Assembly (NCBI GenBank): GCA_051294905.1
Contig: CM119372.1
Coordinates: 34,164,001 to 34,228,000, forward strand
Length of the DNA: 64,000 nt
Source: Botryllus schlosseri
Taxonomy: Eukaryota
Direction of reading: 5' to 3'
The translations under genes were made by a program, and so were the position numbers. Positions 1-64,000 of the stretch are shown here, in pieces. The notes under the pieces were generated by a model. The model was not told the origin of the DNA, ran no database searches, and saw only the letters and a list, made by a program, of their open reading frames with translations. Numbering within the stretch: position 1 is the first letter of the stretch; each line of letters opens with the position of its first letter.

Positions 1-129
1 AGATAAATGTAATCGTGAGTAATCGTGATTACTTTTCCAATGTAATCGTAATCGTAATCGTAATCGCGTGACACTGAAGTAATCGTAATCGCAATCGATT
101 ACATTCATAAAGTAATCACCCCATGTCTG
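1..129. mobile_element. Right end of a GTAATC-repeat MITE (truncated by window edge)
   Basis: Dense (GTAATC)n/GATTAC subterminal repeats ending CCCCATGTCTG; a CTG terminus is typical of hAT-type MITEs. Left end not in window. Confidence 0.55.
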
Positions 130-134
130 ATCCA

Positions 135-869
135 TAGCCCATCTTAGTACCAGCCGGCTGCAGTGTCGTTGTTTTACTCCAGTTGCCATTAGGAAGAAGT
201 CGGTGTCATCGTAACCCGATTTCGAGAAGGCAATAAGTCTACTAAGTTCAGAGTTTTATGGAAAATTATACCCAAAACACAGTTATTCACAGAAGCGAAA
301 ACGCCAATGCGAAGCCGCTATATGCAGTTTATATGTAAAAATATATTGATTTATACAACCATATAATCCAAATATCTGTGGTTGCACTGCGGTGACACTT
401 TCGGCTTAAAAGGTGCCACTGCCCAGCCTCCAGTCAAATCCGAATCGAGATTTAAGATTTATTATGAACCAAATTCCAACGTCTGCGTTTACTGTTCAAT
501 CTCTTGTATTCCTCACCCATCTTGCGCAGGGCTGACTCCAGATTACGACTAAAGGAGACGAAGCATAGATATATGCCAACTTATATCGTCGTTAGCGCCA
601 GTGTTTTGGCGGTTTATATCCGTATTCAACCGGCCAATCATGGTATTTTTGCCAATTTCATGGTCCGCGAATAAAATGTTGCTGCTTGTTAGAATAAAAC
701 CCCTATGATCCGTGGTACAACGTAAAATACTATTATGTCTATATACTTGATAACAAAGTGAAAAAATAGAGAATCAGGTAACATTTTCGAATTAGTTGAC
801 TGGTGCGGCCCGCGAGTGATTTGAAGGCTCGTATCTGGCCCGCGACGCAATTTGAATTTGACACCCCTG
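135..869 (+). mobile_element. Partial non-autonomous hAT element, family A
   Basis: Colinear with 3500-4263 and 53320-54261; ends in right TIR ...TTTGACACCCCTG at 869. Confidence 0.75.
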
Positions 870-1272
870 GTTTAAAGGATTGATAGATGTTAACCGGTAC
901 TGACGAAATTGCATTTAATCGCGACATTTCGATTCATCTGGTGTGATGCACAGATTTGAAGCAATATTTCGTTGTCATAACAATCATTTGGAAATAAAAA
1001 TTCATGAGAACGAATGGTATAGCAATACGAATCACCGGTTTGACCCGAGTACATCGCTACACCTACTCGCACCTTGGCGAGTTGACCTTAATTGAGCCAT
1101 GTTAACCAATGATCCGAAAGATGTAAATTTGTGAGTGTCATCTAGGGCATGACGTACTCTAAGTAGGTCTATATATACAAGAGCAAATAAGTATAAAAGT
1201 TATTCACTTTGGTGGACAAAACAATCAGTGTGCAAACAATTTGGTATCACAATCGCTACAAGGCCAGGAAAT

Positions 1273-2530
1273 ATGCGAGTCAAACTGATGGTGTTCATCA
1301 CCATTGCCACCCTTTTGACCAACGGGACATGTTCGTCCGATACTGAAGAAAGTAACAGATATCGTTCTGACGGTTTGTAAATGATAAGTTCGACATCAAC
1401 TGAAAACGACAAATTGCAAGTAATTCCAGGTGCACATGGTGGTGAAATTACCCCTGTGAAGTGGTCTGCTGCGGCAAAGAATAAACTGCAATCGGAAATA
1501 TCTTACCGTCATGAAGACCGCATGGCTGGCAGAGAGACACGGTAAGCAAATATAGGCCCTACCCGAAGCGACATTTCTGCGCAACTCATTTGCAGAATAT
1601 TTTCGCATAACGTAACTCGAAGGTCTCGAGATCTTATTCAACAGTTATTCTCCCATTATTTAGTCAGTCGGATACTTAATTTCCTTTTTTCCCTTCATTT
1701 TAAGAGCATGGCCTTCTATAAAAGCAGGAACATCCCCCCTTCATAAAATGTACCGAGTTTTCATTCTCCGGAGAAATACATCTCCAATTATCGGCGATCC
1801 CATTGTGGTTAAAATTGAATAGTAGATTCATATTGAAATACACCCGCATATTTCGACTGACACTCGTCAGGGATACTCGTCAGCAAATAATAGAGAATTG
1901 GAAATAACATTGTATAACAGCAATCGCATAACCAAATCTGACGTCACCAGCATAAAAAGAATAATTGAGGCGAAGAGATCGCTTAACGACAATGTAATAT
2001 TTACATGGTAGCGTACTCGAACTTCTTCTATTGGCACAAACTAGGTTGGTATATTTTGATACAAATGGGTAAAATTAGCTCCACAGATGATACTCTGAAA
2101 TTATGCGGAAAATGTAATTCGATTTATGCCACACCCTCATTTTGTCATCACAACTAGAATGGTTATGAAGTTCCTATATTTATTTTCTTCTACTTGCAGC
2201 TATCATCCCGATGTACCCGGATGGCCTTAGTTAACCTATGACGAAGCGACAAAGGATTAAAAAAATAGCGATTGTTCCAAGTCCAACGATAATATTTGAT
2301 GTAATTTTGATGCTACACATGGAACAAAGTATATTGTCGCAAATTTGACTGGCTATTTCGGTTATCCGGGGCGTCGCAGGTTAATTGCGGGAATAAGGTG
2401 ACTCTCACGTCCTTCGTGTCCAGAGATTCAATGATGGTTTACCTATAGCATAGTGACGTGCGTTCGAAGGACGTCTCACCTGTTGTCATGACCGCAAAAG
2501 AAAATTGTGAAAACTTTCAATGAGGGATTG
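1273..2530 (+). pseudogene. Secreted-N-terminus 7TM/GPCR-like pseudogene, paralogue 1 (exons 1273-1541, 2200-~2530; more decayed homology ~4790-5170)
   Basis: TATAAAA at 1192; MRVKLMVFITIATLLTNGTCS signal peptide; exon ends ...GRETR|GTAAGC (phase 2); acceptor TTGCAG| at 2199 gives YHPDVPGWP; stops and frameshifts follow. Confidence 0.55.
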
Positions 2531-3310
2531 GTATTATTCTACCGATGTTAATGAATGACTAATCCTGAACATGTTTACACGCAAGATGATGCGATTTACA
2601 TATTTATTGTTCACAAATACTGAGAGAAGAGAGACGTGGTGCACAGACGAAACAAGCCTAATCTGTGTTTGCGCAAATACTCGTCAAGAGCGCTGAATTT
2701 ATAATTCATTGTTTTAATCAAATGCCATTATTACACTGATTTCGAAGATCAAGTAATATTAATTACCAATCGCCAAAACAGCAGGACCCCCTTGTAATTT
2801 CCATGAAGTTTGGAATTTTTTTTTCTTGCGTTCAATGACTACGCAGTGACTCAATAAAACTTGAGATAGAAATTTATACACCTTGCCAATTGTTCGTTAT
2901 CAATCCAACAAGCGCAGAACATTGAAACAATGCGCTATCGGTTATCGACAGAGATAGTCAAAGCAGTCAAGAATTCAGTGCATGTATTCAAACATTCTCA
3001 AGGAATTTCGAAAGGTAATCATAAATACTATCTCATGGGCTGTCACAGGCCGCAAATTGACCTATGAGAACTGTGCAGAGAACTGGATTCGTGTTGCTAC
3101 ATCCTAAGATGTCTAAATCTTCAATGGCATAAAAATTCGACACCATCATCTGAAGTAAGTTTTGTTATATATAACAACGGCTCTTAACCTTTTTTTTAGC
3201 TCATCTCCCTTTCCAGAAATGTAATATTAAGGTTCCGTCCACCGTAATACAATCCCCGTGACGATGAAGCTGAAATGGGGCATATCGTAAAGATGTAGGC
3301 CTATTTACGA

Positions 3311-4263
3311 CAGGGGTGTCAAACAAACGGCCCGCGGGCCGCCAGACGATTTCATCCGGCCCACGAAGCAATTCTGATTAGATTGAAAACTGCTTATGTT
3401 TTCCAGCACATTTTTAACTAATGTTGAGATCTTATTTAAGGAAATACTTCCATTTAAATAATCTCAAAAGGCAGCGAATGCCGACAATGGTAATTGTTCA
3501 AGGTTACATTTTAACCACCCCGACTGCAGGTTTGTGGTTTCACTCTAGACTTACCACTTGGAACAATTCGGTGACTTTGATACTCGATTTCGAGAAGGCA
3601 AAAACGAGCAGACTGACATCAGACTTTTATGGAAAAACGGACCGAAATGCAGTTATTCGCAGAAGCGAAATCGCCAATGCGGAATCGTTTTTTTGCAGTT
3701 TACATGGATAATATATTACTTATATACAAAAATACATTTTAGATATCCGTGTCGTTACTGCTATGTTACTTCTGACTCAAAATGTTCCCTGACTCCAGAT
3801 AAACCAGAATCGCGATTTAGAAAAATGAAACAAATTCGAACGTCCGCGTTTGCGGTTAAATCTCTTGTGGTCCTCACAATGCATGGGCAGGGCTAACACC
3901 TGAAAGAATAGGGAGCATAGAAATATACCATCTTATATTGTAATTAGCGCCACTATTTTAGCCATTCATAACTGTATTCAGCCGGCTAGTCATCGGATTT
4001 TGGTCAATTTCATAATTCGCGAATATAGGTGTTGCTACTTGCTACAGTAAAAATAACCTGTGATCCATGACATAGTAAAAAAAAAACTGTGATTCATGAC
4101 ACAATGTGATATAGGCTACTATTATCTTTATCAAATATTGAAGTATTCGAGTGAAAAGCAATGACATGAGGTAACAATTTTTGAATCAGTTGATTGGTCC
4201 GGCCGGCAAGCGATTTGAAGGTTTGAATCCGGCCCGCGACGCAATTTGAGTTTGCCACACCTG
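3311..4263 (+). mobile_element. Complete non-autonomous hAT element, family A
   Basis: TIRs CAGGGGTGTCAAAC / GTTTGCCACACCTG; perfect 8-bp TSD ATTTACGA (3303-3310, 4264-4271). Confidence 0.9.
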
Positions 4264-5180
4264 ATTTACGATATATAAATATATGAAAATTTATCCTTAG
4301 AAATAGGAGCATTCAAACAGCAAATTTCAGTTGATAATATGACAGCAAAAATTATCTAAAATCCCATTCAAGTGCTGTAGGAGTAGGCTACATCAAATTA
4401 TAGCAATGACGATAATGACTTCTTAAAACATTGCAAAAAATTGATATGCATCCGGTACAGCACATCAAACCTTCTCTATTCATTAGATCAACAAACAGAA
4501 CTTAAATTTTATTGACCTCAAAAAAGTGATGGTTAAAACTACGAAGCAAAATGTCGATTGTAGATGCAAGGGATCAAATGGGTTTGGTGATAGAAACTTT
4601 TAAGTAATAATAGGGCTAATACCAGCAAGCATATATTGCCTTCGATAAAACTGATTCCTAATCTTCAGTACTTCTGGAGTCATTATGTGCGTGCAACTAT
4701 AATATGTCCATTCCATACCCATTTCCTCGGCACATTGTACAAATGGCGTCATTTCTGGCAGATAGTGGGTGCGGCGGGATATTTGCAGGGCATGCTGTCA
4801 GTCAGGATTTCACACATTCAGTTTGTAAGATCAATCCATCTCAGCTTACTTAATGCCTACATCACACTGTTAATTTAAGATCCATAATCGCTCTTGATCC
4901 TGCTCTGATATCATTGTGAAGCACGCCATTTAAAGCTTTGTGATACAGCTCAACTTATTTGCGATGAATGCTGCAAAATGTTCGCAAGATAGAAAGGATA
5001 TAAAGGGACGCAAACGCCCAGTGAACTTCTTTACATTATGTACTGCAGCAGACTAAGCTGACCAAGCCTATGATTAATCGATGAAATTGCACTGAGAAAC
5101 TATATAACCTCGGAAATAAAATCATCGTCATGGAGTTAGGTCAGCTTCTGCAAATAACTGAACATGGCTCGTGTACCGAT

Positions 5181-5373
5181 CAATGTTCCCTCTAAGCTGC
5201 GCACGTTCGCAATTTCGGACTGCCGACACGGTCTCTGCGCACATAAAATTTAAGCTGCGCACAAAAATTCCGAAATGATGACCTTTTTCTAGTCGTTATG
5301 CACTGTTTTCTAAGGGACCGCGCAGTGAGTTGGTGAGTGCGCGCAGACTCGTGAAAAATTAGAGGGAACATCG
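5181..5373. mobile_element. hAT-type MITE (193 bp)
   Basis: TIRs CAATGTTCCCTCTAA / TTAGAGGGAACATCG; TSD GTACCGAT; empty site in the paralogue at ~40268 (GTGTATCGATGCA). Truncated relative at ~24067-24155. Confidence 0.9.
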
Positions 5374-7312
5374 GTACCGATGCAGATTCTATTAGAGGGC
5401 GCACTGGGTATATTTTCCCTCACTTGTCTTGAGATTCGCAGGCCTGTGTTGTGTTTAGCTTTACATAACGAGTCCAATTTCCGTTTTGTAGTCGGATAAG
5501 TGGTTCATAAAGTGGTCGCCAGCGTCCGGCTGGGTGACGTTTACGACCTCGAATGGGGTTGATAGCTACAATTTGGGCGGTCGGGGGCGCTGAGAGTAAA
5601 CGTAGGCTGTTTGACCTATGAGTAACTGTTTGGGTGAGTCCTTGAATTAGAGCTCTCTCTGTGCGCCAATGTAAGATTTATGAATTTATGATCACGTCGT
5701 TCACGGTCGTACAAGGTGGATTCAATCGAAAATCGTCACGCACGCTCTCCGCATATGTTCATTGTGAAGGAGGATTGAGTGTTCTAACTGACCAAACAAT
5801 CAATCAAACAACGAATAGACTAACTAATTATTCAGTGACACTTATTGTACGATTGTTTTCACTGACTGTGTCTGTCCGGAAATTCGTACAAAAAGGGACA
5901 GATCAACGCGAAAAATCTATGCGACAATGCAGTGACTGTGCAATGAGCCAAATACCTTTTTTTTTGGGGGGGGGGAGCAGGAAGGGGCTAGGGACTGTTC
6001 GATACCTGGTTTGCTGTGGAGGTGGTCGATGTGCAGAAAAAGTTTGGCAAACACTGCTCTAGTATAACGGGCTGATTACCAACGTCCAAAACAGGCAGGC
6101 AGGTTTTCCCAAGCATATAATTGCAATAATATTGCACGTGCCTAGCCCAAGGAACTGAACGAGATCATTCCGACGGTGTCTAGATGCGCATAACTTGCTG
6201 GCGGCTGGAATAAAACGACTCTTATATTTCTAGTCTAGGAGCAATGGTTCCCAACCGCCTGTCCGTGGCAGCTTCCTGCCGGTCCGCCAAATGAACAATA
6301 ATATTATATACCAGTTCCAAAACGCGAGAAGTTGTGCATTATTAAAGAAGTACGACTTCAAATTTTAAATTGATTCAGGGTATTTCTGCATAGTGTCGTA
6401 ATAGGGAGCTCATTGTCTACTTTGGTCGTACGTCACAATCAGGACCATAACCGCCGCACCCCAAACCCCCCAACAAATATCGCCTACATGTAGCGCGGAA
6501 AACGTATGTCACGGCGGGGGTAGGGGGTGTGGAGGGCCTAAGACCAACATTTTGGGGGGGGGGCTGACGAAGTGCTGTTTCAGCGCTGGTCATAATGATA
6601 CAAGTGTTGTGCGAAACTGTTTGAAAGTAGCCTACTACTTCGAACAAGTTACGGAGATTTTTTAACAAACTTCGTTAATTTCCGACAACGCAATCAAGCG
6701 ACACTTCGCAGTATAATAAAATCTATAGGAGGGGTGGACAGACCTGCTTCATGTGCGAACCTCATAAAAAAATCTTAATTTTAAGAAAGCCACAACCACA
6801 ACAAAAAAAATTCAAAAATACGAATTCATTTCGTCATACAGAAATGTGGGGTATCGAATGAAGTTTACTATAGTGTGATGATATGGTGCGTCTCCATCTG
6901 GGCTGCAAGGTGTTTGAAATCAGGCTGATATGATGTTGAATCAGTGCGGAGCAATTCCTTCAAGTTATAATAAGCATTTAAGGTAGATTTCAGCTCGGTA
7001 ATCACAGTACTTCGTAAATCCGTCTTCGTTTCAAGTTACTAGTTTTGTAATTCTTAGGCGGATTTTGATAGATAAGACACATTGGCTTATACCTTCATTA
7101 TCACTGAATGCAAACTCTTCCTCTCATTCTGTTTTGCAAGGTTTATATTCCTGTTCATACTTTCTTTTATTTTTGCAATTATCGCTCAACGACATTTTCT
7201 TGGTCAAACTCTGCAGTTATTGCTACCCTTTACAATGAAAATAGAAGATCCGTATTCACCATCTTTAGCCCAGAAATGATGTGAACTGCGCTGCCGTGGT
7301 TAACCGTTGAAC

Positions 7313-10285
7313 CATAGTGTCCTATATGGTGTCGACACAAGCAAATCGCACGGTTCAATGAAATTGTATCACGTCACAGTTTCCATTTGGCTACAGGCAA
7401 TTTGACGGTGATTTTTGCCCGACTTGCCGAGCATTAAATTTGATGAAGCGGGTATCAATCGAAAGCTGACGCTGTACTGCTTGCGAAAATATAAATTTCA
7501 TTCCACTCATGGCCCTGGAACCCCCACAATCTGCCCCAAATTATTCATTGTCTAGTAGATTGGCAGTGTGACGCAACAATGATGTCTGGCGAAACGAGAG
7601 ACTAGCTCAAGAGCAAGGATGCGGCCGAGCGGCGAGAGTGGGATCAGCTGACGTCGCGGCAATAGCAATGTGCAACCGCGCCACAGAGAAACGCTGCGCT
7701 GTTGATACTTTTTCTATGCGTTCCGGTACAAGCGAGCACACACCAGCCTTTCCTTGACTTGTAAGGGTAGAACTGGGTCCACGGAATGTATTAGGGCCCT
7801 ACCAATTTTCGCGCAATATCCTTCAGCTGATAGAGATATGTAGTCTACATTGGATATGTCAGATTATTATGATATCGATTGCCTTAGCCCGCTTGTTGCG
7901 TAAGGCTCCAGAGCAGACTTGGACAACTAGATAATTCTAGTTGTCTAATTTCACTAAATTAGAGCGAAATGCCAGTAATCTAATTCTAATCTAATTTGTG
8001 AAATGTTTCCATGCTCTAATTCTAATTCTAATCTAATTTGTGAAATGTTCTTCTGCTCTAATTCTAATTCTAATCTAATTTGTGAAATGTCCCTATTCTC
8101 TAATTCTAGTTCTAATCTAATTATTGTTTTAATGAAAATGCCTCTTTGTCCGAGGCATATTGCACTATTGCGCAGGGAAATCCAGTGCCAAGCCGCCATC
8201 GCCTTACTTACACCGTGCAGTCATAGTAGATATTATGACGAATAATAGCCTGCTAGAGTAGCTTGTAGTCTGCGAACAAAATTCTAGTTTTTAAAACTTT
8301 ACGTTAGTACATCGCCGTTCTGACTAACATGGGCGATGTCCATGGTTATTATGAAGAAGTAATATTGTATTGGTGTACAGAAGTTAATGGGAATGCACTG
8401 ATGTTGTTGTTGTTGTTTATTGAACAAAAATATGTGGCGCTTATCGCGTGACGGCCTTTTGCACCACGCACTGTGATTTGATATGAACTGGATTTTGCTG
8501 TGTTCATTTCCCATATACAATTTCATTCAATTTCCAATTTTTTGCGAACTAAGTAGCTCTAATTCTAATTCTAATCTAATTTGGAAAAAACTTAGTAGCT
8601 CTAATTCTAATTCTAATCTAATTTGGAAAAAGCTGTGGAGCTCTAATTCTAATTCTAATCTAATTTGGAAAAACTGTGTAACTCTAATTCTAATTCTAGT
8701 CTAATTTGAAAAAAACTATGGAGCTCTAATTCTAATTCTAATCTAATTCAGAAAAGCTGAAAATTTTCTAGTTGTCCAAGTCTGCTCCAGAGATGCGTGG
8801 CGCTGTTGATACTTTTTCTACGCGCTTCGCTAAAAGCGAGCACACACCAGCCTTTCCTTGACTTGTAATGGTGAACTGGGTCCACAGAATGTATTTGGTC
8901 CCTACCAATTTTCGCGCAATCCTTCAGCTGTTAGAGATATTTCTAGTAAGAAAAATATACTTTCAAGTAATAAGATTCACTCAAGACAGCAAATTTAGAT
9001 AATGTAAATATATCATATTGTAGTAATACAACTACAGTGTTGAGTTTTCACTCTAGTCCCCATAAGCACCACGTCGGTGACCTTGCCAAATTCCGAGAAG
9101 GCGAAAAAGTGCAAACTCTGTTGGGCCGAATGGACAATGGACATTCAGTTATTCACAGATGCGAAAAAAATACTGCAAATCCGTTTTAGGTAAGTTACAT
9201 TAGGAATATATATACAGACTACAGAATGAGTATAATTCAAATATCTGTGATACCACTGTATTACTTTTGACGCAAAATATCCCCGGCATTCAAAAAAACT
9301 ATTTGGTGATTGAAAAATGCTAAACCAAATTCCAACGTCAACGTTTATAGTGATATCAGATATATTCCAATGAAAAACAAAGGTATGAATTTGGTGCTAA
9401 CATTTTGGAATCATTTGGCAGGTATGGCCCGCAAGCTTTCTAGTAACGGATTGAATCCGGACAGCGATTCCAGTTTAATTCGACACTCCTGCTGTTAAAC
9501 TTTATTCAACAATCAACATTTTACCTGCTGCATTCGCGGACCAAGTCCCACCCATACGGATCAAATAAAAGCTTGTAATGTATGCTCATGCTCAATGCTC
9601 CTTGCTCACACTTAACCATAAAAGCGACTATAGAAAGTATCTACACCCGCCATCAACAGCGCGACGTGTCTCTGGAGCCCTACGCAACAAGCGGGCTAAG
9701 GCAACCGATATCATAATAATCTGACATATCCAATGTAGATTACTTAGACGTAGCCTACATATCTTTATCAGCTGAAGGATATTGCGCGAAAATTGGTAGG
9801 GCCCTAATACATTCTGTGGACCCAGTTCTACCCTTACAAGTCAAGGAAAGGCTGGTGTGTGCTCGCTTGTACCGAAACGCATAGAAAAAGTATCAAAAGC
9901 GCAGCGTTTCTTTGTGGCGCGTTTGCACATCGCTATTGCCGCGACGTCAGCTGATCCCACTCTCGCCGCTCGGCCGCATCCTTGCTCTTGAGCTAGTCTC
10001 TCGTTTCGCCAGACCGCATTGTTGCGTCACACTGCCAATCTACTCGACAATGAATAATTGGGGGCTGATGGTGGGGGTTCCAGGGCCGCGAGCGGAATAA
10101 AATTTATATTTTCGTAATCAGTGCAGAGTCAGCTTTCGATTGATATCCGATTCATCAAATTTAATGCTCGGCAAGCCGGTCAAAAATCACCGTCAAATTG
10201 CCTGTAGCCAAATGGAAACTGTGACGTGATACAATTTCATTGAACCGTGCGATTTGCTTGTGTCGACACCATATAGGACACTATG
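7313..10285. mobile_element. Foldback element with ~620-bp TIRs, P/Galileo-like
   Basis: 7313-7913(+8793-8810) is the reverse complement of 9651-10285, with the first ~100 bp identical; termini CATAG...CTATG; 7-bp TSD GTTGAAC (7306-7312, 10286-10292). No transposase seen. Confidence 0.85.
7914..8784. mobile_element. hAT-type MITE with (TCTAAT)n subterminal arrays, nested in the foldback left arm
   Basis: TIRs CAGACTTGGACAACTAG / CTAGTTGTCCAAGTCTG; perfect TSD CTCCAGAG (7906-7913, 8785-8792); absent from the right arm. Confidence 0.92.
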
Positions 10286-11745
10286 GTTGAACACAATGAT
10301 TTATCATTGATTCATGAACATGACCACGACCATGCACCATTGGTGCGGGTGAAACGTTCATGTGGAGTCGATTTGAGCGTTCAATTGCAACTTTCTAACC
10401 CTGTATAGTCCCACCGTTCTCTCAATTTTACATGTGTTACATAAACTATAAGGAAAGACGACACGAAAACCCTACAGATATCGTTAATACGTGATAGAAT
10501 GCATAAATTTGATAATCAGGTTAAATCTCTCTAACAAAATGGCGAAACGCATGAGCATGTACATTGTATACATTGTACAATCAATGAAGAGACGTAATCG
10601 AAGCCTAACATCCGCAAGCGTCTGGTGAGCCGCAGTTTGCCCATCCCTGAGCTATAGCAATCATTAAAGTCGCATTTCTTTTAAAGGATACTGGACATTT
10701 ACAATCAAGTTTGTGCTGTTCAACTTAGGGATACCATATGTCCTTAGCCGGACTTCGCGAGCTTCGTTAGCAGAAACTTCTATAGAATGATGTATGCCTT
10801 ATAAATATCTGATTTTAAAGGGCAGCGTTAAATAAAGTTTTAAATATTACATTTGAGTTGCGTGCATTTGTTGTAATTAGATTTAGAGTTTGGGGCCCTA
10901 GGGGACGCGTAACACGGTTTGGAAAACCTTGTTCAACACCATTGTCTTTAGTACAACATTAAAATAACGGGGCGCCCAAACAAGAATAGTCCTAGGGCAG
11001 TGGTTCCCAAGTGAGGGGGGGGGGGGGAATTCCCCCCTTGGGGGAATTTTGAAATTTTTAGGGGGGAATCTGGTTTAAATTTCTTAGGGGAAATCTGGCT
11101 ATGGCATTGTATTGGAAGATGCACTGGGTTCGCAAGGTTTTCAGAATTTTATGGTGTAGAACTGTTAAGTAGAAATTAGTTCTTTGCAATTGTATGTTTC
11201 TTTGGCGGATTTCAAGCTAGGTGTATATTTAAAAGCCTTCCGTAGATATTACACCCCCTGATAAAGTCGAGGCTCACGAGGCGATTTCGTTGTGTCAGCG
11301 ACAGCCTCTCGACCAAATTGTTACTAGGCAGGAAAACGTCGAGCCGAATTCAGCACAAGGCCGCTAGTGAAATTGTTTAACTTTTTAAACCAACATATGA
11401 GCTAACGGGAAAAACATACCGTACCAAATTCATCGATTCAACTCAAGTCCATAGCAAGCGGACTTGTTGATTTATTTTTCGTCAGCGGCTACCCGACCGG
11501 GCACACACAGGTCAAATTTGACTGTACTGACTGACTGGGGGTAGGGGGGGGGGGTGCATGTAAAAGAGTATACGACACACTGATCATGTTTGTGTTCTGC
11601 TTTGCAAATCAGTTCGATTGATACTCTATTCTAATCGAAAGTAGCGGAAACGTTGATCACTAGTTGGGCCAGTTGTAGATGTACTAATGTTCTCGTTCAT
11701 AATAGATAAAACCCAATTTTCTTGGTGACTCGTATTGCGGAAACG

Positions 11746-12496
11746 ATGCGTGTACTTTTAATGACTCTTGTTTGGCTATTGCTTCATAACGCGGAATCGA
11801 GTGAAGTACCGGGAACGAAAGGCGCTGAAGATTCTGGATCACCGTCTGTCGACGGCAACGACCCACAAAACAGTACATTACCTTCGAACAAAAAAGATGA
11901 AAAACTACCGCCTGGACATGCCAAAGGCAATAGCAGCAGTAAAATTAAACCTAAAAAGAATAATGGTGACAAAGGTGGAATAAAGAATATGAAAGTCCCC
12001 GGTGAGACAAGGCAAGTGTCGCTTCTGAGCAGTCACTCACGTTATGCGAAACACTGTCCGTCCCTGGCATTCGATTTGCGTCGATAAGAAAGGTTCATGG
12101 GGTCCCGGGAACCTTTATTTGTGTTGATCATCACGCCAGTGTCAACTTCTTTGTTTCATTCGATGGGTAATGATTCACAAGGAGTTGACAATAGGCCATC
12201 TACAACAGCAAGCATGTAAAGTAGGCTACGAGGTGTAAAATGTCAAAGGATATGTCCACCGACAATGCAACCTCTATAACACCAACGAAATTAAGTTTGC
12301 AAAATAAATTTGACTTTGTTAACAATTTTGACAATATTTTGACCTAACACTACAATTTTTACAAAATTTTGACTTTTCAGCCACGTCAAAATATAACTGT
12401 CCTAGTTAACATGTATACGATTTAGATTTTAACAGCATTATTTCTCAGCAATATCTTTCCCTTGTTTTTTAGGTACCACAACTGTCCACCAGGATG
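11746..12496 (+). pseudogene. Secreted-N-terminus gene paralogue 2 (exon 11746-12011 open; exon 2 from 12473 broken by a LINE fragment)
   Basis: MRVLLMTLVWLLLHNAESS signal peptide, hydrophilic linker, ends GETR|GCAAGT (GC donor, phase 2); acceptor TTTTAG| at 12472 gives YHNCPPGW, homologous to YHPDVPGW/YHNHVPGW of the other paralogues. Confidence 0.6.
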
Positions 12497-12499
12497 GCG

Positions 12500-13025
12500 C
12501 AATTGCGTCCAGAAGTGAATCTGCCCACACAGGTAAAATATCCGCCTCTACTACGGAGTAATGCGCAGCACTCCCATATTATGCATTGGAAGCATCATGT
12601 GAAGAACTTCCTCTTTACCTACGTCACAAACAGCTTAGCCTTAACTACCGCTTCCACCTCAGACGCTACTAGGCCCACGAACCCCCACCAATAGAAGTTC
12701 TCGAAGGCACGTGGCATGAGATATACAGCATCATGAACCCAAAATTCAATACCCCCAACATGACCAGGAATGCCACGTCTCCCAATAACCTCGTACTGGA
12801 AAGAAAATCGCATCCAGATTTCACGACATGGTTGATGCAATCACAAAACGTTGATCTAGACCTGACAAATATCATTAAAAAAGGCATCGCACCTCTGTCG
12901 CATAAACCCATAGTCCTGGACTTCATATTCGAACGCTATAACGAAGTCATTGAAATATACACTTGACGGCTTTAAATCAACAGAAGGAGCCGGTTATGCG
13001 TTTACTATCCCGTCGCTGATGATAA
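12500..13025 (+). mobile_element. Decayed I-group (RNase H-bearing) LINE ORF2 fragment
   Basis: Across frameshifts: IRLYYGVMRSTP, LEASCEELPLYLRHKQLSLNY, then RNase H start IEIYT-DGFKSTEGAGYAFTIP (IYTDGSK motif). Confidence 0.75.
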
Positions 13026-13590
13026 ACTTTTCTGAACCTTGTTCGATTTGTTGTAAATGGGTCTCCTTAAAAGCATCTTGGGAACCACTTCTAGGTGTTG
13101 AGTCCTTGATTTGGCACCTTTTCGTTAAGCATACATTAGGCAAATTTATGTTTGCCTACGATAATTATCAAAAAATACACATTTATTTTGCAGAACTCAT
13201 TGACCAATCCATGGAGGGGACGAAAATTTGCTGTGAATAATCGGCATACGGGCAAAATCCATTATTTTCTATAATTAAGTCGTGTCGGTGATTGTGTATA
13301 AGTATTTATTGCATTTCATAATTATTTCGATACGGAGAAACCTGATTATGGATTTGGTGCGAGTCTTATGCGTTATCTGAAAAGATAGCGAAGTAATTAT
13401 TCAACGCTCATTTGTGTCTACTGCATACTGATAATTGACTGCTGTGTGATATTAAAGAGTGTTGCGCAGGCTTACGTGTTACGTGTGTGCTTGCTCAATA
13501 TTTGCAAGAGGGTTCGAACCTCCGTTACTTAGCCCAGCTTGATCGTTACGCCAGAAACAGTAATATCGATTCCAATCCCGATATCCACAC

Positions 13591-14097
13591 CAGTGATGAG
13601 CGGATAGTAATTTCTGAGAATCCGAATCCGTCTGACAGCTCGCGTATCTGAGGAACTATCAGTCCGAATCCGAACAATCTCATCCAAAAATCCATTCGAA
13701 TCCGAACAATGTCGTCCAGAATACGAAAAGTCCGAATCGAATAACTTTTCCGAAGAATCCTGATTGCACGACTGAGCCGAGATACGATTAGGGCGTAGTC
13801 TTCACAAAGGCTAAGGTTAGGGTTTGCTGATTTGTATGTGCTTGGACCATTTACAGAACAACTTTAGAGTACTACCAGTCTTATCAGAACGTGTTTACTG
13901 TCCGTGTTTGGTTGTTCAGTTCAAATGACAAATCACGTCTGGTAAGAACTATTCGAAAATATCCGAAGCAGAAGTTACAACTATCCACAAATATCCGAAA
14001 CAAAATATGCAATAGAATGCGAATCCCATCAGACTGTCTCAAAATTGTGCGAAATCAGGCCGGAACCCTATCCGAGTCCGTCCGATGCTCATCACTG
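13591..14097. mobile_element. hAT-type MITE with (ATCCGA)n repeats
   Basis: TIRs CAGTGATGAGC / GCTCATCACTG; perfect TSD ATCCACAC. Confidence 0.9.
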
Positions 14098-14234
14098 ATC
14101 CACACATGCTTGAAATGCCAAGAGTGAACACTCATATTATGTCGTATCGATACGACGATTATACTTATTGCCAGATCTACATAGTTTATCTGACATGTAC
14201 AAAGCAATACTACAAACGTGAAATATGTTATAGG

Positions 14235-15521
14235 CAGAGGTGGTCAAAGTAGTCAAGAAAGCTACTCAAGTAGAAGTAGAAGTAGCGACGAAAAAATCTA
14301 CTCAAGTACGAGTAGAAGTACTTCTTCCATAAGCCACCTAAAACTACTTGAAGGAAAGCTAGAATTGACTGACGTTAAATTTACTCAAGTAAGTAAGTGG
14401 TTTTGAAAACAGTCTCAATTCGTTCGCACGGACTGTCAAATGCTGCAAATTGAGCTATGCGGAAGATGCAGATAGATTGATTCGTATTGATGCATCCCAG
14501 GAGGTATCAATTTGCGACAGAAGAAGCATTCTTTAGCATCATGGGATGCAAATGATAGTAATGATATGAAAATGCGATATTAACCTTGTTTACTAAGAGA
14601 CACCATTTTAGAGAATATCATGGCATGGCGCCCTACATCATGTTATAAGGCCCCAAGTTTAGGCGAAGAGCAATACGTAGAAGTTGCATCGGATACGGTT
14701 TCAACATTTTGCGAGATTGGTATACAAATATTGTATGCAAATTAGTATACAAATATTGTGGATCGTAAAATTTATATTTAGTGTAGCTTTATTTTCGGAA
14801 AATAGAGGCATTACTACACTTGCTTTTATGCTTCAACATGTATATTCTGCAGACAAAAGAACTGAAAGTAATTAGAACTCAAAGTATGATACTCTGAGTA
14901 TCATACTCGGAACTGCAATTGAAATACAAATACTTCAAACACTTCTAAAAAGCGGAAAATATATTTCATGTCTTTTGTTCATAAAGCTTCAAAGGTAGGT
15001 AATCTGCTAAAAAAGGCGTAGCGTTCCAAACAGCCAGAATTTCCAGATTAACAGGACACGTCATGGGCTGCTAGATAACGATAGGTAATTGCTAAATTGC
15101 GAAACGGTGGTTTCAAACGCCATATTTACTGTGATGAAATATTTGATATGGGTGACGATGCAGTATGAGCGGAACCATAAGCAATCTGGTACCTAAATTA
15201 TATTCATATATTTGGCATTCCATATACTGTGCGCGAAGCGCAATAATATTTCTGGGCTTTACTTTACTTTTTTAATATTAAATGGTGGCCCTCCGTGAAA
15301 CCAGCCCCGAAATTCCTCAGGCTATCTTTCGTATTGGGGGGTTAAACTACTTCTACTTGACAAACTGAAAATAGCGAAAAGTAAGTAAGTAGATCACAAA
15401 ATATTACGAAGTAGTAATAGAAGTAGAGAAAATCATATCTACTTGAGTAAGTAGCAGAAGTAGAGGAAAACTACTTCAGTACTTCCAAAAAGTAGAAGTG
15501 CATCGTTACTGACCACCTCTG
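14235..15521 (+). mobile_element. Non-autonomous hAT element (AGTAG/TACTC-rich ends), family B
   Basis: TIRs CAGAGGTGGTCA / TGACCACCTCTG; TSD GTTATAGG/ATTATAGG (7/8); inverted homologue at 59903-61150. Confidence 0.88.
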
Positions 15522-16986
15522 ATTATAGGCTACATGATGAAGAAAAGGATTAATTCAATTGTCCGAATTTTTCGCTGCTGATGGTGAAGATTAATTTTAC
15601 GGAATGACAGTTTTAAAGTTGCAACCCTCTTACGGGCCGTGGTAATCTTTATTATTTATCTTGAGCTAATATGTTCACACCACACGTTAAGACTATCCAT
15701 GAGTTTTCGAACGGTGAGCATCGGGCGGGCCACTAGTAATTACTTACTTAGTTAAAGCATGCTGTTTTGTCGCGACTTCCGGAAAATGTTGTCGCCACTC
15801 AAAAGTTATCTCACGCGTACCACAACTCAATAAAAAATTGGTAAGATACGCACGGTTCCCAATTTGCATTTATTCACAGCGCGCAAAATTTATTCCTCTG
15901 CTTCTTAGCATTTGTGCCGTGGGACTCAGATTGCAATTAATGAGCCATCCCGCGCGATCTTAGGACAAGGTTCTAACGCCGGCGATATTTCTGGGATCGC
16001 ACTTCGTGTTGGCTAAGACATACCTGCCTTGGTGTGTCTTTTTAGCGCCGTAAAGCTGATACCTAATAGTCCCGCAACCGCTGGCAGCACACGCATATAA
16101 TTAGATTCAATTCTGAATATCGTGCGTTTCTTTATTCAGGCCTATTTTTTGATTTTTTGATTTATCAAGAGGCGGGCACGCTATAATTAACATACCACTG
16201 AAACCATATATCGCGCAAAGCGCGATGAAAAATTTCAAGTCGGATACATATGGTCAATAATAATAAACCTATATTAAGTTTTGAAAAATGTTCAAAAATT
16301 ATTGGGAGCACGGCCCCATTCTCCCAGTCCTGGCGACGCCAGTGCTATTGTATATATACATAGGCCTATGTATTAATACCGCTAACAGACTGTTTTGCGA
16401 TATTAAAGAAAGCTCGGTGGATTTACATGCGTGCTCAATACTTGCAGGAGATTGTAAGACACTAGTACATGTAGTGTTTTGAGGCAGAGACTGTATAATA
16501 TCAACTGCAAATACATATAATTACACATTATTGAAATGATAATAACGCAACCCCTTCATAAGAAAACAAAAATCACAATTCGAGCTCATAACATTATGTC
16601 GCTTCGGTACGTCGATTATACTTCCTTCTAGATATACATAGCTAATCGGAGATAATCAGATAAGCATAAAACAGGAATACTAGCGACATACAATAATATA
16701 CTAAATATGATCCAGAGACGGGTCAATACAATCATCGAGATTTTTGGTTTCTGATGGGAAAAAATGTTAGCGAATGACTTGTTGAACGTGACAACTCCCT
16801 ATGTATGGGATCTGGTAGTCTATAAGGACGATTATACACTGCTTACGCCTCTATACCGACAACAGCTCACCATCGCTTCTGAAATCAATAATGGTGACAA
16901 TATCAGAACTTATTGCCAATGAGTTTACATCCCTGTCGGTATACATGCCAAGGCGATCACACGAAGACGAAGACGGTCATTAAATC

Positions 16987-17205
16987 TGTTTGTTTGTTTG
17001 AGGTATTCATTGTGTTTGTCGACTACTTTGTACATTTACACCACGCCAATTTTCTTCATTTTTATTCCGTAGCTGCCGACTTGTAGCACTGCCCACTTCC
17101 AGGCTTTTCATAAGACACCGCTTACGCGGATAAGATGGCGAGGATGAGCCTGGATAAACCTCCAACACTTAGGTAATTAAATCTCTATTCGCAGTCGACT
17201 AGTCA
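16987..17205 (-). mobile_element. 5'-truncated copy of the tRNA-SINE family at 58880
   Basis: Reverse complement matches the body and (CAAA)n tail of 58935-59136 (GTCGACAAACAC, GCGGTGTCTTA, CCTAAGTG). Confidence 0.75.
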
Positions 17206-17926
17206 CGAAACATCTTAGGGTTCACGATTATAATAATTATTAATTGTAATCACTGGTTTGCCTGGAAAATAAGGATCACTTCGTGGAATAATTTTGAATT
17301 TCCTGAAGAGTTCAACCCAAGCATTGCTCACCGAGGACTGACCGGTATAGCTGCGGTACCGGCGGATAGAATATAATACTAATCTGTGTGCTGCGTAGGC
17401 CGGCGGAACGCGCATCCCCCAAACTGAAAAGAGAGTGGCCTCTCACTGTCTTCGAGCTTCAGATCCATATTTTAGTCAGTCTGACGTGGAATGCATAGTG
17501 CGGACGCTATACAAAATGGTAAATGGTAAGCGAGTAACAAATTGTGCGAATCCCTGGTTTAGTTAAATGCCTTGAATGAGCTTGAACTCGCCCGGCAGCT
17601 ACTTTCCACCATAACGTTGTAGCAAACTACAATGAATTGGCGAAGTATAAATGAAAATTAATTTCAAGGTCAGTGGCCATATCGATGTTCATTACTCACC
17701 CTCAAGCGGAATGCTTCGGATCCGTGTTCAGACAGCACAATCGAAAACAGAATTCCCATTTGATCAGGAATCCTAACTGGATTGGATCCGGATCTTCAAT
17801 AACACGACCCTTGCTTGTGTAATTATAATTGAGTCACCGCGGTACGCCCGCGAAGCAATTTCAGGTTATGCTCGACTAATTCATAATTATTCACTTCGTT
17901 GCACGCATCTAGCCGTTGAAATATCG

Positions 17927-18075
17927 AGAGAGAGAGAGAGAGAGAATCTTTATTCGTATACATTACATATCAACATAACACTACAAAAAATGTAACAGTG
18001 AAATGCGACATGCAAGGTAGACGGGAGGCTCGATATGACATAGTCTTCAGAGCCGAGCCACCCGGGACAGGAGCA
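17927..18075 (-). mobile_element. Probable LINE/SINE 3' end with (TC)n tail
   Basis: On - strand, AATAAAGA followed by (TC)n: the same tail architecture as the LINE end at ~45990. Confidence 0.45.
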
Positions 18076-18584
18076 ATTTTCACAGTCGATAACTAATGAA
18101 AATCGATGTTTATGTGAGTAACGTAAACTAGCGATAGTCTACACTACATACGCATTTGGGCTTTGGGCTTTCCCAAGACGATATAGCTCTTCAAAATAAC
18201 TTGGCGTATTCGTAGCCATTACTGCGACGAGCTGATGTGGATCAGGTGGGAATGAACTGGTATTAAGTATATTTGACTTGTGGTCATCAACGTTTCGGGA
18301 TGCGTGCTAAGGTAGGCCTACCCAATAAAATGGTTCTACCCGTCAGTCACTCGAGAAGGTTATCGAATATTTGCACCGAAGGTCTTTGTCCACTAAGCGT
18401 CAGTAAATAGTTTTTCGTTTTATGGCGGTAATTTTAATATGAAACTGTCGCTCTTTTCCGAAATGTAGCCTACATGGTTATCCCAAATCGAGAAAATCAA
18501 TGCTTATTGACTGCACAACAAAACGGTATGTGAAACTTGACCTCAAGCTGTCGACAGGGCTGTTGAAATGAAGGCAATTGTTGA

Positions 18585-19933
18585 CTATTGGCGGGTGCTG
18601 TAATGCGCCCAAAAAGTGAAGCCACTTGACACCACTGTTAACCCGGATAGCATGTGCAGCTGGATCGATACGCATGCAAGATCTGTCAAGATATAAACGA
18701 TCATTGTACCACAGGCCAAACCAAAAGTTTGCACGACGTAAGCTGAATTGTGATCAATAAAATAGGTACCGGAAATCATATAGGCCTACACAGTCACTCT
18801 ACGTAAAGCGTGCGTCGCACCCATCAGGATAGCCAGAACGGTCCGTGGACATATTGTGCGACCTAATTGACGGTTGCCAAATGGCAGCCACTGAATATCC
18901 AGATGCTTCCACCACCAAACTCAGTATCAGTAGAAATGGCATCGGTGTGTAATTTCCGAGTGCGGTTACCGATGAACAGACAAGGAATGAAGTATATACG
19001 TGACGAACAAAACCTTATCTAAATGATCAACACCGAGCACACACGAGCCATAAGCGCGTGACATGTCCGACCAAATGAAACCAGCAATGAAGCCTTGCTG
19101 CAATAGGGCTGGAATGGTCAGCAAACCTGGCTTTGAAACCGCGTGACGAATCAAACGTTAAAATTAATTTTTACAATCTACCATCAATTCCGTGAGATAC
19201 CCCAAATTTCTATTTTCGCTTGACACGGCATACCATTGAACCAATATATACCCAGTACTTGAACTCCGCAACATAAGCACAGGTACATACGTATAGAAAT
19301 TAACGTCGGTACCAATTGTCTACTAGAATCAGTCGCAAACGCGTAATCAGACGGGCAATCGTTTGCTGCGCGTTTTGTCAAGTCACGAGTCGAGTCTGAG
19401 AAATTGGTGAAGTCATCAGTGATTTCCCTTTTTAAGAACAAGTCAGGCACAAGGCTGAAGATAGCTTGACCCAGCCCCAGAATGGCGACGAATATTCCGA
19501 CAGCCGCTTCAGTACCGACTTGTTTGTCACTTGGCTGCGTCGACTGCGATATTGATGAGATTATGACTCCGAGTGCGGGCATTATTAGGCCCCCGCCGAC
19601 ACCCAGCAGCATGCCTGCGGGCGTTACAGTCCAAAATCGAGGGTAGCCTATAGCAACGCTAGAGTAAATAACAACGAAGGAACTTGGCCTAAATGTAAGC
19701 ACGCTTTCTTCCCCAAAATACTAATAATTGGTACGTAAATCAGCAGTGTCACAATGCAGAGAGCTTCGTAAACCACTACACTAATCGATCCCAGTTCCCA
19801 GTGCGCCCTTCACTCCAATGCTTCACTGTAAGGCAGTAAGATTGTACTGCAGGCCAGCAACCATTGCAAAGCCAATTGAAACTTCATAAATGCGTAGTTT
19901 AGCGGACATTGCTCTTCGCCCCAAATCCACCAT
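18585..19933 (-). pseudogene. UNC93A-like: UNC-93-like MFS membrane protein pseudogene (intronless, frameshifted)
   Basis: Colinear UNC93 motifs: LTALQ-SI, YPRFWTVTPAGMLLGVGGG, AANDCP, GFIAGFIWSDMSRAYGSCVLGV, C-terminal TMs (ISGTYF...FGLACGTMIVYILTDLACV); internal stops and frameshifts. Confidence 0.8.
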
Positions 19934-20739
19934 TGTAAATCATATAAGCTGTTGTGTGCATATTAGATATGCAACACTCCGTTAAAATTCAATTGTGTGA
20001 TCGATTATGAGCTGGTCTGATCGTATCAAACAATCTCGATTGTCGTCATCCAATCGTGACTATGCAAGTGTATAGGTAGGGCTGTTGAAAACAAAAACAA
20101 ATTCTTCCAAATCTTTCTTGCTACCTGATTAAATTGTCAGGTTGCCCAAAAAAAAAACGATGCACACCAAATTTGACTCAATTCCAACCAGCAGATGCCG
20201 AGTTCTTACAAATTGAAATTTTGGCCATTTTTTAAATAACAGTATTTACGGTGGCAAATTTCGTCACTCCAACATGACGAAAAATCGTGTTCAAGGCATG
20301 CCCGAAGGCGCAGGGATGCTTTTTCTACCCGTTTACATCTTGACAAGGGCCTATGGTAGAGTTTGGATTTTAACATCGTCAGTTAACGAAAAAAAAGATA
20401 TGAGACGGATTAGCTGGAAATAAGTCGACTTCATTGAAATAGCTACGTGCAAATGATGGTGATATAATTTGCAAATAAAATACCTTTCACATTAAAATTA
20501 ACGACCACGGAAACGAAATAAACTGACAAGCAGGTAAATACACGGTCAAATATATTTCTCAATTGATAGTTAATATCTATATTCTGTCTGTCCAATGTAG
20601 TACGTGTAGTACAACTGTACAATACAACTAATCTGAAACTATAAGTCGTGTGCGTTCTTTGCGAGCAGTGCCAATTATCACTGCAATGTATATCATCTGC
20701 AATTCATTTATTACGGAATTTTGTGATACGATTGTTGAT

Positions 20740-20850
20740 ATACAATGTTCTTTCCAATTCTCTACTAGTTGCTGACGATTACCCCTGACGAGTGTCAGCC
20801 GAAAATATTCGGGTTCATTTCAATATGAATATACTATTTAATTGCATGAC
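20740..20850 (+). repeat. Dispersed short repeat with hammerhead-like core (other copies on - strand at ~1815-1920 and ~38020-38125)
   Basis: ACCC-CTGACGA-GTGTCAGCC-GAAA-ATAT-TC-GGGT at 20781-20814; flanks match the two - strand copies. Confidence 0.6.
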
Positions 20851-23595
20851 GGAATTATAAACTATTTTAATACGCTACATGCCTCTACTTGCACATTACC
20901 ATAAAACGAACAATTAATTTTCCGCTTAATACAGACATACCCGTTTCTCCGTTTAAATCGGCCAAGAGTGTGCGGAACAAAACAAAGTGCGCTCAGCATC
21001 CACGGATAGCATGAAGGAGAAAAAACGTGGTGCGGACCAGTGGTGGCCCTGCGATTGGAGGGGCTCTTGGCGAGGCTTCCGGAGGGGGGGGGGGCTACAA
21101 GTATGTAATCGCAGCTTCTGGAGGCAGACCTCCATTTCGCATCTATTGTTACCAACTTAATATAAGTGCGCCATTGGGAAACGGGATTACGCGGTGTGCA
21201 TATGGCACTTTAACAAGACTTTGACACAGGCCAAAATGTTGAATTGCTCTATAGCTCATGAGCCTTCTTTTATCATACATGGTCAAATTATGAAAGATGT
21301 GAACCAATGTATGATTCTCACCGCTTTAGCGCCCCTATGGAGCGATGGCGGTCGTAATTGTTCCTCCATCAGGCTACCATTGTGTGCAGAAATATTGCCG
21401 TTGTTTTTCCTCTATGGCGACTCGGTACTGCGAATGCACGAGTTGTTGGTTATTGCAACACTACTATCGCCTGATTTCATGTCATTGCTAGCGAAATCCA
21501 GACCCTACTTCTTCATTATAGCTGTTTGAGAAGCCTTAGCGTGTGACTGTATTTTTGCTTTAATTCAACTGTTGCCGACGTTGTCTTCTGATGTCACTAT
21601 AGTAACAGTAACAATTTACACAGCAATGTATGGAGCTTGTATAGTCTTACACAGCAATGTATGGATCTTGTATATTCTGAGTTGTTGACGGGTCTACCAG
21701 AGTTCAGTTTTGCCGACGTAGACAGAATTGCTAGTGAATCAAGAGGTAACGAAAATAGTAAAGGCTATAAATTATCCGCTGAATCTTACATACGAGATTT
21801 TAGAGGCATGTTGTAATTTATACTAGCAGAGGTCCTTGGTAGATTTATTCAAGCACTCAAATTATAGGCTCCTAACTGGCTTTGAGAATTAGACTTCGTG
21901 ACTTTGCAAGTATCATCTGTGATCCTGATGAGTTTTGGGGTGGGCGAGGTGGGCGGACGTCCGCCCCCCCTGGTCGAAGGCCCCCCCAAGGATAATGACG
22001 AATAAACATGGAAATCCGTGTCAAGCAAGAATATGATTCCGTACATATGTGCCAATCGTCATCAAATCACTGCATTTGTTAGAATAGTCCCGTATCCCGA
22101 TAATCATCACGTCTCAGCATGCGGTAGAATTACTTAGTTTTGATGTAGTCTATCCTTGCAGACATGCAAAATAGACATGGCCGAATCCAGCACCTGGGCA
22201 AACCTTTGCGGTGACGAAAGATAGATAATAATACCCGCTGCGAAAGGGGGGTCCAGAAGTTACGGATAGATACTTATAGGGGGCCCCCGGTAAGTCTCGC
22301 CCAGCCCCCCCCCCCCGTTCGTAGGGTCGCCACTGAGTTTGAGCATGTCAGTATCAGCACAGTGTTGTTGGGGTCAATGCTTGATATTGCATATTGTCAA
22401 AACAAAAAATTGTGCTGGAAACTAAAATCAAATAACTTGTCAACAAATTGTTTAGTAATAAACAAATACGAAGCTTTACAATATGACTACAAATTGCTAC
22501 CATTGCAATGTTTCCAGTTGCACTGCCCCAGTCCCATGATTGTCAAGTGCACCATATACTGCTGCAGTATTTTATGTTCCAGGTGCAGATGTGCCTCATC
22601 GACCAGCCACAACGCCACGGACCATCGACAAGGATATTTCGAAATCTGATGAGAAAGCTAGAACTGTCATGGACACCTTGCTCATTTGCGGGATATGAAA
22701 GCGTCATGGAGACCCGGAGATCTGTCATTTAAACTGGGTTTAGACTTGTTCTCCACGGTGGACACATCCACCAAGCCGCTAGCTAACTCCCAGTTGTGTC
22801 CCGGATAGCTTTGTGCATATAACCGGCTAGCTCATAGCAAATAAATTGCCAATATATCTGATAATTTGTCAATATACAATACCCAACAGAACTATTGAAT
22901 GTTATTTGTTTGTTTATTGAGCAGATAAAAAATGAATGGGTTAGCGATATAAAGCAGACTTGACCTGTGTGTATGTAGCCACTATGGCCATGTGGTGCGA
23001 TACCAATCAAGCATTTACAAGTTACATAGTTCTTATAGTAATAAAAATGCTCACTCTGAAGAAACAAGCATGGTGGTATCTGCACTTGTTATTCACAGCA
23101 GTCAATTATTATCATGTTTGCTACCATAATTTCCTCATCTGAAGGATCAGGCATATGTTCTCTGATTTTCTCTCTATTCACCCAAATTGCGAATTTCCCA
23201 AGAGTAAAATATGAACAATTTGCGTAAGTTATCGATAATCTTCTAACAGATGCAGTGGGCAAGTTGAATCGAACACCAAGGTCTTTCACTCCAAAGCCTT
23301 GGTGAATCCGACAAAGAAATAAAAAGAGTTCGTCTTGCAATGGCAGAGTTTATGACTTTGCCTTGAAATTCTTCAATATACCACTTCTGAGATCATTTTT
23401 AACAGCTGATAAAATTGGAACAGTTGCAGCTGTTGATGAGACTATATCAAAAAACTTCAAAACAAATCCATAACTTGAAAATCCAGAGTAACACAGAAAC
23501 ATATGTCATCGGATGCTTTGAATCGTGCACAAAATCAGCTTCTCTAGCTCGTTACTTAAATCCCGAATTATTCCCTTTGCTTTAGGGTTCTATAC

Positions 23596-23997
23596 CAATA
23601 CCGAGAAAACCATTACCGAGAACGAACATTACCGAGAACGCTATTACCGAGAATGGACATTACAGAGAATGGACACCACAGAGAATGGACATTACCGAGA
23701 ATTGACACCACAGAGAATGGACATTACCGAGAATTGACACCACAGAGAATGGACAGAACCGAGAATTGACACCACAGAGAATGGACAGAACCAAGAATTG
23801 ACACCACAGAGAATGGACATTACCGAGAATATTGACAATACCGAGAATGGACATTACCGAGAATATTGACATTACAGAGAATGTACATTATCGAGAATGG
23901 ACACCACAGAGAATGGTCATTACCGAGATTATGGACAATACCGGGAATGGACATTACAGAGAATGGACACCACCGAGAATGGCCATTACCGAGAATG
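23596..23997 (+). repeat. Left TIR array, ~25 x 16-bp unit (TTACCGAGAATGGACA / CCACAGAGAATTGACA variants)
   Basis: Direct reading of tandem units; reverse complement of 34385-34926. Confidence 0.95.
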
Positions 23998-26900
23998 TAT
24001 ATTTCCGAATATGAAGAATGTCGTGAAAGCTGAACCAGAAAATACCTAATATCACGACGTTGGGATCAATGTTATTTATAGTTGTTACGCGCTGTTGTCC
24101 AAGGGACCGCGCAGTGAGTTGGGGAGTGCGCGCAGCCTCGTGAAAAATTAGAGAGTGATGCACATACGATTTGTGTTTGTGCAATGTGCAATGTGCATAT
24201 GCAAAACATGCGTGCATTATAGGCATTGTGCATATGAGACAGGACAGAAATGTGGTAATCTAACCCGTTTACTGTAAAATGTCTCGTACTACTTTCTGCC
24301 ACCGATAAGGTGATAAGCGTCGCATTGTTTCCTTCTGAACAATTAACAATTAATAATAACAATATGCTGCTGGAAGGGGAAGGTGCAGAATAGCCTTATA
24401 AGGCTTTCTAAGTCGAGCAAAGTAAACATTATTGAGAGGACATTACTAGTAGCCTAAAGCCAACCGTTTGCTGAAAATGACTAAGCTGCATCAACCGAAA
24501 ATGTAGGCCATGATCTGCCTAGATACTTGTTTATCCCCTTTTCGAGATTTGAAAGAATTGATGCCTTCTTGCTTCATACCAATCACAGCAGCTCGATGAG
24601 TTCCGCTAGTATTACAGATATCCGTTCCTTTGAAGAAAACTATTGTGTCATAGTTTGCCTTTTCGCTATCAAGCAGATAAAACGAATTGAGATACGAATC
24701 ACAGCAGGTTGATGGGTTATTAGAGGTATCCATGCCAGTGAAGCGATGGAATTCCTTATCGAACCATAGTTTCTTTAGTGGCTCTTAATCATATTATGCT
24801 CTTTTAAGATTAGAATCACAGCAGGTTGTTACAGATTTGTGCGCCAGTGAAGCGAAATTATTCAATGTTATGCCGTAGTTGCGGTATCATCATCACACTA
24901 ATGTGGAGTGTTCGAGACAATCAGCTGTTTTAAAACCAACCGTATCGGTCAATCACATGCTTTACGACTAAAAGTCATGACAGGTGTTGGTCAGCTAAGG
25001 AAGGTGGACGACGAATGGCAGAACAATCAGGACCTAATGTATTAGCAAAATACATTACTTCGACCCGAGGAAATAAGTTAATCGCTGTTGGCGAGTTCGT
25101 ATTTAGGAGAATGAAAGTTTCGAATGGTACTTCGTACTGGATATGCACGCATTATGACAGAAAAAAATGTCGGTGTTCATTGAAAGTCCTTGAAGGATCA
25201 GAGCCACCAATCGTTCTGAAGCAATCTCAAGAACACAATCACTGTGCTACGTTTGGCATAGTAGAGGCAAAAGAAATGGTTCAAAGGTATGATGTTATTT
25301 CAATATCGTTTTATGGGAAATGTATTCACGTCTAGCCAGACCAGTGGTTCTCAAACTGGGGTCCGCGAGACAATTTTTCGAGACCGCGAAACACGTTCCA
25401 ACAAATTCACTAATAATATTGAGTTTCCCGTTTGCTATTTCGGCTCGTTCGTGAATAGCGCAATACCGTTTGTGAACCGAATGCATAAAGAGTAGTGATC
25501 AATCGTTTTCGGGGGTTGCATTTGAATTTGAAATGGTTGAATGTTATTCACAAAACTAGACGCTGGAATTAAATATATGAAAAAGGAAAAATCCTGATAA
25601 ACGGTGGTAAAGTCAAATGATTCAATAAATATAGTTTGTTACCCACACATGGCAACAAACCTTCAAGTCTATTTTTGAATGCAGTCCTCGAATTGTGCTA
25701 TGATGACGTCAAGTTTCATTACGTTTGAAGCTGGTCTTTCGATATGTTTACTTGCGATGACGCTAACGTATGTTGCAAGTTTATTATAGTGCTTACCAAG
25801 AATGGCATTTTCTTTGGGATCAAATAACAGTCTCTATTTAGAATGAAAATCCAAGGTTCCGTAAGCAACGAAGCACCATCGAAAATATATGCCTCTGCAA
25901 TGGCATCCGCACAATTAAGTCCCTCAGGGGCAATTGCGATGGGGAGGAAAGAAGCCGTAAAACGAGCCATACGTCGTGTTAGATACAGAAATAATCAAGC
26001 GGTAAAGTATAGAAATAATATTAGCTATTTGTTAAAATGAAATATATTTCAATTACATTGCTTTCAGCCCTCTCTACCAAAGTAATTACAAGAACTGGAG
26101 ATTGGTACCTTGGAAACATCCGGAGGGGAAAATCTGGTTCTGTATGACAGTGGGCGATCAGCCAGTAACAGGAGATTTATCGTCTTTTCTAATGATACAT
26201 TACTAGAAAACATGACAAGGTAAGGACATATCTCGCTTTTTTATTAATTCGATACGTTGCACATGTCTGAGCAGCGTAGGCCAATGTATATATTTCTATA
26301 GTGGAGTGCCGTTATCGTTAATATTTAGGTTTGGTGATGTCTTTCTATGTAATGTACTGATATAGAAACAACCGTTAGCTAATCTAATGTATTGTCGCAC
26401 TGCTGTTAATTTCATACTAAGCATTTTTAAAAGGGTTGTTTTTCTTCTGCCTTATTCTCGATTATTCACCAGATACACAGAATGGCACGCCGACGGCACA
26501 TTTAAAACTGTGCCAAATCTCTTCCATCAGATGTACACCATCCATTTTACAAAAGATCATGAAACTGTCCCTGGAGTTTACGCTCTCTTGAACCATAAAG
26601 ACGTATCCATGTACAAAGAGTTACTGTAGGTAAATCATAGACGTCGTTTCGATGGGTTTACAAACATGTGTAGAGCGCTACACCTGCATGAGCAGTGAGT
26701 CTGCATATTCGACTATGCGTAACTAATTAGCCTATTCCTATATCAACAGGTGCTAAAACAAAGAGGCCAGACTTGAATCCGACAACACTTATGCACGACT
26801 TTGAATCCTCAGCGATTCGAGCATTCTCGGAAGTATTTCCGAACATTAAAATCACGGGCTGCCTATTTCGTTTGAGCCAAAATGTGCAGAGAAAGGTCCA

Positions 26901-27424
26901 GGAATTAGGTTTGAAAACTGAGTATCAATCTAATTCCGGTTTCTCCGCTCAGGTAAGCGTTCATTTTAGCTACGGCGTCAACGCTAAGTGTAAAACGGGA
27001 TGATTACTTTCAGGTGAAGTGCTTGACGGCCCTTGCTTTTGTGCCCGAGTGCGACGTCAAACATTGCTTCGAAATATTGACTTCTTCCAACTCAGGCTGG
27101 CCAAGTTTTGCCGAAGACTTGGCTAATTATTTCAGGGACACATATATAGGTAGGCTATATTAACAGATGCAATCTTTTTCACTGTTGCGGATTGGATTGG
27201 CCACATTGAAATTCTTGCTGATCTGGATTATTTTGTATTCCGTCATCAGGTTTGAATCAGTGTAAGATAGTATAGCATTTTTGGTGTGTTGAGATGTCTA
27301 AAACTATGGGGTAGAATCGAAGACTACTCTAACGATGTTCATATTGTTATTATTGTATCTTCACGACCTTGTTGTTCTATCTTAACCACCTAAATCTTTA
27401 TAATCACCACCCGTCAGACTAGAT

Positions 27425-29467
27425 CAGTGATTCCCAACCGCGGCCCTGCGGGCCGCATGCGGCCCCCAGCTAGCCTTCTTGCGGCCCCCACAAAATATTG
27501 AGAAATCGATTTATGAAAAAAATTACTTTTATAATCTACTCTTGTTTGCCTTGGAGTCTGGAGTTTTCAATTAGGATTGCAGGATAGTTGTGAGTAGACT
27601 GCTAAGATTACGACACTGCTGTTTCAATGCAAAGTGCCCTAATTTTCCAGTTGAACGGGCAGTACATAGTTATAGGTATAGAGATAGGTATTGACAGGAC
27701 CGTAACTGCCGCACCCAAAGCCCCCCTCCCCTCCATTGGGGGAGCGAGCTCGAATGGGACCTAAAATTATTTATTGAATAAGTATAAATTATAGAATATT
27801 TTATGAAATTTTATGCAACTTTTTCAAAGATTTTTCGCGCTGCGCGTGATTTCAAGTTCCCAAGTACCCTAATTATTGGGTTACTCTTCGACCAAGATAA
27901 AGTACGCAAGATTTATAGAAGTTGGCATATCGGCGTTGGCCATTACCGCGCCACGACGCGCGAAGACATATAAAGTTTAGGCCATGTAACATGCGACTCC
28001 AAGAAGTGTGCCAGAACGATCGGCAGTGAGAAAACCTTGGCCGTAAAGGACTGCCCTTACGCTGACCGAAAACTTCGTCATGTATATTCAAAATACATAT
28101 AGGTATAATTGACCATAGGCGCCTGAATGACTAGCGCCGAATGTTCTTGTCTTGGCAATCTGAACGTCACGAAACAAATAGGCTACCATCCCGCAGGGAA
28201 GAATTATATGCCAGTGAAGAACTACCAATTTGAAATCGAGTGCATCTTTTAGTTTAGTATGTTTGGGCGATTCTATATTTCTTGATATAGCAGACTGGAG
28301 GTCACGAAATAACAATTATTATCATGTAACGAAGTCGTACCAACGGGTCCGCCCGTCCAAATATGTTAATTATTATTTACGGACCCTACAGTTTCCAAGA
28401 CACCTCACTCAGCTCTACCGGTAAATCTGATTACGCGAGCAGAGATGATAAGCAATAGTAGCAATATATATGCAATTCCCGATCTTATTGACCTATTTTA
28501 TTTTGAATTATCGAAAATTTTCGCGCTCCACGGTGGCTCATTAAACGGGGATCCTGATTTCGTGGCAGAAGCGAACAACGGCACGGGGGTTCGGTTTATC
28601 AACCTATGGGAGCTCAAGACCTAAGTGTTTTGGGGGGCCTGACGAAGTGCTGTTTCGTTCCTGCCAACGGGTAGGCGCCCGAAGATGCTTATTTATTATT
28701 GAGTGGTCCTACCTTTTCCAACAGAGCTCACTCGGCTCAACCGGTCAATCTGATTACGTGAGCAGAGAGAGGATAAAAATTGATATCAATATATACGCAA
28801 TTCCCGATTATATTGACCGATTCAATCATGAAATACAAAAATTTTTCGCGCTTCGCGCGATTAGTCGATAGTAGCTGCCTATAACTGACACCCGATTTAG
28901 ATGATAAATAGCGGTAAACAGCCATCTAGCGTGAGGGGTCTGGGGGCCTCCAAGTTCTGTTTATCACGCTATTGGGGGGGGGGGGGCAAGAGAAGGTTTT
29001 TATTGGGGGGCTGACGAAGTGCTGTTACGGCCCTAGGTATTGATAACTAATTTGCGGATAGATGTGCAACAAGTGCCTCACAATTCAATACGCCGAGATG
29101 CGTACTGCTTAGCTGGCAAAAAGCAGCATAATTGGTAGTCCTATAGCTCGCGACCCAAGCGTCCGAATAATTTGTTATGTCATAGTTTATTGGAAGCAAT
29201 TGTCGCACTGATTCCAAAAATACGATTTGAAATCTCTCCAGGGCAATAAAACTACTCCGAAATAGCCAGCAAAGGTTGATTGTTCTGAACAACGGGAGCG
29301 CGGCAACACAATGGCCAATGGCGCCAAGTGAATGATCGGAACAATGCCAATTTTCACATTTTGGTGATATTTTGGGTTCCTTTCATTTCCTTGGTATTCG
29401 TGCGGCCCCGGCCGTTTCCTGAAATTCTAAATTTGGCCCTGCCACCGAAAAAGGTTGGGAACCACTG
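27425..29467 (+). mobile_element. Non-autonomous hAT element, family C, copy 1 (MULE intron 6)
   Basis: TIRs CAGTGATTCCCAACC / GGTTGGGAACCACTG; closely similar to 30365-32900; flanks GACTAGAT/CTATGCCT do not form a TSD. Confidence 0.85.
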
Positions 29468-30364
29468 CTATGCCTGCGATGCATTTATATACCAACAACA
29501 CTAATCGATTCCCATATTAAGTCATCAATAGCGGCGCCGAAATTTGTTTGCGATTCGCTTTCGCCGCTTTGTGACCAAGTCATTATTCACATATCAGCCT
29601 ACTGAATTGAATAAAATAATCCATCTAACTCTATATTTTAATATATAACTTAACTGGCATACGTTTATGCGTGTAGAGACGTAAACGCGAACTGGCATTT
29701 GTACGTACATAGATTTAACCCGATTAATCTACTACAATTTAAAACATTGCCTGATTGCAAAAAAGCACACCTCTCCCCCTTTTGATTCACCTCTGAAGAT
29801 TGATGACACTTTTGCGAATTGTCCATGACTAACGTCTTTTCATTATCACATTATATCAAACATTGATAGTACCGATTTGCTTCGCGAATATATGAAGTAT
29901 TTACTATTTAACTCATTATTGTTTCTGCCTTAGGTATCACGAATGATCAACAAGGCAGTAATAGGCGGCCGCTGTTCCCACCCAGCATTTGGAATGTGCG
30001 ACAACGTACCATCGATGGCATGCACCGAACCAACAATTCTGTTGAAGGATGGCATCGCGGCTTCCGCGTTCTAGTTGGAGGATGTCACGTAACCATTTGG
30101 AAATTTTTAGAGTGTATAAAGTGAGTATAAACAATGGAAGATGTATATGTGTACTTGGTTTCAACTTGAATATACATATATATTTGAAGGATGGATGTCA
30201 TGCAAAATCGAGTGCAGCTGTTACAAACTTCCACAGGCCAGGCAACGCCTAAAAGAAAGAAAAAATACGTCGACATTAGCGACAAATTGAAGCGGCTTTG
30301 TGATGAAGCGTGGTCAACCGACATGACTACAGATTTTCTGCCTAGAGTGGCATACAATCTAAGT

Positions 30365-32900
30365 CAGTGATTCCCAACCGCGGCCCCGAGGGCCGCATGC
30401 GGCCCCAAGCTAGCCTTCTTGCGGCCCGCACAAAAATATTGAGGAATCGATTTGAGAAAAAAAATATATATTTATAAAATACTCTTGCTTGGCTTGGAGT
30501 CTGAAGTTTTCAATTAGGATTGCAGGAAAGTTGTGAGTAGACTGCTAGGATTACGTCACTGCTGTTTCAATGCAATGTGCCCAACTTTCCAGTTAAACGA
30601 GCAGTTCCTATAGATACAGGTATAGATCAGTGGTCAGGAACCTTTTTGTTCGAAGAGCTATATTAGCCCTATTTTTTCCATCTCAACTCCCAAAGAGCCA
30701 TACATGCTAATCAGTTGTTACGTCACAATTGAAAATTCGTGACGTTATGGCAGCACTAATTCGAACTCACTACATGGGATTTCTCGTGTGCGCCATATTT
30801 TCTCTGTAAAAACAAGTATTTATGGTTCGAAAATAACATGAAAATAACATGATACCTTCCTATCTTTTCATTTTATCGCAGTCTTATGATTTTTGAACGA
30901 TGCGTATTTGAAAACTGCGTTTTGAAATTGGCGTCGCTATGTTTGCTATGCTCTTTGATTAATCAACGTATCGCACAATTTAGGATCAGGGATATCTAGA
31001 AGTTCTAGAAATCCCTGTTCAAGATTTCGAGTTGGGTACATAGAATTCGGGAGTGATATTGGCCGCCGGCGTGACAGAAACTTAAATATGATGATTTTAA
31101 AAAGAGTGGGTCTGAGCTCCTAAATCTTAAGGCGACATTGTCTTTACCTCTCAAAGACATGTTTATACTGCCACGAGAATAATAATTCTATCCATGATGA
31201 AAATTTACCAACAAGTCGCCGCAATATTGATCAATTCAGTAAAAAAATAGATATTTGGCAAAGAGCCATATCTTATACCCAAAAGAGCCATATATGGCTC
31301 GCGAGCCATATAGGTTCCAGACCACTGCTACTCTTCCACCAAGATAAAATACGCAAGATTTATAGAAGTGGTCATATCGGCGTTGGCCATTACCACGCGA
31401 CGACGCACGAAGGCATATACAGTTTTAGGCCATGTAACATGCGACTCCAAGAAGTGTGCCAGAACGATCGACAGCGAGAAAACTTGGGCCGAAAAGGACT
31501 ACCCTTACGCTGACCGGAAACTTCGTTATGTATATACAAAATACATATAGGTATAATTGACCATAGGCGCCTAAATGACTGGGGCCGAATGTTCCTGTCT
31601 TGGCAATCTGAACCTCAAGAGACAAATAGGCTACCATCCCGCAGGGAAGAATTATATGCCAGTGAAGAACTACCAATTTGAAATCGTGTGCATCTTTTAG
31701 TTTAATACGTTTGGGCGATTCTATATTTTTTGATATAGCAGGCTGGTGGTCACGAAATAAAATAACATCATGTAACGAAGTCGTACCAACGGGTCCGCCA
31801 GTCCGAATATGTTTAATTATTATTTACGGGCCCTACAGTTTGCAAGACACCTCACTCAGCTCTACCGGTAAATCTGATTACGTGAGCAGAGAGGACAAGT
31901 AATTGATAGCAATATATATGCAATTCCCGAGCTTACTGACCTATTTTATTTTTCATTATCGAAAATTTTCGCGCTCCACGCTGGCTCACTAAACGATGAT
32001 CCTGATTTCGTGGCAGAAGCGAACAAAGGGACGGGGGTCGGTTTATCACCCTATGGGAGCTCAAGACCTAAGTGTTTTTGGGGGGCTGACGAAGTATTGT
32101 TTCGTTCCTGCTAACGGGTATACTCCTGAAGATGTTCAATTATTATTGAGTGGTTCTACCTTTTCAAACACAACTCACTCGGCTCAACCGGTCAATCTGA
32201 TTACGTCAGCAGAGAGAGGATAAAAATTGATACCAATATATATGCAATTCACGATTATATTGACCGATTCAATCATGAATTATAAAAAAATTTCGCGCTA
32301 CGCGAGATTAGTCGAGAGCAGCTGCCTAAAACGGAAACACGATTTAGATGATAGATAGCGGTAATCAGCCATCTAGCCTGAGGGGCTTCGAAGCTCGGTT
32401 TATCACCCTATGGGGGGGGGGGCAAGAGCAACGTTTTATGGGCCTGACGAAGTGCTGTTACGGCCCTGGGTATTGATAACTAATTCACGGATAGATGTGC
32501 AACAAGTGACTCACGATTGAATACGCCGAGATGGGTACTGCTTAGCCGGCAAAAAGCAGCATAATTGGTAGTCCTGTAGCTCGCGACCCAAGCGTCCGAA
32601 TGATTTGATATGTCGCTGTTTATCGAAAGCAAGTGTTGCACTGATTCCAGAAATACGAATTGAAATCTCGCCTGGGCAATAAAACTACTCCGAAATAGCT
32701 AGCAAAGGTTGATTGTTCTGAACAACGGGAGCGCGGCAACACAATGGCCAATGGCGTCAAGCAAATGATCGGAAAATGCCAATTTTGATATTTTGGTGAC
32801 TATTTTGGGTTTCTTTCAATGCCCTGGTATTCGTGCGGCCCCGACCGTACTCTGAAATTCGAAATTTGGCCCTGCCACCGAAAAAGGTTGGGAACCACTG
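30365..32900 (+). mobile_element. Non-autonomous hAT element, family C, copy 2 (in last MULE exon)
   Basis: Same TIRs; perfect TSD ATCTAAGT (30357-30364, 32901-32908). Confidence 0.93.
30628..31327. mobile_element. hAT MITE nested in family C copy 2
   Basis: TIRs CAGTGGTCAGGAACCT / AGGTTCCAGACCACTG; absent from copy 1; no TSD. Confidence 0.8.
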
Positions 32901-34384
32901 ATCTAAGTGAATAAATAGATAATAGCTATCACCACATATTTAGCATCCTTTCTGATGAAGAAACGCCAAGTCTGTGTTGGTGATCACCGCTGTACCTATT
33001 TATCCTCTGGATGTTTCATTTTAGCATGCCACAGACAAGTAATAAAATGCAAATAACCTGGAACATGATTGCTCATAATGTTGGAACTAGAGTTTCTGGG
33101 CTTACAGTAAATTCAGAACTTCTCAGTCTCTTATTTTTGCTAGCCGTAGAAGCTTTAAAACAGTAGGAAAGAAGCGACAAGGAAATATAGCGTGACTATC
33201 TGCAAGATAGCGTAATGGTTGGCTGTCAGTTGTCAGGTTGCTGAGTAAAACGGCAGCCTACTGATAAAATATTCTGCGATTGTAACAGCTAGAATTATCA
33301 TCATCGCGAAATGAAATTCGGGTCCAATTAGTACGGTACAGCGGTACGGTTAGTACGGTATCATTGAATATAGATATGATATATTGCATTACAAAGGTAA
33401 GTGCATAATTCGTTGATTGTCCGATTGTTGAGCGAAGCCATTACCTAGGAATCACAATCGTCACGGTCATAATCGAATATATTTCTGCGTAGGAATATTA
33501 CGCAGTGTACCGTTTGTCTAGGTTTGCTAACTGCTTTAGATGAAAAATGTACCTCGGTTAATTGTATACGCAGCGATCAACGAAGTTTCTTTATCTTGTG
33601 CTGTTCAATCCTGATGAACGCGATAATAGAATTTTTAATCAACCCAACTTTATTATCTACGCCCTACATTAAATTGTGTTTGCGCCCAGAATCACCACGA
33701 GACACGTTCTCTTACAATAAATCGCGAGCCAGATTTTCGTGACGGTCACTACTGATTAAACACGCACTTTTTCCATAGTAATCATCTGCTACCAATATTA
33801 ATTCTTGTCTACTTGATACACTCTATTCCCGAATTATCGCGTCAGCCTAAACATATGAATTATCGCGTCAGCCTAAACATATATGTTGACCAATCTATAG
33901 AATGACTAACCGTCTACTGAAAATGAGTATGCCCATGCCGCAAATGAACAATGTAGCGACCATGATTTGCCACCATATTTGTTACTCCCTTTGCGAGCTC
34001 TGTGAGAGTTGATGACTTCTCGATTTCAACCATATTATACTCTTTTGAGATATGCATGACAACTGGATGCTACAGATTTCCGTATCAGTGAAGCGGAGTA
34101 GGCTAATTCGTATGTCACCGTTGGTACACGAATCGGAAACGTTGTAGACAATCAGCTGATATTGTAAAACCGCTTTAAAACCAACCCCATTGATTGATGA
34201 TCACATGCTTTAGGACTACAAGTTCACGTGTACAATTCATGCATGCACTCATGCAGGCATGTCATGCATATGTAGGTACAGATCGCGTGTATGTGCATCA
34301 CGGCTATGCCACATTCGGTGTCAATTCGCAGGTATAATTTTACCGACAACGTCCGTCTCAGTAAAATTGATTCTCGACATTGGC

Positions 34385-34926
34385 AATTCTCGGTAATGTC
34401 CATTCTCGATAATGTCCATTCTCGGTATTGTCCATATTCTCGGTAATGACCATTCTCGGTGGTGTCCATTCTCGGCAATGTCCATTCTCGGTGGTGTCCA
34501 TTCTCGGTAATGTCCATTCTCTGTTGTGTCAATTCTCGGTAATGTCCATTCTCTGTGGTGTCCATTCTCGGTAATGTCCATTCTCGGTGGTGTCAATTCT
34601 CGGTAATGTCAATTCTCTGTGGTGTCAATTCTCGGTTCTGTCCATTCTCTGTGGTGTCAATTCTCTGTAATGTCCATTCTCTGTGGTGTCAATTCTCGGT
34701 TCTGTCCATTCTCTGTGGTGTCAATTCTCGGTAATGTCCATTCTCTGTGGTGTCAATTCTCGGTAATGTCCATTCTCTGTGGTGTCAATTCTCGGTAATG
34801 TCCATTCTCTGTGGTGTCCATTCTCTGTAATGTCCATTCTCTGTGGTGTCCATTCTCTGTAATGTCCATTCTCGGTAATAGCGTTCTCGGTAATGTCCGT
34901 TCTCGGTAATGGTTTTCTCGGTATTG
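34385..34926 (-). repeat. Right TIR array, ~34 x 16-bp unit
   Basis: TGTCCATTCTCGGTAA / TGTCAATTCTCTGTGG units; longer than the left array. Confidence 0.95.
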
Positions 34927-35756
34927 GTATAGAACCGATTGTTGCTACTTTGACCAGGAATTTTTTCTGGAGTATGCTGTCCACTACAAATACAGTTAGA
35001 TGCATTAATAACATGCCGACAGAAATGAAAACATTCATATACGGTATATTTACGATCAACTAAAAATGGCAGTTATTCAGGTACATCTACGTTTTTCAAG
35101 TAATAGAGTACCTTTTACTAAATAATTAGTGTTGATGGCATAATCAAGTGCAGAAAAAAATTCAACGTAAACAATCACCCGAATCACAAATGAGCCGAAT
35201 TGGATAAAAGGTCTGTCAGCTTGCCACACACTAATATCACTAACAATGTTCGGTCATGATGTTTGTCACAGTTCAAGTGATACAGCAGCTTGGGATTGAG
35301 CTCTGGATTTTGCTGCACTAATCATAATAACCAGACATACTTTTACGCGATTCTAGAATGGCCAAGCACACCTTGGATATTTTTCACTCAGTTGTGCAAG
35401 TTGTATTTTTGGCTGCAATGCACTCTACATATTGCTGAAAAGGCATATCATGTAGTGATTGGACTCTTCCTTCCACCCAATTGATATATGTGCCGAGTTC
35501 GCGAAATGTACCAGTCATTGTTAAGAATTGAAAGTAAATTTGTAGCATCATATCATGTCAGTTTACATTGATCTCACCTCTGATGCCTGTGCAACACCCT
35601 TCTTGATGGTCGCGACTTCATCCACTTGAATATCCCAGGAACTGCTCCAATTTTCAAATAGTGACTTCTGCAAGACAAAATCCTCGTCATTAAAATATTC
35701 CCTTCAAACACGTGTATTTCCAGTTATCTAGAAAAAAGTCAATAGCAATGATATCA

Positions 35757-36157
35757 CAGGGTTGTAATGACTCGAGTCGACTCAGACCCGAGTCACGATT
35801 TTCTTATGACTCGACTTGACTCGAGTCATTTTCTGAAAATACGGAAATTATTCAACTCGACTAGAGTCAATTGCTAAATGTGAGGAAAATTAGTATATTA
35901 TAAATGCGAACCATTAGATATCACTAAACAGAGTTGAAAAGTGGGTTTAACGAGACTTCAACTGGAAGCTGAACAGTCAAAATAATGACTTGAACTCGGA
36001 CTCGAGTCATAATACTATGACTTGGACTCGACCTTCTGCTCTATGACTTGGACTTAACTCGGTGGTGAATTGAAAATGACTCAACTTGACTCGAGTCAAA
36101 ACTATTAAATGGAGATTGACTTGTGACTCGGAGCCTTGTGCCTTGGTTACAACCCTG
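35757..36157. mobile_element. GACTCGAGTC-rich hAT-type MITE in the THAP intron
   Basis: TIRs CAGGGTTGTAA / TTACAACCCTG; TSD TGATATCA/CGTTATCA (6/8); relative at 52041-52414. Confidence 0.8.
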
Positions 36158-37488
36158 CGTTATCACAAAAGAACAGGAGAGAGTATAATCTGACTGAAAC
36201 ACTTCTAGTAATTTACTCACTTTAAAATTCGGCCCGACTTCACGTCTAATTTTTTATACCCATTTCTTCCGGTGAAAGGATAGATTCATGATCTTTCTTG
36301 AGCCGTTGTTGCATTTCAGAACACAACAATGATAGTGTGATCTTCCTGTCACAGTCCACGATCCTGCATCTCCATTCATGTCTGTTATCTCACAGGCAAT
36401 ATTATAGGTTGCTTGCTGTAAAAGTTCTTTGCAAGAAAACAACATGTCCATACGGTCTGAAACATAAACTGTGCTACACGAATAAGTTCACTAATTCAAA
36501 TTACGTAAATATCTCTGTTACGCCACGTTCTCGGCCAGGCATTCCATATTTTAACTTTGATTGGAATAAAGAGTTTAGGAGTATCAACAGAATCCTAATC
36601 GGCAGACTCTTTCAAGACATGACCTAATCCAATAAAATCCCGACGTATTTGGCATTTTGCCTACTAATGCTACTCACTGTCCATGAAACCCTGAAATACG
36701 CCTCGAATTCGCATTTAGACAAATTTGGTATTGTGACGGACGACTCGCCAAAGAAAAAACAATGCCTCAGCCGTGAAGCAACGACGAGGGCGGATGTCTC
36801 CGTCGCGCATGAACAATAATGCTCAATCAGCGGTGCGGCAATGAGCAATGCGCTTGTTGCCTCAGTAAGAGCGATAGTGGTCGGTTGGAGATGCAATCGC
36901 ATTGCGGGTAAACAGCAGCGCTATTGATGGCGCGTATCCATACTTAGTCCCGTCACAAGGGATTTGTTGCTGGTTTCTTCGGTTCGGTTCGTTAGTATTT
37001 CCATATATTAATTTTCGATCCACTCTCATCCCCCGTGATTGGATTTACCGATGGCTCTGATTGAGTGGTACATTAAAATATTTAGGGCACATCAATAATA
37101 ATTACACATTTGTGGCAGTTACAGCCCTGCATTCTTCACTGCAATAAAAATGGCGCATTGTATATATTCCGTTGTTCTGACTACACCTCAGAGAAAAGGA
37201 AAGCTGATGCCAGCTTCGTGCGAGCGAATGGTATAGCAATACGAACTTCCTGTTTGACCTGAGTACCTCGCTTCACCTATACTCGCACGTTGGCGAGTTG
37301 ACCTTAATTGAGCCATGTAAATCAATGATACGAAAGGTGTAAATTTGTGACGGTGAAATAGGGCATGACATGCCGTATGTAGGTTTATACATACCAGAGC
37401 AAATAAGTATAAAAGATATTCACTTTGGCGGATAAAACAATCAGTGTGCATACGATTTGGTAACATAATCGCTACAAGGCCAGTAAAT

Positions 37489-39090
37489 ATGGTAGTCAAA
37501 CTGCTAGTGTTCATCACCATTGCTACGCTTTTGACCAACGGGACATCTTCATCCGATACTGAAAAAAGTGACAGATATCGTGCTGACGGTTTGTAAATGA
37601 TAATTTCGACATCAACTGGAAACGACAAATTCCAAGTTATTACAGGTGCACATAGTGGTGGAGTTGTCCCTGCGAAGTGGTCTGCTGCGATAAAGAATAA
37701 ACTACCATCGGAAATATCCGAAAGTAATGAAGATCGCATGGCTGGCAGAGAGTCAAGGTAAGCAAATAAACCCGAAGCCACATTTGCGCGGCACTCATTT
37801 GCAGAATTTTTTCGCATAACGTAATTCGAACGTTTCGAGATTATATTCAACGGCAATTCTCCCATAATTTAGTCATTCGGGTACTTCATTTACATTTTTC
37901 ACATTTAGGAGCATGGTCTTCTATAAGAGCACAACCCCCCCGCCCCCTTCATAGAATGCATCGAGTTGGAATCCTCCGGAGAAGTACATCTCGACTTATT
38001 GGCGATCCCAATGTGGTTAAAATTGAATGGCATATTCATATGGAAATAAACCGGAATATTTTCGGCTGACAATCGTCAGGGATAATCGTTAGCAAATAGT
38101 GAAGAATTGGAAAGAACATTGAATATCAACAGTCGTATCACCAAATATGACTTCACCGGCATGGAATTTTGAAAAATCGAGGCGAAGAGATCGCTTAAGC
38201 CTGTGGTTCTCAGCCTTTTTGTCTTCACGGACTTTGGACCGTCACAAAGACATTTTTGTCCAAGACCCCGACAAGAAAACATCTACAAACAGTAATATGT
38301 TTGTATCAGTAGGCTATTGGCAATTTCGCAATTAAAAGGAGCTTGCACAGCAGAATATTATTCTCTCAGACGGCCATTCTATTATTGTGAGTTTTCAAGT
38401 TTTAGCAGTTATGAGGCGAAACTGTTTCACGATTTCTCAAATTAAAAAAAAAAATACAAATTACATTATCAACCATTCTGCAAATTGGAAGGTTTCGTGG
38501 ACCCCCGGTTGAGAACCACTGGCTTAAGCTTAATGTAATATTTCTAGATGTTACACGAACTCCTTATGTTAGCACAAACCACTGAAACGAGGTTGGCGTA
38601 TTTTGATAAAAATAGTTAAAATTGTAATAGCTGTACAAATGATACTCTGAAATCACGTGAAAAATGTGATTTTATTTATGCCAAACCTCAATTTTTCATC
38701 CCAACGAGAATGGTAATGAAAATCTTATATTTATTTTCTTTTACTTCTTTCTGCAGCTATCATAACCATGTACCCGGATGGCCTTCGTTGACCGATGGCG
38801 AAGCGACAAAAGAATAAAATAGCGATTATTTCAATGACAATTTTTGATGTGATTTTGATGATACACATAGAACTTGTCGCAAATTATACTGGGTATTCTG
38901 GTTATCTGGAGAGACGAAGACGCCTGCCTCTGCGATTCGCAGGTTAATTGCTGATAAATGGTGACCATCTCGTCCTTGTTGCCCAGGGATTCAATCTGAT
39001 GGTTTACCTAGCAGTGACGTGCGGTCAGGGAAGACCTCACCTGTCGTCGGGATCGCAACCGAAAATTGTGAAAACCTTTAATAAAATTTG
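37489..39090 (+). pseudogene. Secreted-N-terminus 7TM/GPCR-like pseudogene, paralogue 3 (exons 37489-37757, 38757-~39089; further exon-like block ~39869-40320)
   Basis: TATAAAA at 37408; MVVKLLVFITIATLLTNGTSS; ends GRESR|GTAAGC. Exon 2 starts YHNHVPGWPSL; after a frameshift come TM1-like IAIISMTIFDVILMIHIELVANY, a basic loop ERRRRLP, and TM2-like LLINGDHLVLVAQGFNLMVYLAV. Confidence 0.6.
38201..38521. mobile_element. hAT MITE
   Basis: TIRs C(T)GTGGTTCTCA / TGAGAACCACTG; perfect TSD GCTTAAGC; empty site at ~1981. Confidence 0.9.
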
Positions 39091-40985
39091 TATTCAACTA
39101 CCGCTGTTCATGAATGTATAATTTTTGAATTTTTTGCACCCAAGATGTGCGATTTTTTAGAAATATACATACATTCATTTTTATGTTCTTTAAGTTTGAA
39201 ACATGACAGCATTTCGCTGTCAGCTCCTGGAGAGCTTGCAGATTTGGTACTTTCCCATTTCTCCGACGGCCTGATGACACTGCCGAAAATTACATGTTTT
39301 GCCGGTACGCAGCACATAACGCAATGCGGAAATATTTTTCCGCAAAAAGTCAAACAGCTACGCGATAACCGATTAAAAAAAGTCAAACACCACACCCCAA
39401 TCCCCTAGTCTGCAAGTTGACTGAAGGCATTGCAGCAAAACTCAGTAATGGCGACTCTAACAAAATCGATAGTTTGAAAAGATGACCCAGTGAAATGTAA
39501 TTATTTTGGTCAAGCCTACTCATGCGTCAAAAGGGGGAAGTATATCAAATTTAAACGACGATGAATCAATCAAGCAATCTATTTATAGATAGTTGAGGCA
39601 CTGCCGTGTTTGGCTGTGGTTTTATAACTTCTAGCTTGCGAGCCATTGCGACATATGACATTACATGCAGCTAATCCATCACAGCTCTTTGTTGAGCAAA
39701 TGAAAGTGGGAACCGTACTAGAATTAGCCTTATAGTATATGTTTTTGAAATCACGCCTTCACGTTTAGCGCATCATTCGATAAAAGTTGCAGTAAAAAGT
39801 CGTATGAAAAAATAGAAAAAGTTGCAAAAAGTTGCAATATAAAGCCTCTTCAAACAAAATATTTACAGGGCCTGGTGCTAGTCAGGATTTCACACATCCA
39901 ATTTGTAGGATCAATCCAACTGAGCTTATTTTATCCTTACATCACACCGTTAATTCCAGATCTAATTGCTCTTGACCTTGCTCTGATATCATTGTGAATC
40001 ACGACATTTAAAGCTTTATTGGGAAACAGCTCAATGATTTTTGCGGCGAAATGCTGCACAACGCTCGCGTGATTGAAAAGTTATACAGGGACGCAATCGT
40101 CGAGTTACCTTATTTACATTAGGCTGTGTACTGCAGTAGACGAAGCTGACCAAGCTATGACTGATGGATGGAATCGCACCGAGAAACTATTACCTCAAAA
40201 TATATATATAGTCATCGACATGGAGGTAGGTCTGCTGCTGCAAATGGCTAACTGAGCCTATAGCTCGTGTATCGATGCAAGAGTCTACAGGACGCGATGG
40301 ATATTAATTTTCTCCCACAGGTCCCTAAAAATGTCTTATACTTAGCCAGGCATGACAAGTTTTACATACCTAATCCAATTCCTGTTGCGTAGTCGGATAC
40401 TACTAATATAACGGGGATTACCATACCCAGTCAGATAGGTTTTCCCAAGCCTATAATTGCAATTTGATTGCACGTGTCAAGACCAAGGAACTGACCGACT
40501 TTATCCCGACGGCGTCTAGATGCGCATAACTTCCAGACGGCTGGAATAGAAAGCTCATATATAAGAATTTTATATCTCAATTTCAAATCGCGAGAAATTG
40601 TCAATTATTATAAAAGTACAAGTTTTAATTTGATTCAGAAGTTTGTAAGGAATTTTCTGCATGCCCTAATAGAGAGTTAATGGTCTATGTCACAATGGTG
40701 AAGGTGTTGTCCGAAAATACCTGAAAGTAGCCTACAGCTTCGGACAAGTTAAGGAGAATTTTTAGCAAACTTCGTTAAATTCAGACTGCGCAATTAAGCG
40801 ACACTATTACAATAAAATCAGGGGTAGGCAGACCTGCTTTATGCGTGAGCTTCATATCATAAATTTTAGTTGTAAATAAACCATGACACAAAAATTCGAA
40901 AATACGAATTTATCCGTCGAAATGGAATGTAGGCTGCCGAATGAAGTTTACTATAGTCTGGTGATACGGTGCGTCTCCATCTAGG

Positions 40986-43619
40986 CAGACTTGGACAACC
41001 AGAAAAATTTCAGCTTTCAAAATTAGATTAGAATTTAAATTAGAGCTACATAGATTAGAATCAGAATTATTGAATTCGCAAAATCTTGGAAACTGAATGA
41101 AATTGTGAATGAGAAATAAATAAATACAGCAAACATCAAGCTCTCGGCTCATATCAAATGACAGCACATTCCCACAAACATGAGAATGGTTAACGTCTCT
41201 ACACAAAGCTTGGCTTGTATTGCACAATACCAGGCGTCACAAACACGCGGCTCGGGAGGTCATATTTCGCGGTCACGATCTGAATAGTGGCCCAGACACT
41301 ACCATGACCAGGACGCATAAAAAACAGCTTAGGGCTTCCCCACGAGATCTATCTTTAAGATGAGATATTCTTTCAGCTAGTAACATGTCTGACTAGCCGT
41401 AATATCGATTCGTTAGTCGCTGAAAAGCGTTGTCAGGTATCATGCGCAGCTCATAGTTCAAAATAAAATGAAGTTGATGATCATGATATTTCTTATTACA
41501 TTTGTAATTCTTTAATAAAACATTACTTCTTTTGTGGTAACTATACCCATCACCCATGTTAGTGAGCGCGGTGTTGTAATAAGGTCAAGTTTTAAAAACG
41601 TGGTACTAAACTGTGTGGCCTATTTTGTCTCGATATTGCATTCCTGCGGCCTGTGGCCTCTACGAAATTTGAAAAGTGGCCCGCGACCCTTTTTGAGTTG
41701 GCGTCCGCGTACGAGTTTTCGAAAATCAGTTTTGAGATGAGAAAATCGATTCTCTCTTTTTCAGCAACTTAAAACATCACAGTCCATGCTATCACGCTCT
41801 GCAGCGAAATATCATTCCACGTCCTCATCTAATTTATTTCCTTTGGTTAGATTTGAAGCAATCATCATATTCTTTTTCGTGATGTACTTAAGGGTATGAA
41901 AGTGAACAAGCCTGTATTAACTATCTCCTTTTCTGTGCTGCTGTTCTGCTGGTGATTGAGACTATAAGGTTGTATGGCTTTATTATTCATCACAATACCT
42001 GCTATTACACTGTACAGCAGTGGTTCCCAACCTTTTTGTCTTCATTCGCCACTTCAGGTTTATTCCGAGCCGTCATTCCCCACCAGGACCGTAAACGCGC
42101 GAAGCGCGAAAAATTTATATAATTCATGTTTGAATCGGTCAGTATGATCGGGAATTTCATATATTTTGCTATTAACTTTTATCCCCTTACCGGCAGAGCT
42201 GAATGAGGTGTGTTGGAAAAGGTAGGACCCCTAAATATGAATTAAAAATCTTCGGGCAGACCCGTTGATATATTGACTTCGTTACATGATGCTATTTCTT
42301 GACCTCCTATCATCTGCTATGTCGAAAGATATGGAAATCGCCAAAACTAAAAGGCCCACACGATTTCAAATTGGTATTGCTTTACTGTCAAATATTTTTT
42401 CCCTGCGGGATGGCATTTGTCCTGTGGGGTTCAGATCGCCCGGACATGAAAATTAGGCGCCAGCCATTTAGCCGCCTCTGGACTATTAAACATGTATGTA
42501 TTGTATATTGTATATATATTGAAGTTTTCGGTCACCACAAGGGCATTCCTTCTTGGCCAAGGTCTTCTCGCTGCTGATTGTTCTGGCACACTTCTCGGAG
42601 TCGCATGTTACATGGCCTATAATTTCATATGACTTGGTGCGTCGTGGCGCAGTAATAGCCGACGCCGAAATCTCCATTTCTATAAATTCTACGTATTTTC
42701 GTTGGAGAAGGGTACCCAATAATCAAAATATTAGGCAATAGTAAATCGCGCGCCACAGGTAAAAAATAATTTGAATAAGTGACACAAATTTCCATAAAAA
42801 TACTCTATAATTTATGTTACTTCACGAAATCATTTTGGGCCCCTTCGAGCTCACACCCCCAATTGGGGGGTTTGGGGTGCGGCAGTTACGGTCCTGTTCC
42901 CTACTACCCAACACTTTTGTCATCACAGAGCAGCTATTTGCTGGTTTGACTACACAAGACACACAACCACACCAGTACGCCAAGACAATCGCGTATAACT
43001 GCAACGTAAAACGTATTGTTAACCGATACAAGTAACGCTCAAAATTTCGAGAAAGCGTTCTTTCACGTCAAACTAGTCGTGCTGGATGTTTTTGTAACGC
43101 CATGATTGGAAATCCAGAGTTAAAAATGAGGTTTTGTGAGCACCGCGCGATATAATTTTAGAAACATACATTCCAGGGCAGTTAACTGGTAACGATAATT
43201 GCATATGGATCTCCGTGAATATGTAGACTGTCATGGAGATAATTTTAAACAACCTCGTCTATTCCCCACCAGAAACCATTGAGTTCCCCACCAGTGGGGA
43301 ATTCCCCACCGTTTGGGAACCACTGCTGTACAGTGTAACGCACTGGCGGCTTATTGGCACTGGATTTTCTAGCGCGAGATTGCAAAATGCCACGGATAAG
43401 GAAGCATTTTCCGGAAAACGATAAATTAGAGTATATATATATTTAACAAATTAGATTATAATAAGAATTAGAGCAAACATGAACATTTCACAAATTAAAG
43501 TATAATTAGAATTGGAGCAAAGTAACATTTCAAAAATTAGACTAGAATTAGATTACTGGCATTTTGCTCTAACTTAATGAAATCATAGGCAGCTCTAATT
43601 ATCTAGTTCTCCAAGTCTG
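40986..43619. mobile_element. Second (TTAGAA)n-family MITE (inverted relative to 7914), expanded by nested hATs
   Basis: TIRs CAGACTTGGA / TCCAAGTCTG; TSD CATCTAGG/CACCTTGG (6/8); empty site CATCTGGG at ~6895. Confidence 0.8.
42018..43325. mobile_element. Non-autonomous hAT element sharing an inverted internal module with family C
   Basis: TIRs CAGTGGTTCCCAA / TTGGGAACCACTG; perfect TSD CTGTACAG. Confidence 0.9.
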
Positions 43620-45356
43620 CACCTTGGCTGCAAGGTGTTTGAAATCAGGCTGATATGATGTCAAATCAGTGCGGAGCAGTTCCTTCAAGTGCTGATGAGC
43701 ATTTAAGGAATATTTCAGCATGGTAATCTTATTACTCTGTAAGTCTGTATTTGTTCGGTAACTCGTGGTAAAGTTTTGGTGTTTGGTTTCGTAATGACGT
43801 TTAAACTAACTTTATAGCTTTGTAATTATTGAGCGCACTCGGCAGATAGTTTCCCTTCTCTGAGCTATAACAATCGTCAGAGTCGCTTTTCTTTCAAAGG
43901 ATACATGACATTCACAATCACGGTTGTGCTCTTTAGCATAGGGATACCATATGTCCTTAACCGGACTTTGCAAGCTTCGCCTAGCAAAAACGTCAATATA
44001 ACGACGATTAAATATATAATATCAAAAAGGCAGCTTTAAATGAAGTTTGCAATATTACTTTTGGTTGCGTGCATTTAGGGTTCGAGGCCCTAGGGTACGC
44101 GTCACACGTTTGGGTTTTGGGGTTTGGGAAACCCTGCTCAACACCTTTAAAGTACACAATAAAAATAAGAGGGCGCCCGAACAAGAATAGTCTTGAAATG
44201 GCGGGCTGCAAGGAAAATACTATAAGAAATGCTGATGTGAATCATGTTTCTGTTCTGCTTTGCAAATCAATAGTTCGACTGGTACTCAATTCTAGTTCTA
44301 CCATCAATTGCCCTGTATTGCCAATCGCAGATGTGAATTCGGGATGATTCGAACCACAGGGTATGGGACCGTACCGATTGTTGTTATAACAACCTTGATT
44401 TGAACCTGAATACGCTACATACGATAAAAATATGGTTTATTGTAGTCGAGTATAGGATGAGCTCGAAGGGTGCCCTAAGTTATTTCGATGAACGAACATA
44501 AATTACACATCATGTTTTGACGACTCCTCCACTAAAAATAGGCATAAGCTATTATACAAAATAGAAATAGACATTTTGGCATTGGCCATTACCACGCCAC
44601 GATGCACGAAGACATATGAAGTTCCGGCCAATTTGAGACTCCGAGAAGTGTGCCAAAAGATCGTCAGCGAGAAAACCTTAGTCGAAGAGGATTGCCCTTA
44701 TGTTGACCGTAAACTTCGATGTATATAAGTCTAATCTTTCATAGGTGCTTAAATCACCCGTGCCGAATTATCATGTCGTCGCAATCTGCACCCCTCAGGA
44801 CAAATAACATCCGTCAGAGAAAAAATATTTGCCAGTGAAGAAATAATAATTTTGAATCGTGTGCTTACTTAAGTTTAATACGTTTCAATATCTTTCGACT
44901 ATATAGCGGACAAGAGGTAACAAAATAACAACATGTAACGAAGTAATTATACCAACGAGCACGCCCGAATATGTATAATTATTAATTACGTGGCCTTCAT
45001 TTTCCAAGACAACAGCTCACTCGGCGCTGCTGGTAAATCTGATTACGTGGGCTGAGAGGATAAAAAGTTTTAGCGACATATATATGCAATTACCACCCAT
45101 TCTTTCATGCATTATAGAAAATTTTGACGCATAGGGCGACAGGGCCACACAAACTTTACTGACCATCAAAATCACGTTTGGTTTATCACGCTAGGGGTGT
45201 GCAAGACAATAATTTTTAGGGGGACTGATGAAGTACTGTTACGACCCTCCCTCTTACCCATTGTCTTTATTACAGTCCCAACAATATGGGGGGGGGCGCT
45301 AGAGTCCGATAATTTTTGAAAGGGGGCGCTGGAGGAAAAAAAGGTTAAGAACCACG

Positions 45357-45815
45357 GATCTACGCACCCCACTATAAGTTTATTCGGAACCGTTGTGTCA
45401 TATACTGCTGGAGGAAATTGGCATTTTCGTGCGGCCTTTTTGACTGTATGTACCCACGATGCAAATGATTCGCCCTCCTTGCGTTGTAAGAAATGGAAGA
45501 AATGAAGTTGTGCTTCAAACCTGCCATCACGAATCTTGAAACTTTCATCAAACGTCTTCAAGACGGTATCAAGGTCATTTGGGTCTGCTGCTTCAACTGC
45601 TTCCACGCCGTCTGATGCTGCGAATCCTTCAGTAAACACGAGTTCGTCGAATACCTCCTCTCCTTCGCCTATTATATTCAGTAATAGTCCAACTTTCTGG
45701 ACTCCAGTAGATTCAGCATGACCTGCCGCGAATCACGAATTTCTTTTTCCATTCCAGCCAAGCTTCTGCCTCATTCCCGGCGCTTATTACTGTCAAACAT
45801 TCCGGATATCTGGCA
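45357..45815 (-). mobile_element. Gypsy LTR-retrotransposon gag remnant
   Basis: NEAEAWLEWKKKF...QKVGLLLNIIGEGEEVF...FFHFLQRKEGESFASWVHTVKKAARKCQF...KLIVGC, typical Gypsy gag pattern; frameshifted; cut by a hAT end at ~45358. Confidence 0.75.
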
Positions 45816-45989
45816 ATGGCCGACACAAGCTGGTTGATCCGTGGACATGTGAGCACTGAGCATGCGACATTATAGCATGCGACACTTCGGCATGCGATAA
45901 TTTGGCATGCGACACATGAGCATGTGGGTTAAATAACGGGTTAGGGGTAGGTTAGGGTTGTATATATGGATTGGTTAGGGTTAGGGTTA

Positions 45990-47400
45990 GAGAGAGACAG
46001 AGAGTCTTTATTTTCAACCAACCAAAATACATAACACATGGCGGTGGTGGTGGTACAGAAAATATGCATGCACAGTATTCGGTATTAGATAGGAATGATC
46101 GATAAGACCGTGAAGTTCATCTAGTCTGAACAGGTACGCTTGACTCTAAACAGTCTGGCTGTAAAAAATGTTACGATAGTTAAAAAAAATAGAAGAAAAA
46201 TTAAACGATGGTAGGAAATGATCAATGAAGCAATGTCTGGGCGAGATAGGGCAACAGTGTTAGTGTAACGACAAGAGGTGATCAAGTATTAGGGCTTTTT
46301 TGAATCTATTATAAGGCGATTCACGGATATGTGGTAGTAATGCATTCCAGATGATAGGCCCCGAGTAGTCGATAGATCTCCTTGTAAGGTTGCTATTGGG
46401 TGGGGGTTAGTAGATATTTCCTTTAGACAAGGATCTCGGGTAATAGGAGTGGACATTTTTAGCAGGCATGAAAAAGTCATCAAACACAGGAGGCAAACTA
46501 TTGGAAAAATATTTGTGAATGACTTTTGATACTTCGAAGCGATCTAGTTCGTCAACTTGCAAAATTCGGTGCTTACGGTAGTAAGGCGATAGTTTGGTAC
46601 GTGAAGGTACAGATGAGATCAGCCGTATCGCACGGTTTTGCAGGGTTCGAGTTCTGCACAAAAATGTTGTGCATGCATTCCCCCATACTACGATTCCATA
46701 TTGCAGGTGAGAGTGGAAAAGAGAGAAATGATGGTTGGTAGTATCGATCTGGAAACAAAAGATTGCAGACGGGTCATTATTCCCACACACCGAGCTAGTT
46801 GTGATATTGTGCATTCAATATGCTGCTTCCAAGACATTTTGGCATCAATGGTGACGCCGAGACATTTTGCAGAGTCACATATGGAGATTTGTTTATGATT
46901 GATGTTCACAGTGAAACTATTATGATTGGCATTATTTGAAAGGAGCATCTCGTTCTTATCTGCATTCAAACTTAGTTTGTTTGCTTGCAGTCATCTCGAC
47001 ACTTTCGGGAGTTCCCTATTCACGGATGCATGCAAATCATCGACAGTGTTGGAGGTTATGAAGAGGTGAGTATCATCAGCAAATAGGGTTGTGCGGAATA
47101 AAGATGCATTAACAATGTCGTTAATATAAACGAGGAAAAAAGTCGGTCCAAGGACTGAGCCTTGTGGCACTCCACAAGTTATATCTCTGGTAGTCGTTCT
47201 TAATGTCCCCAGTTTAACGAATTGTTTGCGGTTTGCCAGGTAACTTCCAAGTAGAGTTGCTGCAATACCCCTGATTCCATAGTGTTCTAGCTTGTATCTT
47301 AAGATTCTGTGGTTAACTGTATCGAAAGCTTTGCGGAGGTCTATAAAAATGCTGCAGCCACTTTTATTTTGCTTGATGGTTTTGTAATAGTAGCACCAGC
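45990..47400 (-). mobile_element. 5'-truncated CR1/L2-group LINE (RT + C-terminus + 3' UTR)
   Basis: IFIDLRKAFDTVNH, GVPQGSVLGP, LFADDT, KCLGVTID, LQYGIVVWG, LQNRAIR over three frames; AATAAA plus (TC)n tail at ~45990-46012. Confidence 0.93.
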
Positions 47401-48479
47401 TACTATCCATCATGCGAATGATGTGTTCCTTTCCATCACCCCTACCAGTAAGCTTGGAATAATGCGCAAACATATAGTGATCTTCAAACAGGATGGGCCA
47501 CTTATAGTCCTGATTGCGGATACGCCCATTGATTATATTGATCGCTGCCACTTTACCACTGTTTCCAGTCTGATAATTCGTAACCTCAATCTTCCTCGCT
47601 AATCACTCGGGATATCGAACAAAAGGACTATCGCCGGCTTCCCGCCTGGATAGCCCCTGTTAATATTAAATATAAAAATGACGATAAGCCTTAAAATCGA
47701 TGCACCACAATACATTCTTTTGTCAAGCCTACTTGGTATTGGAACGGCTGGTCTACTGAAATTATCTCAACATGAACCAATTGATTGTTGCGATATTGAA
47801 GTCTATTAAATGCCCTTTTTCAATATACTGATTGTCAGCAGTCTCTGACACGCCGTGCTAAAATCGTACTGGCCAAATCGTAGTACTCTACGCTTTTGTG
47901 TAACCCTACTGTTTATGGAATTACAATTTTATCAAATTCTTTCTTCATCGGCCACAAGAAATGCCCAACAATACGTGTGACAAATAAAGTAATTTACGGA
48001 TAGATTCGGGGAATCGAGTTACGATCTCATGTCCGTAATTAAATACGCCGTTGATAACAGTACCTTACGGTTACGTGTGTAAATTCGTTTACTGCTCGAA
48101 AAGGTGTCTATTTACGGATTTTTCTAACAGTGAAGCTCCAATCTACTCTGGTATCTCACCGCATCATATTCATATATTGGGGGATGCCTTCTCCTTGCCC
48201 ATCGCTGACTATGCCAAGGTTTTCCGGGAAATTATTTAGATATTTTAGCTTTTAGAATGTGCGCTGTCCGACATAAACATACGGCAGTGGCACATGTGTA
48301 TCAGGGTTACATGTGCATTCTTATTGTCTGACCACTAAGAAGCACACTATTTCAAAGGCGATACATTTGATCCAATCCCAATCGTGCCTGTGATACTGCA
48401 ATGATTCAATGCTTCTGTCTTATTCTCAATGTTTCTGTATTATTCACGAAGACTAACTGAGTGTGCAATTCTTACTGCA

Positions 48480-50180
48480 CCTAAGACGTTGCCATATAGG
48501 AGAATGTCAAACTTTGGGATCCTTTTTGAGTTACCAATAGACATCTTTCATTCACGCGAGTTGTAAATCGGGATACCTATGTCCTCCAGCAATTCATGAT
48601 AACAGCATCATGCCAATGCCAGTATCACGGCAATTTACAAATCTACCGAAAGTAGCCCTACGATGAAAACGCCGTTTCTCATGATCTATTGCAGGGGTCA
48701 CCAACGCGGTGTCCGCGGGCCCCAGATAGCCCGCGAGGACCAGATGAGTAGCCCGCGTGACTGTTTTAAAAATAGTTCGAATAGCATCATTTACCAATAT
48801 ATATATATAATATAATATATATATTGTCATTTGTAAGTTACCGCATGTTCGTGTGATTAAAAAAAGAATAGCTAAATACATCAGCTTACTCGTAATAATC
48901 TGACGGATATTGGTAAATGATGCTATTCGAACTATTTTTAAAACAGTCACGCGGGCTACATATAAAATGATGGTGTCAAATATCCTCAATCACAATTTGT
49001 GATATTCTAATACACCAATACCAACATTTAATAGAATCACAAGATATCGAAGACGTAGGATACGGCGCACTGCCTATACAGGCGACATGATAGAATGCCA
49101 TCCACGGTCTTCTTGAAATGGCGGGAGGTTCCGTTAAGGTAGGCCTATAGCTCGACGTCAAGGACAATGCCAAAGTAGTAAACAACATTACTGTTCGGAA
49201 GCAGATAGCCGTAAAGTACTAGCAGATTTTAAATATCTGTATGCCCAATACATATTATAGGGTTACCATATTTTGGAAATCTGAAAATAGGACACTTGCA
49301 ATACCGGAGGAAAATCCTGAAAAAATGGTAAATTTTCCCACTTTGTGGTGGGTTGACTAAAAAAATGTCAGCTTTGCGGCTCAGCTCCCGAAATAGCCGC
49401 CGGAGCGTTACTTGCTGATTTACTGTTTCTCAGTCGCATTTTGCCCTATATGTAACCAGAATTATCAAAAAAGCGGACAAAATCTCAAAAAAGAGGACAT
49501 TTGGGCGTCCTGCGAGGACACTTTCAAAAAGGTCAAAAAAGAGGACAAATCCTCTTAAGAGAGGAAGTATTGTAACTCTAACATATTGCATCTGTTGACA
49601 CAGCTTGTTTCTCTTACACTCAACGCAGTTTAGTACCATGTTTCTAACTTTCTGTAATCGTTGCTGATGTCATGTACATTGAAATCTGTCATGTCTAGAT
49701 CCTTAAAGAGACTGAAATTAAAACACTGCAAAATGACGTCTGCCTCAAAGGTTTTGGTGCCTTGTTGATACGGGAAAGTACACTGGTGTAGTCGCAGTAG
49801 CTATGAAGGTTGCAAGCGTGTTTGGGTAAACTTATGTAAATAGTAGTGCGTCGCTTCATCAGTACCCAAGAATTAACTCTAGGTTGTGAAAAGGTTGGTG
49901 ACCCCTGATCTATATTGAGACATCTTTACTTACTTGCCATGTAATCTTTTCTCAATTCGCAAGGATGCTAAAAGTTCCGAATATTTCTCTTCCATGTCGC
50001 GAAGCCCACGCCAGATCATTTACCTTGTGTTGATGGACTACTCTACGTTCTGAATCATCTTCGATTTCAAAATCTTCATCATTAGGCCTGCCATTCCTAA
50101 GATTTTCATCTTGATCCAAATTATCGAGCTTGTGGGAGTTTCAAGTTACACTGGATAAGCTGAATGGGGCATTGGGGCTA
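48480..50180 (-). pseudogene. Possible GPCR-like remnant (acidic N-terminus, TM1-TM2), split by hAT 48692-49907
   Basis: DQDENLRNGRPNDEDFEIEDD, IFGTFSILAN, then after removing the hAT: RRFHRRATFGRFVN..DTGIGMMLLS. Heavily decayed. Confidence 0.35.
48692..49907. mobile_element. Non-autonomous hAT element with nested TAGGG MITE (49258-49580)
   Basis: TIRs CAGGGGTCACCAAC / GTTGGTGACCCCTG; TSD ATCTATTG/ATCTATAT (6/8); nested MITE TSD ACATATTA/ACATATTG. Confidence 0.85.
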
Positions 50181-50738
50181 TAGATGATAGTAAATATAAT
50201 GTTTATTTTTCTTGTCATATCCTGCAGTTCGCATCAAATATGTGTATGAAATATCCTCGAATGATTGATCAGTACCAGTACCTTTTTACCTAATAATTCA
50301 ACTGATCCATTGGCTATATAACTTATTATATGATGAAAGTGTGGATTTCTGTATGGTATGGAAAAGTACTATGGCTAAGTTCGTGAAAATTTGCATATTT
50401 TGGGCATATGTCGCAAAGCAAAAACCAGCGGCATTTTTGAAATCAGCAATACCGAAATTAGCCCAAATCAAGTGCTAAATCAAAGTCAACAAATTTTTCG
50501 TTCAAAATTGTTGCCCAGCGTTATTATTATCAAAACAGTACCAATTTCCAATCGAGCATATCAAGAAACCAGAATGAGTCATCAATAAACAAAACAGAGA
50601 CGGTACGATGAGAGAGCTAAGTAGCTAAATTAATATGTAGCAATACCATATCAGTAGTAATTGCTTTCATAATAGAAGATGTTGTGAGCTGCAAAATAAG
50701 GGTCTGCGGGCCGCGTGTTACAAAACCATGGAGTAGAG

Positions 50739-52014
50739 CAGGGGTCACCAACACGCAGCCCGCGGGCCGCATGCGGCCCGCCAAGTCTTATTCTGCGGCC
50801 CGCGATCTGATTTGAGATTTCGGAAGAAAGCTAAGAAATCCAATTTGAAATGCTGAAATTGACTACAGTGTCAACATATTGCTGTTGTTGTTCTCTTGTG
50901 CCTAATATTACTATTCAATACTAGCCAGTCTTCAGGATTACCGGACTACGACCTAACATCGACCTCGCCCCATGCCACCTAATTTTGTCGCTTGCCTCTT
51001 ATATTCTCTGCATTACTTTTCATTCAGTGTGCATGTGCATGCCTCTTATTTACTTCGCCTAGGCTAAGGTGGGTGTCTGATCTTAATGGCTACTCCAAGT
51101 TGTTTCGACACCTTCCTATCTTTTCATTGTATCGCAGTCTTGTGATGTTTTGAAACGATGAAAATATTAATAAACCTGATTGATTGATTGATCGTCACTA
51201 ACTAAAACGGCTGTGGTGATCGCTACAACATTCCATCGAGGGAGAATCAGCTGATATGAATGGGCAATGGGCATATTGTCTTGATTTGCAATGGCCCAAA
51301 CACTGCCAAGACCGAGACGCTTAGAAAACGGCTTAAGGCAGTGGTTACCAAACTGGGGAGCTCGCGCTCCTTGTGGGGGCTCGAAAGCATCTGATGGGGA
51401 GGCTGGGATGCACTCAACTGAAATTTTTTTCGCTCTCTCCGCGCGAATTACCTTTAATTCATAGTTAATGCTCTGTGTATAGTCCAAATTTCGTATTTCA
51501 GAACTCTGTCATCAACAGTCATAACCTTCCATGCCATCAAACTAGCCGCTGGGATTGCTAGCATTCTGGTTGCATTTCGTGATATGACGATTTTTCAGTA
51601 TCATAAAGGGGTACGTGTCTAAAAAAGTTTGAGAACCACTGGCTTAGGGCTTCCCTTCCCCACAAGATCAAGCTTTACGTCGAGATGGTCTTTCAGCTAG
51701 TCACGTATCTCGCTAGTCCCAATATCGATTCCTTAGTCGCTGAAAATCGTTTCCAGGTATCGTGCACAGCTCACAGTTCAAAATAAAATAATATTGATGA
51801 TATTGATTTTTGTTGTATTTGTATTCCTTTAATAAAATATTATTTCTTCTGTGGTCAATATGCCCATCGCCTATGTTAGGTAGCTCACCGTTGTACTGGC
51901 GTAGAGTTTTAGAACGTTGTTGCCTATTTTTCATCGATATCGAATTCATGCGGCTCGCGGCCTCTACGAAATTTGAAAAGTGGCCCGCGACCCGTTTTGA
52001 GTTGGCGACCCCTG
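50739..52014. mobile_element. Non-autonomous hAT element with nested MITE (51339-51641)
   Basis: TIRs CAGGGGTCACCAAC / GTTGGCGACCCCTG; perfect TSD GAGTAGAG; nested MITE TSD GCTTAAGG/GCTTAGGG; partial relative without the MITE at ~41231-41705. Confidence 0.9.
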
Positions 52015-52040
52015 GAGTAGAGGATCAAGTCCTATAGTCG

Positions 52041-52414
52041 TAGTGTTGTGACTGGTTCAACCTGGGTCAACCCACTTTTTCAACTCTGTTCGAGTGATAT
52101 AGAATGACTCGCATCCATAATATAGTAATTTTTCTTCGGTCCTAAGAGTTTCTTGCCCTATTTTCCAAGTATCAGAATAGACGAAATACCAATAATGTGG
52201 TGACTTGACTATTCTTCGAATTTACAATGAAATGTTTGTCTTGGCCGTCCTAGTCCCGAGTCATATACTTGGATCGAGTCATGCACAATGACTCGAGTAC
52301 AAGTCAAGTCAATACACCAATTGACTCGAGTCGCGTCATTTTACGCATTTGCAAAAAATGACCCGAATCAGGTTGAGTCATCAGAAAATCATGACTCGAG
52401 TCATTACAGCCCTG
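52041..52414. mobile_element. GACTCGAGTC-rich MITE, second copy
   Basis: Ends GACTCGAGTCATTACAGCCCTG, near reverse complement of the start of 35757; left end degenerate. Confidence 0.7.
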
Positions 52415-52419
52415 AAGAC

Positions 52420-53050
52420 AGCAATACTTGGGCTGGCTTCCCGAGCGCAGAAGTCTATAAAGCGTAGTATACTGTAATCAATCTCGGAGTCGTTCAGAAC
52501 GATTCTTTCGTTTAACGCAGTGATGTCATTAGCGCCGAGCAGGCTATAGCAAGTAGCTGAAGAACCAACATGCGTCAAGATTTTTGGGTCATACGGGTGC
52601 ATCAAATATTCAACGGCAGTGTTGTATAAAGCGCTATGACGCCGCGGTCAGCATAGCACACAAAATTATGGTGCATCAAATAGTTTTGTGACGTTTACGA
52701 CATGTCAATTCGACATCAGGCCATTAATTGTTCACGCAGCTGAATGTCGTGAGCACTTTAAAACTGCAATGTGTAGAACAACCGTCCTCTCCCGGAGACA
52801 AAGATTCGAGTTGGCTTCTCGAATGCGAATCGAATAACTGGGTTGAGTTGTGAGAGTCGATATTTTCGAGTCTGGAAAGCTCGATAACCTTATCGTAACT
52901 TTTAAAACATCTAAGAAAAAGCTCACGTCGATGCAAACGAGAATTCCGTGTAATGATTGATCTCAATTTAACACAGACCCCTATGGCATAAGTAGAATTG
53001 GAAGCAATTTTTGAGTCCTGATTGTAACTGTCATTACACACTATACATAT
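52420..53050 (-). pseudogene. Possible GPCR-like remnant (TM5-TM7)
   Basis: NSTYAIGVCVKLRSII, KTI-CTIILCAMLTAA, DYSILRFIDFCA (compare ISYTLLRATECANP at 55775); many stops. Confidence 0.3.
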
Positions 53051-53136
53051 TCTCTATAAAAATGTACACATTTTGAACTCTTCAAGAGCGCCTTACTCAT
53101 ATATATGACATCAAGGAATGCTCGAATTCTCTACCC

Positions 53137-54261
53137 CAAGGGTGTCTAACATACAGCCGGTCAGACGAGTTCACCGGTCCGCAAAGCCATTCTGAGTAGA
53201 TTGAAAAATCCTTTGATTATACAGCACATTTCTAACAAATGTTTTAGTAAAAAATACTTCCATCAAATAATCACTCATGGCAGCAAATGTTAAGCATGTT
53301 CATTGTTCATAGACCACATTATAACCATCCGACAGTGGTCTTGTGGTTTAACTCTATGCACCCTTAGAAACAAGTCTACGACATTGATACCCAATTCCGA
53401 GAACACAAAAATTGCACACTCAATTCATAGTTTTATGGACAAATTACCGAGAAATAGTGCGAAAACGTCAGTGCAAAAACCGTTATGTGCAGTGTATGAA
53501 GAATATAATGTAGTCGCACAAAAGTAATAATCAAATATCCGTGATCGCAGTGCTGAATAACTTCTGATTCAAAAGATCCAGGCTTTCAGAGAAACCCGTA
53601 TCGCGATTGCATGATAGCCAACGTCCGCGTCTGCGGTTAATATTTCGTGGATTCCTCACAACGCATACGCAACGGTAACGGCAGATTACGACTAAAACTA
53701 GGGTTACCATACGCCCTCTTTTAAGCGGATTTCTCCTTTTTTTGACATTTTTGAAAGTGTCATCTTTTCGGAGAATTTGTCGTCTTTGTCAACGATCTTG
53801 GTTAAATGTTTGTCAAAATTCAACTGATATACATATAATCAGTGCTCAAATAACGGTACGGCGGGTCTTCCGAGAGTTGAGCCTGAAAGTTGAAAATTTT
53901 TTAGAAAGTGTTCTCTATTCAGATTCCAAAAATATGGTAACCCTACTAAAACAAAGTGAGGATTTCGTGACGTGCCTATACCTATATCGCCATTTCAGCC
54001 ACTGTTGTAGTGGTATTTAACTGTATTCAACCGGTAAATCATCGTATTTTCCCAATTTCGTCGTTTAAGAATAACGGTGTAGCTAGAATCGAACCCGTAT
54101 ATGCTCCATATTATAATAAAATGTTTGATAATAATCATTCAGGTGGAAATTGCGGGCATGGACTTCGAGGTAACATTATGGAACCATTTGGGTGGTGTGG
54201 CCAGCGAGCGACAGGAAAGTTTGTATCCCACCGGCGACGCAAATTGAGTTTGACACCCCTG
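53137..54261 (+). mobile_element. Family A hAT element with nested TAGGG MITE (53699-53945)
   Basis: TIRs CAAGGGTGTC / GACACCCCTG; TSD CTCTACCC/CTTTACTC (6/8); nested MITE flanked by CTAAAAC. Confidence 0.85.
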
Positions 54262-54387
54262 CTTTACTCGATTCACTCATGTACTCATTTTGCATAACAG
54301 AATCGAATATATGCTACAAATACAATATGCTATAGCGCAGACGAGCCATATAAAACTCACCTAAGTAAGATTGTAGTCGGATATACC

Positions 54388-54736
54388 TAGGGTTACCATA
54401 TTTTGGAAATCTGAAAAGAGGACACTTTTTCACAATTTTCAGACTTGCAAAACCGGAGGAAAATCCTGAAAAAATGGTAAACTTTTCCCACTTCGTGGTC
54501 GGTCGACTAAAAAGAAAAGGTCAACTTTCCGGCTCAGCTCCCGAAATACCCGCCGAAGCGTACTTCGGTGCTGATTTCCGGCATCTCAGTCGAATTTGAC
54601 CGTAAATTTGACCAATATTCTCAAAAAAGAGAACAAAATCTCAAAGAATGAGGACAAAAGGACGTCCTCTTAGATCGCTTTCAAAAAAGTCAAAAAAGAG
54701 GACAAATCCACTTAAAAGAGTACGTATGTCAACATT
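54388..54736 (+). mobile_element. TAGGGTTACC MITE (right end degenerate)
   Basis: Same start and AAAAGAGGAC repeats as the 49258, 55267 and 62617 copies. Confidence 0.8.
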
Positions 54737-55266
54737 CAATGTAGCATTCTCTATGAGTATACTCTCAGTCTACCACATGTTAGACAAAATCACTGAAGCT
54801 ATTCCAAGCTATGTACTGGCAGTGTGATGGTAGCGTTTAGCGGCTTCGACGTGCTGGGATGCAATGGTAGTGGATCTCCGATCTGCTGCGTCTTTTTGTC
54901 GATAACATCCCGCTCCGCTTCTTTTGGGACTTCATCTTTTCTTTTGGCGGAAACGCCAGATGTACTAGAAACCGAGTCTTGGCGTGTACTCAGGTACGCT
55001 TTGGTAGCGTGCCACAATTGACTGAAATAGTTCAATGTATTGATTATTAACATCACGCGTAAGTACCGTTCGCAATGCTTCGAGTCGGGTATAGTGACAA
55101 ACTTAATGTTCTTTCTAAGCTGCGCGCGCGACAAAGTCGATTCATCCTGTTATGGCCCCATAATGAGTAGTCCTCGAATATTCAAGGCAGCGTCTATTCG
55201 ACTCGTAATTGATTCACTGATATATTGGATTTTACCCAACCCTAAATGACCACATTTCCTATATCG

Positions 55267-55659
55267 TAGGGTTACCATATTTTGGAAATTTGAAACGAGG
55301 ACACTTTTTCAAAATTCTACAACTTGCAAAACCGGAGGAAAATCCTGAAAAATGGTAAATTTTCCCCACGTCGTGGACGGTTGACAAAAAAGGTCAACTT
55401 TTTCGCTCAAATCCCGAAAAATTGAGTTTTTCTTTCACATCATCAGGTCGTTGGCTAACAAAAGGTCAACCTTCCGGCTCAGCTCCCAAAATATAGCCGC
55501 CGAAGCGTTACAGTCGAATTTTGCCCTATATTTAACCAAAATTCTCAAAAAAGAGGACAAAATCTCAAAAAGAGGACATTTGGGCGACCTCCGAAGACAC
55601 TTTCAAAAAAGTCAAAAGAGAGGTCAAATCCCCCTAAAAGAGGACGTATGGTAACCCTA
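55267..55659 (+). mobile_element. TAGGGTTACC MITE
   Basis: TIRs TAGGGTTACCATA / TATGGTAACCCTA. Confidence 0.85.
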
Positions 55660-55739
55660 CTACATGAGCTATGCAAGCCTTTTCCATAACGTTCTATTCA
55701 TAAAACTTTATTTTAATTGGCGAATTGTAGGCTATATCG

Positions 55740-58070
55740 GAGACACACACCTGGATCCGTAGTTGTAGCAGAGAGGGTTAGCACATTCTGTTGCTCTCAA
55801 TAGGGTGTATGATATGTTCCAGGAGAGCCATTTTGCACGTGCCGATAGTAGAGTTTTAGCGATGCCGAATGAGGCCAAATACCGATATACTGTTAGATAA
55901 AAGTAGCTAAGAGTAAGACTATATTCTTACAACGACTGATCTGTCTTCCTAGTGAATCCTAGTCAACTGAGTTACAACTCAATGAAGTCACTTTGAGTCA
56001 AACGGCTATTTTTTTTTATAGCAATGACAAACTTACCAAGACGGCTCGACACAAGATCGGGTGGATTGGATAAGGGTGAAAAACTGCGTACCTGGCGTCT
56101 TACAAATGCGATAGGTACTTTTCTTGCAAATAAGGTCACTGTTTGCGTTTCCGGTCGTGACATTGAGATTCGTGAGATTTGTTATACGGTAAACGAATGT
56201 GCGTAATGCGTATGGTAGATCGATACAAGCCATGAACTGTGAATCTTTCCATCAAGCTGATACCATAACTATATGTACATCTTTGTGATATTATAGATAT
56301 AGCAAAGAACAAAAAGCGATCTTGGGTCAATCCAAAATCTCTCTATTTGCTTCATAATTTCTCCTGGTAAGATATCTGAAGGAACTAAATCGCTTATAAA
56401 TAAATTACGGAAACAGTCCAGATAAAATGTGCCGTGCGCACTCACCAAGTGGGACGGTGCAACCAACCAGATAACACAAAGCGATGACTGCCACCTGGCG
56501 GAATGCCGCCCGATGCTTCTTCACTCTTTTTGTTGTCACAACTAGACCTGTCAGACATAGGAGGGCGTTAGGAAAGTTACAAGCTTGTTGGGACCTCATA
56601 ATCACTTCGTATACTAACATAAGGTATGTATTTTTTGAGCAGATTTATTCAACTTGTTTTCGTGCCTAGCTTGATTTCGTGTCATAAATTTCTGGATCTT
56701 AATATGGGTACCCACCTTCGGAAGAATGGAAATAATATATATTTTTTTAATTCGTATAATACACAAAAAAGAGTGCAACTGTATTTGAAATTATGACATA
56801 ACGGTATATTTCTAGTATCGCTTGAGGCCGTTAATATTTTAGTTTCAGGTTGTACAATGTACTTCCTGCCGTGCCGGACCCTTTCCCCCCTTAACGCAAC
56901 ATAGACCTATCTGAAACGAAGGAAATATAACACTTTCATAGTGACAGTTTACCACGTGATCGGCCTACTAATCCCCATATCACGGCCACTTAATTCGTTC
57001 TTCGATATTCTCTCATTATTGCATGATGAATCCTGAGTATATAAACAGGTTTTCAGGGTTTTAAGATATGAGACCCTTTAACGCTACCTACGACAATGAT
57101 GTATCCGAATAAACTGTATTGAGTGTATCAGTGGATCGAGAATTCACTACCAGGACAGCAGTGGACGCAGGCCAAGCTACTGGTACAGCGCAAGCCATTA
57201 TCTGATTAGCACCCATTGTACTTCAGGCATTGCGAATCCGTCAATCTGCTGCACTGCTGTAGCAGGCCGGTTAGGTGCATAATATTTCCATCCCAGGACA
57301 CTCCAAGATATACTAAGTTTCTGTCAGTTTTGAGCGCGTAGTATAGTTAATGATGGTCAAGGCAGGCGTATTTTCAAGAATCTTATCCATGAGTTGGGTT
57401 TGTGTCTGTTGAGATGTTTATCATGGATGATAAATTCGCGTGTTTAATTCATTTTCAGTGGCAAATGGACGACACACAGGTCGCATGCTGCACGCAGGTA
57501 CCCATACCTTAAATCCGAATTGGCCAGTAGCAACTGTGCAATAAAACACTCTTATGCCCATTCTTAAGATTCTGCAGATGGGAAATAACAGGGCTTCTGC
57601 TAGCATTAAGAATGGCAATTTAACATACCTGCAGTGTAAGCAAGAGGAGCGGCTTAACACAGCACAGAAAACTATCATTACCGGTAATGATCAAAAAATT
57701 ATAGTCTGTCAATCTTTCAGTTCAGTAGGCTATCTAAGGAATCAGGATTCTTGGTTCGTGATTACTCACACACTTCATCGATTTCTTGCCCACTCGCCGA
57801 CTGCTAAGTTCAAACGCAGCACGCTATATGCGTAATCATACTTTTCCCTGAGCTCCAGTTATAGGCTCATTGATGTTTTCTTAGATAATCTCCGAAATGA
57901 GTTTCACCGACCCAGCGTTTTTGTAATTTTCCAAATTTAGGACAGCCCCAGTGTTCAGACAATTCCGGTGGTTAAATCCTAACGGGTGAATAAAAGCCAT
58001 GGCAATATGTATTCCTTTTCATGCGAACACGTACCAGCATAGACCAACCGTATATATATTGCATAAAGAA
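55740..58070 (-). pseudogene. Class A (rhodopsin-like) GPCR pseudogene
   Basis: TM2 YSVLRLNLAVGE (57790-57830); TM3/4 NFPNALLCLTGLVVTTKR...VAVIALCYLVGCTVP (56440-56580); TM7 ISYTLLRATECANPLCYNYGS with NPxxY at 55765-55779; stops and frameshifts. Confidence 0.7.
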
Positions 58071-58879
58071 TTCGAGGTTTGATATAGCTGTAAGACCGGA
58101 GTAAAATCCGTAAAAATTGCTAAAAGTTTGTTGTTGGTTGACTAAAAAAAGGTTATCTTTCTGGCTCGGCCCCAGAAATAGACACTTTCATTGAATAAGA
58201 ATATAAAAACACTTTTTGACTCAGCCCCCGAAATACACGCCGGACCGTTACTTCATTACTGATTTCCTATATCTCAGTTTAATTTTAACATAGATTTACC
58301 GAGATTTTCAAAAAAGAGGACAGATTCTCAAAAAATAGTGCAAAAGTGTCAAAAAAGAGAACAAATCTCTTCAAAGAGGACGTTAGGGATATTCAGAATT
58401 GACCGACTTTTAAAAGTCACGATTTCAGTCCGTTCCCATGCCCTATGCCCTAAAAACATATTCCAGCTACTTTTTATCTGTAACTCATCCCTTGCATCTG
58501 TGTGCATATTGAGCTGGAAGAATATCGGCTGAAAATGGGAGATTCCCCTAAAATTTGAGTGCCACGATTTTATTAGGCCTACTAAAATGCCATATATGTC
58601 AGGGTTTTAGGGGCTGTTGTGGTTTGGGGAGATGCAAAACTTCACTGTAGATATTTTCCCGAGTTCAGGACACACTTTTCGTATTGCACACTGTCTTTGA
58701 AATCCTCAAACCTACCTAAAACTGAGCAAAATTTGGCACGATTCTCCATGTAAAATGATACAACTGTAAATGCACCATCCAATCGCCCAGCGACATCGTA
58801 AATATCTTATTATTTAATGAAACGTAAGAACATAACGAGGAAATGGATAACGAAGCGAAACAACACAACAAATAAATGT

Positions 58880-59136
58880 GGCGCAGTTGTATAATCCGCG
58901 GCTGCAACACCGATGGGTGCGGATTCGAGTCCGACCGAGGTCGACTTCCGAATTCTGATACCTAAGTGGTTGAGGTTTACCTAGGCTCCTCATACGCGTC
59001 AGCGGTGTCTTACAAAAGCCTAGAGGTGGGCCGTGGTATAAGTCGGCAGTTACGGAAAATAAGAAGAATATCGGCCTGGTGTTAATGACCATAGTTGTCG
59101 ACAAACACCATGAATACCCCAAAACAAACAAACAAA
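58880..59136 (+). mobile_element. tRNA-derived SINE
   Basis: A-box-like TGGCGCAGTTG, B-box-like GATTCGAGTCC, (CAAA)n tail, 14-bp TSD CAACAAATAAATGT (58866-58879, 59137-59150); missing from the mirror arm. Confidence 0.85.
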
Positions 59137-59902
59137 CAACAAATAAATGTATTAATTTGAAAAACTTCTCCAATACCAATAAGATTGATGGGTTGATTTT
59201 TCGAAATTTTAAAATCTTTGCCGGAGATCTTCCAAGACTTGTAAGAGACGGGCTTGCTGTTTTCTGTCGTCAGATATGTTCACTGTACATCGCGTGGTCT
59301 GTATTTAATTTTATCATACATTCTGCTGGATCTTTAAGTACTTGACTGTTATTACCGAATTCCCGAGCACTCATGAAATGCGGATACCTATGCCATTCGG
59401 AAACTGGAATACTTGTCCAATGATGCTTTACCACCATACCATCAATGTGAACGAAGAAGACGTCTCAAGCAAATCAACGATCAAAACCTGGCATAGATTT
59501 GGCTTACAGTGGCTTTCAGAGTAGTAAATTTAGATGGATGATCAGATAAATATCGTGCATCTCCAAAATCAGCTGCTTGTGCAGATATAAAAGAGTTCTC
59601 TGTATGTTTAGTTGGCCACTTGCTGCTCGGAGCACCTCTAGCAGTTCAGTCTTAATCTTTTTTCCCGATTTTAACTAACAATTCGTCATCATTGGCATCA
59701 ATCGCTCCTAATATGTGAGCCCGATCATGGTGAAATGCTATGCCTTAAAATTTCCTTATCATCTGCAAAAGGTCTGTTGGCTTCAACTGTCCCAGACCAA
59801 GGATATGTGGCAACATCACAATGTGACTTCGAAGCTGCACTGCGTAAGATATGAGATATATGAAAGGAAACCATAAAGCTATTTCGAAAATTGATGCAAA
59901 AT

Positions 59903-61150
59903 CAGAGGTGGTCAGTAACGAAGTACCTCTACTTTGTCGAAGTACTCAAGTAGTTTTACACTACTTGTGGTACTTACTCAAATTAATCTAATTTCCGCTA
60001 CTTCTACTGCTACTTCGTAATATTTTGTGATCTGCTTACTTACTTTACGCTGTTTTCAGTTTGTCAAGTAGAAGTAGTACCATCCTCCGATTTGAACGAG
60101 AGACTGAGGAATTTCGGGGTTGTTTTCATTGAGTACTGACATTTGATTTTCATAAAAGTTATCTAAAGCCCAGAATTTTCATCGCGCTTCGTGCAAAGAA
60201 GATATGGAGTGACAAGTATATGTTTTCAGGACAGTGTTCGTGAATAGGCTATAACTTAGGTAGCGGTAGCGTGGCTCCCTTTACTCACGCCGCATTGTCG
60301 TCCATATGAAATAGTTCATCATAGTAAATATGCCCCATCATAATGTTTGAAATTAGTAGTTTCACAATCAAGCCTTTGCCTATCATATCGTAATCGAGCA
60401 GTCCAGCATATGGCGTGTCCTAATCTGGAAAAGTGGACCCTGACTTTTTGATCATGAAACCTGTTTTAGCAAACCACTGTTGAAGCGATCTGGACAAGAG
60501 ACATGTAATACATTTTTCGCTGTTCAGAAATGGTGCTTGTATTTCTTATTTAGTTTGCAGTATCATTAATTTCAGTTCCTTTGTCTGGATCTGGAGAAGT
60601 TACATGTTGAAGTTTAAAAGCAAGCCTTTATTTTCCAAAAATAAAGTTACACTATGGTATGGCCTTTTTACGATCCGTTATATTTTCTATTGAAGTATAC
60701 TAATCTCGCACCGATACAGCTTTTCGGTATTGCTCTTAGACTAAACTATAAGCCTCATAATATGGGTGAGGGCGCCGCACCGTGACGTTTCCTAAAACGG
60801 TGTGTTCGGGTAAACAAAGATTAGTGTCCATAGCGATATCCTTTGCACCCCATGATGCGGACGAATGCTTATGCTCTTGAATATTGATATCTTATGTGAT
60901 GCAGCAATATTAACCAAGCTCTCTGCACCTTCCGTATAGCTGAATTTGCAGCTCCATGCGAACGTATTATGACCGTTTTCCGAACTACTTACTTACTTGA
61001 GTAGATTTTAAGCCAGGAAATTCTACTTCTAATTTAAATAGTTTTAGGTTGCTTCTAAAAAGAGTACTTCTACTCGTACTTGAGTAGATTTTTGCGTCGC
61101 TACTTCTACTTCTACTTGAGTAGCCTTCTTGATTACTTTGACCACCTCTG
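59903..61150 (-). mobile_element. Family B hAT element at the centre of the palindrome
   Basis: TIRs CAGAGGTGGTCA / TGACCACCTCTG; perfect TSD TGCAAAAT. Confidence 0.92.
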
Positions 61151-62479
61151 TGCAAAATCCTCATTTGGGACGATCAAAGAACGATAAGACATAACCTTCG
61201 ACCATTATTAGGGAGATCCCAGATCAGAAACGATTCGCGGCAAAGATGAATTGTTGAAAGTTAAAATCAGACAACTAGAAAAAGACTGAACATACCTAGA
61301 AGACGGCCTGCAGCAGCATGAAGTAGCGGATGTGAACTTATAGCCAGAGCACATCTATCTTATTCACAGGCAGCTGACACCCCTCCTAGCAGGGATTTTG
61401 AATTCGCACCAAATGCACATTATTCATATAATCATTCATCAGCATTTGTGACTCTGAAAGCTCTTGTGAACCTATTCAATGACAGATATTTTTCTTATGT
61501 TTGTAATTGTGTATTTGATTGGGACTGAATTGTGGTAATATTGATGATATAGCTGTGTAGAACACCATCATGTCGAGTCTTCCAGTGCCAGAACGGCATG
61601 GTGATCCGCGTTGCATGAGTGCTCAGGAATTCGTGAATCGTGGTCAAGAACTTAACGGTACAGCAGCTCGTATGATGAAATTTAATACCGACCACGCTAT
61701 GTTCATACCTGACGACAGAAAACACAAGCCAGTCTCTTACAAGCCGTGGAAGATCTCCGACAAAGATTTCAAAAATTCGAAATATTGACCTATTCATGGA
61801 CCTGATTGGTCTTGGAATTTTGTCAAATTAATCCATTTCTTTGATATGTAGTGTCGTTTCGTTATCCGTTTTCCGTTATGATATTACGTGTCATTGAATA
61901 ATAATCTATTTACAATGACGCTGTGCAATTGTATGTTGCATTTACAGTTATATTCTTTTACAAGATGAATCGTGCAAAATGATCATAAGTTTTGGGTAAG
62001 TTTGAGGATTTCCAAGGCAGTGTGCAATATGAAAATGGTTCTCCTGAACTGACAAATATATACAGTGAGATTTTGCATCACCTCAAACCACAACAGTTGC
62101 CTAAACCCTGACATATATGGCATTTTAGTATAGGCTAAGTAAAATCGCGACACTCAAATTTCAGGGGAATTCCATATTTTAAGCCGATATTCTTCCAGCT
62201 CACCATGGACACAGATGCAAGGGTGAGTAACAGAAAAAAGTAGCTTGATTATATTTTTAAGGCATAAGGCATGCGAAACGGACTGAAAACCATGACTTTT
62301 TAAAAGTCGGTCAATTCTGAACAACCCTAGAGGACGTATGGTAACCCTGTGTAAGACGTCAATCCAACATATCTCGCTCACAGGTTTTCATAACAAAATA
62401 GGAATAAAAGAGTCAGTGGTAAGTGATGACTGATCGACTTTTACGTTGACCTAGTTTTCATTTGCTTTACCCTACACAC

Positions 62480-63075
62480 TTATTGGGTTGGGAACGCTTC
62501 AGACGCAACGTATATAAAGGTAGAACCACCTAAACAGCATTTCGCAATAACTAAATGACTTGGCGAAGTGAATGTAATGTGCGCAATAACCATGCAGCTG
62601 CAAACGACCAGATACGTAGGGTTACCATATTTTGGAATCGGGAAAGGAGGACACTTTTTCAAAATTTTCAAACCCAGAATTCCGGAGAAAAATCTTAAGA
62701 AAATGGTAAATTTTTCTCACTTCGTGGTCGGTTGCCTAAAAAAAGGGCATTTGACAGTAAATTCGACCAAAAGACTCAAAAAGAGGCGAAATCTCAAAAA
62801 GGAGAACATTTGGGCGTCCTCGGAAGACATTTTCAAAAACCGGAAAAAGGTGGGAAAATCCTCCCAAAGGAGGACCTATGGTAACCCGTAAGATACGGAA
62901 AATAAAAAAGGTTTTCAATAACGACTGTGAAGGTACCGTATTGCCGATAATTGTGCTACCAAACCCTACCTTGTACTTGGTTCATCTTCCGTATATTGTA
63001 ACAAATGATGATCGAGCATACAACGATTCCCACAGTCGGTATATGTACAAGAACGGGTGCCGTATACTTCATGTG
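62480..63075 (-). pseudogene. GPCR-like remnant (TM5-TM7) split by TAGGG MITE 62617-62890
   Basis: PVLVHIPTVGIVVCSIIICYNIRK (TM5), RQYGTFTVVIENLFYFPYL|VVCSCMVIA (TM6, frame continuous after removing the MITE and one AGATACG), FIYVASEA..NPI (TM7-like). Confidence 0.55.
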
Positions 63076-63686
63076 CACCCTCTTAACTCCTTCCCTAAAT
63101 ATATCAGGGATGGTTTAAGATCCAACCCAATTGACAATACGATTCAGGTCTCGCACATGCGGCTGGGGGCAATAGTCAGGGGGCGAAAAGCGTGAATTCA
63201 CCCCCAAAGTTTCGATTGGCGTGTTACGACTCCATTCGTTTTCACTACAAAACATTGAATATGTGCGATGCCAAGTGTTTATTTCATAATTTTTACCTCC
63301 CATTCCCAAGAGTTTATTCCCGGCTACGCCTCTGCTCAGGGATAATGTCATTCAATAGGAGGGGGTTGAAATTGAGTCTCAATGAATCGATCATATCTAT
63401 ATTGTAGTACGAGTGTTACGTATTGGAGGGGATTCTGCATATTATTCCATCAAACAAATTTCTCTTTCATATAATATTCTCAGTATATAGCAAATATGGG
63501 TGTTCCGTTGTAATGTCTCTCCTCTTGCTATACCCTGCTGCAGATGGTCTGACTGCAAGGGTACGAACCTATTAATGACCACTGACCAGTGTGGGTTGAC
63601 TAATTAAAATAAGAGCATGCTTTGAACTTCAAATCATAATTTCATAGGCTGTTGACTAATTCAGCATCGGTAAGATATCAACATAC

Positions 63687-63853
63687 CAGTGCGGAGCGGT
63701 TCGACAAATTCTCTGGTCCGGCTCCGATCCGGTATTTCAATTCTCTGGTCCGGCTCCGGCCGTTTCAGGAAGAAGTACTGATCCGGCTCCAATCCGACTC
63801 CGGCCCAAAATAAAAAAAAAGTCCGGCCGGAAATCCAGCCTAACACGGTACTG
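63687..63853. mobile_element. Small (TCCGG)n-rich MITE-like element
   Basis: CAGT...ACTG termini and repeated CTCCGG/CCGGC motifs; no TSD. Confidence 0.45.
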
Positions 63854-64000
63854 TGGTTCCGTCAATTTATAAATATGGCTCGTTTGTTTTCGCAATGGCT
63901 CGGCGGTTACTTGCGTGTGGTTGGTTGGTTGGTAGTTATTTAGTTACAAACGTCATGCTTATCCATACAGATTTTAGCCTTATCAAAAAAGTACTGATCC

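Follow-up and report, generated by a model that had tools for sequence, protein, structure and literature searches.

The window, a 64-kb stretch of Botryllus schlosseri DNA analysed as a whole, holds an 11.35-kb segment (23586-34936) that combines inverted ends with the scattered coding pieces of a transposase. This raises the question of whether the pieces form one intron-rich transposase gene, and whether the segment is an intact mobile element, the remnant of one or a host gene derived from it. Taken together, the evidence makes it very probable that the segment is a single dead copy from a family of Phantom-type MULE cut-and-paste elements with foldback ends, a family that is young and probably present in multiple copies. 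The features are listed in Table 1.

Foldback ends and later insertions

The inverted ends (23586-23830 and 34692-34936) are 96% complementary across 245 nt, with the outermost 39 nt identical, as expected of the long terminal inverted repeats (TIRs) of MULEs. This inverted similarity goes on through two tandem arrays of period 16, with 24.6 copies on the left (23611-24008) and 33.8 on the right (34370-34911), so that both the exact inverted termini and the unequal arrays of about 25 and 34 copies described in the initial annotation were recovered. Parsing gave 26 units on the left and 36 on the right, mostly of 16 nt and some of 15 or 18, with a 32-bp rhythm of two units each. This arrangement is the mark of type-2 Foldback elements, whose TIRs consist of subterminal tandem repeats that often differ in number at the two ends. 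Four 8-mer cores of the arrays occur just 4 times elsewhere in the 64-kb window. The tip hairpins are no more stable than those of shuffled sequences (z -0.28 and -1.28), and additional inverted similarity within the arrays was rejected (score 40 against a shuffle maximum of 42). A search of metagenome contigs with the terminus pattern gave one match, within a bacterial ABC-permease gene, which is regarded as chance.

The segment had also been called full-length, which stands in that both perfect tips are present. However, about 4.6 of its 11.35 kb (40%) consists of two hAT-like MITE insertions of later date, without which the element measures about 6.8 kb, and no target-site duplication (TSD) of the element, which in MULEs measures 8-10 bp, was found above chance at offsets up to 8 or within 30, 60 and 150 nt of either end. 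Both MITE insertions and the missing TSD were absent from the initial annotation.

Table 1. Features of the Phantom-type element, in window positions.
Feature	Position	Strand	Remarks
Left foldback TIR	23586..24010	+	terminal motif of 11 nt, an imperfect palindrome; ~25-26 subterminal units follow, each 15-18 bp long (mostly 16)
Exon 1	25015..25286	+	contains the start codon; FLYWCH zinc finger is complete, with C44, C52, H74, H76 intact; 40.0 bits on the relatives' profile
Exon 2	25842..26001	+	linker/helical region; least supported exon; 9.8 bits, profile positions 80-129, in order
Exon 3	26068..26219	+	in-frame stop 26083-26085; 14.7 bits
Exon 4	26473..26629	+	first catalytic Asp D202; last codon is stop 26627-26629; 63.4 bits
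Exon 5	26750..26952	+	carries the second catalytic Asp, D264; His of the CxxH motif replaced by Arg; 1 nt missing near 26763; 83.9 bits
Exon 6	27014..27149	+	insertion-domain region; 31.0 bits; tblastn of relatives
Non-autonomous hAT-like MITE in intron 6	27425..29467	.	15-bp TIRs; no matching 8-bp TSD; foreign to Phantom family sequence
Exon 7	29934..30120	+	conserved Trp W380, catalytic Glu E398; 74.1 bits
Exon 8 up to insertion	30190..30364	+	basic NLS-like stretch, residues 443-449; 25.4 bits
Second copy of hAT-like MITE, 88-90% alike	30365..32900	.	lies two codons short of the stop; flanked by a perfect 8-bp TSD, 30357-64 / 32901-08
Nested hAT-like piece, 700 bp, inside second MITE	30628..31327	.	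without TSD
Displaced end of exon 8	32901..33060	+	last codon, stop, 3' UTR; AATAAA at 32910 and 33041
Right foldback TIR	34340..34936	-	~34-36 subterminal units and terminal motif

The transposase model and its relatives

Eight exons separated by seven GT-AG introns (555, 66, 253, 120, 61, 2784 and 69 nt, in order) yield a model of about 482 aa with a FLYWCH and a MULE (DDE) domain, the exon phases being compatible if one takes account of a single nucleotide missing from exon 5. In Pfam searches of single exons, FLYWCH (PF04500) was found in exon 1 above the cut-off (E 2.4e-11), and MULE (PF10551) was matched in two parts, profile 2-49 by exon 4 (E 7.7e-4) and profile 63-99 by exon 5 (E 6.9e-5), neither of which reached the cut-off alone; both domains that a profile check of the exons was expected to return were thereby obtained. 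Exons 3, 7 and 8 had no Pfam match, and exons 2 and 6 had only unrelated sub-threshold ones. A profile was also built from nine related proteins chosen via exon 5 alone, and the remaining seven exons therefore provide an independent test. Against it the spliced model, with the stops read as X, forms one domain of 471 residues (profile positions 2-466) scoring 452 bits, to which all eight exons contribute in order, compared with 4.3 for the best of 200 shuffles and -3.0 for the reversed sequence. The proposed junctions ranked first among 20-33 in-phase alternatives in six of the seven introns; that of intron 6 was second of 24, a variant containing one more stop scoring 1.1 bit higher. In the alignment with relatives, gaps adjoin junctions 2 and 6. 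These scores bear out the phase-compatible eight-exon reading of the initial annotation, with introns 1-5 predicted to be spliced. Self-BLAST revealed no similarity among the small introns of the kind that an introner origin would leave.

D202, D264, C285, W380 and E398 agree with 45, 44, 44, 45 and 45 of 45 full-length relatives, respectively, and the CxxH histidine, replaced by Arg in the window copy, is present in 44 of them. The D-D and D-E spacings of the model, 62 and 134, fall inside the MULE ranges of 60-76 and 120-135 (PMC13359780), in keeping with a MULE-type DDE triad. The (C/D)xxH motif and the Trp before the Glu are represented by C285 and W380, the histidine being read in contigs of the sequencing runs X1, X11 and X17 considered below. 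An N-terminal FLYWCH joined to MULE in one protein of about 450-550 aa is characteristic of Phantom (group 20 of Dupeyron et al. 2019) by the definition quoted in PMC3169594, and the model has this composition. Domains, residues, profile score and end structure thus agree on a Phantom-type FLYWCH and MULE foldback element, as had been proposed. Rehavkus-like additions (PHD finger, protease) gave no Pfam match in the eight exons, and no segment extends beyond the FLYWCH and MULE profile.

In a tree of 46 rows, with no canonical Phantom or Muta among them, the model is nested within animal-type FLYWCH and MULE proteins (10-row clade, 97/97). These unnamed proteins of 450-490 aa (P0009, P0159, P0063 and 42 others) share its length, domain order and catalytic residues but are only 30-38% identical to it, with 36% for the nearest full-length relative. 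Many of them come from contigs of 1.5-2.3 kb, possibly transcripts. Among viral contigs, one of 63 pattern matches was confirmed, as a distant relative: a 1.95-kb element in contig L002 has the same length class, domain order and catalytic residues and repeat-containing TIRs of 132 bp, and lies in the same identity range (30-38%), but unlike the eight-exon window copy it is intron-free across the matched region. The only solved structure matched was the human FLYWCH1 finger 2rpr, with no transposase, and a word-index search with exon 5 returned 11 candidates, none of which scored.

Lesions, reads and the state of the family

An active autonomous element has an uninterrupted reading frame in one copy and demonstrated mobility. 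The window copy instead carries all four lesions attributed to it by the initial annotation, namely stops at 26083-85 and 26627-29, a frame break near 26763 and Arg for the CxxH His at 26869-71. Contigs from three public runs of the same species (X1, X11 and X17), of which X11 and X17 are RNA only by guess and both cover introns, were compared with its sequence between the two arrays, together with a single-cell RNA run (X24). At 26084, all listed depth in the contigs of X1 and X11 has the open-frame letter, and at 26627, 26763 and 26870 all listed depth in those of X1, X11 and X17 has the open-frame or His letter. These letters give Ser at residue 150 and Gln at residue 247, in each case the amino acid found most often among the relatives (17/45 and 9/45). 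Contigs of X1, X11 and X17 are also free of the intron-6 insert, which is bypassed by the joint 27424->29469 in both X1 and X11 and by contig 22 in X17. No record in the four runs spans the whole gene, so these letters are unphased and a single intact copy is inferred rather than seen; the suggestion that intact relatives may exist is nevertheless strengthened, and they probably do. Depth in X1 is 168-392 over the gene body versus about 10-30 for several single MITE-variant contigs and for a paralogue piece of about 91% identity, a rough hint of ten or more family copies, as summed contig depth is no copy number.

Transcription is evident at the 3' end. In X24, of which 3% was covered, 361 RNA reads cross an insert-free 3' end, running from 30364 into the sequence starting at 32901, with one strand accounting for nearly all of them (depth 229 vs 2). 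Seven RNA molecules end at 30190, the exon-8 acceptor, and hardly any reads lie over exons 1-6. Contig 23 of X17 matches exon 7 exactly and alone (29931-30120), with 24 and 522 unmatched letters past the borders, and appears to have introns 6 and 7 spliced out. No exon-exon joint was present among the 15 joints listed (there are 336 further joints).

How the copy came to its present state can be read in several ways. With no TSD, the two ends may not stem from one clean insertion, and a two-copy recombinant, a one-sided flanking deletion or an assembly join across a repeat, all within the same family, is moderately likely. The tips are perfect despite the missing TSD; the intron-6 insert and the nested 700-bp piece also lack TSDs, suggesting that local rearrangement is common here; and a TSD-less Tm1 element was ascribed to a crossover between two elements (PMC3169594, section 11). 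The flanks are without match elsewhere in the window, so nothing favours any of these routes, and a family making no or asymmetric TSDs would also fit. Phantom tables in the literature also include members with TSD not available. Such an origin is compatible with the dead-copy explanation. It is far harder to credit that the window copy is truly intact and its four lesions are assembly errors. Every contig shows the open-frame letters and none those of the window, as errors would produce; yet contigs drop rare variants, hence the missing window letters, and three of the four lesions are substitutions. Neutral differences exist too (e.g. 24204, 24516, 25457, 25756, 26387, 26725 and 27240, and length differences of 7 nt and 2 nt), and the window further carries two insertions of several kb, of which one has a perfect TSD.

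The locus might also be a domesticated FLYWCH-MULE gene, present once in the host, which acquired its introns in residence and kept old foldback ends, the window holding a broken allele and the reads showing a working one. Seven introns, transcription and no TSD would be expected of a long-resident gene, and contig simplification could mask a second allele. This is nonetheless improbable: the identity of the tips over 39 nt and at 96% over 245 nt is at odds with long immobility, the DDE, CxxH and W residues are retained in the read-supported form, the X1 depths roughly hint at ten or more copies, and a gene that the host needs is unlikely to have an allele bearing four lesions plus two insertions. 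Under the preferred explanation, a dead Phantom-type copy, the two stops, the frame break, the His-to-Arg change and the two MITE insertions would have been gained, and the flanking duplication lost, after insertion.

Comparison with known systems and implications

Among the closest known systems is Muta1 of Aedes aegypti (PMC5225508, PMC5499845), which likewise has a FLYWCH and DDE transposase of about 500 aa, with spacings D283-H307 (24) and W401-E419 (18) equal to the D-to-H and W-to-E spacings of the model, and type-2 foldback TIRs with a short imperfect-palindromic tip followed by tandem units of 15-16-bp period (12-bp repeat and 3-4-bp linker), whose numbers vary in derivatives. Muta1 differs in having 2 exons, 9 repeats per end, 145-bp TIRs, a length of 3.2 kb, 8-9-bp TSDs and proven activity, whereas the window copy, by description, has 8 exons, about 25 and 34 repeats, arms of about 425 and 590 bp, about 6.8 kb without inserts and no TSD, and is broken. 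By analogy with Muta1, the transposase would recognise the palindromic motif at each tip, load cooperatively along the 16-bp arrays, cut so that the flanking DNA forms a hairpin, and insert with an 8-9-bp duplication. The arrays would then act as a variable-length enhancer of transposase loading, so that unequal copy numbers are tolerated, and these could drift when the 32-bp dimer slips or is exchanged unequally. The 16-mer may be a FLYWCH binding site, as the initial annotation had proposed; in Muta1 the full transposase binds the terminal motif rather than a single subterminal repeat, extra repeats only strengthening binding (PMC5499845).

Tm1-A of the nematode Meloidogyne, also Phantom-type, encodes a 496-aa protein with FLYWCH and MULE, predicted from 7 exons with partial cDNA support; its composite TIRs carry 13-15-bp repeats whose number differs between the ends, and some copies are without TSDs (PMC3169594). 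It differs in its 6 introns rather than 7, its length of 2.6 kb, its asymmetric 7-bp outer motifs and a FLYWCH finger without the last His, the finger of the window copy being complete. Phantom Cs of Ciona savignyi is another tunicate Phantom with very long TIRs (613 bp), but is 4,006 bp long with a 9-bp TSD (row 122 of the PMC6446971 supplement). The foldback Phantom design with a FLYWCH transposase is therefore already known. Intron number had been thought unusual for an animal DNA transposon; it greatly exceeds that of Muta1 (2 exons) or Muta5 (3 exons) but, given the 6 introns of Tm1-A, is only one above a published case, and is thus high but precedented. A search of the openly accessible literature found no more intron-rich animal transposase and no tunicate Phantom gene structure, Tm1-A being closest.

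The window copy thus adds a well-supported example to a known group, as a useful case and not a new system. A bolder reading, that the family is still mobile and now transcribed and that its seven introns were gained since the split from intron-poor relatives, with at least two positions common to the sister family P0001, is put forward tentatively and seems rather doubtful at present. If this is true, no Phantom found in the searchable literature would have more introns, and the family would let one test in nature how selfish elements gain introns and whether splicing curbs transposition; it might also act as an endogenous mutagen of its host. ORF-based surveys, such as those with an intact-ORF rule of >300 aa (PMC13359780), would miss such families, as the longest exon is 272 nt. 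The long unequal arrays and complete FLYWCH finger make the element a good substrate for asking which transposase domain reads foldback repeats. MULEs in chordates are reported to be poorly documented (PMC6446971), and a young, expressed tunicate family would fill this gap.

Structure of the element and its gene

The element at 23586-34936 was confirmed as a whole as initially annotated, comprising inverted ends, arrays, an eight-exon FLYWCH and MULE gene and lesions. Its ends are inverted copies of each other (96% over 245 nt, outer 39 nt identical), each tip being an 11-nt imperfect palindrome followed by units of 15-16 bp. Tandem Repeats Finder puts the 16-bp arrays, claimed to be unequal in copy number, at 24.6 units on the left and 33.8 on the right (period 16); parsing into units gave 26 and 36, with a rhythm of 32 bp (two units) and about 10 additional middle units in the right arm. 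The array cores are nearly confined to the arrays, with 4 stray 8-mer matches elsewhere within the 64-kb window. No TSD of the Phantom element rose above chance in scans of both ends and of the sequence within 150 nt of them. An exact 22-nt match to the tip in contig L001 (5196-5217) lies inside a bacterial ABC-permease gene and was attributed to chance.

In addition, two non-coding inserts of about 2 kb, absent from the initial annotation, lie inside the element. They are 88-90% alike with 15-bp hAT-like TIRs, and we take them to be hAT from their TIR and 8-bp TSD pattern. The insert-free element measures 6,763 bp, with intron 6 then about 740 nt. Just inside the left array, a very high-copy repeat is represented by a 79-bp piece (24075-24153) that is 90% identical to 5286-5364; the summed depth is 32,387 in the public sequencing run X1. 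The 5' leader (24462-24975) has a degenerate direct-orientation copy near the right end (33908-34223; blocks 74-78%; local score 123, shuffle maximum 49), possibly an old internal duplication through which a promoter-like region would face outwards at the right end.

Exons, insertions and other features of the window
Feature	Coordinates	Strand	Description
Exon 1	25015-25286	+	FLYWCH finger, Pfam E 2.4e-11
Lone hAT-like TIR	25342-25356		intron 1; no partner found nearby
Exon 2	25842-26001	+	weakest exon, 9.8 bits on relatives' profile; no relevant Pfam match
Exon 3	26068-26219	+	no relevant Pfam match
Exon 4	26473-26629	+	one half of MULE domain, below Pfam cut-off alone
Exon 5	26750-26952	+	other half of MULE domain, below Pfam cut-off alone
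Exon 6	27014-27149	+	no relevant Pfam match
hAT-like insert 1	27425-29467		intron 6
Exon 7	29934-30120	+	no relevant Pfam match
Exon 8	30190-30364	+	no relevant Pfam match
hAT-like insert 2	30365-32900		two codons before stop; perfect 8-bp TSD; nested 700-bp piece
hAT-like MITE	42018-43325		related to both inserts; perfect 8-bp TSD
hAT-like pieces	44561-45250		related to the inserts
Membrane-protein exon-like open stretch	19187-19720	-	presumably UNC-93-like; no Pfam match; one 433-aa relative at 54%
LINE-type reverse transcriptase fragments	46407-47602	-	PF00078, E 5.9e-16
Tandem arrays	7937-8760; 43441-43552		42-44 bp, related sequences

All seven introns (555, 66, 253, 120, 61, 2784 and 69 nt in order) are GT-AG. 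Exon 5 as query retrieved 2,239 relatives; among the best 150 of these, which were examined, 16 are 400-600 aa. A profile was made from nine relatives of that length carrying both Pfam domains (eight plus P0018), leaving out tandem-duplicated, MULE-only and RING-bearing proteins. The spliced exons, given X at the three breaks, aligned to it from position 2 to 466 (of 469) as a single domain scoring 452 bits; shuffled controls reached 4.3 at most (n=200). All eight exons score separately on this profile and in the right order. When each intron was compared with 20-33 alternative splice pairs in phase, the proposed junction came first for six of the seven; that of intron 6 ranked second, outscored by a variant carrying an additional stop.

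Catalytic residues and relatives

The model was compared with 45 full-length relatives drawn from 263 proteins. D202, W380 and E398 are matched in 45/45, D264 and C285 in 44/45; position 288 is His in 44/45 and Arg in the window copy. The spacings between the catalytic residues, 62 and 134, lie within the ranges of 60-76 and 120-135 in PMC13359780. Protein and TIRs agree with the MULE superfamily and the architecture with Phantom; in a tree of 46 rows, none of them a canonical Phantom or Muta sequence, the model nests among animal-type FLYWCH and MULE proteins (10-row clade, 97/97). Because the first stop falls at codon 150, the window copy is unable to make a working enzyme. The nearest of the 45 is 36% identical. 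P0001, an 80-aa fragment, is 82% identical and starts and diverges at the exon 5 borders, pointing to a sister family in which introns 4 and 5 are present. As regards a possible recent gain of the introns, the one relative with DNA examined, on the insect-virus-like contig L002, is intron-free over the matched region, but the sequences of most others may derive from transcripts, and collections built on ORFs are biased towards genes without introns. This 1.95-kb Phantom-like element (4717-6668) has 132-bp TIRs containing 38-bp repeats and a transposase in two overlapping ORFs.

Other copies in reads of the species

The gene region is present in 20 of the 24 runs listed, 19 of the 20 under one species label, with 8 studies represented. 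None of the runs with the region is on record as RNA, and the RNA status of X11 and X17 is a guess. Four runs (these two, X1 and the single-cell RNA run X24) were compared over 24050-30420. At 26627, 26763 and 26870, all listed contig depth in X1, X11 and X17 carries the open-frame or His letter; the same holds for the open-frame letter at 26084 in X1 and X11, X17 having no row there. The intron 6 insert is skipped (joint 27424 to 29469) in X1 and X11 and likewise in X17 contig 22. In the 3% of X24 examined, 361 reads depart from the window sequence at 30364 and continue into the sequence after the second insert, and therefore come from insert-free copies. In X1 the gene body has a depth of 168-392, some ten times the value for several single variant contigs (about 10-30), which hints weakly that the family is multi-copy.

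In its last bin, X24 reaches a depth of 229 on one strand and 2 on the opposite one; the reads are second mates on +, which would be the sense strand if X24 was made with the usual 3' single-cell chemistry. Seven X24 molecules end precisely at the exon 8 acceptor, and X17 contig 23 matches 29931-30120, that is exon 7 plus three bases fitting either junction side, with 24 and 522 letters beyond the match; both support splicing of introns 6 and 7. Against this, no exon-exon joint occurs among the 15 joints listed, a listing that leaves out 336 others, and no record in the four runs spans the gene; X11 and X17 cover introns too, and X24 has almost nothing over exons 1-6. The RNA read consensus shows no tail in the 30 nt by which it extends beyond the insertion point, and a signal further on, at 33041, is therefore probably used; an AATAAA at 32910-32915 overlaps the natural stop codon. 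X24 also has a one-stranded signal at 24263-24688 (depth 13-29), which is separate from the exon 8 peak and lies upstream of the start codon; X1 DNA depth there is about twice that of the gene body, as would be the case if the left end were retained in deletion derivatives.

Published counterparts and the place of the family

A published counterpart exists for every design feature. Tm1-A of root-knot nematodes, likewise a foldback element encoding FLYWCH and MULE, has repeat arrays of unequal length and 7 predicted exons with partial cDNA support (PMC3169594). In Phantom Cs of Ciona savignyi the TIRs are 613 bp long (PMC6446971). Exons number 2 in Muta1 of Aedes aegypti, 3 in Muta5 (PMC5225508) and 1-6 in plant CACTA transposases (PMC4158355). 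The available part of bioRxiv 10.64898/2026.02.11.705288 holds nothing further on introns. No more intron-rich Phantom was found in the searchable literature, which excludes the original Phantom paper and Repbase.

The transposase mechanism may be modelled on Muta1, the sole biochemically studied close analogue. Muta1 encodes a FLYWCH and DDE transposase and makes TSDs of 8-9 bp; its tip is an imperfect palindrome of 10 bp, its repeats are 12 bp long and linkers of 3-4 bp separate them. Without the CxxH His or the W, its activity is lost or nearly so (PMC5225508). Cleavage leaves a hairpin on the flanking DNA and requires tip motif and repeat; the transposase binds the tip motif and not a single repeat alone, and extra repeats raise binding and excision (PMC5499845). 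The window element shares the layout of palindromic tip and short units, and its D-to-H and W-to-E spacings are identical to those of Muta1. From this binding behaviour and likeness, the arrays would most likely be cooperative loading sites for the transposase, with FLYWCH plausibly the part that reads them.

The initial interpretation is supported in part: it stands as regards a Phantom-type foldback MULE, and the copy itself is a decayed, MITE-inflated and TSD-less member. The intact relatives it had thought possible are now probable, and the family probably has intact, transcribed members.

What the first reader, a model, noticed from the sequence alone, without database searches (positions are those of the whole stretch)
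58384..62329. Palindromic hAT transposon built from two right ends, each carrying transposase C-terminus
Seen: after removing the SINE and central MITE, the unit is ~2.4 kb of two ~1.1-kb inverted arms with a spacer of only ~150 bp, flanked by a perfect 8-bp TSD. Both arms read outward as DPAECMIKLNTDH..ISDDRKQQARLLQVLEDLRQRF and AARMMKFNTDH..PDD..ASLLQAVEDLRQRF. Known: this resembles the C-terminus of TAGGG-ended hAT (hATm/hATx-like) transposases. Inference: the arms are clearly diverged while the TSD is perfect, so a double-right-end element seems to have moved as an already old unit. It could also produce hairpin RNA against its parent family.
Basis: partly seen in the sequence, partly recalled or inferred. 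Interest (0 to 1): 0.7.

Follow-up and report, generated by a model that had tools for sequence, protein, structure and literature searches.

The report
Old hAT transposon with two tails
This is a real but dead jumping element made of two mirror-image tail pieces of an already gutted transposon gene; it occurs in several copies and likely spread by borrowing its parent's enzyme, a rearrangement already described in other transposon groups, and nothing seen here shows that it silences its family.

Summary
Confirmed. Without a SINE and a central MITE, 58384-62329 is a 2,419-bp foldback: arms of 1,102 and 1,154 bp, a 163-bp centre and a true 8-bp target duplication. Both arms encode the C-terminus of a TAGGG-ended, hATm-like transposase (E 1e-12 and 3e-6).

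New here: (1) Both arms also carry an N-terminal piece (aa ~154-249) joined to aa ~680-770, so the catalytic core was deleted before the mirror copy arose (weaker). (2) The MITE-free centre junction recurs in 7 contigs of another sample, so this is a family. (3) Arm identity falls from 84.6% outside to 70.7% inside, while other copies are ~84% alike in both zones: the inner arms had likely diverged before the family spread. The perfect TSD alone does not show that (P about 0.26).

Two RNA runs gave almost no reads over the centre; silencing is unsupported. Precedents: Rpmar49/Rpmar17, Galileo 2RT, Goblin. The scan already noted seven similar foldbacks elsewhere in this genome.

The parts
58376..58383 (.). 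Left copy of the 8-bp target site duplication
58384..62329 (.). Whole foldback element, 3,946 bp; 2,419 bp without its two insertions
58384..59262 (-). Outer left arm (3' trailer, terminus and end of the coding piece), interrupted by the SINE; 84.6% identical to the right arm
58865..59149 (+). SINE insertion 58879-59135 with 14-bp TSD (58865-58878, 59136-59149); tRNA-like A and B boxes read by eye from recalled consensus; absent from the right arm
   Evidence: sister copy 16987-17175 at 78%
59191..59443 (-). Left arm: transposase C-terminus, aa 688-769 of P0008, one 7-nt insertion
   Evidence: tblastn E 1e-12; profile score 110 vs shuffled max 27
59480..59500 (-). Approximate internal-deletion junction in the left arm (aa ~249 joined to aa ~680); position inferred from the right arm
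   Evidence: arms align colinearly across it
59496..59756 (-). Left arm: degraded N-terminal transposase piece starting at aa ~154; its far end is placed by alignment to the right arm
59757..59902 (.). Larger part of the unpaired centre (rest at 61159-61175); its inner ~65 nt may continue the left arm's N-terminal reading (weak)
   Evidence: present in other copies
59895..61158 (.). MITE insertion 59903-61150, CAGAGGTGGTCA ends, 8-bp TSD TGCAAAAT (59895-59902, 61151-61158); absent from other copies seen
   Evidence: sister copy 14235-15524 at 70%
61176..61483 (+). Right arm: degraded N-terminal transposase piece, aa ~154-249
61576..61790 (+). Right arm: transposase C-terminus, aa 698-769 of P0008, one 1-nt frameshift
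   Evidence: tblastn E 3e-6; profile score 64 vs shuffled max 25
61720..62329 (+). Outer right arm (end of the coding piece, 3' trailer, terminus)
62330..62337 (.). Right copy of the 8-bp target site duplication
58089..58383 (+). Host: body of a small TAGGGTTACCA-ended element, left end not found
62338..62349 (+). Host: last 12 bp of its right end, displaced by the insertion
   Evidence: (D15)

Best explanation
This is one old copy of a multi-copy, non-coding foldback element whose two arms both carry the same two broken pieces of a TAGGG-ended, hATm-like transposase gene, and which likely spread by cut-and-paste using an intact relative's enzyme. Inferred order of events: (1) a ~3-kb autonomous element lost the middle of its gene (aa ~249-680, including two of the presumed catalytic motifs); (2) its 5' part was replaced by an inverted copy of its 3' part, likely by template switching during gap repair or by deletion between two head-to-head copies; (3) the inner arms drifted an estimated 15-20% apart while the outer ~600 bp stayed, or were made, alike; (4) the family spread; (5) this copy landed in a smaller TAGGG-ended element and acquired a SINE and a MITE. 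Shown: the anatomy, the TSD, the C-terminal homology, the recurring centre junction and the identity gradient. Reasonably supported: the N-terminal pieces and so the shared deletion. Inferred: the mechanism of steps 2 and 3, and mobilisation in trans.
For: True TSD with an uninterrupted sister site. C-terminal homology in both arms to P0008, E 1e-12 and 3e-6. Relatives of that protein lie in TAGGG...CCCTA elements of 2.4-3.2 kb in 10 of 17 loci checked, 3 of the 10 with a perfect 8-bp TSD. N-terminal block: each arm alone scores best at the same profile column (164); jointly 24.1 bits, with 0 of 1,000 shuffles reaching it (max 7.3); letters carried by most other copies raise the column score at 13 of 18 sites (4 lower, 1 equal) and remove both stops in the left block. 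In run X5 (another sample and study) 7 contigs leave the stretch at 59901, and their 30-letter consensus matches 61158-61186 at 25 of 29 (compared by eye). Arm-to-arm identity 84.6% outer vs 70.7% inner (Fisher p 9e-7); copy-to-copy 84.0% (14 pieces) vs 83.8% (8 pieces). Arm differences show no third-position excess: 5 synonymous vs 41 non-synonymous codons.
Against: No second full-length copy with its own TSD was seen: no genome is held and the contigs are short, so 'family' rests on the centre junction and on depth. One or two of the 7 contigs could be alleles of this locus. The N-terminal match is weak by other methods: not above shuffles (22-24 vs 26-27), i-E 0.07 and 0.2, tblastn E 0.006 and 0.03; the block and its single gap were chosen. 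Copy-to-copy identities are cut off at 80% by the tool. No Pfam PF05699 hit in six full-length relatives, although PMC6004678 reports that domain for hATm-6. In Hermes, a right-end/right-end donor showed no activity.
Confidence: 0.8

Rival explanations
1. The arms were never one sequence: two already diverged copies of the same gutted lineage were joined head-to-head, and only their outer ends were shared. This changes step 2-3 of the best explanation, not the rest.
For: Inner arms are estimated 19-25% apart after allowing for this copy's private changes. PMC4678618 proposes deletion between two neighbouring copies for Rpmar49. An earlier scan note reports two different hATm elements moving together in this genome (e1-7786480, not checked).
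Against: Outer ~600 bp, including the end of the coding piece, are as alike as any two copies, so homogenisation is needed in this model too. No synonymous excess, so two functional genes are not the donors.
Confidence: 0.1
2. It is a mobile Mu-killer-like locus: read-through transcription makes a long hairpin whose small RNAs silence the parent family.
For: The geometry resembles Mu killer, a partial inverted duplication of a transposase gene (abstract of PMC3440606). Five perfect duplex runs of 15-28 bp remain.
Against: In 59160-59915, RNA run X11 laid 6 of 12.9 million records read and X15 51 of 10.0 million; none was 99% alike, 55 of the 57 fit only in part, and 59446-59705 and 59758-59915 had none. 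Four of the five perfect runs lie in the non-coding trailer and only a 16-bp run in the coding piece. These are two partly read long-RNA runs of other individuals, not small-RNA data.
Confidence: 0.05
3. The autonomous parent normally has ~1.1-kb terminal repeats that overlap its gene, and this is a simple internal deletion of it.
For: hATm elements can have long repeats: 417 and 575 bp in PMC6004678. In L005 and L021 the repeat begins 50-54 bp after the stop codon.
Against: Each arm joins an N-terminal to a C-terminal piece, which an intact gene's repeat cannot do. 0 of 80 related loci show a minus-strand transposase hit; flanking repeats were found in 26 of 80, 18-178 bp long (some cut by contig ends) apart from one distant 518-bp pair. 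These loci come from other organisms.
Confidence: 0.03
4. The mirror copy arose in place after an ordinary element had inserted here, and the unit never moved as such.
For: No distinct TSD pair was seen for another copy.
Against: The same centre junction, without the MITE, is in 7 contigs of X5; listed pieces over the centre are 82-84% like this copy, too distant for alleles of one recent event.
Confidence: 0.02

Closest known systems
Rpmar49 and Rpmar17, rearranged mariner lineages of Rhodnius prolixus (PMC4678618; passages read)
   Same: 5' part replaced by an inverted 3' part, transposase homology in the duplicated part, later amplification by transposition; Rpmar17 copies vary in breakpoints near the centre, as some contigs here do.
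   Different: Mariner, not hAT; Rpmar49 repeats are 221 bp, not ~1.1 kb; no shared earlier core deletion or arm-identity gradient in the passages read.
Galileo two-extended-TIR (2RT) copies of Drosophila mojavensis (PMC3573991; passages read)
   Same: Long repeats extended by recruiting sequence next to one end, up to 1,107-1,260 bp; non-autonomous.
   Different: P superfamily; the recruited regions are non-coding spacers, and the longest-repeat copies lack transposase sequence.
Goblin MITE of Aedes aegypti (PMC3814204; passages read)
   Same: Right subterminal sequence copied in reverse next to the left end; template switching proposed.
   Different: 213 bp, Tc1/mariner, 54-bp repeats, young (98.4% intrafamily identity).
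hATm family (PMC6004678; passages read)
   Same: TAGGG termini, 8-bp TSD, long terminal repeats; related transposases sit in TAGGGTG-ended elements.
   Different: Termini here are TAGGGAT and TAGGGTT, not TAGGGTG; no coding capacity; PF05699 not detected in the relatives.
Mu killer of maize (PMC3440606; abstract and outline only)
   Same: [quoted passage not shown]
   Different: Mu killer duplicates TIRA and part of mudrA, is one locus with read-through transcripts and demonstrably silences; this is a multi-copy 3'-end unit with no transcript seen.

Membership tests
hATm (as defined in PMC6004678) | 8- or 9-bp target site duplication | tested here: met
   8-bp perfect duplication; single octamer in an uninterrupted sister host
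hATm (as defined in PMC6004678) | Termini 5'-TAGGGTG ... CACCCTA-3' | tested here: inconclusive
   TAGGG core at both ends; heptamer matches 5 of 7 (left) and 6 of 7 (right). The copy is old, and intact relative L001 also departs (TAGGGGT).
hATm (as defined in PMC6004678) | Transposase related to those of TAGGG-ended, 8-bp-TSD elements | tested here: met
   Arm peptides lead to P0003-P0014; their relatives lie in such elements in 10 of 17 loci checked, 3 with perfect TSD
hATm (as defined in PMC6004678) | Placement in the hATm clade with named Repbase members | not testable with these tools
   All protein hits are unnamed or 'hypothetical'; no Repbase or Dfam library
hAT superfamily (as described in PMC6004678) | C-terminal dimerisation domain PF05699 | tested here: not met
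   No PF05699 hit at E up to 1 in the two arm peptides, four short hits or six full-length relatives; hence filed as hATm-like, not as a firm member
Double-3'-end non-autonomous lineages (Rpmar49/Rpmar17 type) | 5' part replaced by an inverted 3' part with transposase homology | tested here: met
Double-3'-end non-autonomous lineages (Rpmar49/Rpmar17 type) | Amplified after the rearrangement: independent insertions with their own TSDs | tested here: inconclusive
   Own TSD real and junction in 7 other contigs; TSDs of other copies not visible
Mu-killer-type silencing locus | Hairpin transcript across the inverted duplication | tested here: inconclusive
   No reads over most of the centre in two partly read RNA runs of other individuals
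Mu-killer-type silencing locus | Small RNAs and heritable silencing of the parent | not testable with these tools
   No small-RNA library was listed as such

The most novel reading that the evidence does not exclude
A long-lived, self-spreading hairpin family that carries mirrored transposase fragments around the genome and, where a copy lands in a transcribed region, makes small RNAs that hold its own hATm-like parent in check: a mobile, multi-copy Mu killer in an animal.
Probability: 0.05. Interest if true: 0.7.

Novelty: new member of a known kind. Interest (0 to 1): 0.3.

Why it matters
As it stands it is a clean example for repeat annotation and transposon life history: a three-step origin (core deletion, mirror duplication, spread) can be read from one copy, and the 85% to 70% identity gradient suggests that only the outer ~600 bp are kept alike. 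It also offers a natural contrast to Hermes, where two right ends do not transpose: hATm-like ends may be functionally symmetric, which a donor assay could test. I found no report of this arrangement in hATm in four searches of the open-licence library and none on hAT right-end pairs; subscription journals and Repbase Reports were not searchable, and six .doc supplements of PMC6004678 that list hATm elements could not be read. It would matter much more if it silenced its parent, for which there is no evidence.

Tried and rejected
No genome was held, so other copies could not be counted or their TSDs read. Word-indexed protein searches with the arm peptides found nothing; neither did the ESM Atlas, Pfam, phages or viral contigs; HMMER without a word index did. 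The terminal DNA pattern had 0 matches in metagenome contigs, and blastn of the element against the 80 loci returned nothing at E 1e-3 (script ended on the empty output). Rfam and ARAGORN found nothing in the window. No RNA holder was listed; that is no evidence either way. The joint across the MITE was not among the 15 joints shown of 1,187, hence the narrower second lay. Alignments A1 and A2 misplaced the tail peptides and were not used. The perfect-TSD argument for age was rejected. An averaged-BLOSUM frameshift alignment did not detect the N-terminal piece. A left-arm hit at 59577-59630 to aa 224-242 conflicts with the arm alignment and is treated as chance; a 14.8-bit hit of 59830-59883 to profile columns 586-603 (control max 12.0) is unresolved. 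Sequence look-ups among earlier findings returned nothing, so it is not shown that the other noted foldbacks belong to this family. Summed contig depth is not a copy number and is used only as a rough sign of repetition.

Full report
Observation. The element runs from TAGGG at 58384 to CCCTA at 62329 with GAGGACGT on both sides. It interrupts the right end of a small TAGGGTTACCA-ended element; a sister copy ending at 55659 has the octamer once in the same context, so this is a true target duplication. A 257-bp SINE (58879-59135, perfect 14-bp TSD) and a 1,248-bp MITE (59903-61150, perfect 8-bp TSD) are nested in it. Without them the unit is 2,419 bp: arms of 1,102 and 1,154 bp and a 163-bp centre. 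The arms match at 877 of 1,107 aligned columns.

What the arms encode. A two-row profile of the arm peptides found 5 proteins at E up to 0.001 among 1.84 billion. One of them, P0004, led to 7 longer proteins of 456-821 aa among 985 candidates. Against P0008 (777 aa) the left arm matches aa 688-769 (E 1e-12) and the right arm aa 698-769 (E 3e-6). These proteins are unnamed and have no Pfam family above cut-off; PF05699 was not hit. A metagenome scan gave 148 confirmed relatives, of which the best 80 were kept. Of 17 loci I checked for ends, 10 have TAGGG...CCCTA termini 2.4-3.2 kb apart and 3 of these a perfect 8-bp TSD; L001-L003 look like one element. That fits the hATm definition in PMC6004678 (passages). 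I file the element as hATm-like because no named member could be compared and PF05699 was not found.

A shared deletion. The inner part of each arm does not continue the C-terminal region upstream. It matches the N-terminal region from aa ~154. Each arm alone scores best at the same column of a profile of 8 close relatives; together they score 24.1 bits, and 0 of 1,000 shuffles reach that (max 7.3). Letters carried by most other copies raise the column score at 13 of 18 sites, lower it at 4, leave 1 equal, and remove both stops in the left block. The right arm continues to aa ~249 at 61483 (12.8 bits; control max 12.0). The arms align colinearly across the junction. So about 430 codons, including the HWDGK and FDTT motifs at aa 321 and 389 (their catalytic role is recalled, not tested), were lost before the two arms separated. 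Against this: the N-terminal match was not above shuffles, had i-E 0.07 and 0.2 and tblastn E 0.006 and 0.03, and the block tested was picked.

A family, not one accident. No genome was held, so I laid contigs of public runs. In X1, pieces identical to this copy have depth about 15, while summed depth over the arms and centre is 369 or more per bin against 53 in the first flank bin; this is only a rough sign of repetition. In X5, another sample and study, 7 contigs leave the stretch at 59901 (median 164 letters, agreement 0.83), and their consensus matches 61158-61186, the sequence after the MITE, at 25 of 29 (compared by eye). One X5 contig covers 59591-59901 with 51 differences and runs on for 173 letters. 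The head-to-head centre therefore exists without the MITE in several diverged copies. The 7-nt insertion at 59277 is missing in 2 X1 contigs, 4 X5 contigs and 4 X15 reads. I did not see a second full copy or its TSD.

Age structure. Arm-to-arm identity is 84.6% (504 of 596) over the outer ~600 bp and 70.7% (229 of 324) inside (Fisher p 9e-7). Pieces of other copies are 84.0% like this one outside (14 pieces) and 83.8% inside (8 pieces). These come from the few pieces the tool printed; I left out identical own-haplotype pieces, middle-zone pieces and two gapped inner pieces, and the tool drops anything under 80%. The simplest reading is that the outer arms were nearly identical and the inner arms about 15-20% apart when the family spread. 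Arm differences show no codon bias (first/second/third position 9/8/11 and 12/12/9; 5 synonymous vs 41 non-synonymous codons), so the arms diverged as dead sequence.

How it likely works. It encodes nothing and would be moved by an intact relative's transposase acting on the outer ends (inferred). The stop codon lies about 555 bp from each end, close to the 417-575-bp repeats reported for hATm-6, and in two close relatives the repeat starts 50-54 bp after the stop (L005, L021). The outer ~500 bp may therefore be the family's normal repeat, present at both ends anyway, which would explain why two 3' ends work here although a right-end/right-end Hermes donor is inactive (bioRxiv 10.1101/2022.09.16.508221, passages). 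The parent's left end in this species was not seen. A parent with gene-overlapping 1.1-kb repeats is unlikely: 0 of 80 loci show a mirrored transposase piece, and the arms hold a deletion junction.

Silencing. Over 59160-59915, X11 laid 6 of 12.9 million records read and X15 51 of 10.0 million. None was 99% alike, 55 of 57 fit only in part, and no read covered 59446-59705 or 59758-59915. Only five perfect duplex runs of 15 bp or more remain, four of them in the trailer. This is no support for a hairpin transcript, but small RNAs were not examined and the flanks were not tested for transcription.

Comparison. Replacement of a 5' part by an inverted 3' part with transposase homology, followed by spread, is described for mariner Rpmar49 and Rpmar17 (PMC4678618, passages). 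Galileo 2RT copies (PMC3573991, passages) and Goblin (PMC3814204, passages) are related cases; Mu killer (PMC3440606, abstract) is the silencing analogue. I found no hATm case. The scan's own notes list seven foldback hAT/hATm elements of 2.0-3.4 kb and one composite elsewhere in this genome, among 8 shown of 178 that fit; these are unchecked leads, and they pointed me to three of the papers.

Verdict. Real, correctly described, and a new member of a known kind. Interest 0.3.

Noticed in passing
window 59387 (run X15): 16 RNA reads leave the left arm at 59387 into one other sequence (agreement 0.95), exactly at an AG on the minus strand: possibly a splice acceptor used in a transcript from another copy, or another copy's DNA junction.
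   Followed up: no
window 59227-59821 and 59256-59340 (run X5): Single contigs change strand at these points, and 13 of the 15 listed joints skip 57-210 bp inside the arm or centre: other copies may fold back earlier or carry further deletions, as in Rpmar17.
   Followed up: no
window 59903-61150: The central MITE family is extremely abundant (summed depth about 400,000 at its ends vs 15 for single-copy pieces) and its other insertions favour a GTTATAAC-like target; the TSD here, TGCAAAAT, departs from it.
   Followed up: partly
window 58384-58669 and 62150-62329: Depth at the element's outer ~250 bp (10,000-27,000 in X1) is several times that further in, suggesting many shorter relatives that share only the ends; the edge bins also include the host element.
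   Followed up: no
window 49258, 53699-53945, 54388, 55267-55659, 62617-62888: At least five more copies of the small TAGGGTTACCA-ended host element within 14 kb; resemblance to Blackjack-type hAT ends is recalled, not tested.
   Followed up: partly
   Followed up: no
window 7306-10292: A 620-bp inverted pair at 93% identity (7306-7913 / 9670-10292), another long-repeat element.
   Followed up: no
window 46991-47602 (-): 203-aa open frame with reverse-transcriptase-like motifs of a LINE (read by eye).
   Followed up: no
L004:1-91 and 1772-1862: In this metagenome locus the inverted repeat abuts aa 272 of the transposase: a deleted or repeat-extended relative, cut by the contig end.
   Followed up: no
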